Part shown: in pieces, positions 1 to 64,000 of the stretch
How the letters are laid out: each line of letters starts with the position of its first letter
How positions within the stretch are numbered: position 1 is the stretch's first letter
NCBI RefSeq assembly: GCF_004010195.1
Contig: NC_057740.1
Location: 21,534,167-21,598,166, forward strand
Origin: Chiloscyllium plagiosum
Taxonomy: Eukaryota
Length of the DNA stretch: 64,000 bases
Reading direction: 5' to 3'
The notes under the pieces: model-generated
What the model was told of the DNA's origin: nothing
Seen by the model: the letters and a program-made list of their open reading frames with translations, nothing else
Database searches by the model: none
Program-made: the position numbers and the translations under genes

Positions 1-869
1 GAAAGACCTTTAGCTAACTCTTGTGAAGTGGAAATCAGGGGCAGTAAAGGTGGTAGCTTTGAGGTTAACCATCCCCTTTAAAGAGATTTGTTGCCAGTAT
101 TACTATCCATTGAAACACAGAAATGGTTAATCACGCTGCTGAGTTTTTCAGGAAACGTTGGGAGGCAGGAAACCACTAGTTTTGGCAGCAAATGTGCCTG
201 CTGTTGGACTCTAGCAGGAGCCTTGTTAATCAAATACAAGTTAGAGTCCCATGACATACAGATGGCATTTTCACCCACTCCTGAGTGATGTGCCCACTGT
301 GACTGCTCTGCCAGGTCAATTTGTCTGGGAACCAGTAGGAATACTGTAGCTAAGTTAGTAAGTGATCGTCTTTCTTCGGGCAGCTGTATTTTCCTTTCAG
401 GGATTTAGCATTCACACATTTAGTAAGTTCCTGCCAGACATGCTGTCACTTTGCTCTGGTGATGTTGGGCTCTGCCAATCTAAAAAGAGCCTCTCTGTGT
501 TCCAGCACCACATGCATCAGCTCAGACAGAACACCATCTGTTCAATAATCATTTTGTCTGCACAATTGCAACATGTTCGCTTTGGATTTACACCGCTACT
601 GGGTCACAAACATAGGTGACACTTATATCTTGTTAGATGATTTTTAATCCAATTGAGAAATGGCAAATTGGCACAGTCACAGGTAACTAAGGGGAATGGG
701 GAAGTTCCAAGCAAGGGTAAAGAGAAGTGTAAAGAAAAAAGTCAAGCTTCTGGAAGAGAATAGCTGTCACATCATGTTAGGAAGAGACAAAGAGCTTCAT
801 GAAGATACAAGGTATTACTGATAAATGTCACATCAGGGAAAAATAGCAATAAGTTAAAGTCAAAGGTGC

Positions 870-3800
870 TATACTTGAATGAAAAATGTATTCACCACAA
901 GAGAAATGGTACAAATAGAGATAAATGGGTTTGGTCTAATAGCACGATTGCAGGGAGACTGAGGTTCGAACCCAGATATTCCAGGACAAACCCCATTTAC
1001 AAAAGAGAGGCAAAATGAAAAAGGTGGAAGGGTAGCAATAGTGAGAAAAACAAAATGCTTTACCCAGAAGAATATGGGTGGAGATAAACAAAGAACAAAA
1101 ACAGCTTGTAGAAAAAATTCATAGGTACCCAAGACCAAAGTTATGTTGTCTGAAAATAAATCCAGAAATTAAAGGCCCTTGTACAAGGGCACAATTATCA
1201 TGAGAGACTTTAATCTTTATATATATTGTAATAATTAGCACAAACAATTTGGATAATGAGTCAGAGAATGGATTTGAAATAGATTTCTAGAACAATAGGT
1301 CAAGGTACCAGTTTAATTGTTTTAAATCTTGTGTTATGACATAATACAGGATTAATTAGTAATCTATAGTAATAAATCCTCTTGGGTAAGGTTGACCATG
1401 ATATGACAGAATTTCATATTGAATTTAATACTGATGTTGTTAAATTCAAAACTGAGGTCTTAAATTTAAACAATGCCAATTCCATAGGTCGTATGAAGTT
1501 TGGGTTGACTAAAGTAAATTACAGTGAAGGATGTGACAGTAAATAAGCAATGGTGAACATTTAAAGAAATGATTAATCATTCTCAAATTCTCAAGTATGT
1601 TTCTGGGAAAAATATGACCTCCACAAGAAAGGATGTCCAGCAGAAGTGGCTAACTACAAACATTCAAGATAGAAATCAAAACAGAATGTTCTGAAAATAC
1701 TCAACAACTTTGGTAGTATCCACAGAGAGAGAGAAATTGGGTTAACATTTGAGGTCAATGACCATTTACTAGAAATGGGGAAGGTTCTAATAAGAGGTAA
1801 TGGCCTGAAATATGAGGTCTGTTTTTCTCTCCATGCACACTACCAGATCTGCTAAATATTTTACATATTTTCTGTTTTTTATTTCATATTTGCAATATTT
1901 CCAGTATTTTGCTTTTTCTCGTAAATTAAAGATAGTACTTGAACTGAAAATGAGGCTTCCAGTGTCACCAAAAAATGTAATAAAACGTAATAAAATGGAT
2001 TAAGTTGGTTTTAGAAATTGGCAAAGAATGGGGAAAAATTGGAAAAAAGAGATATAATAGAAAGTGAGAGTAAACTGAGAAGAAATATAAAAACACGTTG
2101 TGTAAAAACAAGTCCTTATAGATAAAGGGAGAGAGAGATCAGTGAATGTGAACATGGAACTCTAAGAGGCAGAGACAGGAGAAGTTATATGGGACTTAAG
2201 GAAACAGCAGGAACTTTAAACAAGTGTTTGTCTTTTCAGTAGAAGTCATTAATAATATATTGGGAGAGCAAGGATCAAATCAGATGGAGCATTAGAATGT
2301 GATTAATATTTGGAAGGAAGATATACTTGAAAAAGTAATGGAGCCAAAAGGTAACAAAATGCCAGTGATCAGAACAGAACAAATTGAAGGAGGAGATACA
2401 TGTTTAATTAATAATGGTTCAAGGATTATGGGGAATAGGCAGGAATGTAGAGTTGAGGCCGAGATGAGATCAGCTGTGATCGTATTAAATGGCAGAGCTA
2501 GCTTGAGATGCTAAATTGTCTACTCTAATGAAAGTGCAATGTAACCATATTTATTAAAAATACAAAGTTAGATGGTAAAAGAATCTATGAGAAAGATGCA
2601 AAGGAAAATAACCTGCATATATAATTGGACAAGAAAGCAACAAATGGAGTGTAATGCAGAATAATGTGAAATTATCCTTTTCTTATTCATTCATGCAACA
2701 TGGGTATTGCTTGCTGAGTCAGCATTTATTGCCCATTCCCTAGTTGCCCTTGAGAAGGTGGTGGTGAGCTGCCTTCTTAAAGTCCTGCAATCCACGTGCT
2801 GTAGATTGACCTACAATGTCCCTAGGGAGGGAATTCCAGGATTTTGACCCAGTGACAGTGAAGGAACAGCAGTATATTTCCAAATCAGGTTGGTGAGTGG
2901 CTTGGAAGGGAAACTGCAGATGGTGGTGTTTCCATGTATCTGCTGTCCTTGTCCTTCTGGGTGGAAGTGGTCATGGGTTTGGAAGGTGCGTGTCTAAGGA
3001 GTCTTCGCAAAGTGCTGCTGTGCACCTTGTAGATTGTACACACTGCTGGTACTGAGGATTGATGGTGGAGGGAATGGATATTTCTGTATGTCTTGCCAAA
3101 CAAGCGGGCTGTTTTGTCCTGGATGGTGTCAAGCTGGTGTTATTGTGTTAGTGGGAAGTATTCCATTACACTCATGACTTGTGCCTTGTAGATGGTGGGC
3201 AAGCTTTGGAGAATCAGGAGAAGAATTACTTACAGAAGTATTCTTAGCCTCTAAACTGCTCTTGTAGCTGCTGTATTTATATGGTCAGTCCAGTTCAGTT
3301 TCTGGTCAATGGTAACTGCCAGGATGTTGATAGTTGGGGTGCAATGTGGTTGACACCTAACTGCCCTCTGGACAACTAGCGTGGGCAATAAATGTTGGGC
3401 TAGCCAACAGGAAGCCTGCATCCCATGATTGAATAAAAAGGAATTCAGCAGTGATGATACCACTGAATGTAAAGAAGTAATTGTTAGATTGACTCTTCTT
3501 GGTGATGGATATTGCCTGGTATTTGTGCAGCACAGATGTTACTTGCCACTTGTCAGCCCAAGCATGGATATTGTTTCTGAAAGAGAAATTACCCCTCAAA
3601 ATTTAAAAACACAATTGGTCACCAAGTTTGAAGGAAATCTTGTTTATTTGAACATGGACTGCTTCAGTATCTGAGGAGTCATGAATAGTGCTGAACATTG
3701 TGCAATCATTGGCAAACATTCCCACTTCTGACCTTATGATGGAGGGAAGATCTTTGATGAAGCTGTTGAAGATGTTTGGGCCTAGGACACCACCCTGAGA

Positions 3801-4540
3801 AACTCCTGCAGAGGTGTCCTGGAGCTGAAATGACTGACCTCCAACATTCACAACCATCTTCTTATATGGTGAGAAGAATGGAAAAGTAGCATTTTTTAAA
3901 AAGGTGAAAAAGTAGTTAACACTGGGACTGGTTGGTACATTAACTATGGGAAAGTTACCATGCAGCGACAGATAAATGGTAAGTTAGTCTTTATTGCAAG
4001 GTGGTTGAAATATAAAAGTAATGAAATCATACAGTTTTTGTATGAAGTTTTGTCAGATCACATCCAGAGTAATGAGAACAGTTATGAATAACTTTCCTGA
4101 GGAAGGATGTAATTGTCTTAGAGAAGAGACAACAAAGTTCCTCATGACATTATCTTGAGTTAGAGTGTTGTTCTATGAGGACAGATTGAATAAGATCAAT
4201 CTATACTCTCTGGAGTTTAAAAAAGTGAGGTGTTGTCTTTGAAAAGCGTAAAATATATCGAGGTCTTCATTGAGTAAATGCTGAGCATCCATTCCCCTGG
4301 CTGGAAAGTCAAGAACTACAATTCATATTCTTTTGACAGTGGTTCAATAAGGTAGAACTGAGATGAGAAATTTCTTCAGAGTTGTGAACCTTTAGAGTTC
4401 TGTACTTCAGAGGGCTGTGGGTGTCCAGACATTATTCACATTCCATGCAATCTTTAGACACTTAGGGGATCAGGGGATATAGAGATATAGCTAAAAAGTT
4501 TTGAAGTAGGCAATCAGTCATGATCCTATTGCAGTGCTGT
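870..4540 (+). mobile_element. Highly decayed CR1-type LINE fragments, interrupted by younger insertions
   Basis: Degenerate APE/RT-region and CR1 3'-end-like sequence resembling the better-preserved CR1 copies elsewhere in the window; no intact ORF; boundaries approximate. Confidence 0.5.
2680..3860 (-). mobile_element. CR1/L2-clade LINE 3' portion (RT fragment)
   Basis: ORF 3603..3857 encodes AGVSQGGVLGP...IKDLP...MFANDC (the GVPQGSVLGP and FADD RT motifs); 3357..3599 continues with AWADKWQV. Confidence 0.75.
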
Positions 4541-5029
4541 GGGTTTAGAGTGGAATTCCTTCAAACTTGGTAACCAATTGTATTTTTAACTTTTGAGGAG
4601 TAATTTCTCTGTCAGAAACCTACTACTGCTTGCTTGTAACTGGTATCTTAAATTCACTGCTTTTAAGCTTTAAATTTTCCTAAAGACTTGCGTGGAGCTA
4701 GTCAAGTTCTCTGTTGGAGAGAAGGTGAGATCAACTACTTGAAGTAACTTTTCTAAACTATTTCTTGTAACTGCCAGATAGTAGACTCACCTGAATCGGA
4801 ATAATATAGATTAAAGAAGTGCAAAGTTCAAAGTGGAATGACTGCAAGTTTAATGAGTAAGGGAAATCATTGAGATTAGGCATATTTAATCAGCATCCAA
4901 AAGTTGAAATGCTGACCACAGGGCTGAGTTTAAAATCATAACCAAAGAGCGATATCACAGGATAACCATGTTTATTAATCATTGATCTTCAGCTTATACT
5001 TAAGTTTACAAAACTAAGCTTAATTCATG

Positions 5030-8000
5030 GCAGGGCAGCTTGGCCAAGTGCAGGAAGTCGCACCAGCTGCAGGAGGCTTGAGCTTTGGGTCTTGCAACTT
5101 GAGAAGCAGCTGGATTCATGATGGTGTACCCACCAAGTTATCCAGAGTTATGGAGATAGCACAGTCGGAAAAGTGGTCATGCCATAGGTTAGAGGCATAC
5201 AGGCAGGTAAGGAACTGATGACCACCAGCCAAAGAGAATCAAGCAGTCCCCTGAGAGTTCACTTTCTTTACCAACGCTGGTGATGTACAAATACAAATAT
5301 AAATTCTTAGAGGAGTGTAAAAAGCTTCAGATCAGTTGCACCATGGATGGACCAGCTGAATAGCCAGGAAGGAAGAAGAATAGATGAGAAATAGAAAGAA
5401 AGAACTCATTAGTTAGGGAAATGCTTGTGCTGTTTGGGTGGCTTTAAAATAATTCTGCAGTAGCACAGGAACCATGAGAGAATGTTGGAGAGTGATACCA
5501 GGGTTCACAAAATACTGAGAGACAGCACTACCATAGGGAATGGTAAGTTAATAGGTGAAGTCAGAATAAGGGAGCAATTGAGACATTCTAAATCCGGACT
5601 GCACTGTATGTGTGTGAATGTTTGGATTATAGTTGATATGTTGTGGCAAAGACAGAGACCTGACTCAATGAAGAAAGGCACTAGGTGTTAATATTCAATG
5701 TAGGGCTATAGAGTTTTCAGACAAATAGGAAAGGAAGAAATAAGGAGGAATGTCAGATTTAGTTAAGTACAGTATTATAGTACTGGAGAAAGCAATTGGC
5801 CCAGATGGTTCAAGGGCAAAATCAGTTTGGATCTTGCTAAGGAACAAGACAGGTGCAATTACATTGTTTAGTATAGTCCACAGACAATTAGTGGGAAACA
5901 AGTAAAGGAACAGACCTGTAAGAAAATTACAGAATGGTGTAAGAATTGTAGAGTCGTTATAATGGGAAACTTTATTACCTGAGTTTAGACTGGGACAGTG
6001 GTAGTGTTACGGCCTGTGAGCGACAAAAAACCTTAGATTGAATTTTCTACACCAGTATGTGTCAAGTACACCAGGAAAGGAGGCATCGCTAGATCTGGTT
6101 CTTGGAACAAGATGAGCTACGCAGATCAAGTGTCAGTGGGGAGTGGATGAGTATGTAGGGAATAATGATCATTTATAATAAGATTTAGGATGCCAATGGA
6201 AAATGGTGCTGGACAATCCAGCTTAAGAATAACTAACTGGGGAGAACAAACTTCAATGTGATAAGAACAGATCTGGACTAGATAGACTTGCTGCCAAAGG
6301 TTGGTGGGAAAAACTATAGCTGAACAAGAGCTGTTTCAGGTAAAGTCAAATGCATTCCTCCAAAGGGAAAGGTAGACAAACAAATCCAGAACTCCTTGGA
6401 TGTAAAAGGAGTTAGAAATTAAGGGAAAGAGGTGTATTTACAATAGGTGCAAATAGAAAATGCAATTAAGAAGCAAGCTGAATACAAAATAATCAATAGG
6501 GAGTTGATTAAGCAAATAAGAGAAGCAAAGAAAGGTCATGGAAGAGACTGTCAGCTGACATGCAAGGGAATTGCAAACTCCTCTTTAGGCACATAAATAG
6601 TAAAAGGGTGATAACAGGAGGAGTCGGGCCAATTAGGGACTAAGATTTGTACATGGAGACAGAGGCATGACTGAGGTATCAAATTAATATTTTGTCAAGG
6701 AATTAGCTGTTACCCAGGTCAGGTTGACAGAAGAGGAAACTCAGTCTCCAGAAGGGTTTAACATTGATAAGGAAGAACTGTTGTACTACTTTGTACAAGA
6801 CACCAGGATCAGATGAGATACATCCAATAATTTTGAAGAAAGTGATCGTGGAAAATGTGGAGGCATTGACCTTAATCTTTCAGTCTTCCCTGTAATTGGG
6901 GTGGTGCCAGAGGACTGGAAAATTGCAAACATTATGCCCCTGTTCAAAACAAGTTTGCAAGGATAAATTACAGAGCTGTCAGTTTAACGGTGATGATGGA
7001 ATTTCTGGAAATAATAATTCAGGACTAATAGTCATATTGACAAATGAGAGAGTCAACATGGATTGAAATTGTGTTTAGCTAACTTGCTGGAGTTCCTTGA
7101 AGAAATAACAAAAATGTTTAATGGGGATTAATGCTGTTAATGTGTTATATATGAAAGGTACCACACAATGGATTTGTAAGTTATAGGATATGGAATACAA
7201 AGGACAGTAATAATGGAATTGGATGAATAGGAAACAGAGAGTAATGGTTAATGGATAGTTTTCAGGCAGGAAGAAGAGTTGTAGTGGGGCTCTACAGGAA
7301 TTTGAAACTCTTGCTTCTCCTGATAAATAAATTATCTAGGTTTGAACTGCAGGGGATAATTCTAAAGTTTGTAGACAACACAAACTTTGAAAAAGTTGTA
7401 AACTGTGAAGAGAACAGCATAGAAATGCAAAAGGATATTAACAAGTTGCTGGAGTGGGCATACAGGTGGTAGATAAAGTTCAATGAGGAGAAATGTGAGG
7501 TGATATATTTTGCTCAAAAGAACTTGAAAAGACAAAATAAAATAATAGGTACTATTCTGAAAGTTGTACAGCAGCAAAGTGATCTGGTTTATTTGTGTAG
7601 GATACCTGGCAAGCATGGTAAATAAAGAATCCAATACCTGGACTTTATTAATTGGAGCATAGAGTACAAGAGCAGAGAGATTATGCTGAAACTATATAAG
7701 ACTGTAGTTAGACCTCAGCTGGAGTATTCTGCACAGTTCTTGGCACCACACTATAGGAAGGATGTGAATGCTTTGAAAATAGTGTGAAAGAGGTTTACAA
7801 GATGAATCCATAGGTGAGAAATTTTAATTACAAAAGCCGATTGGAGAATTTCATGCTGCTTTCATGAAGAGGAAAAGGCGGAGAAGATTTGTTTGAAGTT
7901 TTCAAACTCATGAGAATTCTGGACAGAGCAGACAAGGAGAGACTGTTCCTGCTCATAAAAGAACACAGATTGAAAGAGATTTGCAAAAGAAATAAATGCA

Positions 8001-8170
8001 ATGTGAGAAAATAACCTCTGCACACAGCTAGTGGTTTGGGTTTGGAATGCACAGCCTGGAAGTATGATGAAGGCAGATTCAACTGAGTTATTCAAATGGA
8101 TATTAGATGATTATTTAGATAGAAATAATATACAGGGCTATAGGGAAAGGGCAGGAGAATGGCATCCTTC
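5030..8170 (+). mobile_element. Long decayed CR1 LINE
   Basis: Endonuclease remnants, VVPEDWKIANI-like RT entry, KFVDNT (FADDT) in ORF 7251..7472, and a CR1 3' region with RPQLEY..QFW; many stops and frameshifts. Confidence 0.8.
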
Positions 8171-8947
8171 AGCACCTTCACAATTTTGAGATTGTGTTAA
8201 GACTGGGTCACATTGCTTTGTTCTCTCATGTTATATTATTCTGTTCTTAAAACTCAACCTGTGAAATTTCTGTATTAGCAATAATGCCAAAATGGCAAAT
8301 ATAAAAAACATAGGCAGTTCCATGCAGAAGGATTTTATCAATAATAATGTTAAAAGGTGGAGTTATCACCCTTCCTAAAAACAGAAGTAGAAAATTTATA
8401 TCATTGTGTCATCCTGCTCCCAGTAGGTTAGCCTTTTGAAAGTAAGCTGTTTTATTCACCAACTCGTTGGGACTCATTGTTATGTATAAAAGATTCACAT
8501 CTGTATAATATTTCAACAGACATCACATTGGAAGTATACAGATTCAAATGACAAATCAGAAGATTTCCATTATTATTTATTGGTGATCTTTTATAAAGAA
8601 CATACCAATTCTCGAAGAAAAATGCACTAATACCTTACGTGTAGCAAATTATATTTTCATAAGTTGGAAAACATCAAAAATGATTACAATTTATTTATCA
8701 TGTTTTTGTTTTACTCACTCATCAAACATGGATGTTTCTGGCTGGTCAGTATTTATTGTCCGTCTCTAGTTACCATTGAGAAGGGCATGGTTATTGTTAG
8801 TCTCCACTTATGTATTAGAAGAATAATCAGCATTCTATTACAGAGAATTACATCTTTCAGCAACTAAGCAATAATTCTATATTTTGTGGGAAACTGAAGA
8901 CAGTTGAAGACAATTGAAGTCGTGCCTGAGCATCGAGTTGGAGAACT

Positions 8948-9014
8948 TTATAGGTTTGTCCGTTTCTCATCCTCGATGATTGCAGGGTTGCAATATTCAT
9001 TGGATGCTGCAGTT
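8948..9014 (-). CDS. SMIM24: SMIM24/MAP17-family protein, terminal coding exon (R)TAASNEYCNPAIIEDEKRTNL*
   Basis: Acceptor ttttgattatag; phase 2 matches upstream exons; ends in class I PDZ-binding T-N-L, like SMIM24 STVM and MAP17 STPM; AATAAA candidates downstream near 8752 and 8576. Confidence 0.75.
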
Positions 9015-9112
9015 CTATAATCAAAATGTATATGAAAATTAGAAAACCAAATTTTATTCATGTTTTCGCTTTAACAATAATATAACATATATGTGATTCA
9101 TTCAATAGTTAC

Positions 9113-9157
9113 CTTGGAACTTCATTGGTATTTACCTGAGCAACAAATGCAGAGGGA
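9113..9157 (-). CDS. SMIM24: SMIM24-like penultimate coding exon (45 nt, phase 2-2) PSAFVAQVNTNEVP
   Basis: ttttcag acceptor, AG|gtaact donor, open in frame; lies next to an assembly gap. Confidence 0.65.
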
Positions 9158-9171
9158 CTGAAAATCAAATC

Positions 9172-9389
9172 NNNNNNNNNNNNNNNNNNNNNNNNNNNNN
9201 NNNNNNNNNNNNNNNNNNNNNNNNNNNNNNNNNNNNNNNNNNNNNNNNNNNNNNNNNNNNNNNNNNNNNNNNNNNNNNNNNNNNNNNNNNNNNNNNNNNN
9301 NNNNNNNNNNNNNNNNNNNNNNNNNNNNNNNNNNNNNNNNNNNNNNNNNNNNNNNNNNNNNNNNNNNNNNNNNNNNNNNNNNNNNNNNN
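9172..9389. other. Assembly gap (N run)
   Basis: Run of N. Confidence 1.
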
Positions 9390-9975
9390 CTGGTCTGTAA
9401 TTGCCGGGGATTTCCCTATTTCCTTTCTTGAAGAGAGGAATTACATTTGCCTCTCTCCAGTCCTCAGGTACGACTCCAGTGGAGAGCAAAGATGCAAAGA
9501 TCTTCGCAAGTGGTGAAGCAATTGCATTTCTCATTTCCCAAAGCAGCCGAGGACAAATCTGGTCTGGGCCTGGTGACTTGTCAATCCTAATGTTTGACAA
9601 AATTTTCAGCACATCAGCTTCCTCTATCTCTATCCATTCCAGCATGCACACCTGCTCTTCAAAGGTTTCATTCACTACAAAGTTTGTTTCTTTCGTAAAG
9701 ACAGAAGCAAAAAACTCATTTAGGGCTTCCCCTACATCCTCAGACTCCACCCACAAGTTCCCTACTCTTTCTTTGACCACTCTCTTATTCCTCACATAAG
9801 TGTAAAATGCCTTTGTGTTCTCCCTAATCCATTCTGCCAAGCTTTTCTCGTGCTCCCTCCTGGCTCTCCTCAGACCATTTTTGAGCTCCTTCCTTGCCTG
9901 CCTGTAATCCTCTAGAGCTGAGTTTGACCCTAGCTTCCTCCACCTTATGTAAGCTACCTTCTTCCTTTTGACGAG
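9390..9975 (-). mobile_element. Young CR1 LINE ORF2 fragment
   Basis: Open translation KAFYTYVRNKR...DKSPGPDQICPRLLWE...GVVPEDWREANVIPLFKKG...PGNYRP. Confidence 0.92.
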
Positions 9976-11830
9976 ATAGATATCAAACAACTTTACCGAT
10001 GGACTGGAACACTCTGATCTCACTGCTGACTCCACACCAGAAGAACTCTGGGAATACATCAAAGCTGCTGAACTGAATACATCCAACAAGTTCAATAGAC
10101 TCAGCAATAGGAAGAATAGGACATGGTTTGATGAAAATGATAAAGTCCAAAATATGCTGGCAGTTAAGAAATCGACTCATCAGATTCACTAGGTTCAGCT
10201 GACTAGCCAAGAGAAAAAGATAGCTGACTGTCAGGTGTGCAGCAGACTGTAATGTAAACTGGGGAACATCCAAAATGACTGGTGGATCACACTTGGAGAA
10301 AAACCTCATCTGTACACTAATACTGATGACATAAAAAGCTTCAAGGAAACACTAAAATCTGTATGTAGACTAGTGTATTGTTATGAAGATGTGGGTGCAC
10401 TATACCTTTAAGAGAGTTTAAAGCTGGCAGAACTACCTGACAGCACCAAGTGTTCTGAATAAAGTAACAATGTAACAGTTGGTCGAAAGCTAGATTAGCT
10501 GGGTAGCCTGAAGGTGACAAAAACAAATTCAAATTTGGCCAATCAGTTTAAATTATACCCCAAAAAATACCAAACTCCAATCAAGATTGAATTTAGTATA
10601 TTGACAACCTTAAAAGCCAATGATACAATCCGGTGTTTTGGGGGTATAAGAATGGGAAAAGCTGAACAGTTGGAGGAGAACTGCCAAGCCAATGACATCT
10701 GCAGACTGCTCAGAGAATAGCTCTCTTATAGGTACTTTTATCGATCTGTGACCTGTGAAGCATAATCCCTAAGAAGAAGAAAAAAAGACACAGGAAGATC
10801 CAAATAGAAGATTCGACAGCTGGCTGGTTTTGAAAATTTGAATTTTTGATAAATCTTAATCGGGGGGGGTTTATTAGATTAGCATTGTAGAAGGGGAAGA
10901 TAAAAGATAGGTTAGAGGAAGGAGTTGTAAATAGTTGTTAGTTAATTATTCTCTGTTATACCTTAAGAAATAAAGTTGTTAATTTTTACTTTAAATAGTC
11001 CTTGGCCTCTTGAATTTTCACAGATTACTGCATGGGATAAATCTTTTCAGTGTTTCTGGTTTACATTAAGCAGGAAGGTGTACGGTGTGTCATAACAGTA
11101 TCAAAACAAAACCACCTTCAGCAGAATTGAAACACACCAACAAGAAGTCTGTTCTGGATCAGTGGTCAGAATGTTTCAGTGTCAAGTGCATATACTATCA
11201 TCAACTATATCAAGTCAAACCAAATTGGTCAAGGAAACTGTGACCATTATCAATCAGATAAAGAGCAACAAAACACTCGAATTTGATGGAATTCTTCCTG
11301 AAACCTTGAAGAATGTCCAACACTACTTGACATTTCTATGACTTTGTAAGGCCTGCTGGGAACAGGACAGATTTACGCAGGGTATTTCTGATGCTATTAT
11401 CATCAAAGCCAACAAAAGGAAAGGGGGAAGTCACATTGCATCTGCTACCATGCAATCATCCTCCCTTCAATTGCTGGTTAGAACACTTTTGTTCTTGCCA
11501 TTGAAGAAACAAATCTGCCAGAGAGCCAGTGCAGTTTCAGAGCAAGCAGAGGCAACACAGACATGGTATGTAAAGATACAAGAAGAGGGTTTTACCTCTC
11601 TTTCTCAGCCCACACCAAGGCATTCAAAACTGTGAGCATAAACAGACTTTGGAAAATCCTGGATAAACTTGATTGCCCACCTACATCCTGCCACACTGAA
11701 ATAGTTTCACAAAAATTAGTACAGACAAATCAGGCACAAGGTCAGCCTCTGGAATTCCTTCCAAATCTCCAATATGAAGCAGGAATGTGGGCTCACCCAT
11801 AACTAATTCACCACCTTATTCAGTGTAATG
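9976..11830 (+). mobile_element. Decayed RTE-clade LINE, interrupted by an LTR-like insert
   Basis: TWFDENDK motif; DGILPETLK, ESQCSFRASRG and TKAFKTVSINRLWKILDKLDCP RT-like remnants. Confidence 0.7.
10470..11097 (+). mobile_element. Solo-LTR-like insertion
   Basis: Begins tgtaac, ends tgtcataaca with AATAAA near the 3' end; interrupts the RTE remnant. Confidence 0.45.
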
Positions 11831-13351
11831 CTGCAGCAGGCAATAGAAGATATTAAGGAGGTTGTCACAGACACTTTAGGACCAAAGGTCACTTTGAATC
11901 CTCAGATTCCTAATTGCCAGCCTAATTGTCCTTGAGAAGGTGAATTGCTGCAGCTGTCATGGTGTAGGTCCACCCATGATGTTGTTGAGCAGGGAGCTAA
12001 AGGACTTTGATTCAGTGACAGTGAAGAAGAACAATATAATGTCAAGTGGCTATTGCTGTGACTTGGAGGAGAACCTGCAGCTGGTGGTGTCCCATAAATG
12101 TAGACAGGTACTGGTGTGAATGCATTAGCAGGTTTAGTTCAGTGTTTTCGTCATGAGATCAGAGTATTTATTGAAAAGAATTAGCTTCACCTTCAGTACA
12201 CACAAACTGTTCAGTAATTTCTATCTTATTACTACTTCTACTATTTTGTACATTCCAAAAAAAAGAAATATTGAATACAATATATATGGAAAATAGCTAA
12301 AAACAATGAACTGATATCAGACTAAACTTCCTATCGAACACTTTGATCTCAAATTTCAATCAAGGTCAAGGCCTATGTTATATGAATTGCTAACTATGGG
12401 AATAGAAGTGGGAAGGACTCCATTCCACAAAGAGATTTTGTCCCATTTTGCAGCAATTCTCGGGGAGGATAAATGACAAAACTCGTCACTCAATTCTCTC
12501 ACGACATCTAGGCAGACTTAGTAATATTGCCTAGCCTGCTCGCTTACAGACTGCAAGCTGATGATTGTTAGTCTGAAGTACTAAATAAAGGCTCCTACCC
12601 CGTCCAGATTATGATGATCAATCATTGGTTTCACTGGTAGCTGAGTTACTGCAGAAATACCTCATCATTGTTGACCCTTCTTTAACATCCTTTCTTCCAT
12701 CAGTTTGGTTCGTACCTTTAAATCAGCCAGTTCCCATAGATATGGATAGGAATTGAATCATCCCAATTGGGAGCACTGTTGGCCTGCTGCTTGGTCTATC
12801 ACATATTGAGGGTCAATCTCATATGTCATATGTTTTCTGGAGTTTTTGAGCTATCTATCCCTTCTAGAAATGGTTGGTTAGTCTTCAGTTTTTGTTGTAT
12901 GTCCTCCCCTTGACATCCTGCCCAAAGTCAAGTCCTTGACAATTATTTGCCAAACTACAGAAAAAAAAATTAATTACCAGCATGGTGTGGGGAATAGAGG
13001 CAGTCCCTGAATTTTGGGTGATTAATTAGTTTCTGTCATCCTGTGCCAACATCCAGTGAGCTTCAGTAAGGGGAACGTGGCCTTAAGAGCAAATTAAATG
13101 TCACCACCTCTTGAGTGAGAGCACATTTGAGTGGGATTGAGTGCAATCGTTGCATTTCTGACTGGGCTAGCATTGCATGAAGCAGTATCTGTCATACAAA
13201 AAAAATTAACTCAACTAAAACTTTAGTTTGCTTACATTTTTGCTGTGATTTTGGAAGAAATAGTAGAAATTGAAAAAATCTTTATTGTTCACTCAAAATA
13301 ACAACAATTTGTAAAAAGACATAAATGCTTATATGACAATGAAACACTTAC

Positions 13352-13399
13352 CCATCATCACCAGAATGGTTGCTGTCAGAGTCCTTTTGATTCTTATTC
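13352..13399 (-). CDS. SMIM24: SMIM24-like duplicated exon, copy A (48 nt, phase 2-2) NKNQKDSDSNHSGDD
   Basis: ttactttttatag acceptor, GG|gtaagt donor, open in frame. Confidence 0.65.
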
Positions 13400-14610
13400 C
13401 TATAAAAAGTAACACTTGGTTTATTACTAACATAACAGTCCATCCTTCAGTGTCTAGGATACTTTGTTAAGGACTGTACCACATATCTTGCAACCATTAG
13501 ATTTCTTTTGCTGTCAGGATATGGCAGCATTAGCAAGCCTACGTATGATATTAAATACAATTTACCTGGAGAATAGCTAAAAACAATGAAGCAGATATTA
13601 GACTAAACTTCCTATTGAACACTTTAATCCCAAGTTTCAATCAAGATCAAGGCCTATGTTGTATGAATTGCTAACTATGGGAATCAAAGTAGGAAGGACT
13701 CCATTCTGCATTGAGACTTTGTCCCCTTTTGCAGCAATTCTAGGGGATGATAAATGGCAAAACTTGTCACTCAGCTTTCTCACTACATCTAGGCACACTT
13801 ACTTTCATTACCTCGCCTGCTCACTTACAGACTGAGAGCTGATGATTACAGTACTCAATAAAGGCTCCTAACCCAGCCAGATAATGATGATTGATCATTG
13901 GTTTCACTGGTAGCTGAGTTGTAACTGAAGTAACCCATCTTTGTCGGCCCTTCTTCAACATCCTTTCTTCCATCAGGTTGGTTCACAAACTTCAAATCAG
14001 TCTGTCCCCAAAACCTTCTCAATTGTGAGCACATTTGACCTGCTGCTTGGGCTATCACACATTGAGGACTAATTTCACATGTCCTATGCTTTCTAGAGAT
14101 TTTGAGCCATCAATCTTTCATAGAAATGGCTGGTTAATCTTGAGTTTTTTTGGATATCCTGCCTTTGAGTTTCCACACAAATTCAAATCATTGATAATGA
14201 TTTTCCAGATTACAGAAAAGATGTTATTATTTTTTAGTATGGGTGGGTGAATGAAGGTGAGCCCTTAAATTTGGGTGATTAATTAGGTCCTGCCATCCTG
14301 TGCCAACATCCAGTGAGCTTCAGTAAGGGGAACGTGGCTTTAAGAGCAAATTAAATGTCACCACCTCTTGAGTGAGAGCACATTTGAAAGATATTGAGTG
14401 CAATCATTGCATTTCTGACTGGTCCAGCATTGCATCCAGAAGTCTCTTTGATACAATAAAATAACATTAACTCAACTGAAACTTTAGTTTACTTATAGTT
14501 TGCTGTGATTTTAAAGGAGTATTAGAAATTACATACATTATTATTGTTCACTCAAAATAGCAACAATTTGTAAAAAGACATCTATGCTTGTATGACAAAG
14601 AAACACCTAC

Positions 14611-14649
14611 CTATCCTCAGGCAATAGTTCAATGTCCTGTTTCACACAC
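14611..14649 (-). CDS. SMIM24: SMIM24-like duplicated exon, copy B (39 nt, phase 2-2) CVKQDIELLPED
   Basis: ttattttttatag acceptor, AG|gtaggt donor, open in frame, at the same position within the repeat unit. Confidence 0.6.
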
Positions 14650-15853
14650 CTATAAAAAATAACACTTGGGTCAATACAACACAACAGTCCTTCCAATGCT
14701 GTCTAAATACATTATTAAGGATTATATTGCAGATCTTACACCCATTGATTTTTTTAATCTCAGGATATGGCAGCATTAACAAGCCTACATCCAATATTTA
14801 ATACAATTTACCTGGGTAATAGCTAAAAACAATGAAACATATATTAGACTAAACTTCCTATCGAACACTTTAATCCCAAATTTCAATCAAGATCAAAGCC
14901 TATGTTGTATGAATTGCTAACTATGGGAATAGAAATGGGAAGGACTCCATTCCACACTGAGATTTTGTCCCATTTTGTAACAATTCTAGGGGAGAATAAA
15001 TGACAAAACTCGTCATTCCACTGTCTTGCTACATCTAGGCACACTTACTAACAATACCTAGCCTGCTCACTTACAGACTGTGAGCTGATTTTTGTTATTC
15101 CTACAGTACTCCATAAAGACTCCTAACCCATCCAGATTATGATGATTAATCATCAGTTTCACTGGTAGCTGAGTTACTGCAGAATTACCTCATCATTGTC
15201 GGTCCTTCACCAGCATCCTTTCTTCCATCAGTTTCGTTCATGCACTTCAAATCAGCCTGTCCCCATAGATGTGGATAGCAATTTAATCATCATTGACCTG
15301 CTGTTTGGGGGCTATCATTTATTGAGGATCAATCTCATATGTTTTCGGGAGTTTTTGAGCTATCTATCCCTTCTAGAAATGGTTGGTTAGTTTATATGTC
15401 TTTCCCTTGACATCCTGCCCAAAGTCAAGTCCTTGACAATTATTTGCCAAACTACAGAAAAAACTGTTATTAATTTCCAGCATGGTTGTGGAGAATGGAG
15501 ATGGGCCCTGAACTTTGGGTGACTAATTAGCTTCTGCCACCCTGTGCCAACATCTAGTGAGCTTCAGTAAGGGGAACGTGGCTTTGAGAGCAAATTAAAT
15601 GTCACCACCTCTTGAGTGAGAGCACATTTGAATGATACTGAGTATAAACATTGCATTTCTGACTGGTCTAGCATTGCATATAGAAGTCTCTTTAACACAA
15701 TAATACACCAATAGCTTAACTAAAACTTTAGTTTATTTATATTTTTGTTGTGATTTTACAAGAAATAGTAGAAATTGAATAAATCATTATTGTTCACTCA
15801 AAATAACAATTTGTGAAAAGAAATGAGTGTTTGTATGACAATGAAATACTTAC

Positions 15854-15901
15854 TCATCACCGCCAGAATGGTTATTGTCAGAGTCCCCTTGATTCTTATT
15901 C
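15854..15901 (-). CDS. SMIM24: SMIM24-like duplicated exon, copy C (48 nt, phase 2-2) NKNQGDSDNNHSGGD
   Basis: ttactttttgtag acceptor, GA|gtaagt donor, open in frame. Confidence 0.65.
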
Positions 15902-16277
15902 CTACAAAAAGTAACACTTGGATCAATACAGCCCATAACAGTCCTTCTACCAGTGTCTAGGATACATTGTTAAGAACTGTATCACAGATCTTGCGACCAT
16001 TAATTTTCTTTTGCTCTCAGGATATAGCAGCATTAGCAGCTTGCCTCCAAGACTCATTCGCCTTGTAATTCTTTCTCCAATGGATTTACGTACCAGGACA
16101 CTTCAGGAGGCATGAAGGAACATTGTGATATTGGAGTCACATTTTTGTCAGAAGAGGTCCGGGTAGATTTCTTTCCTGAAGGACTTGTTGATCCAGTAGG
16201 ATCTTTACAAAAATCCACCAGCTTTCATAATCATTTTTTCCACTACTAGACTATAACCAAGCTGTTATTATTAAATG

Positions 16278-16552
16278 GATGGTACGATGGCTCAGTAGTT
16301 AGCACTGCTGTCTCACAGCACCAAGGACTTGAGCAACTGTCTGTGTGGCGTTTGCACATTCTCTCTGTGTCTGCATGGGTTTCCTCCTACAGTGCAAAGA
16401 TATGCAGAGTAAATGGGATATCTATGGGAAATGAAGGATTACAGGGATACAGTGGGGGCTGTATCTGGGTGCGATGCTCTTCAGAAGGTTGGTGTGGACT
16501 CAATGGGCCAAGTGACCTGCTTCCACGCTGTAGGGATTCTATGATTCTATGA
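16278..16552 (+). mobile_element. HE1/V-SINE-type tRNA-derived SINE (internally deleted)
   Basis: tggctcagtagttagcactgctg head, tgtgtggcgtttgcacattctc core, gattctat tail. Confidence 0.8.
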
Positions 16553-16671
16553 AATGAAGGTCCATTTAGGTATTAACATTGAACATCTTCATTTGCATCT
16601 CAGGCAGATTGCCCATTCAGATCTAATCAATCGAATTTTAAAAAGTGATGTTCGTCTACAAGATTAATCTT

Positions 16672-17192
16672 TCAGTGTTGAAACAGGCCCTTTGGCCTAA
16701 CAGGTCCACACCGACCCCCCCCTCAAAGAGTAGGAAATGTGTTGCTGGAAAAGCGCAGCAGGTCAGGCAGCATCTAGGGAACAGGAGATTCGACGTTTCG
16801 GGCATTAGCCCTTCTTCCTGAAGAAGGGCTAATGCCCGAAACGTCGATTCTCCTGTTCCCTAGATGCTGCCTGACCTGCTGCGCTTTTCCAGCAACACAT
16901 TTCCATCTCTGATCTCCAGCATCTGCAGACCTCACTTTCTCCCCCCAAAGAGTAACCCATTCCCCCTACCTGATACTTACCTCTGTCTAATGCACCTAAC
17001 CTATACATCCCTGAACACTATGGACAATTTTGCACAGCCAATTCACCTAACCTGCACATTTTCAGACTGTGGGAAGAAACCCACGCAGACACGGGGAGAA
17101 CGTGCAAACTCCAAACAGACAGTTGCCCAAGGATAGAATCAAACCCGGGTCCCCACTGCCATAAGGCAACAGTGCTAATCACTGAGCCACCA
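16672..17192 (-). mobile_element. HE1/V-SINE-type SINE with nested Penelope-like palindrome
   Basis: Reverse-complement SINE head and core at 17040-17190 and tail at 16680-16730, split by an insertion. Confidence 0.8.
16733..16945. mobile_element. Penelope-like terminal fragment forming a palindrome, with hammerhead core
   Basis: 85-bp inverted arms 16733-16817 and 16820-16904; CTGAAGA-AGGGC-TAAT-GCCC-GAAAC-GTC at 16818-16845; caaagagta target duplication. Confidence 0.8.
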
Positions 17193-18057
17193 ATATTGGA
17201 ATCCATGAAAATATTTTATTGTCATGGACATGTATTCAATACTTAGATTTGGGTCACCCTTCCCAACCTGCAGGATATGAACAGTGCAAGTTCATGATCG
17301 TAGCTTTTAAAAAATGAACTGTTGTGGGTTGGGTTCTCTTTGTCACAATGACCTTCTTATATATTGAGGTTAAGGTGCTAGTAATGGTACAGCACAGCCA
17401 TTATTCTTACCTTCTCTTGCAAACATGATTTGCCCAATTTGCCTACCACAGTTCATTGTTTCTATTTATAACGAGTCACATGTAGAATTCTGTCATACAA
17501 AATGTCACAGGTTCAATTTTGAGAGGCACCTCTTACATAAAAGGGAGACACAGGTATATAAATTAAATGGAGAGATGGTCAAATTAGATTTAGAAAGAAT
17601 AAAATGTAGGCTAGGAAGCAACAAATGTATTGTGAAAGAGCAACAAAGAGAAAACAAAAATGGGACACATCACTGAGATTAGGAAAGGGCATGCAGAATG
17701 TGTAAAATTGCAGAAAGCTCTTAGTAAAAATTAAAAACAAGCAGCTGAAAGCATGCTTTGAAAATATCTCCATCATCAAAAAACTGAGGAAGCAAGAGTT
17801 TGTCAGCTGTTCTTTTTAAAGAACTACCTTTTTTCACACAAAGGAAGTTTGGACTCTTTTTAAGTTATATTTCTTTATTTTACCCTAAGTTAACGTAAAT
17901 GGCACTCATATACAGTGACAGTACACAGTTTTCACAATATTTTATACTGAATACATATGACAGTAAATTTCTCTCTCGAAATCTCCATTTCAATTCATAC
18001 TGATTTTTGACATTTGATAAAAAGACATAAATATTTGGTATAGCTCCACTGACTTAC

Positions 18058-18178
18058 TTTGTACAAAAAATCCTGTTCATTATCAACAGGACAAAGACGA
18101 TGAAAATGAACACAGTGACGGCAGTGAGTCCAATTAGCCAAGGCTGCCAGGCTCCACTGGAGGTTGTTTTTGCTGCGC
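18058..18178 (-). CDS. SMIM24: SMIM24-like exon 2 (transmembrane) AAKTTSSGAWQPWLIGLTAVTVFIFIVFVLLIMNRIFCT
   Basis: QPWLIGL-TM-NR.xC signature of the MAP17/SMIM24 family; ctttcaaag acceptor, AA|gtaagt donor. Confidence 0.9.
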
Positions 18179-20559
18179 CTTTGAAAGAAGAAGTTAGAAA
18201 TAGTTCAAGATACTTGTTTATAGAGTAAGAAATATCCTGACAAACAAATGTTCAATTTTACATTTTCTGTCTTGTTGCACTCAAAAGCTTAAATCTTGGG
18301 CGCATGACTCTAGATATGTCTGGGGATGCCAGAGAAATTCTGATGCACTGGCCTTCATGGGAACTATCCCAGAAGTTTCCATTCCTGACTCAGAGACTTA
18401 GGACAGTTCTTACCTGAACAGTTACCAGCTAGTGTTAGACACAAACGTCCTGGTCTAAGTCCTGAGTAATACGCAGCTGACCCCAAAACACTTACACTGA
18501 CCCCCTGATTTTCCCTTTGACTCCATGACTATACCCTCCCTGACCTTTGAGTATATCCCCTGACTAAACCCCCTCCACTACACATCACTGCCGACCTCTT
18601 AGCTCCCTGTTCCAAACTGACTTCTCCCTTGTTGATATTACCCCCAGGCTTTCTGTTTAACTTTTCCCCTCAACCAGACCTTTAGCCCCAATATGATGAC
18701 CCAACTACCCATTTCACCCAATTGTCACCTTACTTGCCCATCACCTTACCCATCTAAAACCCTGCCCACTTAACTTACCCACCTCCCTGTACCACCATCT
18801 TACCCATTCACTCATCCATCCAATTACTATTCTTTAACATTCAGTTTGGATCTTTCAAGTTGCACAATAGCAGCTAGTGCTGTAAGAGGGGGGGATGGCT
18901 GTCTTGCCTTCCTCAAGACACTACAGTGCTGCAATACAGTTCTTTAAGGGACATCGTACTGGGCTCAAAGGACCCAACAAAGCAATAGTTAGGCAGACGA
19001 AAGCTTGGCAATCAGACAACAATTACCACTTCGTGAAGGATCTGGGCAATACATAGAAAATAGGAGCAGGAGTAAGTCATTCAGCCCTTCAAGTCTGCTC
19101 CATCATTTATTATGACTATGGTTGATCATCCTACTCAATATCCTGTTCCTGCTTGCCCCCCATATCTTTTGATCCTTTTAGCCCCAAGTGCTATATCCAA
19201 CTCCTACTTGAAATCGTATAGTTTTAGCTTATGTTGAATATCATTTTAGTGCATTATATACTTCAAACCATATAGAGTATATGTTGCCTGGTTAAGTAAC
19301 ATGATACAAGCTGTGCAGATCTAATTCAAGCAGGTAAGGACAAACTATATGCGCGAGATTATGTGTAAGTTTCATGATGAAAGAAAATATGTACAGATTT
19401 TGGAAATCTGAAATAAAAATTGAAAATACGAGAAATGCACAACAGATTTGAAAGAACTGCAGATTTTGTGATGACTAGAGGTTTCCCAGTTCCTTACAGC
19501 AATAAAAAGGATAGCCCGACTGCTCAGCTCCCAGGGGAGGGAGGATGAATTGGCTGTCCTTCTTTATTCACCCACCCCCTCAATTGGTTGCAACAAAATT
19601 ACTTGAGAAAGACTTCTTTGCCTTCTATATGTTTTGCACCCAGACCCAAAAGAATTTATGTTTTAGCCAGTTTAATCAGGCTTTCTTGATTTAACAAAGC
19701 AAGTGAGTTTTTTTAATTACTAAACATGAGAAAAAAATGGTAATGCTAATATATACGCAAATTAGAAATAACAGGTAAGTCCAAAAAGATAAAAGGCTTT
19801 TAAAATATATATGGATCATTCTCTGAATTGTTTGGATAGAACAGATAGTTGAATGTTGTAGCCTTTATGAGGGATGGTTAACAGCAGTGTTGAAGTTGAC
19901 AGTTGAACAGACACTGTTTGAGATTCCTGGCTTTGTAAACTGAATGAATTTCTGATACCTTTGGGCCCATGGTTTAATTCCAGCTTTCAGGGTGTGATGC
20001 TATTTCTTTTTTAACTATTATGCAGCACTCGGCATTACAGAAGGGCTTTTACCTGTAAAACAGGGATAAATAGGGGAATAGTTCTTTGACCACGAGTATC
20101 ATAGCACACTAACACATACCCAGGTTGGTGCACTGCAGAGTATTCACTCTCATCAGTCCACTCCAATAAAATTGAAACTAGCTCGTTAGCCCTATCTGCT
20201 TCAAAAATATGTGTTTACAGTTTGAGATGTAATCTGCAGAGAGTATGTTGTTACTAAGCAGGCCTTGGTTATCTTTATAGTCACAACTGATCACAGTCCA
20301 ATTTGTTGGAAGTTGCTTTAACACCTTTAGGCAGTTACATGGCAGATTTTTTTTTACGAAAACCAACAGTGGTTATCTGGTCACCATTAGACTAGCTCCT
20401 TATTTGAGAGCTTTTTAAAATTTATCTGAAATGGTGGGATTCAAGCCCTTATCCCCAGAATACTGATGGTAATAATCTCTAGATAACTAGTACCAGTGAC
20501 ATTTACACCATGAGTTTGGAGATCAGAGGCAGATTTTTGTGGGTCAAGAAGTGTGTTAG

Positions 20560-21030
20560 AATTCCACGGAATTCTCCAACCTGCTCATGTAACCATAACA
20601 TTTAAATGACTGTTCCATCTAAAATTCTGACTAATATTGATCACCCAGGGTGTTGATAGTCGGGAATTCAGCCATGTTTATGCCATTGAACAAAAAAGGG
20701 AGATGCTTAGATTCTCTCTTGCTGGAGAATTTCATTGACGGGAACCATTTTGGAGGGAATATTACTTGCCACATGTTGGTCCGTGCCTGAACATTTTCCA
20801 ATGTTTCTGTAGAAAGGTACACACTGCTGATGTGTTTGCGAAGTTGTGAATGTCCTGGACACTGTGTAGTTCAACTTTACTGGAGTGGACTAATGAGAGT
20901 GAATGCTTTGGAGTGTACCAGCCTGGCATTAGCAAGCATTCCTACAGCTGAGCTTATGATGTATGGAAGATAATTGAAGAAGCAGTTGAAGATGGTTTGG
21001 TCTGGGATGCTATCCTGAAGAGCTAGGGCT
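20560..21030 (-). mobile_element. CR1/L2-clade LINE fragment
   Basis: Similar to 3250-3860 (ORF 20631..20822 WQVIF...INTLG). Confidence 0.55.
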
Positions 21031-22192
21031 CTCAAGGCATAATGTACTGTCCCTGCCTCTGGTCTACCACTTGCTGAACTGCATTTCTACCACTTGCTGA
21101 ACAGAAGTACAAGTGATAAAAGTGTTGTCTTTATTCATGTCATTGGCCAAAACTACAGTATGCAGGTTAAGTATTTCCGGTGGTTATTATTTATGCAGAC
21201 TTTGCCCATTGATTTGTATATAATGGGGGAAACAACAAAGTTATTTGGCTAGGTTTAGCTAGGTAGTGTTAAACTAGAGAATTGCTGAAAAGGAAGACAA
21301 GTTGCTGAAGCTTTTCACTTTGCGCACATCAGGACAAACCCAGCAGTGCCAAATTCCAAATAATTACAAACTTTTATATTAAGGGGTAAAAGTATGACAA
21401 GTTGATTCTGAATTTGCCACAATGTTGTAATGGAGAAAGTAACCGGGAATTCTATACTCCATTTTAGAATTGCCTGGGAGCTGAGAGACTGTTGAGATTG
21501 AGAAACCTGTACTAACACCCCTTTACCAGCACTATTCCTTCATATTACCTGTTGCCTCAGAACAGATATAGCTGTTAATATTAATACAAAATAAATAGTG
21601 ATAAACCAAATAAAACTAATTACATAGAATGATTCAACTTTACCTTGGCTAAAACATCACTCATAAATTATTTACAAGACTAAAAGTGAGGCCTCTTGGT
21701 TCCAGATTTTATGAAGGCAGCACTATTGGTATCAGCATCGATCGATGTAAGCCAATTTGCCCATTTTAATCGAGAAAATTCATCTATTCTTGCTTCATTA
21801 AGTTACCAGCGATAGTAGTTGGTAAATCATAACTGGATCATTAGCATAATTATGTATGCTCCCAAAAAACATTCAGAAGTTTTCTTTAAAGATGGCATTT
21901 TTCTATTTTGTTCATTACCAGCTTCTTCCATTTGGGATAGCTAATCAGCATAAATGGAGAGAGGAAGATTGTGATATTAGAAAATTGTTGCTATATACAA
22001 CACATATTTATAAAATGCAATTATGGCTGACATTGATCAACCTCCGGAATAAAGAAACAAATTTCATGTTAATTTTATGTTCAGATGGGTTACATTCCAA
22101 ATAATAAATATTAGTTTTACAAATTGCTCTATTTTTTTATTCATGGGTTGTAATTGACCTTGCCAGAGCCAACATTTATTGCTTTGGAGACA

Positions 22193-22300
22193 CCAGTGTT
22201 GGACTGGGGTGTACAAAGTTAAAAATCACACAACACCAGGTTATAGTCCAACAGGTTTATTTGGAAGTACTAGCTTTCAGAGTTCCTTCATCAGGTGATT
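22193..22300 (-). mobile_element. Penelope-like terminal fragment with degenerate hammerhead core
   Basis: Minus strand reads cac-CTGATGA-aggaactct-GAAAG-CTA-gta followed by aataaacc. Confidence 0.55.
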
Positions 22301-23451
22301 GACGCAGACTTCACTTCCAAATGAGCACCCTACCAGAATGACAGTTGAATGCGTATCACCATGTAGGAAAAGAAGACCTGCTAAGTACAGTTAATAGGTC
22401 CTTCAACAGCAGGACATCACCTGGGCTGGAGCAGAAAAGATTGTGACGGAGCAGGCCGAGTGGCAGAGATTTGCTGCCCATTGTCCCACAGTTGGGTGAG
22501 AGGGATTAAATCTAAAGTAAGCAATAAGGCTAAAACAAGACATAGTTGTGCCCAACCAGCCTTGGGAAAACTTTGCCTACTGCAAAGTGACTATAGCTTT
22601 AAAGACCACTCTTTGTGAGGTAAGAGGAAGGTGTTTGTATAATCAAACACTATCAATTTTTCAGATGACAGTGCTGCCACCATGTGGTATTCTGGTTTGG
22701 GTAGTTCCTCCTTTCTCTTGCTAAATCTAGGACGTGTCTAATTGTAAGTGGTAAGGCATATATAACAAGGTACTTTATTGTATGATAGCGGTAGGCATGG
22801 TTTGTATTAACCTGCTAGGAATAATTACAAAGGAATTTCAGGAGCTGTAAAGGATACATCTGTTCCCTTTGGGTACATGTGCATACTTCAAATGGCTACT
22901 ACAAGGACTGTATGATTTGAATAGATCAGAGCAGAATGTAACATGAACAATAACTTATTCAGAACCATTACCTTTACAACAGATCGCTCCTATCAACTGT
23001 CCCCTTAACCCTATAATGTGATCCACTCAGCACAGGATCACAACTTCTCTTCTGGGGATACCTTTCCAATAAGCCATTATTTTTGTACCTACACAGAGAT
23101 AATGAAATATGCATACCCAAAAGGATGGAATTTTCCCCACCTTGGTGTAGCATAAGTAATGATGGGAAATGTGGGAAAATATGGTGAGAACGAACAGATT
23201 GGATTCTTGGCATTGATAACATTTTGCAGGTCTTGCCCTCAACCCATAAATGACAATGTCAGAATCTGGCCAACCAGCAGTAAATATCTTATTTCCATGC
23301 ATTTGCATTTCGTTAAAAGACTTATTCATATGCCACTTCCAATTCTCTTCTCGTTCACTGAGAAACCAGATGGTACACATTTCTGACATGTAAATCAGAG
23401 CAGCTTGCAACCACCATGTAACTGCTTCTTCAGAACAATGTCTCTCGTTTG

Positions 23452-24075
23452 GTATGCTTTCCTTTATTGGTCAGAGTATTGAGTACTGGAGTTGGGAGGT
23501 CATGTTCTGGCCGACAGGACATTGGTTAGGCTGTTGGAATATTACGTGCAATTCTGGTCTCCTTCCTGACAGAAAGATGTTGTGAAACTTGAAAGGGTTC
23601 AGAAAAGATTTACAAGGATGTTGCCAGGGTTGGAGGATTTGAGCGACAGGGAGAGGCTGAACAGGCTGGGGCTGTTTTCCCTGGACCGTCGGAGGCTGAG
23701 GGGTGACCTTATAGAGGTTTACAAAATTGAGGGGTATGGATAGGATAAATAGACAAAGTCTTTTCCCTGGGATCCGGGAGTGCAGAACTAGAGGGCATAG
23801 GTTTAGGGTGATAGGGGAAAGATATAAAAGAGACCTAAGGGGCAACTTTTTCATGCAGAAGGTGGTACGTGTATGGAATGAGCTTCCAGAGGAAGTGGTG
23901 GAGGCTGGTACAATTGCAACATTTAAGAGGCATTTGGATGGGTATATGAATAGGAAGGGTTTGGAGGGATATGCACCGGGTGCTGGCAGGTGGGACTAGA
24001 TTGAATTGGGATATCTGGTCGGCGTGGACAGGTTGGACCAAAGAGTCTGTTTCCATGCTGTACATCTCTATGACT
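23452..24075 (+). mobile_element. CR1 LINE 3' end (young)
   Basis: LEYYVQFWSP, LRGDLIEVYK and MRGMDR...RTRGHRF...RVWNELPEEVVEAGTI; ctctatgact tail. Confidence 0.92.
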
Positions 24076-24714
24076 ATGTATGCTACACTGTCACCTATCA
24101 CAACATCCGATCCTGCAGCATGTGCCAGCCATTCATGCGGCAAAAAATTTGCTTGTGCTTCAAGCAAATGCCATTTGTGAATGTCGAAGAGGAGAATTGT
24201 TCAATAGGGCCAATGGTTACTACAGTTAGTAATGAGCCATCTCCATGTTCAGTCAAGAGACTCATCCAATTGCACTACAAGGGATTGGTCACTATCATTC
24301 AGGTACCTACAACAGCCTGAGGATCCATGCCCTTGCAATTCAGGGATTGGGCCACAGCCAGTTCTGTAGTCTAGGGATTACAGGTGGGTCAGTCTGGGTG
24401 GGGGGGGCAATATTTCCTGCAAAGAGATAAAACAAATGATTAAGTTTAATGGAAGTGAATGAAAGATGGCTTAGTGGTGACAGCCAATCAGGAGATGTGA
24501 TGAGGTGTCCCCACTGAGTGAGGAGAAAGTGCAGAGGGCAGGAAGAGTGAATAGTTTGAAAAGATGTGTTGGATGAAAGCCATTGAACAGATATCATACA
24601 TGCAATGCAAAGTTGTCATCCGTGAGTATTTGTGAGATGTGTGTACATGGGTCGATTTAGAGTGAGTGGTGGCTCTGCGAGTGAGAGGCAGCAAGAAACT
24701 ATGTTAACACTTAC

Positions 24715-24950
24715 TTTTGTGAAGCACAGACAATCTTTACTCTTCCTTTGACACTGCTGGATATTCATTTTCATCCATGGCACAACATTAACCTGGGCTA
24801 CAATCTGTATCCAGGCTGGCCTGGTCTGCTGGCAGGGTCTCCTGCAGTATTCAACCAGAAAAAGGACTGCCCTATCTCCATTACCCTATTCACTAACACA
24901 TCCAGGTCCCTGTTTACAAAGCAGTGAGCAACCTTTCCTTTCCTCTTGTA
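24715..24950 (-). pseudogene. Decayed Harbinger Myb/SANT-like DNA-binding protein exon
   Basis: KRKGKVAHCFVNRDLDVLVNRVME, one frameshift, then RAVLFLVEYCRRPCQQTRPAWIQIVAQVNVV...NIQQCQRKSKDCL, ending at a gtaagt donor; fits the trihelix pattern F...L..V....LF...AW..I...VN....QC.K..D. Confidence 0.65.
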
Positions 24951-25680
24951 TTTGTTGGGTAATAGCCATCGGTGTGAGGATCAGTTCTCACCACGCAACA
25001 TCCGAAGTGGTATACGCTCATTTTTAAATATGGCAATGGAGGCAAGAAAGACAAAAGATCCCAACAGTTGTGAATGATTCCACCTCTCCTGCCGTTTCCC
25101 CAAAGAAGGCGCCCAAGAGCTCAGTTATGTAATTAATGAGGTGAAGAGGGGAAGCTTGCATGAGAGAAGTTGCGCAGTGGACCCAGTGCCGTGAATCTCA
25201 CTTGACAAAACACTTTAAATGCAAATGAAAAAAATTCTACCCATAATAACCAAACACACGATAAGATCCTAGTTCCTTGCAGCAATCAACCGACTAAACA
25301 CAAACTGTGACATTAATAACACACAAACACACAAGTACCGCAAGCTATCTCAATTATTGATGGTACAAAGTTTCAAGCAGTATCGCTGCAAATGGAGTGG
25401 AAATGGGTTAGCTTTGTTAGTCTCCAGTGTACAAATGTTCAACACAATAGCCTTTTATTATTCTGACATCTGAAATGTTTCAGCAAGATTCATTCCCCAA
25501 ATCCATCTTTCATTTTAGTAAACTAGAGAAAAGCAGCCTGCAGCAGATTAGACCAAGCCAACAGTTGGTTTCACTTTAAAAGACGTTGGATTGCAGCTAA
25601 CATGATGTTTGAGATCTCATATTGTATCTTTTCCTCTTTTTCAAGTGGAGTGTACAAACAAATGATAAGACAACACTTAC

Positions 25681-25741
25681 CAGCCTGTGCATTTAAGTAA
25701 AGTAAAAGTAAAGCAATGAGGACTCGGCAATGAAAAGCCAT
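25681..25741 (-). CDS. SMIM24: SMIM24-like exon 1 (signal peptide) MAFHCRVLIALLLLYLNAQA
   Basis: aaaATGG Kozak context, hydrophobic signal peptide ending A-Q-A, G|gtaagt phase 1 donor matching exon 2. Confidence 0.8.
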
Positions 25742-28159
25742 TTTCTTCAGCTGCTTGAAAATGAATACAATTGACTGCAATACTCTGAGTTAATGGCAGC
25801 TGGAGGATCAAAGTACTGAGTTACGTAGGCAATACCTCAGTTAGTCATATGCCATTACACTAATAGATTTCATGAATGTTTACAACTACTCAGTTATTTG
25901 GAAAGATATTGACTCCTGAAAAATGCTTGAAATTTTAATGGTAGAGACTGAAACTTTATGTTTAGGATATGAAGGTATAAAGTGAGATCAATATCATTGT
26001 ATAATGCGCTAAGGATTTGTCAGATCACCTTGAGATGCATTTTACATTTACCTTGGTCCTGCATCATCTTTCTGCAGAGAGGCATGTGTGCACTGGCCTG
26101 TCTTCACATTGAAACTGGTAAGCCAGTCTCTTCAGGCAGGCTTGGTTTTGCTTTCATATAGAGCCCCATTAGAAGCAAACATAGAATGAACTCACCAGGA
26201 TTATAAAAAATTGCTTTGTGGAGACACCTCCACAATTACTCTGAGGACTCATGTTCAGATTTATTTTAGGTGGCTCGTGTGAAACACCCACATAAAAACC
26301 CTAGACCATTAACTCCAGATTCTTTATTGAATTCAAATTCCAGCATCTGCCATGACAGGGTTAGAACCTGGGTCCACAGAACATGAACTGAGTTTCAAGG
26401 TTAATAGTCTAGTGATAATGCCACCACACCACTGCCTCCCCTTCTATTGACTCCTTAAATTCATTAGTATGTACCACTTGTCAGCTTAAGAGTAACTATT
26501 GCCTTTGATGTACCATATCATAACGTTGGAAGTTCATACATATGAGTCAACTACAAGTATCATATATTATGGTTTTTGAGTGGGAATCTTCCTTTCCCAG
26601 CATAAATGATCATGCAAAAGTAAATAGCCATTAATAAAGCATTTTGCAAGGTAATACTATTGAATCCTGATGAATGAACAGTGAAAACAATGTACTTGAA
26701 TTTAAATGTACATGATGAGAGATGTTTATTTCTTTGAAGTTTGAACTACTAATAATCATATTATGAAGTAACATTCTGAGGTTTTGATAGTCTTTTTGCA
26801 GTAGAAAGTCAATTCTGATTTGCAAACTTGACTCAGGTAGTTATAATATTATCATTAGTAATAATAAAATAATCATTTTATTTCATTGCATAATCAATAT
26901 AAATAACCATCAAATGAATAACCTATGTTTTTTTTTATTGGGAATAGATTCAGAATTTCAATTGTATCTTGTACCTCTGGTTCTAATATTAATGGTTTGG
27001 AATTGTTAATATATTGAGAGATGCATTGATGGTTACATCCAACCTTTGCTGAGCAAGGATTTACTTGCTTTGAAAGTGCAGGAGAGGAGAAAGATTTTTC
27101 TTTATTATTATGTGGAAATATGTGGTTAACTTGTCAAACTGGAATTAAATTCTTCTGTTATCTCAATTGAATTTGACATGTTCCAAAACCTCAGGAGTGT
27201 TTTTGTCACGATTTCTTTGACCATACTGGCAGAGTACCATCACAATAGATCTGCAACTCTGAAGATGCATGATCCCACAAGTGACCTATGATCACAGTAA
27301 TTTTACATTGAAAAGAGTCCAGATAAGATATGACTTCATTACAGGAATGCAGTCACTTAAGACTCAATTTTAACCAAGTGGGGCTATGGCAGAACGATGC
27401 TTAATGTAAACAAACCAATTTGTAGGAACACAGAAATATAAGTCTATAGTTTTGTCTTCAGGCTAGGAGAGCCTACTTATTATCATAAAATTGTAGGGAA
27501 ATTTGTATTTCCACTCCTTTACACCCACTCCCTCAAACACGCACACGCGCATACTTCCTGTCATGATGGGTAGTGGAATATCAGCTGCAGGGGGAAGATT
27601 GGTGCTAAAGTAACAAACTCTCAAACAGTAAAGCAGTTACCTCCTTTTTGACCATCGGTTTGGAGGCTTGTTAGTAACAACCTCTCAAAAGGAAAAGAGT
27701 GCTTTTGATGTTTAAATTATCTAAATTAGGCAAAATTCATTAGTTTCCATCATGATTCGAACCTAATGTTGTCTATTTGAATTTTCCAAGGTTTGGAAAA
27801 CCTAACATTCAAACAGAGATGAGATTGAATGATAGTTCATGCGAATTCTTTGAAGCAGCCAGTTACATAAAATGTAGTGTAGCTGTCTGCTTGATGATGA
27901 TGGGGAATGGAAACCACCTACACCTTCAGGTTCCACTCCAGCAGTTGGCATAGTTCTGTGATCATGTCCCGAGACATCTTTAGTCTGTTGTGCTGTGCAT
28001 TCAAAAGTGCATTACCATAATGAATTGGAGATGTTGTGCTGAGGCAAATATGTGACAGATGCCAACCTCAAGGGATGGGGATATACAGATGGTCCCTGCC
28101 CATGGGGTATATCTTCAGATGTTGGAGACTTCTGATTAATATGGAAATTGGGAAATTGG

Positions 28160-30430
28160 TGTCTGGGAAATAAGTGTAAGTAGGGGAACACTTTGGGACT
28201 AGTGATCATAATATTATTAGATTTTAAAAGTTATGGAAAAGGAAAAGTCTTCCATAAAACTTAAAGTTCTTAATTGGAGTGAGGCAACTTTTAAGAGTAT
28301 GAAACAAGAACTTTTAAAAGTTGATTGGAATAAACTATTTGCAAGTAAAGTGGCGACTGACAAGTGGAAGACCTTGAAAAGTGTGATAACAAAAGTTCAG
28401 AGGCCTTATGTTCCTGTTGGAGTGAAAGGCAAGGCTGGTAAGATTAGGGAACAATGGATGAATAAAGATATTGAGGCTCTAGTCAAAAAGAAAAAAAGAA
28501 TCATATATTAGCTATAGACTACTGAGATCAACTGAATCTCCTGAAGAGTATAAAGAGTGAATCTCCTGAAGAGTATAAAGAGTTTAGGGGCATTCTTAAG
28601 AAGGAAATCAGGAAGGCAAAGTGGAGAATATGAGATAGCCTTGGCAGGTAAGGTTAAAGATAATCCAAAAAGATTCTACAAATACATTAAGAGCAAGAGA
28701 ACAACCAGAGAGAGAATAGGACCCCGTAAAAATCAATGAAGTCATCTTTGTGTTGAACCTCAGGAGATGTGAGAGATATTAAATAAATATTTTGCATCAG
28801 ATTTTACTGCTGAGAAAGAAATGGAGGCAAGAGAATACAGGGAAATAAATATTGATATTTTGAGAACTGTTCACATTATAGAAAAGAAAGTGCTGGATGT
28901 CTTAGAAAACGTAAGTGTAGATAAATCTCCAGGACCTGATCAAGAGTATCGCAGGATTTTGTGGGAAGTTATGGAGGAAATTGCGGGGCCCCTAGCAGAA
29001 ATATTTGTATCACCTATAAATATGGATGCAGTACTGGAGGACTGGAGGGTAGCTAATGTTGTGCCATTGTTTAAGAAAGGCTGTAAGGAGAAGTCTGGAA
29101 ACTGTAGATTTGAGAATCTGACATCAGTGGTAGGTAAGTTATTGGAGGTAATTCTGAAAGATGCACTTGGAGAGGCAAAAACTGATTAAGGATAGTCAGC
29201 ATGGTTTTGTGTGAGGAAAATCATGGTTCACAAATTTGATTGGGTTTTTTAGTGAAGTAACTAAAAAGATTGATGCAGGCAAAGCAGAGGAAACTGTTGT
29301 TTGGACTTCAGTAAAGCCTTTAACAAGGTCCCACATGTTAGATCACCTGGTATTCAGGGTGAGCTTGCCAGTTGGATAGAAGATTGGCTTGACAGTAGGC
29401 AACAAAGGGTAGTAGTGAAGGTTCATTTTTCAGATTGAAGGCCTGTGACCAGTAGTGTTCCACAACTATCAGTACTGAATCCACTTTTGTTTGTCATTTG
29501 TAGAAATGATTTGGATGAGAATATAGGGGCATGGTTCATAAGTTTGAAGATGACAACAAAACTGGTGGTATAGTGGACAGTGAAGAAGGTTATGTAAGAT
29601 CACAAAGAGATCTTGATCAATTGGATCAATGGGCCGAGGAGTGGCAGATGGAGTTTAATTTGGATAAATGTGAGGTATTGCATTTTGGTATTACAAACAA
29701 GGACAGGACTTATCAATGGTATGGTCCTAGGTAGTATTTTAGAACAGAGAGACCTAGGGAGTCAGGTAAGAGATTCTTTGAAATTCATGTCACAGGTAGA
29801 TAGGGTGGTTAAGAAGGCGTTTGGCATGCTTGCTCAGACCTTTGAGTAGAGGCGTTGGGATGTCATGTTGAGGTTGTACACGACATTGGTAAGGCCTCTT
29901 CCAGAGTATTGTGTGTAGCTCTGTTTGCCCTGTTTTAGGAACGATATTATTGAACTGGAGAGGGTTCAGAAAAAAATTGCCACACTGTTGCTGGAGGGTT
30001 TGAGATATAAAAATAGACTGGAAAGGCTATTTTTCACTGTAGCATAGGAGATTGAGGGGTGACCTTATTGAGGTTTATGAAATCAGGAGGGGCATAAATA
30101 AGGTGAATGACAAGGATCTTTTCCTAGGGTGGGGAAGTTGAAAACTAGGGGCATATTTTTAAGGTGAGAGGAGAAAAATATAAAAAGGACATGGGGAGCA
30201 ATTTTTTTACACAGAGTGGTTTGTGTGTAGAATGAATTGCAAGAGGATGCGGTGGTTGCATGTACAGTTACAACGTTTGAAAGACATGAATAGAAAAGAT
30301 TTGGAGGGATATAGGCCAAGCACAGTCAGGTGGGACTAGTTTAGTTTGGGGACATGGTTGGCGTGGACTGGTTGGACCAAAGGATCTGTTTCCATTCAGT
30401 ATGTCTCTACGACTCTATGACTCTAAGAGT
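28160..30430 (+). mobile_element. CR1 LINE, 5'-truncated, decayed
   Basis: DNPKRFYKYIKSKR, DKSPGPD, EDWRVANVVPLFKKG, KFEDDNK and WQMEFNLDKCEVLHFG; gactctat tail. Confidence 0.92.
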
Positions 30431-31282
30431 CATATTAGACCAGAAACTTTAACTCTGATTCTTACTCCACTGACGCTGCTAGACCTCCTGAGCTTCTGCA
30501 GCATTTTCTGTTTTTGTTTCAGTTTTCCAGCATCTGCAGTTCTTAGTTTTAATTGGATGGCATGTTCTAAAAGATAGCATAGACACAACAGATTAAAAAA
30601 CCTCCATCTATGTCTCAGAGTTTTGTGAATGCACCTAAATTGGCAATTCTGATGGTACAAGTACTGACTGCACTGCATCTAAACATGTAAGAGCTGCACG
30701 CACATATACATGTATGTGTAATTATTTGTATAAAAATGCAGAGGAAACTGGTTTAAAGGTCATTGATCTGCACGATAGCAGAATTAATTTCTCCAGAATG
30801 ATTTTATAGCCATTTGCAGTATTTCACACAGTCCAATCTTATCATACTGAAAAATCAGAAAAGAGGATTTGTTCGATATTGAAGCTCAAGGCTTCTGCCA
30901 GTGGGTGTTCTGGTACTGATGTCCTCATGTTCTGAAGCATCCTTAGAGTCGCCATTGAAAAAAAGCACTGAATTATTAATTGGATGGCAAAAATGACAGT
31001 CACTGGCTCCTGCAAAGTGATTGGATAGGCTTTACACCTGAGAAAAGTAACAATCATTGCTGATGGAGTAAATCACAAAACTTTGAACAAGCCTCCAACT
31101 AGATCAAGCCCTTTGTATAAACCTCTGTTTGCATCTGAACCTGATGTTTTACCATCTTGAGCTGGAATCATTGTTAGACAGGAGATTTGAAACTCGATTA
31201 TTAATGGGAATCAACAAGTTAGTACTTTGAAGGCACAAAAAGACATCTATTGGAAAAGGTAGCATCTGTTTCTCCCTGGGTT

Positions 31283-31720
31283 TCATAGAATCATTACAAT
31301 GTGGAAGAGGGCCAATCGGCCCACTGAGTTCCATACCAACCCTCTGAAGAGCATTCCACCCAGGCCTACTCTATCCCTGTAATGCTGCATTTCATAGAAT
31401 CCCTACAGGAATTACAATGTGGAAACAGGCCATTTGGCCCAATAAGTCCACACTGACCCTCCAAAGAGTAACATAGCCAGACCCATTCCCCTACCTTATT
31501 ACTCTACATTTACGCCTGACTAATCCACCCAGCCTGCACATTGCTGGACACTGTGGGCAATTTAGCATGGCCAACACACCTAACCTACTCTTATTTGGAC
31601 GGTGGGAGGAAACCCATGCAAAGGGAGAATATTCAAACTCCACACAAACAGTCACCCGAGGCTGGAATCAAACCTGGATCCCTGGCACTGAGGCAGCTGG
31701 GCTAACCACCGTGCCACCTG
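31283..31720 (-). mobile_element. HE1/V-SINE-type SINE plus extra tail fragment
   Basis: catagaatc tails, gggcaatttagcatggcc core, aaccaccgtgccacc head. Confidence 0.8.
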
Positions 31721-32085
31721 GGTTTGTTGAAAATCTTCAACAGGAGGGAGAGAAAAAACTTGCCATTTTGTCAAGTCATAATCATTGGCCACATTCTAAA
31801 TCATTCCATTTCAAATACAGCAGGTCATCAGAAAAAGAAGAACTTTAAGAAAAGGTCATTTATTTTATAAGCCAACACAAAAGCATTTGATTTAATAATT
31901 GTCCAAAATGGCACACTGGCTACAAATGCTACTTAACCACAGCAACATTGAATGAATAATGGAGTAATCCTTTCACAGATTTTTGTCATTCTTAGCCATG
32001 GTTTCCATTTTTTTCTTAAAGTTGCAATTCACACATCTTTCTGCTTATCTGCATATCCTGCCAAGTATTCAGATACGTTGTTTGA

Positions 32086-32276
32086 TTATGTGATGGCAAA
32101 GGAATTTCTTTGGCTTGATATCACACAAATTTTAGGCACATCAACTATCACATTGATATCATCCATCTTGTTTTCCTTTATAGCCAGTTCTGTTTCTTCA
32201 ACCCGGTCAACTATTTCTTCATCTGTAATTTCATAATGCCAGTCATCTTGATCAGGATTTGGTCCAAGGATCCAAT
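32086..32276 (-). CDS. SMIM44: SMIM44-like exon 2 (D)WILGPNPDQDDWHYE...RNSFAIT*
   Basis: gtcaacag acceptor, phase 1; DWILGPNPDQ resembles SMIM44 DWAFGPKPDQ. Confidence 0.8.
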
Positions 32277-32408
32277 CTGTTGACACAAAGGTAGATTTAA
32301 AATTTACCAGATACTTTGGTGTTACTTATTTTTATGGCAGAAGATGAACAGTTGTTGTTACATGGATTCAAGCCAGATGGTGAAATACACAATAATTTTT
32401 CTTAATAG

Positions 32409-32582
32409 GTTTATTTACAGGATGCAGCCTGACTATTACCTCCTAAGTATTACCCCAGCCTGAGGCAGGAATTGAACCCGGGTCTCAGGCGCTGTGAGGC
32501 AGCAGTGCTAACCACTGTGCCACCGTGCCGCCCATGTTTATTTACAGGATGCAGCCTGACTATTACCTCCTAAGTATTACCC
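32409..32582 (-). mobile_element. SINE 5' tRNA-like head flanked by a 47-bp direct repeat
   Basis: Identical 47-mers at 32409-32455 and 32536-32582 flank SINE head 32458-32533. Confidence 0.85.
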
Positions 32583-35320
32583 AGGCGTCCGAGATGATTC
32601 TCTTCAAATATATTTTAAATCAACCTTTTCAGATGTAATATGACATACCTCCAGGACAGATGGGAATTAAACTCACTGATTTTCTGGCCCAGAGATAGGG
32701 ACAGTGCCACTGTGATCGTTGTCCTTAATCTAACAATGCCGATCACCTGTACATCTCAATAGTATTATCAATAAACAATTGTTATGAGGATGTGCTATAT
32801 CAAATAATAATGTTCATTAACTTGATTCATTTGTTAAACTTTTATAAGTTAACATTGTGGTTTCAAACATGCCTAACAGAGCATTTTGCAACTTTCTGTA
32901 AGCCCCAAGGTGAATTAGAAATAGATATCCTGTACTTTGAAGGCTCTGTGGATTTTCACACTCATGAATATCAAGGATTAACTTCAAAAACAATGAGAAT
33001 TCTTCTCTGATGTTGACTCAATGTTTATTAGACATTGTATAAATTAAATTCTACTGACACCTATCTTGTTACAAATGTTTCAGTTCAGATGTGTGTGAAT
33101 CTAACCACTTCACAAATTACCCTGGTGCCTTATTTGGGACCAAGACTTTGCACTTTAAGTGCCAGTCACCTGCCAGCAACTACCTTTAGTGCAAGTATGT
33201 AAAAACAGGGCAAACTGCTTGTCAACCGGAATGAAACAAAAGGAATATGGAAAAGTGTCTCTTTCTATTTCTGTCCACTCCAAATCCAACAGCATGGCTT
33301 TGAGTTTGTTGAGCCTTGACCTGTGTTTCCATCTATGTAAGCAATTCTAGCCTCTGAATTTCTACAGGTAATATCTCCAGAGGAACGTCACATCAGCAAA
33401 GAACCAAAAGCCTGAACATTCATCAGTCTAGCAGAATATGAGCCATATACTGAGAACTGACTTTTTTCTACTTCATGATGTAAGGTGGCATCTAATAGAG
33501 GTCTGGGCAACATGGGCTATGGTAAGATTTGTGACAGAATTAGATGAGAATCTGGAGAGGCCAATCACAATACTGCTTGATTTGATCCTGTTGTTGTCTA
33601 AATATGACAGTGGTTTCCCCATCATTGTATTATAGTAAATTTATTGAATCAATAGATTGTCCTTGATTGGACCATTGAACATAGGGCCATTCAGCCCATC
33701 CAGTCAGTCCCACCATTCAATAAGATCATGGCTGATCTAATAACACTTTGCACCTCTTTCATGCCTTTTCCCCATTACTGATTCCATCACTGATTAAAAA
33801 TATATCTACCTTGAATACACTTAACAACCCCAAACTTGATACCCTGTACAGTAAAGAAATCCACATATTCATTATCTTCTGAGAGAAAGAAATTCCACTT
33901 CATCTCTTTCTTAAATGTGGGAGCTTTTATTCTAGGATTATACCTTGTGGCCCTTGACTCTCCCAGAACTAGATGCAGCACTGCTTTCTCTATCATTGGA
34001 TTGGAATGACCAAGAAACAGGATTTCAGGAAAATCTCTACATCTTTACCTTTTACATTGCTACTGTCTTTTAGTCATTCAGGCCAGCATTTGTTACCCAT
34101 CCTTAATTTCCCAAAAGGCAGTTAGGAGTCAAGCACGCTGTTGTGGAGCTGGAGTCACATGTCAGCCAGATTTCCTTCCCTAATGGACATTAGTGAACAA
34201 AGTGTAGGACAATTGACAATGGTTATATGGTTGTCATGAGGCTAGATTTATTCAAATTACACTGCTTTGATTGAGATTCAAACCCATGATCCCAGAACAC
34301 TAGACTGGAATTCTGGATTATTAGTCCAGTGATGTTATCACTACACTACCACATCCAAGTCTATATTAGGATCATTGATATTCCCAACAAACATTATTCT
34401 GTAGTGCTCCCATTTTCCTGTACCTTGGCTATATATTTGCACCTCTGCCTTCTTCTATGTGGTGGTGTATAGCATCCATACTAAACATAAATCTTTCAAT
34501 TGTTCCTTAATATGGACCAACTAGATGTTGTCCTCGACCCCCTCCCCTCACATCTGCACCATCTATGCATCAAAATGCCATTTTCTTTTTTCCCCTCCTT
34601 GTTTCTTTTACAAATATCTTATAACCTGTAATATTAGATTCACAATTCTTACTTCTTTGAACTTGATCTTTGCTGTTGCCACTATATTATAGCCTCACAT
34701 GGTGAGTTTTGCCTGGAACATACCAGATTTATTTATCACATTACATGCACTTATGCCAAAGTTCTCCAAACTAATCTTAGAATGCCCACATTGGCCACTT
34801 GTCTGATTCCAGGTTAGAAACAAAAAAACTGCAGATGCAGAATCCAAGGTACACAATCAGGAGGCTGGAAGAGCACAGCAAGCCAGGTAACATCAAAAGG
34901 TGGAGAAATCAACGTTTTGGGTGTAACCGTTCTGATCCCTCCTACTTCTGAACTTTTTTTTTGTGTCTATCTGTGCACCTTGCTTTCCTCCCTTATGTTT
35001 AATCCTATTGTTACACCCCTCTCAAATTAACTGAAATGTTTCGCTACTACCTTCATCAACTTTCTATGTTATTTCATTAAAGAACTCAATCAAATTTGTT
35101 AGACACAATTTATCTTTAACATATCTGTACTGTCATGTTTTCCAAATGAAAATTAATTTTGTCCCCAGTTATGATCTCTGGAAGTTATCTCACTATTGGC
35201 ACTGGGCTGACATTTACAATTCTCCAGATCTCTGCTCTTCATCTCTGCTCTACTCATGATAAATTTAAAATGACATTTTGAAAAACGTCTCATAGATTCC
35301 TGAGCTGCCTCTTCATTTCA

Positions 35321-35572
<252 letters not shown>

Positions 35573-36952
35573 CTATGTGTGAACAAATGTTCATGTATTT
35601 TCTATCACTTCACCTTCCAGCTGTCTTGTGAATTACAAAAGAGGTAGCATTGTTAAATTCATATTCTGCAGATTAAACCTTGTGCTGCAGCCAATTCTTC
35701 TCTCAGGCTTTAATAAATCATGTGCTTTATCCCCTGCTGTTCTTAATCCTTCACAGTTTCCATTCCCACAATGGTATTAAATAGATTCATAGGTGAAAGC
35801 TCTTAAAGAAACTAATGAGACACTTCTACTCATTTGCGAGTCATCTCTAATTAGTTTGCATAATTTACCCATAGTGTGAAATCACAGAAATGAAGTCGAT
35901 CTGCATTTTAACTATAATATTTTAGTCAAAGGTCAGCAAATATAATTTTGATACATTGAACAGAAGGATATGAAATCCCAGAAACTCAAAATCTATAGCA
36001 GTAGCAAACACTAAAGACAAATTCTGGAAGGATCTGTAAGAGAAATACTTCACAGAAATTCTGCACATAGTGTATGCCATTCTGTTAAGTATTCATCTTT
36101 GTAAGTAGGCTATGAACTATCAATGGATACAAAAGTTAAAATTGTTGGTTTCGAGTTTAAGGCGCATCTAATAATTGAACCGATAATGTGCAAACTTTAA
36201 AACTCTAAGGGATTCTTGTGCTAATAAATGCCAAAGTCCGAACTCCATCTAAAATCTAATTGAATATTCCCTAACAGTTTAAGACGTTAAAAAGGTATCA
36301 CAAAGGAATCAAGGTACAATCTGTTGCAATCCCTCGTTACAAGAAAATCACATAAGAGCAGCACCATTTAAACAAATGGGGCCGGAATCAGATTACAGCC
36401 ATTACAGGTAAACAAACGTTCGCGTTCTACAAATAATGGTGTAAATTTTTCAATCACATTATAGCCATTTCATGTTGAAAAATGCCCAAATAGCAGAACA
36501 GTACACTTTTTTTGGTCTGGAAGTGATATAGTCTGATGGCAGTCACATGACAAGCAGATAGAACAGTGACACTGTGTACCGAGAATTGGGGGGCAAAATC
36601 ATGTATTTTCCATGTACCTAGGTATATATTTATTTTGCAGCTTTCCTTATTTAATTAAGTCCTTCATTATCCAAATACAAGTCCATTCATTTTTCCCCAT
36701 TTACTGTATATTTGATTACATTTACAGAAGTATGGTCAGACAAAATTTTACAATGTTAATTGCATTATGTTATCTCATGCCATAACCATGTACAACTGCT
36801 TAAATTCTCAAATGATGAACAACTAGTGATAAAAGTTTTGGTTTTCAATTTTAATCTTCTTCTGACCTGAAAGGTGGTCAGTTGTAGTTAAGAATTACAT
36901 AGACGCTCATCTATGTGGCTCAGTAAAACACTATTTACTCATTGTTGCTGTT

Positions 36953-37285
36953 GGTGACATAGTAGCTCAGTGGTTAGCACTGCTGCCTCACAGCACCAAG
37001 GACCTAGGCATAATTCCAGCCTTGGGTGACTGTGTATGGACACATTCTGTGTAGGTTTCCATTGGGTGCTCCAGTTTCCTCCCACAGTCCGAAGATACAC
37101 AAGTTAGGTGAATTGGCTGTGCTAAATTGCCCTGTAGTGTCCAGGTTTGTGCATGTTACGTGTATTAGCCATGGTAAATACAGAGTTACAGGGCTAGTGT
37201 GGGGGACTGGATGGAATGCGCAGAGGGTCGGTGCAGACTCGATGGGTCAAATGGCTTCTTTCTGCACTGTAGAGATTCCATGATT
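36953..37285 (+). mobile_element. HE1/V-SINE-type SINE
   Basis: gctcagtggttagcactgctgcctcacagc head, tttcctcccacagtcc core, gattccatgatt tail. Confidence 0.85.
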
Positions 37286-37454
37286 CGAGGAGTTCAAAGC
37301 TGCGAAATGCAGGTGCTGCAGTGGACTTTGTGGTAGCATGAGCTTGCCATGTCCAATATAACTCATTTGGGTACAATAAATTAACCAAAGAGGAATGCAG
37401 AAAAATATACTCTTTACTGACTGAGCTGAGCAGCTGCAAAGAGTTTCTTTAAAG

Positions 37455-37747
37455 AGGCCGGTATATTGGGTCCAGATTGATGTGTTTATTGATTGAATCT
37501 GTGGATGAGTGCCATGCCTCTAGGAATTCCACTGCAGCGGACAGCTGGAGCTGACAACCGGAAGCAGCAGATTCAAACCACTACAAATGCCGGAGGAAAG
37601 ATCACAGAAGCGCTTCACAGGAGGCTCCCAAGCACTGAGGATGTCACCTAGACAGGGGACGAAACGTCTGCAACACAAATTCCCAGCTCAGCGAACAGAA
37701 CCACAACAATGAGCACCCGAGTTACAAATCTTCTCACAAACTTTGAA
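37455..37747. mobile_element. Penelope-like element fragment with inverted piece
   Basis: Same sequence family as 40947-41417; both orientations present. Confidence 0.8.
37632..37671 (+). ncRNA. Minimal hammerhead ribozyme motif (Penelope-type)
   Basis: gca-CTGAGGA-tGTCaCCtagacagGGGAC-GAAAC-GTC-tgc: catalytic core, stem II, palindromic ACGT stem III, 3-bp stem I. Confidence 0.7.
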
Positions 37748-40464
37748 AATAATTGAGACTTTGAATACTGCATCAAGTGAATTGTGGTCAAAAGCAGTTG
37801 ATCCAGAGATCAGAAGTGACTATCAAAGCCAAAATTACATCCAATATTGTTCAATGTATACATTAGCAAACTTAATCAAAATTGAGATGCATATGTATGA
37901 TTGAAATCTTAATGATTTATAATAATTATAAATACACACAAGGGCAAATAATAAAAACATTGAAGTCAAAGATGTTACAGTACAGGTAGAAAAATAAGTG
38001 CATACTTTGTTATTGCTGCTTTAAATGAAGACTAGTAAATCTTCCACAATGCTGCTTTGCCATATTTTAAAACTCATATGTACTGCTTTGAAATTGAGCA
38101 GAAGCCACTGAAGGATCACAGTAGGCCTGCAAGGGAGAATGCAGGTTGTGTAGAACTGGAACACGAATGGACTTTGAAATGGAGTACAGGGAGGTGCGCT
38201 GACAAGTTTAGTGTTTTATGGAGAACACTGCATTGCTACTGTAAATATAACTGCAGTTAATCTCATTAGCTACATGTGACGATCCAAAACCAGTAAAGCA
38301 AGTTTATTTCCTCTTAGTCAAGGGTGGGTGAGGAATACAATCTTGTGTTGTCAGAAGTTTCTTTACAGCAGTATAATTTTTTTTATTTTATGGCAATATT
38401 ATTAGACAAAATGAGTGAGGTAAAATTGCTGACGGAGGTAGTTTCTGCAATAGCTTTGATGAAAAAATAAGCTTATGTCTGAAAGGAAAAAAAAGTCAGA
38501 CTGAGGAAGAAGGAAAACTGAAATGATTGCTGAAAGAAATATTTACTATTAAATTATATGATCAGGTAAGGAGGGAAATTGGTCGCTCTTTTCAACTCCT
38601 GTTTGGTTAGGTCCCACTTGGGAGTAGTGTGAGCTGATCTGTGCACCGCATCTTCAGGTAGATATACTGATCTTGGAGGAAGTACAACATAGGTTTACAA
38701 GAATGATAGATGGCCTTCAGGGGTCAAGTCATGAGGAATGGTTATACAAATAACCCTGTTTTCTCTAGAATTTAAAAAGGTTAAGGGTGATCTGGTCAGT
38801 CAAGATATTAACTGAAAAGTCAGGATAGATAAACTATTGGGTGGGTGGTGGTGGTGTGGGGAGAGGGGGGGAATTGGAATCCATTTTTTCTGGTCACTGC
38901 TCTGCTACCCCAAGCAGCTGCTTGTACAAGTCCATTTATACATCCCTGAAACTTCTCACTGTTTTCCAAGGTGGGGAAAACAAGGCTTTCATCTCCCCAA
39001 TGTGAACATGTGTGAATTAAACAGGATATAAATACCTTCTTGCTCACTTGATTGTCTGGATTCACCGTCTTTGGATGGAGTGGTACATTTAATGCAGAGA
39101 GGTGTCTCATACCTACAATTTCACAAAGGTTGCTTCAATCTGTGGTCAGCATTAATCTCTTTTTTAGTCTATGAAGGCTTCAGGTATTGAAATCAGATGA
39201 AGTTGAATATCAACAGCCCAGTTTATTATCATGACATGACTATTCAAACAATAAAACAGCTATATTTTCCTTTTCAAACTCACCCCAAAGAAACATTCGA
39301 TGCATAAAAGCTACACTAAATTCTACTTCCATCAAAGATGGGTTTAACAGATATGAATACTTTCTAAATAATCTCAAAAAAGGTATTACAGACCTCTGGA
39401 ACAGGTGTGATTGAATTCAGACCTACAAGGTAGAAATACAACCACTGCATCATAACAGCTCCTCAGTTTAGCAGATATACACGACTGAGGTTAATTAAAG
39501 ATACCCTCATCTGTGATTATTTGAATATAATGGGGCAAGCCAAAAACAACTGAAGGCACAGGAAGCTATTCTTCTGAAACCAGGGCTGCCAATAGAATAG
39601 TTCCAGCACAGAGGAAGCATTTGACGTGACCTCTATACCAACTTCCTACAACAGCAACACAGCTCTAAAATGTGAGCACTTCATTGTACCATGTGGACTG
39701 TCAGCTAGGCATACACTCAATGGTTAGTGCATGTCCAGAGCTCTAATATAAGATATAAGCAAATTCAATTTTAAATAATTATAAACAGTCAAGATAAAAC
39801 ACCATATGACAAAGTGACTGGTTTATTTTGTTAAATTTTTTTAGTGAAGACAAGTTTATATTCGACAAACCCAGCCATACAATATTTAATTGTCAAAATC
39901 ATGTAACTTATAGTAGTTCCCTAATCAACTGGATTAACTAAGTTTAAACCAAAACAAAAATACCATAAATATTTGAAATCTGAAAGAAGCAGAAATCTTA
40001 AAAATAATCAGTGAATGCCATCCCGACTTGAATATTTCCAGCACTGAAGATTTTAAATCCTTTTTAAAAAGATTTTTAAACTGATGGAGGGATCATGCTC
40101 GTACCAAGTCATGATAAATCTGGTGTTCACTTACTAATTTACACAATATTGCTGGTGTGATAAGATTTGACATCCTAAATAGCCTGAAGCTAGCAAATAA
40201 TAATACTTAAATGAAATCCAAAGTGATGTTTTAGAAGACTAAACTTGAATCGAGCATTTTGTTAAATATTAACTTGTCATATGTACAAAATAAATAAAAA
40301 AAGATGTATTTCATTACATATTCTACATTACTTGGAATTAAACAACATAGGGGAAAGTGGCATCAGAAAATGTACAACCTCAGCACAGAAGAAAATTATA
40401 ACATCTGTGATTAGTGCACTCAACATCAAGTTTTGACAATCTTTCAACAGTTCAAGAAACTCCA

Positions 40465-40802
40465 TTAAGGCAATGTCCCATTCCCAGACTTCGTTTTTTG
40501 CAATTTAATCAACGTATCTGCATACTGAAACTCTGGACTATTTTCGTATTCAAGCATGTCCAGTGCTACCTCACAACTCTCCTTCACAACACGTTCTTCA
40601 TCATGTAGATATTCTTTCAATATTTCCACACACGGTTCTTTTGCAATTGATCCTAAAGCTTCTGCGCACTCGTGACGGACCATGGGATTTTCATCCAGTT
40701 TTTTCAATGCAGTTATAAGTTGTGGAATACTGGCATCATGCTGCATTTGGCCAAAAACATAGCCAATTTCGTGACGAAACAAGGCACTTCCACACCGCAA
40801 AC
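40465..40802 (-). CDS. DOHH: Deoxyhypusine hydroxylase, last coding exon
   Basis: [22 protein letters not shown]...[15 protein letters not shown]...[16 protein letters not shown] with HE iron-binding motifs; tcag acceptor, phase 1. Confidence 0.97.
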
Positions 40803-40982
40803 CTGAGGGAAATATACATAAAATGAAATATCTTCACCCAAATGCAAATCAAAATCACAAATACTTAGAAAAGATCTGGCAAAATTAAGACTGGAAAATC
40901 TACTGATTAAGCTATAAGCCAATTTCCTGATATATAATTATTTGTTGTTGTGATTCTGTTCGCCGAGCTAGGAATTTGTATT

Positions 40983-41022
40983 GCAGACGTTTCGTCCCTT
41001 GTCTAGGTGACATCCTCAGTGC
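40983..41022 (-). ncRNA. Minimal hammerhead ribozyme motif, sense to DOHH pre-mRNA
   Basis: Minus strand reads gca-CTGAGGA-tgtcacctagacaagggac-GAAAC-GTC-tgc. Confidence 0.65.
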
Positions 41023-41304
41023 TTGGGAGCCTCCTGTGAAGCGCTTTCCTCCGGCATTTGTAGTGGTTTGAATCTGCCGCTTCCGGTTGTCAGTTCCAGC
41101 TGTCCATTGCATTGGGTCCAGATCGATGTGCTTATTGATTGAATCTGTGGATGAGTGCCATGCCTCTAGGAATTCCCTGGCTGTTCTCTGTTTAGCTTGT
41201 CCTATAATAGGAAGACAGCTAACGATCCGCACCCATGAACACCAACTAGCCACCTACAAATGCCGGAGGAAAGATCACAGAAGCGCTTCACAGGAGGCTC
41301 CCAA

Positions 41305-41344
41305 GTACTGAGGATGTCACCTAGACAGGGGACGAAACGTCTAC
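41305..41344 (+). ncRNA. Minimal hammerhead ribozyme motif with compensatory stem I
   Basis: gta-CTGAGGA-tgtcacctagacaggggac-GAAAC-GTC-tac. Confidence 0.7.
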
Positions 41345-42551
41345 AACACAAATTTCCAGCTCGGCGAACAGAACCACAACAACGAGTACCCGAGCTACAA
41401 ATCTTTTCAAACTTTGAATAATTATTTGTTAGTAGAGAACTTGAGTATGGTTCAAGATTTTTATCTCACATTAATCATGACAATTCACAAGAATATAAAT
41501 TCAAGCCAGAAACCAACACACAGACTGCATGAAAGAAGACTGTTGATTGGTTGGCAATTGAACTCTGACTGTAGAGCTGTTGCCATGGAGAATGCGCTCA
41601 TTAATACTGAATCAGTTAACATTCAGGGCTGGTTTAAATTTTAAACCAGGCGAGATGACTCCCATTGGTCAGGGCTGTCATCTAGTTTGTTGAGATAGAA
41701 CAGGCATTGTGCACTTCTTTTTCTCTTATCTGCAATAAAGTACACGGAGTATTAATATATGCTTCGCCTAGTATATGCAAGTGAAACTGGAAGGGTCCAT
41801 CACTGAATCATCCACAGACATCATGGAAAGTTACCAGAAATTGAACTGTGTCTGTGATATAAATGCTATGGTTACAAGAGTGGGTAAAAGGCAAGGAATC
41901 CTCTGGGTAATTCAATCCACTGCCTGTCTATTATCAACAAGGCATGAAACTTGTGTGTGATGGAACTCTTTCCTAATCTGGGGGAGAGCAACTTGAATAG
42001 CACTGAAGCAGCTGAACACTATCCCAGGACCAAGCAGCATGGCACTCTATTCAGTACCCTCAACATTCACTCTGTCCAATACCAAAGCACAATGGGAGCA
42101 CTGTGTACTTCTAAAAGATACATTGGAGCAACAAATCCAGACTCCTTTGACACTGCCCTAATCCACAACCATTACCACCTGGAAGGAGAAGAACAGATTG
42201 ATGGGAATACCATCACCTCCAAGGTGTCTGCCAAAGCATATATTACTGCTCCTTCACGATCACTGAATCAAAATCCTGGAACTTCCTTTCAAAAGCACTG
42301 TGGACGTACCTAAAAACCAAAGTCTACAGTAGTTCAAGATAGTAGTTCACCCACATGTTAAAGGGCTGGCTATGTGCTCTCTATCCTAAACAGCATCAGC
42401 TACATCTCATGTACTAATAAAGAAAGAGGCTTGAACTTACAACATTGTGATTTAAAAGCTCAAAAACAATTCAGAATTTTACTATGACGTGCCAAAATCA
42501 AATTCTACTGTAATCAATTGTCTAATGTAAAAGTCTCAATAAAATACATAC

Positions 42552-42786
42552 CATCTCCTAATGCCAAGACTGCTTCTTTACTTCCAATATTCCGCAGGGC
42601 AAACATTGCTCTGTATCTGTCGAACAAGGGCAAGGATTCATCTAGGAGAGCTTCTCTTAATTTCTTAGTATCTTTCTCAGGAGCTGGGGGAGCAGGATCA
42701 ATTGAACAGTATTGGCTTTCATTCTGGTCTTTGTTGTTCTGAAGCCATTCAATTCGTTTAACTGCCAGCTGGCAAGTTTCAGCAAC
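42552..42786 (-). CDS. DOHH: Deoxyhypusine hydroxylase, coding exon 3 (235 nt)
   Basis: VAETCQLAVKRIEWLQ...YCSIDPAPPA...LLDESLPLFDRYRAMFALRNIG; ttag acceptor, G|gtatgt donor. Confidence 0.97.
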
Positions 42787-44703
42787 CTAAACATTTTAAT
42801 ACAAATAAACCATTAAAATAAAGTATAGGAGAGCCACCTAACCAGACTGTGAAGTTACCAAAATGGAGCCAAAACCAGAGCCTCCAAAATCCAACATAAA
42901 CCGCTGTGTTCTTGGCTTCACCAGAACCTCATGAGTGATTGGGTATATTACTGCTAGGACAATAATTTTCTGCAGTGGGTAGTTAACAGTTAACCCAATA
43001 TTTAACTATTATGTTGGAGGCCACGATTTTGTAGTTGCTCATTCCTAAAATAAAAACAAACTGTTTAAAATTCAAAATTAGACAGAAAATTGAATATACA
43101 TTTACATAGGTATACTTCTGCATGCTGTGTATCCTTGCTCACACACAAACTCATTTTTTTCACTTTCCATTCAGCCTCCAAATTACCTGAAGATTGAGAT
43201 CCTATGGGTTCAACACTGAATTCAAAGCTGATGACAATACACCTGTTAACTGGTCTAATCCATTCTATGTGGTGAACACAGCCTTTGTTTTCACAAATCT
43301 CATCTTAATTGTCTGCATTCATTCTATTTTCTCCTTTTGAATCTAAACTACAATTTTCCTATTGTTAAGACAGTCAGTTTATTTCTTGTATTTTTAGTTG
43401 TGGACTAAGATGGAAAAAAGAACTGTTTTAAGTCTGTGGTAAAAACTGCTGGACATTTAAGAAGTTACTGAAACTCATTGTGTGGTGCTTAAACTGCTGC
43501 TTTGTTCAAGCAATGGAAATTGATGTTTGAGAGACTAGCATCGAGTGTGTGCACACACGACTACCATTTAGCCAGCAACTGGTTTGATTGGTTCCTTCAA
43601 TCATGACCAATTGTGCATGCCAAAGGACATCAATTTGACAACATCGGATTGGTTCTTGAACAGCTTGTGGGTATGAAAGATACAACAAGAGGTCTTTGGA
43701 CCACTGGAAGGGAAGGTGGTGTGTATGTGTGTGTCTCTCAAAAAAAAACCTGAGGCCGCTGTAGACAGTAACTAAGTGTGCGAGAATTGTTAGAATCATG
43801 GCAGCCATTTTTGTCACATAATAAAGCCTGGAGACCATTGTGTTTTACATTTAGTGCCTGCCCTGCTAAAAGCCTTTTTTCCCCATGCGTGCAGGAGATG
43901 GTTGGCCTTGCAGTTGTGCCGTTACCTGATAAACAAATTCCTCTCTTTGCATGGAGCCATTCTTCTCTTTGCAAAGACCTAATGTATCTGCTTACCAACA
44001 CTGTCCAGACATAATGTGACTGGAGCTAATGCTGGGCAAGTTGCCTTAGCTTGGTCATGATGCTGCCTAGCTAAAACTGCGATATAAAATAACATTCAGT
44101 TTTGTAGACATTAAGAAATGTAGGTCTGGACAATGTAGGTAGATCTTACGACTGCCCCAAAGTTGCGTAATTAATGGGCAGTGGGTTTGGAACATACTAT
44201 ATAACTTTTAATATCCTGCACTTCATCGGAATGTGTCGGGGACTTCTTCGAACCAAGACGTATTCCCCATGGCCATGATAAAGCTGGTTAATTGCTCAAT
44301 GTCTCCTCTCCTGACTATTTTGTTTTAAACAATTCAGTAAAAGATTTATTTTCCCCAACACTAAAAGACTTTGTAATTAGTGTTACAATCAGCCTGTGTC
44401 TTCTATAAAGAAGTGAAAGAACCTGGAGAAAGGAAACCCAAGAATAGAAAGTCCTGATATGCCAAAATGTATATTTTAACAAACAATGAACTGGTGCTAT
44501 TGAAATGCTTCCCTCCATTCACAAAATTAATGATTTTGCTGTCTGTATAAATGTGTCGGTGTTGTAAAATGGGATAAAAGTTTTAACTAGTAGAGCCATA
44601 CATTGATATTTCATAGCTTTACCTGAAATTAGAATTTGCTTATTTTTAATAAGCAACTGTTCTTGTTAACTGTTCTTGATAATCAGCACTTTCCAAAAGG
44701 GAT

Positions 44704-45662
44704 CGTAACACCATAAACATTAAGTATATGGGACAATACTATGGCTTTAAAAGATGCAGGTTGTCCTTTTTTTAAGCAAAGAGAGGTTGAGACAGAGGTG
44801 ACAAGCAGTTTGCTTCAAGCCAATAAAGTAAACAGGGACCTTTTAATAAACATTGGAACAATAGAAGCAGCCTGAATGGGTGGGGCCAACCTCCCAGAGA
44901 AACAGGATTTTAGTTTTAGCTTTCAGTAGCAGCTTTCACAACCTCAACTGCGACACCTCTTAGAATCACAGAATCCCCTCCACGTGGAAGCAGGCCATTT
45001 GGCCATCAAATCCACATTGACTCTCTCAATAGCATCCCATCCAAACCCACCCCTTACTTCTGTAAACCTGCATTTCCCGTGGCTAATCCACCCAGCCTGC
45101 ACATCCCTTGAAACTACAGGCAATTTAGCAAGGACAATCCACCTATCCTACACATCTTTAGATTGTGACAGGAAGCCAGTGCAGCCTGCAGAAAACCACA
45201 GATATAGAGAGAATGTGGAAACTCCACACAAAGAGTCACCCAAGGCTGAAATCCAGCCAGTGTCCCTGGCACCGAGGCAGCTGTGCTAACCACTGAGCCA
45301 CCCTTTGGTCTTTGCTACAGCTAAAACCTTAAGTTCTCTTGCTGCTACTAATTTTGCATTCGAGACCATCTATTTTATTGAATTTGCCTTTGCCAAGGGT
45401 ATGCTTATGGGATGTTACTATATGAGAACAGTTAATAAGCAGTTTATTACTTTAAAATATTTCAATAGGGTAACAGTTAAGCCAATATTTTTATTTTGTC
45501 TGCATTTTAACTATAGTATATGAATAAAATGTGTTTTGCTTCAAGCCTGGTAGCATGACCAATCAAATTGCATCTGGAACGCAACAACTGGCACTTGTCT
45601 TTAAAATAAGAAAAAAATTAGGGTCCTTGACATGTTTTGAGGGGGTTTGATCTTGTCCATAA
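44704..45662 (+). mobile_element. Solo-LTR-like element with nested HE1-type SINE (44960-45303, minus strand)
   Basis: AATAAA and gggggtttgatcttgtccataa terminus similar in style to 10470-11097; the SINE core is clearly recognisable. Confidence 0.5.
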
Positions 45663-47719
45663 AAAAAAATGGGAAAAGCAAAGCAGACTTGGAATCCAAT
45701 CTGACCAATGCTGTATAAAACAACTGCACCTCTTTGCTTTTATATTTAAAAAAGTCATACACCAAACCTTGTGGTGTTGAGCAGAAATGTCAATTTCTTA
45801 CTGTCTGATAGTACTGCAAAAGAACTTGTGGAAATCTTCCAATTAAGACTTATTTTTGAAAGTCACATTGTTGTTAAAGAAACTTACTACCATTGCCTTG
45901 GATAGATCAACAAAAATAATTTTGTAAAGTAACAACTTTCCCAAATTCTGGAGATGTAACTGCATTTCACATTTAGACCAGATACAAACACATTTGAAAT
46001 CGAATTACATCATGAAGATTTTTCTGGAAACTGAAATCTGTACACCCCTGTTATCAGATAGCATTCTGAAGAGAGAATGGAGACTTGAATTTCTCATTCC
46101 AGTCTGAAGGCAACTGTGAAGGTTCCTTCATTACCTTGGCTCATCCAATCTGAACACAGTAGAACATCTATTTGGAAATTATGCACTGCAGTAACCTGAA
46201 GATAGATACAGAAATCAATAACTTTCAGCATAATCCCAAACATAAAGGAGAAAGCTGTTAAACTACCAGATCTTTGTCACACTTTGGAAGCCTGTTGTAC
46301 ACCTATAAGTAGAATAATTTAAGCAAAGTAATACTTTTTAAGGGGAGTGATAAATAGGGAAATCAGGAGGATATTATGATAAAGATTATTTAATTCCAAC
46401 TTAACCTTTTCATTATAATGGCTCCAAAGCAATGGATTAATATAAACTGATATTACACTGTTAGTTTCTCCCACTCTGGATTTCCAACTTCTAACAAATT
46501 AGATGTTCATCTAATTATTTTTCATCTCCTAATTTTTTGCTTTTGTTGTTGAAAGGCTTCCATTTGCCTTTATGATAAATCCTGGACTTGGTTTGTTTTT
46601 ATTAGCATTTTCTGACATTTCAAGATCAGAGGTGACCAATCTTTCAAAGCTTAAGAGCTGGAGATGATTTGGGGAAATACCAGAAGTGTTCTACCCCTCT
46701 TTTCTAGTTTCTACAGGAAATTAACTGGGTTACCGGCTGGTCCTGTTCTAAATTCCAATAGATGTAATCTAGAACAGTGGTTGGCAGTTTTTGTAGAGAA
46801 CTAAATGAGTCTCATGTCCAATGAATACTCCTACCTCAAACCCATTTCACATCAGATTTTTTACTCCATGTACCCGCTGCCAGAAATGAACAAATGCCTA
46901 ATAGGAGCAGAGAAAAACGTCACGAAACGGAAAAATATTAGAGGGAAATTTATAATTTAAAACAATCTTGAAGCGAGTTTGGGAAATCCAGTAAAAGGAG
47001 AGAAAAATGAGTGTAACAACTTGCATTTATATAGTGCTTTAAACATAAAACACTCTAAAATACTGTACACGAAGACTATAAATTTGACTATAAACTACAA
47101 TGAGACATCAGAATAGATGAGCAAAAGCAAAGGTCTTTTAAAGGAGAAATGAGAGGTATAAAGAGAACAGGTTTAGAGTTTTATGCCTTGTTGGTTGAAG
47201 GGACCAAAGGGGAGAACAGAGGATTTTACTTCACTTATTGGGAGCCAACTTTTCCATTTAATGGCCAGTCTGTTTCTCTCACAGATGATGCCTTAACTAA
47301 GCTTAATAGTTGGAAAAATTCCAGCTCTTCTGTCCCTTTAGTACGACAGCTTGTCCCTCAAAATTAACTGGGTTAATGGCAGGTTAGTTCTAAATTGTCA
47401 CAAACGTCAGCTAGATCATTGCACTTTTTTAAAATGAAAAATAGGGTGAAGGGGATACAGAACTTTACGCAGGTTAAGCCACAGTCAGTTTTGGATAGCA
47501 TCAAGCTTATGGAGAGTAGAATGCAAAAAGGTAAACAGGAGTGAAGGTAGAGGACAGGAAAAAATTGTGGCTACAAGAGCTTCTCTTATTTTGAGGTATC
47601 TTAGGTGTTGGAGGTGATTTCTTCAAATTCCAGGAACAGTAATTACTGCTTTTTTAAGTTGTTGCATTGTCTTGGAACTTTGGGGAAAAAAAGATCAAAA
47701 CACTGGCTCACCAGATGAG

Positions 47720-49045
47720 CCGGACTTTGATGGTGGGAATCCCGAGGGACAGGATTTACATGTATTTGGAAAAGCAAGGACTGATTAGGGATAATCAACA
47801 TGGCTTTGTGCATGAGAAATTATTTCTCACAAACTACATTGAGTTTTTTTAAAAAGTAACAAAGAGGATTGACAAGGGCAGAGTGGTAGACGTGATCTAT
47901 AGGGACTTCAGTAAGGCGATCGACAAGGTTCCCCATGGGAGACTGGTTAGCAAGGTTAGATCTCATGGAATACAAGGAGAACTAGCCATTTGGATACAGA
48001 ACTGACTCAAAAGCAGAAGACAGAGGGTGATGGAGAGTTGCTTTTCAGACTGGAGGCCAGTGACCAGTGGAGTGACACAAGGATCAGTGCTGGGGCCACT
48101 ACTTTTCATCATTTATATAAATGATTTGGAAATGAACATAGGAGGCAAACTTAGTAAGTTTGCAGATGACACCAAAATTGGAGGTGTAGTGGACAGCGAA
48201 GAAGGTTACCTCAGATTACAATGGGATCTTGATCAGATGGGCCAATGGGCTGAGTAGTGGCAGATGGAGTTTAATTTATTTAAATGTGAGGTGATGCATT
48301 TTGGGAAAGAAAATCTTGGCAGGACTTATACGCTTAATGGCAAGGTCCTAGGGAGTGTTGCTGAACAAAGTGCAGGATCATAGCTCCTTGAAAGTAGAGT
48401 CGCAGGTAGATAGGATAGTGAAGGCGGCGTTTGGTATGCTTTCCTTTATTGGTCAGAGTATTGAGTACAGGAGTTAGATGATAATGTTGAGGCTGCACAG
48501 GACATTGGTTTGACCACTTTTGGAATATTGCGTGCAATTCTGGTCCCCCTCCTATAGTGAGGATGTTGTGAAACTTGAGGGTTCAGAAATGTTTTACAAG
48601 GATGGTGCCAGGGTTGGAGAGGCTGAATAGGCTGGGATTCTTTTTCCCTGGAGCATTTGAGACTGAGGGGTGACCTTATAGAGGTTTAAAAAATCATGAG
48701 GGGCTTAGATAGGGTAAATAGACAAGGCCTTTTCCCTGGGTTGGGGAAGTCCAGAACTAGAGAGCATAAGTTTAGGGTGACAGAGGAAAGATTTAAAAAG
48801 GGACCAGGGTTAACTTTTTTATGCAACAGGTACTGTGTGCATGGAATGAGTTGCCAGAGGAAGTAGAGGAGGCAGGCACAATTACACCATTTAAAAGACA
48901 TCTGGATGGGTATAGGATAGGAAGGGTTTGGAGGGATATGGGCCAAGTGCTGGCAACTGAAACTAGATTAATTTAGAATATATAGTCAGCATGGACAAAT
49001 TGGATGGAAGGGTCTGTTTCTGTGTTGTACGTCTCTGTGACTCTA
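47720..49045 (+). mobile_element. CR1 LINE 3' portion
   Basis: NQHGF, SGVTQGSVLGPLLFIIYINDL and KFADDTKIGG; CR1 3' UTR tail. Confidence 0.93.
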
Positions 49046-49212
49046 CGAGCGAGTGGAAATAGTCAAGTCAGGAGCAAGGATGCAGTTTCAGCGGCAGATA
49101 AGAGATAGGGATGCTGTTGGGTAATGATACAGAGATAGAAATAAGACAGAGATGATAGTGTCTCAAGATCATTTTAATTAATTCATAAGAAATGAAATTA
49201 AATTATCCTTAC

Positions 49213-49289
49213 TTCTATTACTGGATCATGTGAGTAATACCTCAATGTTTCAAGGACCTCTGGTTTTCCAATAGCTCCCAGTGCTTCAC
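49213..49289 (-). CDS. DOHH: Deoxyhypusine hydroxylase, coding exon 2 (77 nt) (G)EALGAIGKPEVLETLRYYSHDPVIE
   Basis: Not in the ORF track; tgtttcag acceptor, GAA|gtaagg donor; phases 1 to 0 join the neighbouring exons. Confidence 0.95.
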
Positions 49290-50069
49290 CTGAAACAACA
49301 GCATAAAATGCAATTAAATGGATCTGACATTTATCTGTTGCAGCAGATTGTGAACTGGCTGAATGACTGCAGACATTGACGTAGCTAAGGGACAGAGATC
49401 TACATGAAGCTCTATTTGCAGCATTTTCCTGCAGGGTTCATTTTTAAATTGATGTCTTTGTTAGGAAATGATTCACAAACTTACATAATATTAAATGTGT
49501 GCAAATGTGAAGCGACTTTAAAGATGTCCAACCACTAAAAGCTGGATTTATACATCCAAAAAAAAGGGCTTGAGCTTAACAAATTCTGTTTAAGAAAATA
49601 TACCATATTGTGCATGTGGGGACAGAAAACAAAACACTACAGATGCTGCAGAACTGAAATAAAGACAAAGTACTGGAGAACCTCTCAGGTCTGGTAGCAT
49701 TAGTGAATAGCAAAAGAGATAACATATCAATTAAAAATATTGGAGTTTCCCATTTTATTAGTTACTTAACAGCAATGCTGTTTCTCTCACAGATGATACC
49801 TGAACTAAGCTTAATAATTGGAACAGAATTGGGAAAAAGTCATGTTTACTGCCCCTTTAATATGACAGCTCAATAAAAATATATTTTTTTAAATGACTGC
49901 TTGTCTCTGGAAATTAGGTGAGTTATTGGCTGGCCTTGTTCTAAATTCTAATAAACATTATCTAGATCTTTGCCAGCGCCTTTTAAAATAAAATTCCACA
50001 TTTCCTGCAACTGCAAGTATTTAGGCTCGATATCAGAATCGTAGACACAACTTTTAAATGGTCTATTTC

Positions 50070-50540
50070 GAGCCTCTCGGCGCTTTTAAGGTCGGTAGGC
50101 GGCCGATGCATCACCTGCTTCGTGTCTGACCATAGGCTCCTGGCTGTGGTCCTGTAGCACCCGGGTCAGGATGGGGATAGCCCGCTGGTCCTGCATCTGG
50201 CCCAGGCAGTAGGCCAACTCGTGCTTCAGCAGCGCCGACTCGTCCCCGAAGCCCCTGGAGATCCACTCGATAGCCAGCGGGCCGCCGAGGTTCCGGAGGG
50301 TGAAAAGCGCACGGAAACGCTCTTTCAGCGGCCTCGACACATCCACCAAGATCCGCCCGATCGCTTCCACCGCCTCGTCGTCCCGCATCGTGACCGGGCC
50401 GCGGCTCCACTGCAGCTCCTTTCACCCCCGGAGGACCGGCACCAGCAACCACGTGACTCCAAATCACCCATCATCCTCTGGGGCCCATTGGGCCAACCCA
50501 TGGGGGTAGAATGGGCGGGGGGACCCCGGGTGAATCCATT
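50070..50540. promoter_or_regulatory. CpG island over the DOHH start, with E-box and GC box
   Basis: Abrupt GC/CpG-rich segment; CACGTGAC at ~50450, GGGCGGGG at ~50513. Confidence 0.6.
50115..50388 (-). CDS. DOHH: Deoxyhypusine hydroxylase, first coding exon (274 nt)
   Basis: RFRALFTLRNLGG...SALLKHELAYCLGQMQD..AIP.L..VL.D...EPMVRHEA; G|gtgatg donor. Confidence 0.97.
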
Positions 50541-53500
50541 GTACAGGACTGGTGGGTAGAATTGAAGATATTTAAGACAAAATATGCTACAAATCACAGC
50601 GGGTCAGGCAGCATCCACGGAGAGAGAGCAAGCTAACGTTTCGAGTTCAGATGACTCCATCGAGCTGACGTGGTGTAATTTCTTCCTATGTTTTCTGATC
50701 AACCTGTTCAGATACATTGTTACACACTTCTGGAGACGGTGGGTCTTGTTCCAGTGAACAGTATTAGCCTAACAGCTGGGACACTAGCGCTATATCACTA
50801 CTGTGCCTTGTGTGGCGTTGAAGCACGTTCTCCGACTCATGGGAAAATTATCTTAAATTCAGTACATACAAAAGCTTATTAAAATACTTTGTGGAAGTGT
50901 GTTCATTTATAAAATGCAGCCTCAAGGCTGGGTAGAACGAGATTCCACTCTGGCACATAAATATCCCTCAATGACTGGTGTTTTGTCCCATCTTAGCTTC
51001 ATAAGCTTCCAAAGCAACTCAAGTAAAATTGGTTAAGCTTCTTTGCGTGATGTTAACATACAGTCCAAGTCTTCCATGCATAGTGGAAAAAGGCAGGACA
51101 CTATTGCTCACTTATTCTTCATTCCAGACTGATATTCAGTCCGTCGAAAGTTTGGACGATCCTTAGATTAGGCTTACTTCATATTGATTAGAGTAATAGT
51201 TGTCACATAGGTTAGAGGACTATACTACATTGCATGATGAGCTTTGATCCGGCAGATGGTGTACAGTCATCAGTAGACTGGACATTGCAAAATATGTCTA
51301 CCAGTCATCTAGAAGAACAAGGGAGGTAGGCACGTAAATATCATGACTTGGAACTATAACACTGTTCCTTCACTATCATTGGTTCAAAATCCTGGGACTC
51401 CCATACAGCACAACAATGTACCTACATCAGTAGGGCAGCAACTGTTCAGACGACAGCTCACCGTCACCTTTGGAGGACAATTAGGGATGTACAACAAATG
51501 CTGGCTTTGTCAGTGACGCTCACATGCTTTAAAAAATTAAAAAGGAAAACCATCATAGTTTAAAAATTGAAATTTGACACATGCAATACCTAAATACTGT
51601 CTTCCTCATCTTTGTGACATCCCTACATGCTCCACAGCCAATAAATATTTCTGAAATGTAGCCACTTTTTTTTTTATGAGGATAAATATAACAATATATG
51701 TAGAAGCTGTTCGTCCAATGACATTGCCACTGTGCCCCACCTTCCCAAGTATTTTATAAACTTCACTCTCTAAACAATGGGTGTTCCCCTTAAGTTTAAA
51801 AAAAAGTTTCAGGAATCTCTAACAAACTTTGAGGTTCAATTATATAGCTTGCTAGGTTGCAAAGCAATCTAAAATGAATACACGTCCATTAGTTCTAGAC
51901 ACAGACCCAGTCATTCTGAAGTTAGGCCTCAAAAGCTATTTTCAAAGAACTCACAATGGCTAGAGAAATACTATGCTTGCAAGTTAATCATAAATTTTGA
52001 ACACACTGAAAAACCCATTGTTTACTCAAAAACCAGAAACCTAAATGTTAAAATAAATATCAATATATATATGTATTGTTGTTGTGAAATCCTCCAGCCT
52101 CTTCCACCATCCTGCACATCAGAATCTGATTACCCTGGTTGCCAGAGTGAGCCCGCTCCACCACCAGGACCTGAAAACCATATCAGTGCAGAGGCAAATT
52201 CTTAAACCTTGGCTCCCCGGCAACTGCTGCTACTCCTAACACATGAGAGTTCCAGCATGAGGTGACCATATCCCAACCTGGATTAAGTTCTGGTATAAGT
52301 CAGGAAATTCCCTTCAAGCTTTTCAGAGACCTGAACAGTTAATATAGAAGAGCCGTTGATCATGACTGAGATTATGCATTGAGTGTAAGGATTATATCAC
52401 CAGGGCAGATCATCAACAAGGGGCTTCAATGTAACAGTATCAATGCAGGATATGAGGTGGATAGTTGCTATTTAGGTATGAAGGCACACAAGTTTCTACA
52501 ACTCTTCCTAAGTGAGAGACTCAGATGCTCAGCCAACAACCAATGCAGCTTTTTCTCCGAGAAGTCTGTAAGCATTTTCTGTATTTTTTGTTACAAACTC
52601 TGGCGTAGCAATGAAATGACCCAATTAAAACATGCGTTTTCAGACCACGATAGTCTTTGGCATATAATATTGGCCTGAAAGAGGATATTAATATTAAAAG
52701 GACCTGCCCTGCGAGTGTATTTAATTTACTGGATTTGACAAAGACATCGCTAGTGATATTTCTCAAGGGATGTGAAGTGTATGCTGTACATAGACTATGT
52801 CTAAATCACACAAACTTGTAAGACTGCTTTTTTGCAGTTGTGTATCAGGTTTGAGAGTTTTCCAATTAAATTAAGATTACTCTCTTGCTTTCACACGTAA
52901 TGGTCTACATAAATTTTAGAATGCTATTTGTTTTTTATGATTTTTCTCCCCATGTACTCTTCCTGTCTTTGAAATGTATAGGTCTTTTTGTTATTCCATC
53001 ACCATAATTTCAAGCTAATGCTTTTTTTAAAAAAAACTTTTGTATATCATTTAACTACATTTTATAACACATTATCTTCTGCAAACTTAATATATCTGAT
53101 TTTCTCTCTCTACTTTTTAACTAGATTAGTATCGTGTAGTTACATTCTCATTTAAAAGTAATTCTCAGGGAGTTAAAACATGTTCTGCAAAGAACCATCT
53201 GCCACTCTTCTCAGCTGCCTCCTATTTTGATTTTAATTCAAAATTAGTATAACATGAGCAAAGTTTCTTTATATCTTACATCCTGTGTCCTGAAGTTGTG
53301 CTATATCAAATACTGATATCATCAGTTGTACTCATGTATCAGACTTAAAAAAGCAGTTTCAACTGAAAAAAAAGTCACAGAAACAAAGTCTCATTGACAC
53401 GATATTAAACTGGGTATCAGTTTGTATCTTTATGTAGCTACCTTTCATTCCATGGAGGTGCAGGAGCTTAACAGTTACCTAGGAAATATGGGTGGAATTA

Positions 53501-54312
53501 AAACCAGCTCTAATTCCTGGTTAACTATTAAATTGACTTCACCCCCAAAGTTCCCCACCCAACCATATCTATATCTCCCAATCCAAACCGCCTACATCAC
53601 TCCCTGGCCAACTCAACCCTTTCACTCTGTCATTTGCTACACAATTCCTTCACCCACATTTCCACTGACTGGACACTCTAATCCCACCTGACCGCCTCCC
53701 TATCTCTTCCCCCTCTTAACCGCCATCATAAACCTACTCCACTTACTCCAGCCAACCCCCTAAACCAGTTAACTAATCCTAACCTTTTACATACCACATA
53801 TACTCGTGTAATAGTTTAATTTTTTAGAATAATTTTTAAGTTTAAAATCTATGTGGTTGACTATTACATGGATACTGCTTTTGAGGAGCTGAAATTCAGG
53901 CTACAGTTCAAAATACCGTATAATTAAACCAATTGATTTATAAATGAATAAATAAAAAAACGAATTTCAGTAATATGACTGTATTTCATGAATGCTACAG
54001 AGGAACTCAGTTCAGCTGAGCTGCACGCAAAGGGAGGTTGTCACCTGACTCTGACCTGATGCGTCTTAAACATTCACACGTGAATCTGGTGTGAATCATG
54101 CATCAAAACACATAATAGCAGGAGAAAAAATTTCATTTCCTCTTCGTAACATTTATGTATAGGATAATACCTTGTTTTACAAATGTTGATCTGTTATCTG
54201 TGAAGAACTAGGGTCAACTTTTACACAAGATATATGGAAAATTCCAGATTTCCTGGCCAAAAATAGGGGATCAACTTTTACTTAAGTATATACAGTACTT
54301 ACCTTCGCTCCG

Positions 54313-54728
54313 TGGAGAAAGTGAGGACTGCAAATGCTGGAGACCAGAGTTGAAAAATGTGGTGCTGGAAAAACACAGCAGGCCAGGCAGCATCCGAGAA
54401 GCAGGAGAATCGATGTTTCGGGCATAAGCCATTCTTCAGGAATGAGGCTGGTGTGCCAAGCGGGCTGAGATAAAAAGTAGAGGGGAGGGAACTTGGGGGA
54501 AGGACGCTGGGAATACGATAGGTGGAAGGAGGTTAAGGTGAGGGTGATAGGCTGGAGAGGGGGTGGGGGCAGAGAGATCGGGAAGAGGATTGCAGGTCAA
54601 GAGGGCGGTGCTGAATCCGGGGATTGGGACTGAGATAAGGTGGGGAGAGGGGAAATTAGGAAACTGGAGAAATCTGCATTCATGCCATGTGGTTGGAGGG
54701 TTCCTAGGCGGAAGATGAGGCGCTCTTT
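54313..54728 (-). mobile_element. Penelope-like element 3' end (second family)
   Basis: Reverse complement of 55350-55655; degenerate CTGAAGA...GAAAC core; runs into the gap. Confidence 0.75.
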
Positions 54729-54856
54729 NNNNNNNNNNNNNNNNNNNNNNNNNNNNNNNNNNNNNNNNNNNNNNNNNNNNNNNNNNNNNNNNNNNNNNNN
54801 NNNNNNNNNNNNNNNNNNNNNNNNNNNNNNNNNNNNNNNNNNNNNNNNNNNNNNNN
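54729..54856. other. Assembly gap (N run)
   Basis: Run of N. Confidence 1.
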
Positions 54857-55274
54857 TATAAGGAAAGGATGATCAGTTTGATACAATATGCATTAGAGTT
54901 TACAAAATGAAGGATGATCTTATTTTTTGCATAGAACACCGGAAAGAGTCTGCAACAGAAGCCAATTACACAGCCAATTCCATTGTCTACTTTGCTTGTC
55001 ACATCTTTTAAGAGAGTAGACAATAGAGATCCTGGAGAAGCAAAGTACCTGAGCTTTGAAAAGGGACTGATTTAACGCTGCACAAAATATTAAGCTGTAA
55101 AATAAGAGGACATGGGTTTGGGAGGAGGTCATTCTCCTAGATAGAGGGCTGGTGAGCCAACAAACTGCAGAGAGATTGGATAGCTGTTTCGTTCATGGTT
55201 GGCAACTTTTGGGGTTCCATAGAGTTCAGACCACACGACCTGAAGATTTACCATTTATTGTATCATTTGGATGA

Positions 55275-55657
55275 GAGTTGAAAAGTGTGGTGCTGGAAAG
55301 GCGCAGCAGGCCAGGCATCATCCGAGGAGCAGGAGAATCGACGTTTCAGGAATGTAGATTTCTCCAGCTTCCTCATTGCCCCTCCTCCCACCGTATCTCA
55401 GTCCCAATCCCCAGATGCAGCACCGCCCTCTTGACCTGCAATCTTCTTCCCGACCTCTCCGCCTCACCCCCTCTCCGGCCTGTCACACTCACCCTCACCT
55501 CCTTCCACCTATCGTATTGCCAGCACCCCTCCCCCCCGACCTTTTATCTCAGCCCGCTTGGCACACCAGCCTCATTCCTGAAGAAGGGCTTATGCCCGAA
55601 ACGTCGATTCTCACCTCCTCGGATGCTGCCTGGCCTGCTGTGTTTTTCCAGCACATT
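55275..55657 (+). mobile_element. Penelope-like 3' end with short inverted terminus and hammerhead core (55578-55605)
   Basis: CTGAAGA-AGGGC-TTAT-GCCC-GAAAC-GTC; 55287-55347 is an inverted copy of 55597-55655. Confidence 0.75.
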
Positions 55658-56067
55658 TTTTTACCTTCTCTCCATACCTTCTTAAATAGGCTTTAGATCT
55701 TTCACAATCAAGTATGGCAGTAACTGCAGTAAAAAGGGGGCATGATTTGTCTTCCAAGGATGATCCTGTGCTGGCACAGAAAGCTCCCATGGTATGCACC
55801 ATGTTTCTCAAGAACTAGACATTCAAGTCAGAAACTTGGAACCCCAGGACATGGTAAGTGAAAAAGGGCAGTGTCAAAATTTGGGCCAAAGTCTTTCACA
55901 TTTCACACAAGCTTCCTGCAAAATTCCCAAGTAGATGGTACTGCCACACTTGCGAGATCCCATAATTGATTTGTCAATGTACACTGAACATCATCACAGC
56001 AATCAGAGGACCTGAGCCTTTATTGCCTTGCTATTAATAAAGAATGGGGCGAGCATCTGAAATTCTT

Positions 56068-56406
56068 TTCATAGAATCCCTAAAGTGTGGAAACAGGCCA
56101 TTTGGCCCAACAAGTCCACACCGAACCCCCAAAGAGTAACCCACCCAGACCCATTCCCCTATCCTATTACTCTACATTTACCCCTGACAAATGCACCTAA
56201 CCTGCATATCCCCAAAGCTATGGGCAATTTCGCACAGCTAATTCACCTAACATTCACACCTTTGGATTATGAGAGGAAACCAGAGCACCCAGAGTAAACA
56301 TGGGGAGAATGTGCAAACTCCACATAGTCGCCAGAGGCTAGAATCAAACCCAGGTCCTTGGTGCTGTGAGGCAGCAGTGCTAACCACTGATTCACCATGC
56401 CACCCT
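56068..56406 (-). mobile_element. HE1/V-SINE-type SINE
   Basis: Head, core and tail all recognisable in reverse complement. Confidence 0.88.
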
Positions 56407-57681
56407 AATTAAAAAAAACATTATCTTGGCTGTATACTAGAATGTCTAAAATAAAATGCAGATCGAGGTCACATTACAACTTTTTTGTGGTTGCTGAATT
56501 TGGGAGTTGGACAGACATCACATCATCTGCTAGAGTGAACAGATGCCATCTCTCTCTCTCCAACCTTCCATTTAAACTTTGAACCCCATCTGCAGAGTGT
56601 GATTGCATCCGTTTTCCTGCAAGCAGGCAGAGAACTTTCAAAAGAAGACTTCACCTTCCACAGCAGCACTTTCAGAAAGAAAAGACATCATGTACAACCT
56701 GAAACTGCTGGCCATGAAACAAAGTCATTGGACAGCTACAGCCAGAGCAGATAGCCATTTAGAACCAGTGAATTCTTATGATTTAATTCTTATTGATCTT
56801 TAACTTAGCCAATTTAATCTCGTTTGTTCTGTATTTTCTATTTTGTATGTTTGGTTGACTGTATACGTTTTCTTGCAAGTTGTGAGATTCAGGACATATT
56901 TTTACATTTTTACCTGGGTGCATTTTTGCATAATAAAACTAACCTCTTACTTGTTAAATTCAGTACATGCTGTCAGGGTAAATTATCCACATGTAATTAG
57001 ATGAGTATACACAAACTTGGCAAATACTTTTTAAATTAAAAATATTTGTTACAGTTGGGAATTTGATGATTACTCTCAACAAACTACTTCCTGAAAACTT
57101 TTGTCTTTCATTCTTTTCTGTAAATTTTTCTGTCTTGTCTTTCTAATATGGTTTTTTGCTGTACTTTAATGATGGCTTTTAAAGATTTTAATCTGAGGTA
57201 TTAAACTAACCTTTGTGCTAAGTATATTTTTCTTTGGTATTTACTGATGCATTTTTGATTTTTCACTTTATCCGCACAAAAGTTCATCATTATCTTTTGA
57301 TTTTTAAGTTTCTGTTTAAAGGGTTTTGCAAATAATTGTACAAACTGGTTTCAAGTATCAGAAAATAGTTGCTAAACTGAGCTTGACTGAAAATCCTTGA
57401 ACCGAGTACACAAACAAAATATATTCTTCAAGACCTCAACAGCTATTCAGACTTCAGCAGCTCTACATTTAACCAACTTACTGAAGGCTGTCAGTAGTAC
57501 TATAAAAATCACAATAGATTTTACCATGATTACAATAAAAAAGGAAATAGCATTACAGGTTTATTGCTACAGCATATCAGTAAACAATACCAAGGCATTT
57601 CTAACCAACGATGAAAATCATATTTAAAATATATCTTACATTATTTACATAAATGCCATTGTGACAACCTCAAGCTAACAT

Positions 57682-58797
57682 TTAGCTCTCCCCTTGACTC
57701 ATAAAGTATGTTGACAATACCTGACGAATTTCTTCGGCTTGCCTATCAACTGTATTATCTGATATTACTTGCTTTGGCTGAGGAAATTCCTCCTGCCCAA
57801 GAACACCCCTCCAGTCATTATTAAAACTATCATTATGCTTTTCACAGATATTATGAAGAATGCAACAGGCAGTGATCATTGTTGGAATAAGTTCAAGGCT
57901 ACAGTCATTCCTCTTGAGAAGACATTGCCAACGAGCTCTGAGTCGTCCAAATGCATCGTCTATCACAGTGTGAGCTTGGCTTAATCTGTAGTTAAACACA
58001 AGTTGATGCTGTGTTAGTTTTGCTGTTTCAGAATACGGCTTCAGGAGCCACTCCTGTAGTGGATATGAAGAACTGCCTATCAGTAGGTATTTCACTGGCG
58101 TTCTCAGAATATCTCTTGAGCAGTCAGGGAACAGTCTTCCTTCAGTAGCCATTCTCCATAGAGCAGAATTCCTCAGATTTTTTGTATCAAGAGAACTCCC
58201 AGAAAATCCAGTACATACATCCCAGAATTTCCCACTGTCATCAACTACACCTTGTAACACAACTGAATGCCACCCCTGTTTGTTTAGGTAATCTTTGTGA
58301 TACTGTGGAGGGGCAATGATAGGTATATGGCAACTATCAATGGCACCTACACATTGGGGAAAGTCCCATTTTCGAACAAACATCTGAGCTATTGTTTCAT
58401 ATTCTTGATTAGCGGGCATTTTGAGATACAGAGGCTTTAAGAGAGACACAATGGCATGACAAACCTCTCTTACGCATTTACAGACAGTTGATCGACCTAT
58501 CCCAAACAAATGACTAATAATTCTATATTCTACATTAGTAGCAAGTCGCCAAAATGCTACTGCAACTCTTTTTTCCAAGGGGAGTGCAGGACGAAGGTGA
58601 GTGTTTCGTCGAGAAACCATGGGTTTCAGCTTATTGCAAATATGAAAAAATGTTTCCTTAGACATTCTGAAATTTTCCAGCCAATCATTTGGCTGAAAGT
58701 CCTTCATAACCACACGTTCCCACCAGTCTGAAGTTCTTGGCTTACACCAGATTCTTGTACGACAATTACACCTACAACCTCCGCGTGCCATCACCAT
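57682..58797 (-). CDS. PIF/Harbinger transposase-derived protein (HARBI1/ALP1-like, DDE_Tnp_4 type), exon 2
   Basis: WLENFRMSKETF, HTH region, FPQCVGAIDSCHIPI, YLNKQGWHSVVLQ, YPLQEWLLKPY, FNYRLS..H.VI..AFGRLRARW and CCILHNIC; tttgcag acceptor, phase 0; AATAAA at 57560-57565. Confidence 0.92.
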   Translation of the reverse strand: MVMARGGCRCNCRTRIWCKPRTSDWWERVVMKDFQPNDWLENFRMSKETFFHICNKLKPMVSRRNTHLRPALPLEKRVAVAFWRLATNVEYRIISHLFGIGRSTVCKCVREVCHAIVSLLKPLYLKMPANQEYETIAQMFVRKWDFPQCVGAIDSCHIPIIAPPQYHKDYLNKQGWHSVVLQGVVDDSGKFWDVCTGFSGSSLDTKNLRNSALWRMATEGRLFPDCSRDILRTPVKYLLIGSSSYPLQEWLLKPYSETAKLTQHQLVFNYRLSQAHTVIDDAFGRLRARWQCLLKRNDCSLELIPTMITACCILHNICEKHNDSFNNDWRGVLGQEEFPQPKQVISDNTVDRQAEEIRQVLSTYFMSQGES

Positions 58798-59659
58798 CTG
58801 CAAACATCAAAGAAAGTATTATTACAATTGCACAGCTTAATTATCCAGTGAAACTGCTAACTTGAGATATCTTTATTTAAAAGTTATAGTATAAAGGACA
58901 TACGTTGTTATAGCCAGCACCTGCTTGCTGGTATATGATGGTATCGTAATATTTACAAACATGACAGACATTTACAAAGAAACACACACTTCAGGTATGA
59001 TAACACAACTGTTGCCAAAAATTTCTTTTGGATGAATATCTTACTAACTTCCTATTTAAGTCACTAGAAATGAGGTTTTAAATTATTATACCTAGGGGAA
59101 ACAAGCAAAGCTAATTTAAAACAACTTGTATGCACCAGAATATATAATAAAACTACATAGCAAGGAGTGTATTCACAGAATGGATGAACCCACATTTTGT
59201 AGGGTTTTTTTTAAGAAGTATTGATTACAGCAAAGTGTGTTGGAATGAAAGAAAGAGGCTATTGGTGCATAATAAGATTTTACCACTTTAGGAAGCATAA
59301 CAGTGTCTCACAAAGTATATAAATTTCAGTAAGGTCTTAAGCTTGCAATTGAATGTAAATTTGTTTTTTCTCAAGTTTAGAAAAACAAATTTAGACAGAA
59401 TTAACCTGAATTCTATTTAATTAACTTCCATTCAGACATTTACAATCAGGTATGGATGGTCATTTCATACGGGCACAGGTGCCATCTCAAGTGTCTCAAT
59501 CAAAACACAAATACGATTAAAGGAAAAATACATTAGCTTGGCATACAAAATAGGCCTTTGGAATTTTGCTTAGGGTCCAAACATTAGGGTTTAACTATTG
59601 CAAGATTCACAATTACTTTCCAATCCAAAAAAGAATTTTGACAATTAGTTGTCTTTTTA

Positions 59660-60045
59660 GGGTGAGGGGTGACCTTATAAAGGTTTATAAAATCATGAGG
59701 GGCATGGGGTAAGCTAAATAAACAAGGTCTTTTCCCCAAGATGCGAAAGTCTAGCACTAGAATGCGTAGGTTTAGGATGAGAGGGGAAAGATTTAAAAGG
59801 GACCTGAGACAACTTTTTCACGTAGAAGCTGGTGCATTGAAAGGTATGAGCTGCCAGAGGAAGTTGTGGATACTGGGAAAATCACAACATTTAAAAGGCA
59901 GCTGGATGGGTATATGAATAGAAAAGGTTTGGAGAAACATGGCCAAGTGCTAACAAATGGAACTAGAGTAATTTAGGATAGCTGCTTGGCAGGGAAGAGT
60001 TGGACCCAAGGGTCTGTTTCCGTGCTGTACATCTTCATGACTTGA
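59660..60045 (+). mobile_element. CR1 LINE 3' end within the intron of the Harbinger-derived gene
   Basis: gaggggtgaccttata...gggtctgtttccgtgctgtac tail, similar to 23700-24075. Confidence 0.85.
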
Positions 60046-61085
60046 CATGTTTCAAATCACATTTTTCTGTTTGGAAAAATAGATTCCTTTTCAGTTCCTT
60101 TCCACAAATACTAAAATTCAGATTAGGTTTTAGATCTGAACGTCTGCACTGATGAAGGGAAATTAGTGCATTCACATGTCAGAATTAGTTATCAGATCAA
60201 AGCCAACTGCAACACTAAATTCTCTACGTTTTAACAAGTTTACGGAACAAAAGTAACCGAAGTTTAGAGCAGCCCAACTAAACAAGCATTATTTTAATAA
60301 GACCCTTACAGTCAGCATGCAATGAATGAATTTAAATCCTATCGTAATTGAGAATAGCTTGTTGGTTTATATAACTACTCTTTCGCCACCGTCCATGCAG
60401 TTTCTGAATAAACGCAAACAAGAAATGGACATTTGAGAAAGAATGTTGCAATTTTACAGCTCAAGAAGCCCTAATCCCACTCCTCTGTTTACCCCACATA
60501 TTTTCTGTTTGTATTTCGAATGATTATCGAATTCCTATTCAAAAGCTACCATGATATCTTTCTGAAGAGGTACTCTTAACGTTCTCCAAACAGCTCGCCG
60601 TCTTAACAAAAAAAACCTCCTGATCTGGAATCAACGATTAAATCTCAATTTTATTGGGCATTGCGTAATATGTCATAAATAGGGCTAAATGTGTTTCATA
60701 CCTTACACTATTTTAATCTCATCAATAATTTCAGTTGAGATTCTCCTCTCTTAAGTAACGGAATCCAAAAATGCAAAATTCATCTGCCCGCCAAATTCGC
60801 TTTACACCATTTGTTCGGATATTGCAGGTCTGAGTGAGATTACAAACTCCTGTCGGGATTCAAGTTGTGGACGAGTTAAGATAGTGAGTGTGGACAAACA
60901 TCGCCGCTTTAAATAGCTCCTCTTCTGTTTATTTTTCGAGTCCTCTAGACAAGAGCTCTAAACGTTGGGATTAAACGCGCGGTCGCCAGTCCCAGTTGTT
61001 TTTCCCTGTTGCCCTTTGTGTGGCAGCGCACATTTCGTTGTTTTCATTCCCACCCCCCACCCCCAACTTCAAACCTCCCTCGTAC

Positions 61086-61247
61086 CAAAATCATTTTCCT
61101 CTGCCGCTGTTGGAAATACTGCCTCAGCCTCAGCCTCCTCTGTGCGTCGTTCCTCCTCTCGATGCTCGCACCCTCAAACTCAGCGCGGCGTTTCATTAAC
61201 AGAAAGAGGAATAAAAACATCATGGGCACCACCGTCTCCTCCGCCAT
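61086..61247 (-). CDS. Harbinger transposase-derived protein, exon 1 MAEETVVPMMFLFLFLLMKRR...QRQRKMIL
   Basis: aacATGG Kozak context inside the CpG island, TTG|gtacga donor, 162 nt phase 0 joins exon 2 to give 425 aa. Confidence 0.78.
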
Positions 61248-61399
61248 GTTTCACTGACTGACCTGGGAAGTGTTCAAGTCCGAATGTCTCCCCCTCCCCC
61301 TCCTGCTAGTCCCGGGACCTGGACACGAAAAGCCCACTCCCACCTCGGCCAGTCCGGATCGGAACCACATTCCCTTCATTACAGCTGGATATACAAATA

Positions 61400-61630
61400 T
61401 GGGCCGCGGGATCCGCGCGCTGGATATATTATTTTGCCAATATCGTTTATTGTGATCGCGTAACCATGGTGACTCGCCGCGTCGCCGTGGCAACAGCGCA
61501 CTTCCTGTGGAGGTTTGAATTCGTGTGACGTCACAATGGTAACGGTCGCCCGGCGCCGGAAGTGCGGTCGCCATATTGTCCGGGCTGCAGAGGGGTGCAC
61601 GGTCGGAACTGCGGGGGGATCTGAGAGGTG
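61400..61630. promoter_or_regulatory. CpG-island core promoter, probably bidirectional
   Basis: X-box-like GTAACCATGGTGAC (61460), GTCGCCGTGGCAAC (61481) and GTCACAATGGTAAC (61530); CRE TGACGTCA (61526); ETS ACTTCCTG (61500) and CCGGAAGTG (61556); YY1-like CGCCATATTG (61569). Confidence 0.8.
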
Positions 61631-62627
61631 AATGTTTCAACCGGGAATCAGTGACACGGATGGTTATGTGACTGCGAGTTTTCATCGTACCGTTTTGTGG
61701 AGGTTGCCCTCTCCCGCCTTCCATTGCAGGTATGGTAGAGGGGGAGTGAGGGTTACTGTGGGCGTGGAGGGGAATACGCCGGTTGCTGCCTTTCCGTGAA
61801 GGTGCCCGATGGCCACATTTTTTCATGGTCAGTGCTCGAGGCTTTGTTTCTTCTAGATCCTGCTGATCTCAGTCCTTTTTTTCTTTAAGCTGTTGTGCAA
61901 GGCACTTCTTGCTGGATTTGGGGTTGTCCTTGATGAAGAATAATGTAGCTTCACTGCAAACATGAGGGTGTGTTTTGCTTTGGTGTCTTGGCCGATGCTT
62001 CTGTGTGCTCGCTGTCTCTCATGTTTTAAATTCTTTCAAACATGTCAGAGGTAACTTGGATTCATTCATCTGTTTAAGATGACCCAACCATTTTTCACAT
62101 CCACATGAAAGTAACTAATCTTACAGTGCCACTGTTATACACGCATGCAACAATCAGCTTGTGCTTTTCGATTTCCCATCGTCAGTATTGGGACTACTGA
62201 TCAGTGAACTTAGTTATGTGGCATTAAGATATCATCATTGGTACGGGAATGTGCTGCCATTAGTAGTGTTGCTTTTTTAATATGCAGATGAGGCCTTATT
62301 TTAAAGATGAAAAATTAATCTGCAGATGTTGGTAATCTGAAAAAAAACTCCCAAGACAGCTGGTGATACAGCACTTATTAAGAACTGATGAATGAAAGTT
62401 AATACTGTGTCAGTCTTCATGCAATAGGCCAACTGCAGGTGGTGAAAGCCAGACACTAGATATTGAGAGATATATAGCATTGGGTTAAGAGAAAAAGGGA
62501 GGGTTGGGATAGGTACCAAGGGCTCAAATGGCACAAGCCCTGGAGGAGTATAGAAGTAGCAAGATGGAACATAAAAAGGAGATTAGAGCTAAAAGTGGAC
62601 ATGAAAGGATACTGTCAAGTATATGAT

Positions 62628-63030
62628 TTTTCAGAAGATTTGTAACTCAGGTTGATGATAAGTCTGTAAGTTTGCTCGCTGAGTTCGAAGGTTTGTTCTC
62701 AGATGTTTTGTCACCATTCTAGGTGAGGGTCTGTGATGCTATGTTCCATCTCCCTCCCTCTCTTTCTCTCATACATGAGAATTCTTAGAGGCATGGTATT
62801 CTAATCAGAACTCCATCAATAAACACACTGATTTAGGTCCTGTCTACCTTCCCTTGAAAAAAAAACGAACCTGAAATTACAGCACCCACCTTAAGAAACC
62901 AAGACCTGTACATAGAGAGGCGGGACATATCATCAGTGCTTCACCGGAGGCTCTCACTGATGATGTTACCTAGTATGGTGATGAAGTGTCTGAAAACAAA
63001 CCTTCAAGCTCAGTGAGCAAACTTACTGCC
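62628..63030. mobile_element. Penelope-like fragment with inverted terminus, nested in a decayed CR1
   Basis: 62630-62725 is inverted relative to 62950-63025; NSINKHTDL-like peptide; degenerate core tca-CTGATGA...GTC-tga. Confidence 0.7.
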
Positions 63031-63204
63031 AAGTAAATCTTAAATTCTTTTGCAGGTACCTTAAGGGTAACAAGGGAAAAAGTAGGGTGCATTATAGACC
63101 ATTGTGGTAATTTGTGCTTGGGAGCAGAGGATATTGGTAGAATTGTAAGTGAATGGTTTGTGTCGTTGTTGACTAGTGAGAGGGTCGACATGAGTGTAGA
63201 AATT

Positions 63205-63506
63205 AGATTACATTACAGTGTAGAAACAGGCCCTTCGGCCCAACAAGTCCACACCGACCCGCCGAAGCGAAACCCACCCATACCCCTACATTTACCCCTT
63301 ACCTAACACTACGGGCAATTTAGCATGGCCAATTCACCTGACCCTGCACATCTTTTGGACTGTGGGAGGAAACCGGAGCACCCGGAGGAAACCCACGCAG
63401 ACACGGGGAGAACGTGCAAACTCCACACAGTCAGTTGCCTGAGGCGGGAATTGAACCCGGGTCTCAGGCGCTGTGAGGCAGCAGTGCTAACCACTGTGCT
63501 GCCCAC
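63205..63506 (-). mobile_element. Young HE1/V-SINE-type SINE
   Basis: Near-consensus head (A/B boxes: cagtggttagc, gggttcaattccc), V core and tail. Confidence 0.92.
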
Positions 63507-63654
63507 AAAAGAAGGAGAGAATGTGTGATACAATTAAACAAATTAACATTGACAGACAGCAAGATCTGAGTGGTCTGGCAGCATTATAAATTTGACAAAT
63601 ATCCAGGCCCAGATGAAATTACAGGTTGTTGAGCGAAGAAAAGGAGAAAATTGA

Positions 63655-64000
63655 TTTTTGTGAAGATTTGTAGCTCAGGTTATGATTCAGGTTGTGAGAG
63701 GTTCTGAGAGTTTGGTAAATCTGGTCCAAGTAGATGTGTTTGTTGATGGAGTTCCGGTTTGAATGCCAGGGATCTCGGAATTCCCGTGCGTGTCTTTATT
63801 TAGCCTGTCCCAGGATGGATGCATTGTCCCAGACGAACTGGTGTCCCTCTTTGTCTGTGTGTAAGGATGCTAGTGATAGTTGGTCGTATCTTTTGGTAGC
63901 TAGTTGGTGTTAGTGTTTCCTGGTGGCTAGGTTCCTGCCAGTCTATCCAGTGTAATGCTTGTTGCAGTCCTTGCAGGATATTTTGTATATGACGTTTGTT
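63655..64000 (-). mobile_element. Penelope-like GIY-YIG endonuclease fragment
   Basis: Minus-strand translation TNVIYKISCKDCNKHYTG*TGRNLATRKH.HQLATKRYDQLSL...HQFVWDNASILGQAK.RHAREF. Confidence 0.8.

Follow-up and report, generated by a model that had tools for sequence, protein, structure and literature searches.

The SMIM24 gene and its neighbourhood

The window analysed here, 64,000 nucleotides from the bamboo shark Chiloscyllium plagiosum, carries on its minus strand a gene for a small single-helix membrane protein of the MAP17 family, and one part of the protein tail is encoded there by three tandem exons (Table 1). The transmembrane exon matches the Pfam MAP17 domain (PF15807) with an E value of 1.8e-11 and 44.6 bits, and the complete RefSeq protein XP_043576666.1 (SMIM24-like, C. 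plagiosum), to which this exon is 100% identical, does so with 61.4 bits, the cut-off being 29.6. MAP17 chains in the PDB are matched over residues 10 to 62 (E value of 3e-4), and the best protein matches carry the name SMIM24. Upstream on the same strand lie a SMIM44-like exon (35321-35572, 66% over 50 amino acids) and exons of DOHH (40468-50421, E value of 6e-56). Human SMIM24 adjoins SMIM44 and DOHH, and on this order the two neighbours fit SMIM24 and not PDZK1IP1. The domain match, the identity to the RefSeq protein, the names of the best matches and the neighbours all identify the gene as SMIM24, a member of the MAP17 family, and uphold an assignment that had been proposed from the nucleotides alone. 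The portions of a paper that place human SMIM24 with NFIC do not mention DOHH (PMC11773902).

The protein has the build of SMIM24 (also MARDI or C19orf77, in the MAP17/PDZK1IP1 family), with a leader, one MAP17-domain helix, a polar tail and a hydrophobic end of the S/T-x type, in addition to the SMIM44 and DOHH neighbourhood. Class I PDZ-binding motifs have the form S/T-x-hydrophobic at the C terminus, and the terminal RTNL is a putative motif of this class. Related cartilaginous fish models end in TSL, TNL, TNF, SNF, SNL, or TDF, the exception being a truncated Amblyraja model.

XP_043576666.1 (127 amino acids) holds the three exons, named A1, B and A2, as real coding modules between the membrane helix and the PDZ-type C terminus, which is where the sequence-only reading had placed them. 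The same reading had joined them downstream to an exon starting at 9157, and this part is not supported, as RefSeq runs from A2 directly to the last exon at 9014 and the segment in question ('PSAFV') occurs in none of four carpet-shark proteins, XP_043576666.1 among them. This stretch is probably not an exon. Its acceptor is visible for 14 nt before a gap of 218 N, and it has two possible donors, after 22 nt and after 45 nt, found in no model; splicing from the 22-nt donor would put the rest out of frame, with loss of the PDZ end. Beside the gap lies a fragment that we take to be LINE-like, and Pfam returned nothing matching it.

Some further features of the region were noted. The RefSeq model of Pristis joins SMIM44 to SMIM24, and similar fused models are found in other vertebrates, reflecting either read-through or an annotation merge. 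An inverted pair of ~320-nt repeats (87%), ~660 nt apart with a 128-N gap between them (54729-54856), occupies 54362-55654, and a 374-codon open frame on the minus strand (57685-58806) contains DDE_Tnp_4 and HTH_Tnp_4 domains and presumably encodes a Harbinger-type transposase or a domesticated relative.

Table 1. Features of the SMIM24 gene and its exon array, with positions counted from the first nucleotide of the window
Feature	Position	Strand	Basis
Exon 1, coding part; signal-peptide-like leader, ATG at 25741, phase-1 donor	25681-25741	-	Frames; N terminus of XP_043576666.1
Transmembrane exon, 121 nt, phase 1-2, MAP17 domain	18058-18178	-	PF15807; identity to XP_043576666.1
Repeat unit U1 (exon A1 + flanking intron)	14794-16050	-	Self-BLAST, unit alignment
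Exon A1, 48 nt, phase 2-2, polar 16-residue module	15854-15901	-	Unit alignment, frames, RefSeq model, module tree
Repeat unit U2 (exon B + flanking intron)	13537-14793	-	Self-BLAST, unit alignment
Exon B, 39 nt, phase 2-2; orthologous to module 1 of the whale and zebra shark proteins, where it has 16 residues	14611-14649	-	Protein comparison, module tree
Repeat unit U3 (exon A2 + flanking intron)	12268-13536	-	Self-BLAST, unit alignment
Exon A2, 48 nt, phase 2-2; orthologous to module 2 of the whale and zebra shark proteins	13352-13399	-	Protein comparison, module tree
45-nt intronic block, invariant across U1, U2 and U3	15587-15631, 14343-14387, 13086-13130	-	Longest invariant run, p=0.003 vs column shuffles
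Assembly gap, 218 N, last intron, beside LINE-like fragment	9172-9389		Sequence
In-frame 45-nt exon-like stretch ('PSAFV'), probably no exon	9113-9157	-	Absent from 4/4 carpet-shark protein models; abuts N gap
Last exon, coding part, ends in RTNL + stop	8948-9014	-	Frames; RefSeq model

A tandem array of three exon-plus-intron units

Self-BLAST of the window returned one array (12268-16050, minus strand) as its sole large internal repeat, which aligns with itself over 2581 columns at 80% identity when shifted by one unit and over 1281 columns at 84% when shifted by two. Tandem Repeats Finder, whose period limit is 500, did not detect the array. It is made of three exon-plus-intron units of ~1.26 kb each, and their identities of 87.2% for U1/U3, 82.2% for U1/U2 and 81.9% for U2/U3 substantiate the tandem triplication suggested by the sequence-only reading. 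Each unit carries its exon ~150 nt from its start. The exons A1, B and A2 also agree in position and length (48, 39 and 48 nt) with what had been described, being bounded by AG and GT, stop-free and in phase 2-2, and the reading frame is kept in all eight subsets of the three. A simple exon filter over 9390-16900 returned these exons as its sole candidates, a result that is descriptive only since the pyrimidine threshold of the filter was the value found in A1, B and A2 themselves. The units are not equivalent and follow the order A1-B-A2.

The 45-nt invariant block in the introns sits within a stretch of ~100 nt that is 89 to 94% identical among the units, and it is either a conversion tract or a conserved regulatory element; an Rfam search over 12200-16200 returned nothing matching it. 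Two SNORD53/92 matches from the same search lie on the strand opposite the gene, score 26.6 and 23.4 bits against a gathering threshold of 46 bits, and were rejected as chance. Approximately 800 nt upstream of exon A1, the intron contains a near-perfect palindrome (16723-16912, 96% over 182 nt) composed of two head-to-head pieces of a repeat present elsewhere in the window. The pre-mRNA would fold there into a long hairpin, which might be edited or influence the splicing of A1.

Module number and exon use in cartilaginous fish

Three homolog searches and one profile search gave named SMIM24 models from 17 cartilaginous fish species, in which modules were counted by eye from the protein; outside Chiloscyllium their status as exons is deduced from length and position. 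One module is present in six species (Callorhinchus, Heptranchias, two Scyliorhinus, Mustelus and Narcine), two modules are present in Rhincodon, Stegostoma, Hemitrygon and Hypanus, three in Chiloscyllium, Pristis, Rhinoraja and two Mobula, and five in Amblyraja and Leucoraja. At least two modules, of ~16 residues each, are therefore found in 11 of the 17 species (two to five per protein), so that multiplication is not unique to the bamboo shark lineage and the idea of a lineage-specific spacer is not supported. Over the whole range of one to five modules, the length changes of 13 to 18 residues keep the frame.

In contrast to the models of Heptranchias, Scyliorhinus and Mustelus, which have a single middle module, that of the bamboo shark has the module threefold, and the whale shark and zebra shark proteins hold B and A. 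The rays and skates Pristis (XP_051894262.1), Rhinoraja (XP_078280286.1), Amblyraja (XP_032903217.1), Leucoraja (XP_055514597.1) and Mobula (XP_062888308.1) have two to five modules in the same place, of 14 to 18 residues, most of them with 16 and ending in Arg. Skates show duplication of a two-module block, giving A-B-A-B-C. This two-module repeat is near-identical in the five-module models of Amblyraja and Leucoraja, and the skate array was either still expanding recently or is misassembled in both species. Isoform X2 of SMIM24 in the turtle Carettochelys has a 13-residue tandem repeat at the same position of the tail, a hint that such duplication has also happened beyond the cartilaginous fish.

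A single SMIM24 model was found for C. plagiosum, and all three exons are included in it. RefSeq models are predictions, and the co-inclusion is an annotated one. In the zebra shark (Stegostoma), isoform X1 contains B and A and isoform X2 contains B without A, which makes cassette skipping in SMIM24 plausible.

Relationships and age of the modules

A tree was built from 29 modules of 13 species over 20 columns, with S. torazame, M. birostris, Amblyraja, Callorhinchus and Stegostoma X2 absent, and its supports are weak. In this tree, the carpet-shark A modules form a clade of their own (UFBoot of 100) apart from the batoid modules, A1 and A2 are sisters (UFBoot of 92), and the carpet-shark B modules (UFBoot of 96) join the single module of catsharks and houndsharks (UFBoot of 73). 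The batoid modules fall elsewhere than carpet-shark A or B and do not group with them by position. Whale shark B compared with the single modules of Heptranchias and Scyliorhinus gives Z scores of 3.5 to 3.9, whereas A against the same modules reaches at most 1.6. Together, the tree and the Z scores would make B the nearest to the ancestral exon, with A arising in a carpet-shark ancestor and A1 probably being the youngest copy; they suggest separate expansions in carpet sharks and in rays and skates, where the module boundaries are taken from protein.

Jukes-Cantor distances between the introns are 0.14 for U1/U3 and 0.19 to 0.20 for either of these to U2. The consulted sections of one paper give a dS of 0.061 to 0.111 for the whale shark/zebra shark pair over ~50 My (PMC13100897). 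Provided that this rate carries over to the introns of SMIM24, the distance of 0.14 corresponds to ~63 to 115 My and that of 0.19 to 0.20 to ~85 to 160 My. The A-B-A order is out of reach of a single unequal crossover between these two units and needs an extra step, which could have been duplication of a B-A block with the first B lost afterwards, or else conversion of the first unit. Whale shark and zebra shark, compared here by their proteins, may have a silent first unit, which would touch the dating of A1 to the bamboo shark line.

Divergence between exon copies and their introns

Exons A1 and A2 are identical at 41 of 48 positions and their introns at 1026 of 1176 (87%; Fisher p=0.66), and this equality gives no sign of constraint on the residues. 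Exon B behaves differently, being identical to A1 at 19 of 39 positions and to A2 at 21 of 39 (49 to 54%) while the introns are 83% identical (Fisher p=1e-6 and 4e-5, respectively). The edit cost between the B and A exons exceeded that of all 24 non-overlapping intron windows in seven of eight settings and of 23 of the 24 in the remaining one. Between B and A of the zebra shark, 12 of 16 residues are different, which requires at least 18 base changes in 48, and a simulation whose intron distance was borrowed from the Chiloscyllium window rather than taken from zebra shark introns gave P=0.003 for this difference at d=0.2 and P=0.01 at d=0.25.

Exon divergence above that of the introns is not what neutral drift at one clock would give, and either positive selection on A or conversion confined to the introns may account for the excess. 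Part of the protein difference between A and B may stem from compensating small indels, by which a few codons are shifted. Along the units, the 255 informative sites fall into 104 runs, a clustered pattern (p=0.001). This clustering, together with the invariant 45-nt block, suggests that some gene conversion has taken place.

Interpretation of the array

We favour, with moderate confidence, ordinary tandem exon duplication in SMIM24, affecting a tail that is flexible and tolerant and links the membrane helix to the PDZ-binding end. A single ancestral 48-nt exon in phase 2-2 would have been copied with its flanking intron in a carpet-shark ancestor, giving B and then A, and the A unit would have been copied again in the bamboo shark line to give A1-B-A2, the mechanism being unequal recombination or block duplication. 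The symmetry of the exon, and the flexibility and low constraint of the stretch that it encodes, would have kept each copy in frame and made it tolerable, and the additions would have been nearly neutral. The default transcript would include all three exons and encode the 127-residue protein, with occasional cassette skipping likely and mutual exclusion not.

Several observations were counted for ordinary duplication, namely the presence of A1, B and A2 together in RefSeq and of B and A in whale and zebra shark, the sister relationship of A1 and A2, the closeness of the U1 and U3 introns, the equal identity of A1/A2 exons and introns, the frame-keeping range of one to five modules and the block duplication in skates. 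Published work on MAP17 was counted on the same side. The consulted parts of the cryo-EM study of human SGLT2-MAP17 describe the single helix alone as contacting the transporter, the intracellular region not being visible (PMC10803289), and a review, in the sections used here, reports that MAP17 without its PDZ motif stimulates SGLT2 unimpaired, that mammalian MARDI/SMIM24 stimulates SGLT2 and binds PDZK1, and that both proteins have PDZ-binding ends (PMC7462921). By this comparison, the modules would add 16, 13 and 16 residues to the flexible tail and leave unaltered the part by which the protein acts on the transporter. Counted against ordinary duplication were the divergence of the B and A exons, far above that of the introns, and the extra step required for the A-B-A order.

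The array resembles tandem exon duplication as described elsewhere, with homologous exons and flanking intron in tandem and in the same phase, and convergent exon duplication in orthologous genes has been described as well (PMC9013439 and PMC9741552 for the former, PMC9741552 for the latter, in the sections consulted). Those sections stress mutually exclusive substitution and conservative changes, whereas SMIM24 has additive annotated forms, a flexible linker and drastic changes between A and B. The exons A1, B and A2 are already in RefSeq, and additive tandem exon duplication is a known kind of event; in the open-access literature, judged by titles and the openings of abstracts, we found no account of this array or of its recurrence.

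An adaptive origin seems unlikely to us. In this reading, the module multiplied independently in carpet sharks and batoids, the copies diverged by selection, and regulated skipping tunes the tail as a modular tether; its suggestion that tail length or phosphorylation sites alter the docking of the transporter-SMIM24 complex on PDZ scaffolds is equally doubtful. The Stegostoma models with and without the A module point this way, as do the A/B divergence beyond the intron clock, including the zebra shark simulation, the separate carpet-shark A clade, and the fact that for tens of millions of years the modules have kept an open frame without stops. However, A1 and A2 evolve at the rate of their introns, compensating indels may explain part of the protein difference, two isoform models occur in only 1 of the 17 species among the matches listed (where clustering at 90% identity can hide isoforms), and the tail is dispensable for the stimulation of SGLT2 by MAP17 in the consulted sections of the review (PMC7462921). 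Taken furthest, and then as a speculation that we would not expect to hold, SMIM24 would be a hot spot of parallel exon multiplication in which one copy was selected into a module rich in Ser, Asp and Asn as its introns remained similar. Regulated skipping would in that case govern how far a PDZ tether on an epithelial transporter partner extends, with a possible link to the physiology of the elasmobranch kidney or gut.

Still less probable is an ancient array homogenised by gene conversion, in which the introns were converted and the exons spared, B is an island of divergence, and species with a single module lost or skip the other copies. The clustered informative sites and the invariant 45-nt block agree with this, and three-module arrays are also present in Pristis, Rhinoraja and Mobula, but carpet-shark A and B do not group with batoid modules by position, and the single module in five shark and chimaera species of separate lineages would require several losses. 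The U2 intron distances, moreover, fit ~85 to 160 My at the rate from the consulted sections of PMC13100897 and make strong conversion unnecessary. Some conversion is compatible with ordinary duplication.

The sequence-only reading had left cassette and mutually exclusive exons as alternatives, and the first finds partial support in Stegostoma X2 while the second is not supported. Use of one of A1, B or A2 per transcript is very improbable, even though mutual exclusion is common for tandemly duplicated exons in the consulted sections of PMC9013439 and PMC9741552: models of 11 species stack at least two modules, the annotated bamboo shark model among them with A1, B and A2 together, and no enforcing mechanism was seen. 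The introns of ~1.2 kb between the modules pose no steric block to joint inclusion, exon lengths are all multiples of 3 and a frameshift therefore cannot remove double inclusion, and a search for complementary intron pairs over 9390-16900 returned none at E<1 save local hairpins, weak or distant pairings being possible.

Merging of haplotypes in the assembly, one of the outcomes that the sequence-only reading had named as fatal to it, deserves almost no credence, for although the assembly has gaps, one of them within SMIM24, and the RefSeq model may derive from the same assembly and so not be independent, the units differ by 13 to 18% with many indels, far beyond allelic difference, and two other sharks have an ortholog of B and a separate one of A2.

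Ordinary duplication in SMIM24 gives no pointer to a new kind of system. As a case of additive tandem exon duplication within a flexible linker it is clean and can be dated, and it comes with a corrected gene model that has no exon at 9157. That exons B and A diverged more than their introns is a small sign, open to testing, of either selection or selective conversion, and the natural series of one to five modules in sharks and rays is a ready test of tail length in PDZ scaffolding by the MAP17 family.

Follow-up and report, generated by a model that had tools for sequence, protein, structure and literature searches.

The stretch of Chiloscyllium plagiosum DNA analysed here (contig NC_057740.1; the whole 64,000 nucleotides are referred to as the window) carries a Harbinger-derived gene between DOHH and FZR1, which raises the question whether this reading frame is a transposon copy or a gene of the host and, in the latter case, what a transposase-like protein with an altered active site could be doing at this position.

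Two exons on the minus strand (61247-61086 and 58797-57682) together encode 425 amino acids and one stop, with a GT donor and an AG acceptor at the intron ends and a start context, GAAACATGG, that was graded strong; the product is identical to the automated RefSeq model 'ALP1-like isoform X1' of Chiloscyllium. The splice junction 58797/61086 was found in all three contig runs and in one raw read of a fourth run, the data being of RNA type (the contig runs are presumed to be RNA, and run X19 is recorded as such). The gene is built up as follows:

57093..57681, minus strand: 3' UTR at its longest contig extent, with AATAAA at 57565-57560
57682..58797, minus strand: coding exon 2 (371 aa and the stop), with HTH_Tnp_4 at aa 125-175 and DDE_Tnp_4 at aa 207-370
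58798..61085, minus strand: GT-AG intron of 2288 nt, phase 0, from the ORF reading and the transcript junction
about 59630..60042, plus strand: decayed high-copy LINE fragment in the intron (depth >20,000; 39-53% identical to the tail of a LINE reverse transcriptase nearby), presumably of CR1 type
60700..60701, minus strand: alternative splice donor AAG/GT with the same acceptor, seen as loose ends in runs X11 and X12
61086..61247, minus strand: coding exon 1 (54 aa), a hydrophobic and then charged long helix (residues 6-58 in the AlphaFold model), its N-terminus homologous in bony vertebrates
61248..61348, minus strand: 5' UTR at its minimum extent, a contig of run X5 reaching 61348

The preliminary description, made from the letters alone, had an intact two-exon frame of 425 aa with a good start context, a GT-AG intron holding an old LINE-type insertion, and a polyA signal, all of which were recovered, as was the RNA junction that it proposed to look for. 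Since RNA-type contigs continue past the AATAAA, to 57469, 57435, 57412 and 57093, this signal may not be the sole 3' end. The product predicted for the alternative donor is a form of 371 aa that lacks the exon-1 helix, and it seems that this shorter form is indeed made; 'isoform X2' models of 371-381 aa exist in other sharks.

The surroundings of the gene are occupied by three further features:

40468..50394, minus strand: DOHH, four coding exons, the downstream neighbour on the same strand as the Harbinger-derived gene
61001..61900, no strand: CpG island (GC 0.54-0.55, CpG o/e 0.96-1.07)
61551..61729, plus strand: first exon of a divergent transcript; contigs in three of three contig runs stop at 61729 and continue elsewhere, and a GT follows

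The coding exons of FZR1 start ~6 kb beyond the window on the plus strand, and the exon at 61551..61729 would be its non-coding exon 1. This exon lies ~200 bp from the farthest well-covered 5' end (61348) of the Harbinger-derived gene, and one CpG island is common to both. It is likely that the two stand head-to-head and that the island is a bidirectional promoter common to FZR1 and the Harbinger-derived gene. A CpG-island promoter and a position upstream of DOHH had both been proposed, and the island does cover exon 1, while DOHH lies where it was said to lie. For the human 313-kb DOHH-FZR1 region, the accessible part of PMC13268603 gives only CELF5, NFIC, SMIM24, SMIM44, DOHH and FZR1, in keeping with the earlier statement that no human counterpart is known at the locus.

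The protein is derived from a PIF/Harbinger transposase. It scores 101 bits against PF13359 (DDE_Tnp_4) and 27.5 bits against PF13613 (HTH_Tnp_4), which is the architecture of autonomous PIF/Harbinger elements of the Harbinger3_DR type, and it is 44-48% identical to DDE-intact relatives. The AlphaFold model (pLDDT 89.7) consists of a 53-residue N-terminal helix, a helical helix-turn-helix region and an RNase-H-like core. A fold search of the PDB gave the transposases piggyBac (E 3.9e-4) and ISCth4 as best matches, with low TM-scores, whereas the sequence search of the PDB returned three matches, all with E above 0.6, and the ESM Atlas search family-level names only. A crude (and therefore weak) scan found no basic nuclear-localisation clusters.

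In contrast to autonomous elements, the gene has no terminal inverted repeats (TIRs), no second ORF, one copy, an altered active site and a position common to several species. Exon 2 has a single DNA match in the C. plagiosum genome, and in the protein search of that genome the other seven of the eight matches are only 24-34% identical. The PF13359 profile gave 144 matches among the 150 scored of 1321 candidates; six of these, the present gene among them, cover the whole domain without stops, while most others are broken, such that the remaining Harbinger matches of this shark comprise at least five intact paralogues at 24-27% identity and otherwise mostly stop-ridden fossils. Around the gene, the stretch 51000-64000 holds 65 inverted pairs, and none of the 25 longest looks terminal, including the two weak ones (of 27 nt and of 23 nt, both at 74%) that bracket it; Harbinger TIRs are 25-50 bp long (PMC9179366). 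A second ORF with a Myb/SANT domain is likewise absent, with no match to PF13837 or PF13873 on the gene's contig and with DOHH and FZR1 as its flanks.

Compared with another shark, exon 2 shows 10 silent changes (237 sites) and 6 replacing ones (876 sites), i.e. a pN/pS of 0.16 (p=4e-4), from plain counting of sites, uncorrected for transitions or multiple hits. Compared with run X5 there are 7 silent and 4 replacing changes (pN/pS 0.155); the two sets have 8 changes in common and are not independent, and all 21 distinct sites together give 0.20. The gene is under purifying selection, and it is almost certainly a single-copy, spliced host gene and not a mobile element. A domesticated host gene without visible TIRs is also what had been claimed beforehand, and the copy-number and selection checks then suggested came out accordingly: a single DNA match with no near-identical copies, and a pN/pS far below 1.

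How old this domestication is can be approached through its species range. A protein database search returned 331 proteins at E<=1e-30, and among the 120 matches listed, from which identities and species were taken, identity is 82-91% in sharks, 65% in the coelacanth, 60-62% in sturgeon, bowfin and gar, and ~46-61% in teleosts, caecilians, salamanders, turtles, a crocodilian and birds; across jawed vertebrates it spans 39-82%. Chimaera, rays and skates are present as sequence-cluster members, and a diverged frog member came from a 50% library (10 of its 150 rows looked up). These relatives form one clade in both trees (quick searches, with SH-aLRT as the only support measure): SH-aLRT is 100 in the first (33 of 102 rows) and 99 in the second (19 of 43 rows), where the cartilaginous fishes are sister to the bony vertebrates. 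The clade follows the jawed-vertebrate host tree, apart from the coelacanth, whose placement is open or beside the ray-fins, and it includes two teleost copies, also in zebrafish. The closest relatives outside it include DDE-intact, transposase-like fish proteins, and the plant rows form their own clade in both trees.

Several candidate members were set aside. A hagfish protein (P0094, 48%), a squamate one from Varanus (P0259) and sturgeon/bowfin proteins (P0103/P0506) fall outside the clade, and the rows named zgc:113227 form a separate clade in both trees. A chimera with gna11 had been suspected, as 402-aa Gna11 isoforms cluster with percomorph orthologues; the isoform sequences hold no Harbinger part, and the co-clustering is therefore an artefact.

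Linkage to DOHH extends well beyond this shark. The Harbinger-derived protein and DOHH lie on equally long contigs in 12 of the 13 species with both listed (Heterodontus, Stegostoma, Pristis, Amblyraja, Callorhinchus, Latimeria, Gavialis, Emydura, Carettochelys, Coturnix, Lathamus and Tympanuchus), equal sizes meaning the same chromosome or scaffold and not adjacency, as gene order was read in C. plagiosum only; Caretta is the single species that disagrees, perhaps with records from different assemblies. Gene models that fuse the protein to DOHH occur in a tinamou (Tinamus, on a 75.7-kb scaffold) and a carp (Labeo), by which adjacency to DOHH is indicated. These data, which answer the earlier suggestion to look for syntenic orthologues and add DOHH linkage to the case for a host gene, indicate the same locus in distant species, and it is likely that the gene was fixed between DOHH and FZR1 in the jawed-vertebrate ancestor. 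It is apparently absent from humans. No mammalian or squamate clade member was found among the named rows, although proteomes of both groups are covered by the database, as the DOHH hits demonstrate. Squamates and mammals other than humans have thus likely, but not provably, lost the gene: neither the frog nor most of the percomorph members were recovered by the tetrapod-profile search (71 hits, with 8000 candidates scored).

Whether the protein can still act as a nuclease depends on its three catalytic positions, which by codon reading are:

58336..58338, minus strand: first catalytic position, D208 kept (GAT), followed by S (DS instead of DG)
58072..58074, minus strand: second catalytic position, S296 instead of D (AGT)
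57958..57960, minus strand: third catalytic position, D334 instead of E (GAC), with H or G in other sharks

In C. plagiosum the triad thus reads D/S/D, and GSSLD replaces GSxHD. The second position is S in 14 of 14 cartilaginous-fish records, while the third carries a conservative E-to-D change in C. plagiosum, H in Heterodontus and G in another shark. The preliminary description had read the first D as kept and the second, the third and the PGSxHD motif as altered, and these readings were confirmed. Its conclusion of a catalytically dead protein holds for the sharks, in which the protein is, judged by these residues, very probably unable to cut DNA. It does not extend to the whole family, since 17 of 70 clade rows still have D/D/E (versus 25 of 30 rows outside the clade, after four clade rows among 34 extra rows were set aside), and deadness is therefore lineage-specific. 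The keepers are the coelacanth, sturgeon, bowfin, gar, tarpon, turtles, gharial, birds, two salamander rows and several teleost second copies. In the other 53 of the 70 rows the triad is lost, with otophysans, percomorphs, a caecilian, the frog and Pleurodeles having lost other positions of it.

The alternative that survives best is that of a domesticated nuclease or metal-binding enzyme, whose ancestral DDE function would persist in birds, turtles, crocodilians, the coelacanth and basal ray-fins, with a structural role only in sharks, most teleosts and some amphibians. The 17 intact rows are spread over both bony-vertebrate lineages, and in nine slow-lineage sequences only 18 of 51 acidic columns are invariant, including the triad (a biased figure, as the nine were chosen knowing their triad state). 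On the other hand, the DG and HD motifs are absent from all 70 rows, the G of IExxFG is replaced in every bony-vertebrate row, and several separate lineages lost the triad while keeping the gene. Moreover, the lineages that keep the triad have short branches, so that its retention may simply be slow evolution. An enzyme is, all in all, unlikely. With respect to site rates, the D208 column is faster than 70% of sites and the E/D334 column faster than 83%, while the second catalytic column is faster than only 39% (the 39th percentile, below the median rate); this slow column and the intact triads leave room for a catalytic or metal-binding role in the lineages concerned.

The reading preferred here is that of a single-copy host gene from a PIF/Harbinger transposase of which the shark protein is a predicted nuclease-dead scaffold, likely bound to a Myb/SANT protein that would carry it to chromatin as an accessory regulator; we consider this reasonably probable. 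The FZR1 CpG island, acting as a bidirectional promoter, would drive its transcription. Parsimony suggests that DDE was present in the ancestral domesticate and that the triad was lost several times; as the gene stayed while the triad was repeatedly lost, cutting is presumably not the function kept by all lineages. The long N-terminal helix and the helix-turn-helix region may together be the docking site for a Myb/SANT partner's C-terminal helix; this partner would supply nuclear import and DNA targeting, and the pair could then act in a chromatin complex. In Harbinger systems the transposase is bound at its N-terminus, and imported, by a Myb-like protein (PMC9392472), which makes this contact through its C-terminal part (PMC7282668), and transposition drops drastically once one triad residue is lost (PMC4671723). 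The C. plagiosum genome holds six Myb_DNA-bind_4 loci, three of them with a charged C-terminal helix downstream, and it is these loci together with the Harbinger and ALP1-type precedents that favour a partner-bound scaffold, a mechanism that we would, by this analogy, rate a little above even. The slowest-evolving blocks are residues 76-100, 126-175 and 351-375; that selection is strongest on the helix-turn-helix region near the N-terminus is in line with a scaffold that receives a Myb/SANT partner.

Some observations count against the scaffold. None of the six Myb_DNA-bind_4 loci and of 11 further Myb matches lies on the contig of the Harbinger-derived gene, unlike in insects, where co-domesticated pairs often start adjacent (PMC9710019). 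The exon-1 helix, furthermore, has an evolutionary rate above the site average (1.14-1.48 by block), and the shorter form that seems to be made does without it.

The protein could instead be a stand-alone regulator that contacts DNA with the helix-turn-helix it carries itself, or a dominant-negative guard against active Harbinger elements, whose proteins it would trap. This would suit the slowest-evolving part being the helix-turn-helix block at 126-175, as well as the DDE-intact fish proteins among the closest outside relatives and the lack of a linked partner gene. However, according to the accessible part of PMC9710019, it is only the Myb-like Harbinger3_DR protein for which DNA binding has been demonstrated, and a guard would in this shark face five intact paralogues at 24-27% identity and mostly fossils, yet selection continues; either role is quite improbable.

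ALP1/ALP2, HDP1/HDP2 and HHP1/SANT1-4 of Arabidopsis are likewise transposase-derived with the triad lost, and they are of independent origin (the plant rows being their own clade); their partners and complexes (PRC2, acetyltransferase, HDA6) are proven, whereas the partner of the DOHH-FZR1 gene is only postulated. In ALP1, DDE is retained by basal land plants but gone from angiosperms (PMC4671723), which closely resembles the patchy triad loss found here. The insect PIF-like genes DPLG7/DPM7 and APLG1/APM1 are also single-copy domesticated PIF transposases (PMC9710019), with a partner gene often adjacent, whereas none is adjacent to the DOHH-FZR1 gene. The automated RefSeq and UniRef models ('ALP1-like', 'putative nuclease HARBI1', LOC numbers) are the same protein as predicted in many genomes, and their names are similarity labels.

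HARBI1 (~349 aa, adjoining ATG13) is, with its partner NAIF1, also a jawed-vertebrate gene from a Harbinger transposase. It binds the Myb-like NAIF1, by which it is imported (PMC9392472), and it is kept in mammals, whereas the gene at DOHH-FZR1 was not found there (by searches that miss diverged members); the two are set apart by locus and species range, not by sequence comparison. The present gene being HARBI1 itself or an old duplicate of it would explain why many orthologues are automatically named 'putative nuclease HARBI1', and a separate HARBI1 was not located in the C. plagiosum genome with PF13359 (150 of 1321 candidates scored), a paralogue query (107 of 7787), the ATG13 family, six further loci or a short motif pattern, blanks that show no absence. 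Against this, the human DOHH-FZR1 region as given in the accessible part of PMC13268603 has no such gene, and the nearest outside relatives are DDE-intact transposase-like proteins; that the gene is HARBI1 or an old duplicate of it is very improbable. Finally, a transposon copy that is recent or still mobile, or a stretch retained only for its overlap with FZR1 and DOHH regulatory DNA, would be in line with exon 1 lying inside the CpG island common to the divergent transcript, but is refuted by the single copy, the lack of terminal repeats, the 39-82% protein identity across jawed vertebrates and the silent-site excess in exon 2, ~2.5 kb off the island, and its chance is negligible.

Domestication of Harbinger transposases is a known and recurrent route, and the present gene is a further case of it, a second ancient one in vertebrates that stands out by how old it is, by being apparently absent from humans and by its mixture of intact and broken triads. 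No description of it was found in the literature searched, though subscription papers, supplements and older Harbinger papers could mention it, and the protein is present in databases under automated names only. In the accessible parts of PMC9710019, PMC5753468 and PMC5741667, HARBI1 is the only vertebrate gene named as coming from a Harbinger transposase, while PMC9179366, as far as accessible, treats mobile elements. The most systematic survey began from human proteins (PMC9392472), and a gene missing from humans would therefore escape it.

A second Harbinger gene as old as jawed vertebrates, present in zebrafish (in two copies) and birds, is open to knockout and pull-down, and its natural series of intact and broken triads allows one to ask whether domesticated Harbinger transposases need catalysis or just a partner, a question that applies to HARBI1 as well. 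More tentatively, and we hold this to be possible rather than probable, the gene may be the animal counterpart of ALP1 and the second domesticated vertebrate Harbinger gene besides HARBI1, which captured the FZR1 promoter, has its own Myb/SANT partner in a chromatin complex, retained DDE in birds, turtles and basal fishes but disappeared from mammals. If true, it would be the oldest of a hidden, non-mammalian set of Harbinger-derived genes that is invisible to human-centred surveys. The tree contains two or three further clades, and these, along with the five more intact genes in this shark, would then be part of that set.

Besides the main gene, i.e. the 425-aa Harbinger-derived gene between DOHH and FZR1, the Chiloscyllium plagiosum genome holds five further intact Harbinger-type ORFs:
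L002, contig C37
L003, contig C11
L004, contig C1
L005, contig C88124
L006, contig C17
The motifs are altered in all five, which form a separate clade in the tree, distant from the main gene. In the protein look-up, near relatives of L002 and L003 were present in other sharks, and those of L006 in other sharks, skates and one ray, while relatives of L005 occurred only among Chiloscyllium plagiosum models; an exact match to L004 was not found in this look-up. These ORFs are likely to be additional domesticated genes of cartilaginous fishes.

Genome-wide searches also returned more than 100 decayed Harbinger transposase fragments:
loci L029-L052, L060-L069 and L075-L084
For the elephant shark, PMC9179366 reports that Harbinger transposase pieces were not found, and calls for checks of further cartilaginous fishes.

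Further conserved Harbinger-derived groups close to the main clade (the main gene's relatives across jawed vertebrates) are P0103/P0506/P0374 (sturgeons, paddlefish, bowfin), P0107/P0111/P0118 (the zgc:113227 group) and P0094 (hagfish). A separate tetrapod clade (support 98-99), consisting of P0369 (caecilian), P0385 (frog), P0259 (Varanus) and P0260, has broken catalytic triads and is a candidate for further domestication.

The Myb/SANT genes of the Myb_DNA-bind_4 type include those at the following loci, the last two being presumably MSANTD1 and MSANTD2, respectively:
L053, L054, L055, L056, L057
Three of them are followed downstream by an exon-like ORF that encodes a charged helix and is a candidate for the end that binds the partner:
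L097:846-1544, downstream of L053
L102:8878-9237, downstream of L054
L104:2014-2313, downstream of L055

A second donor within the main gene's intron gives the junction 60702/58797 in the window, a minor splice form that is predicted to lack the N-terminal helix. In organism C, a second shark, it makes up about a quarter of the contig depth when two runs are added together.

Regarding neighbouring genes, the 402-aa Gna11 models of many teleosts (P0349-P0355, P0361) each contain two similar tandem exons, probably mutually exclusive exons joined together. That these models cluster with the percomorph orthologues of the main gene is a hint that gna11 may lie next to those orthologues. Two further features are:
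L014:8371-8940 and L015:25-333, plus strand, gene after FZR1, presumably MOB kinase activator-like
L013:5255-6730, a long tandem repeat, rich in GC, that has minus-strand open frames and adjoins a CpG-rich stretch
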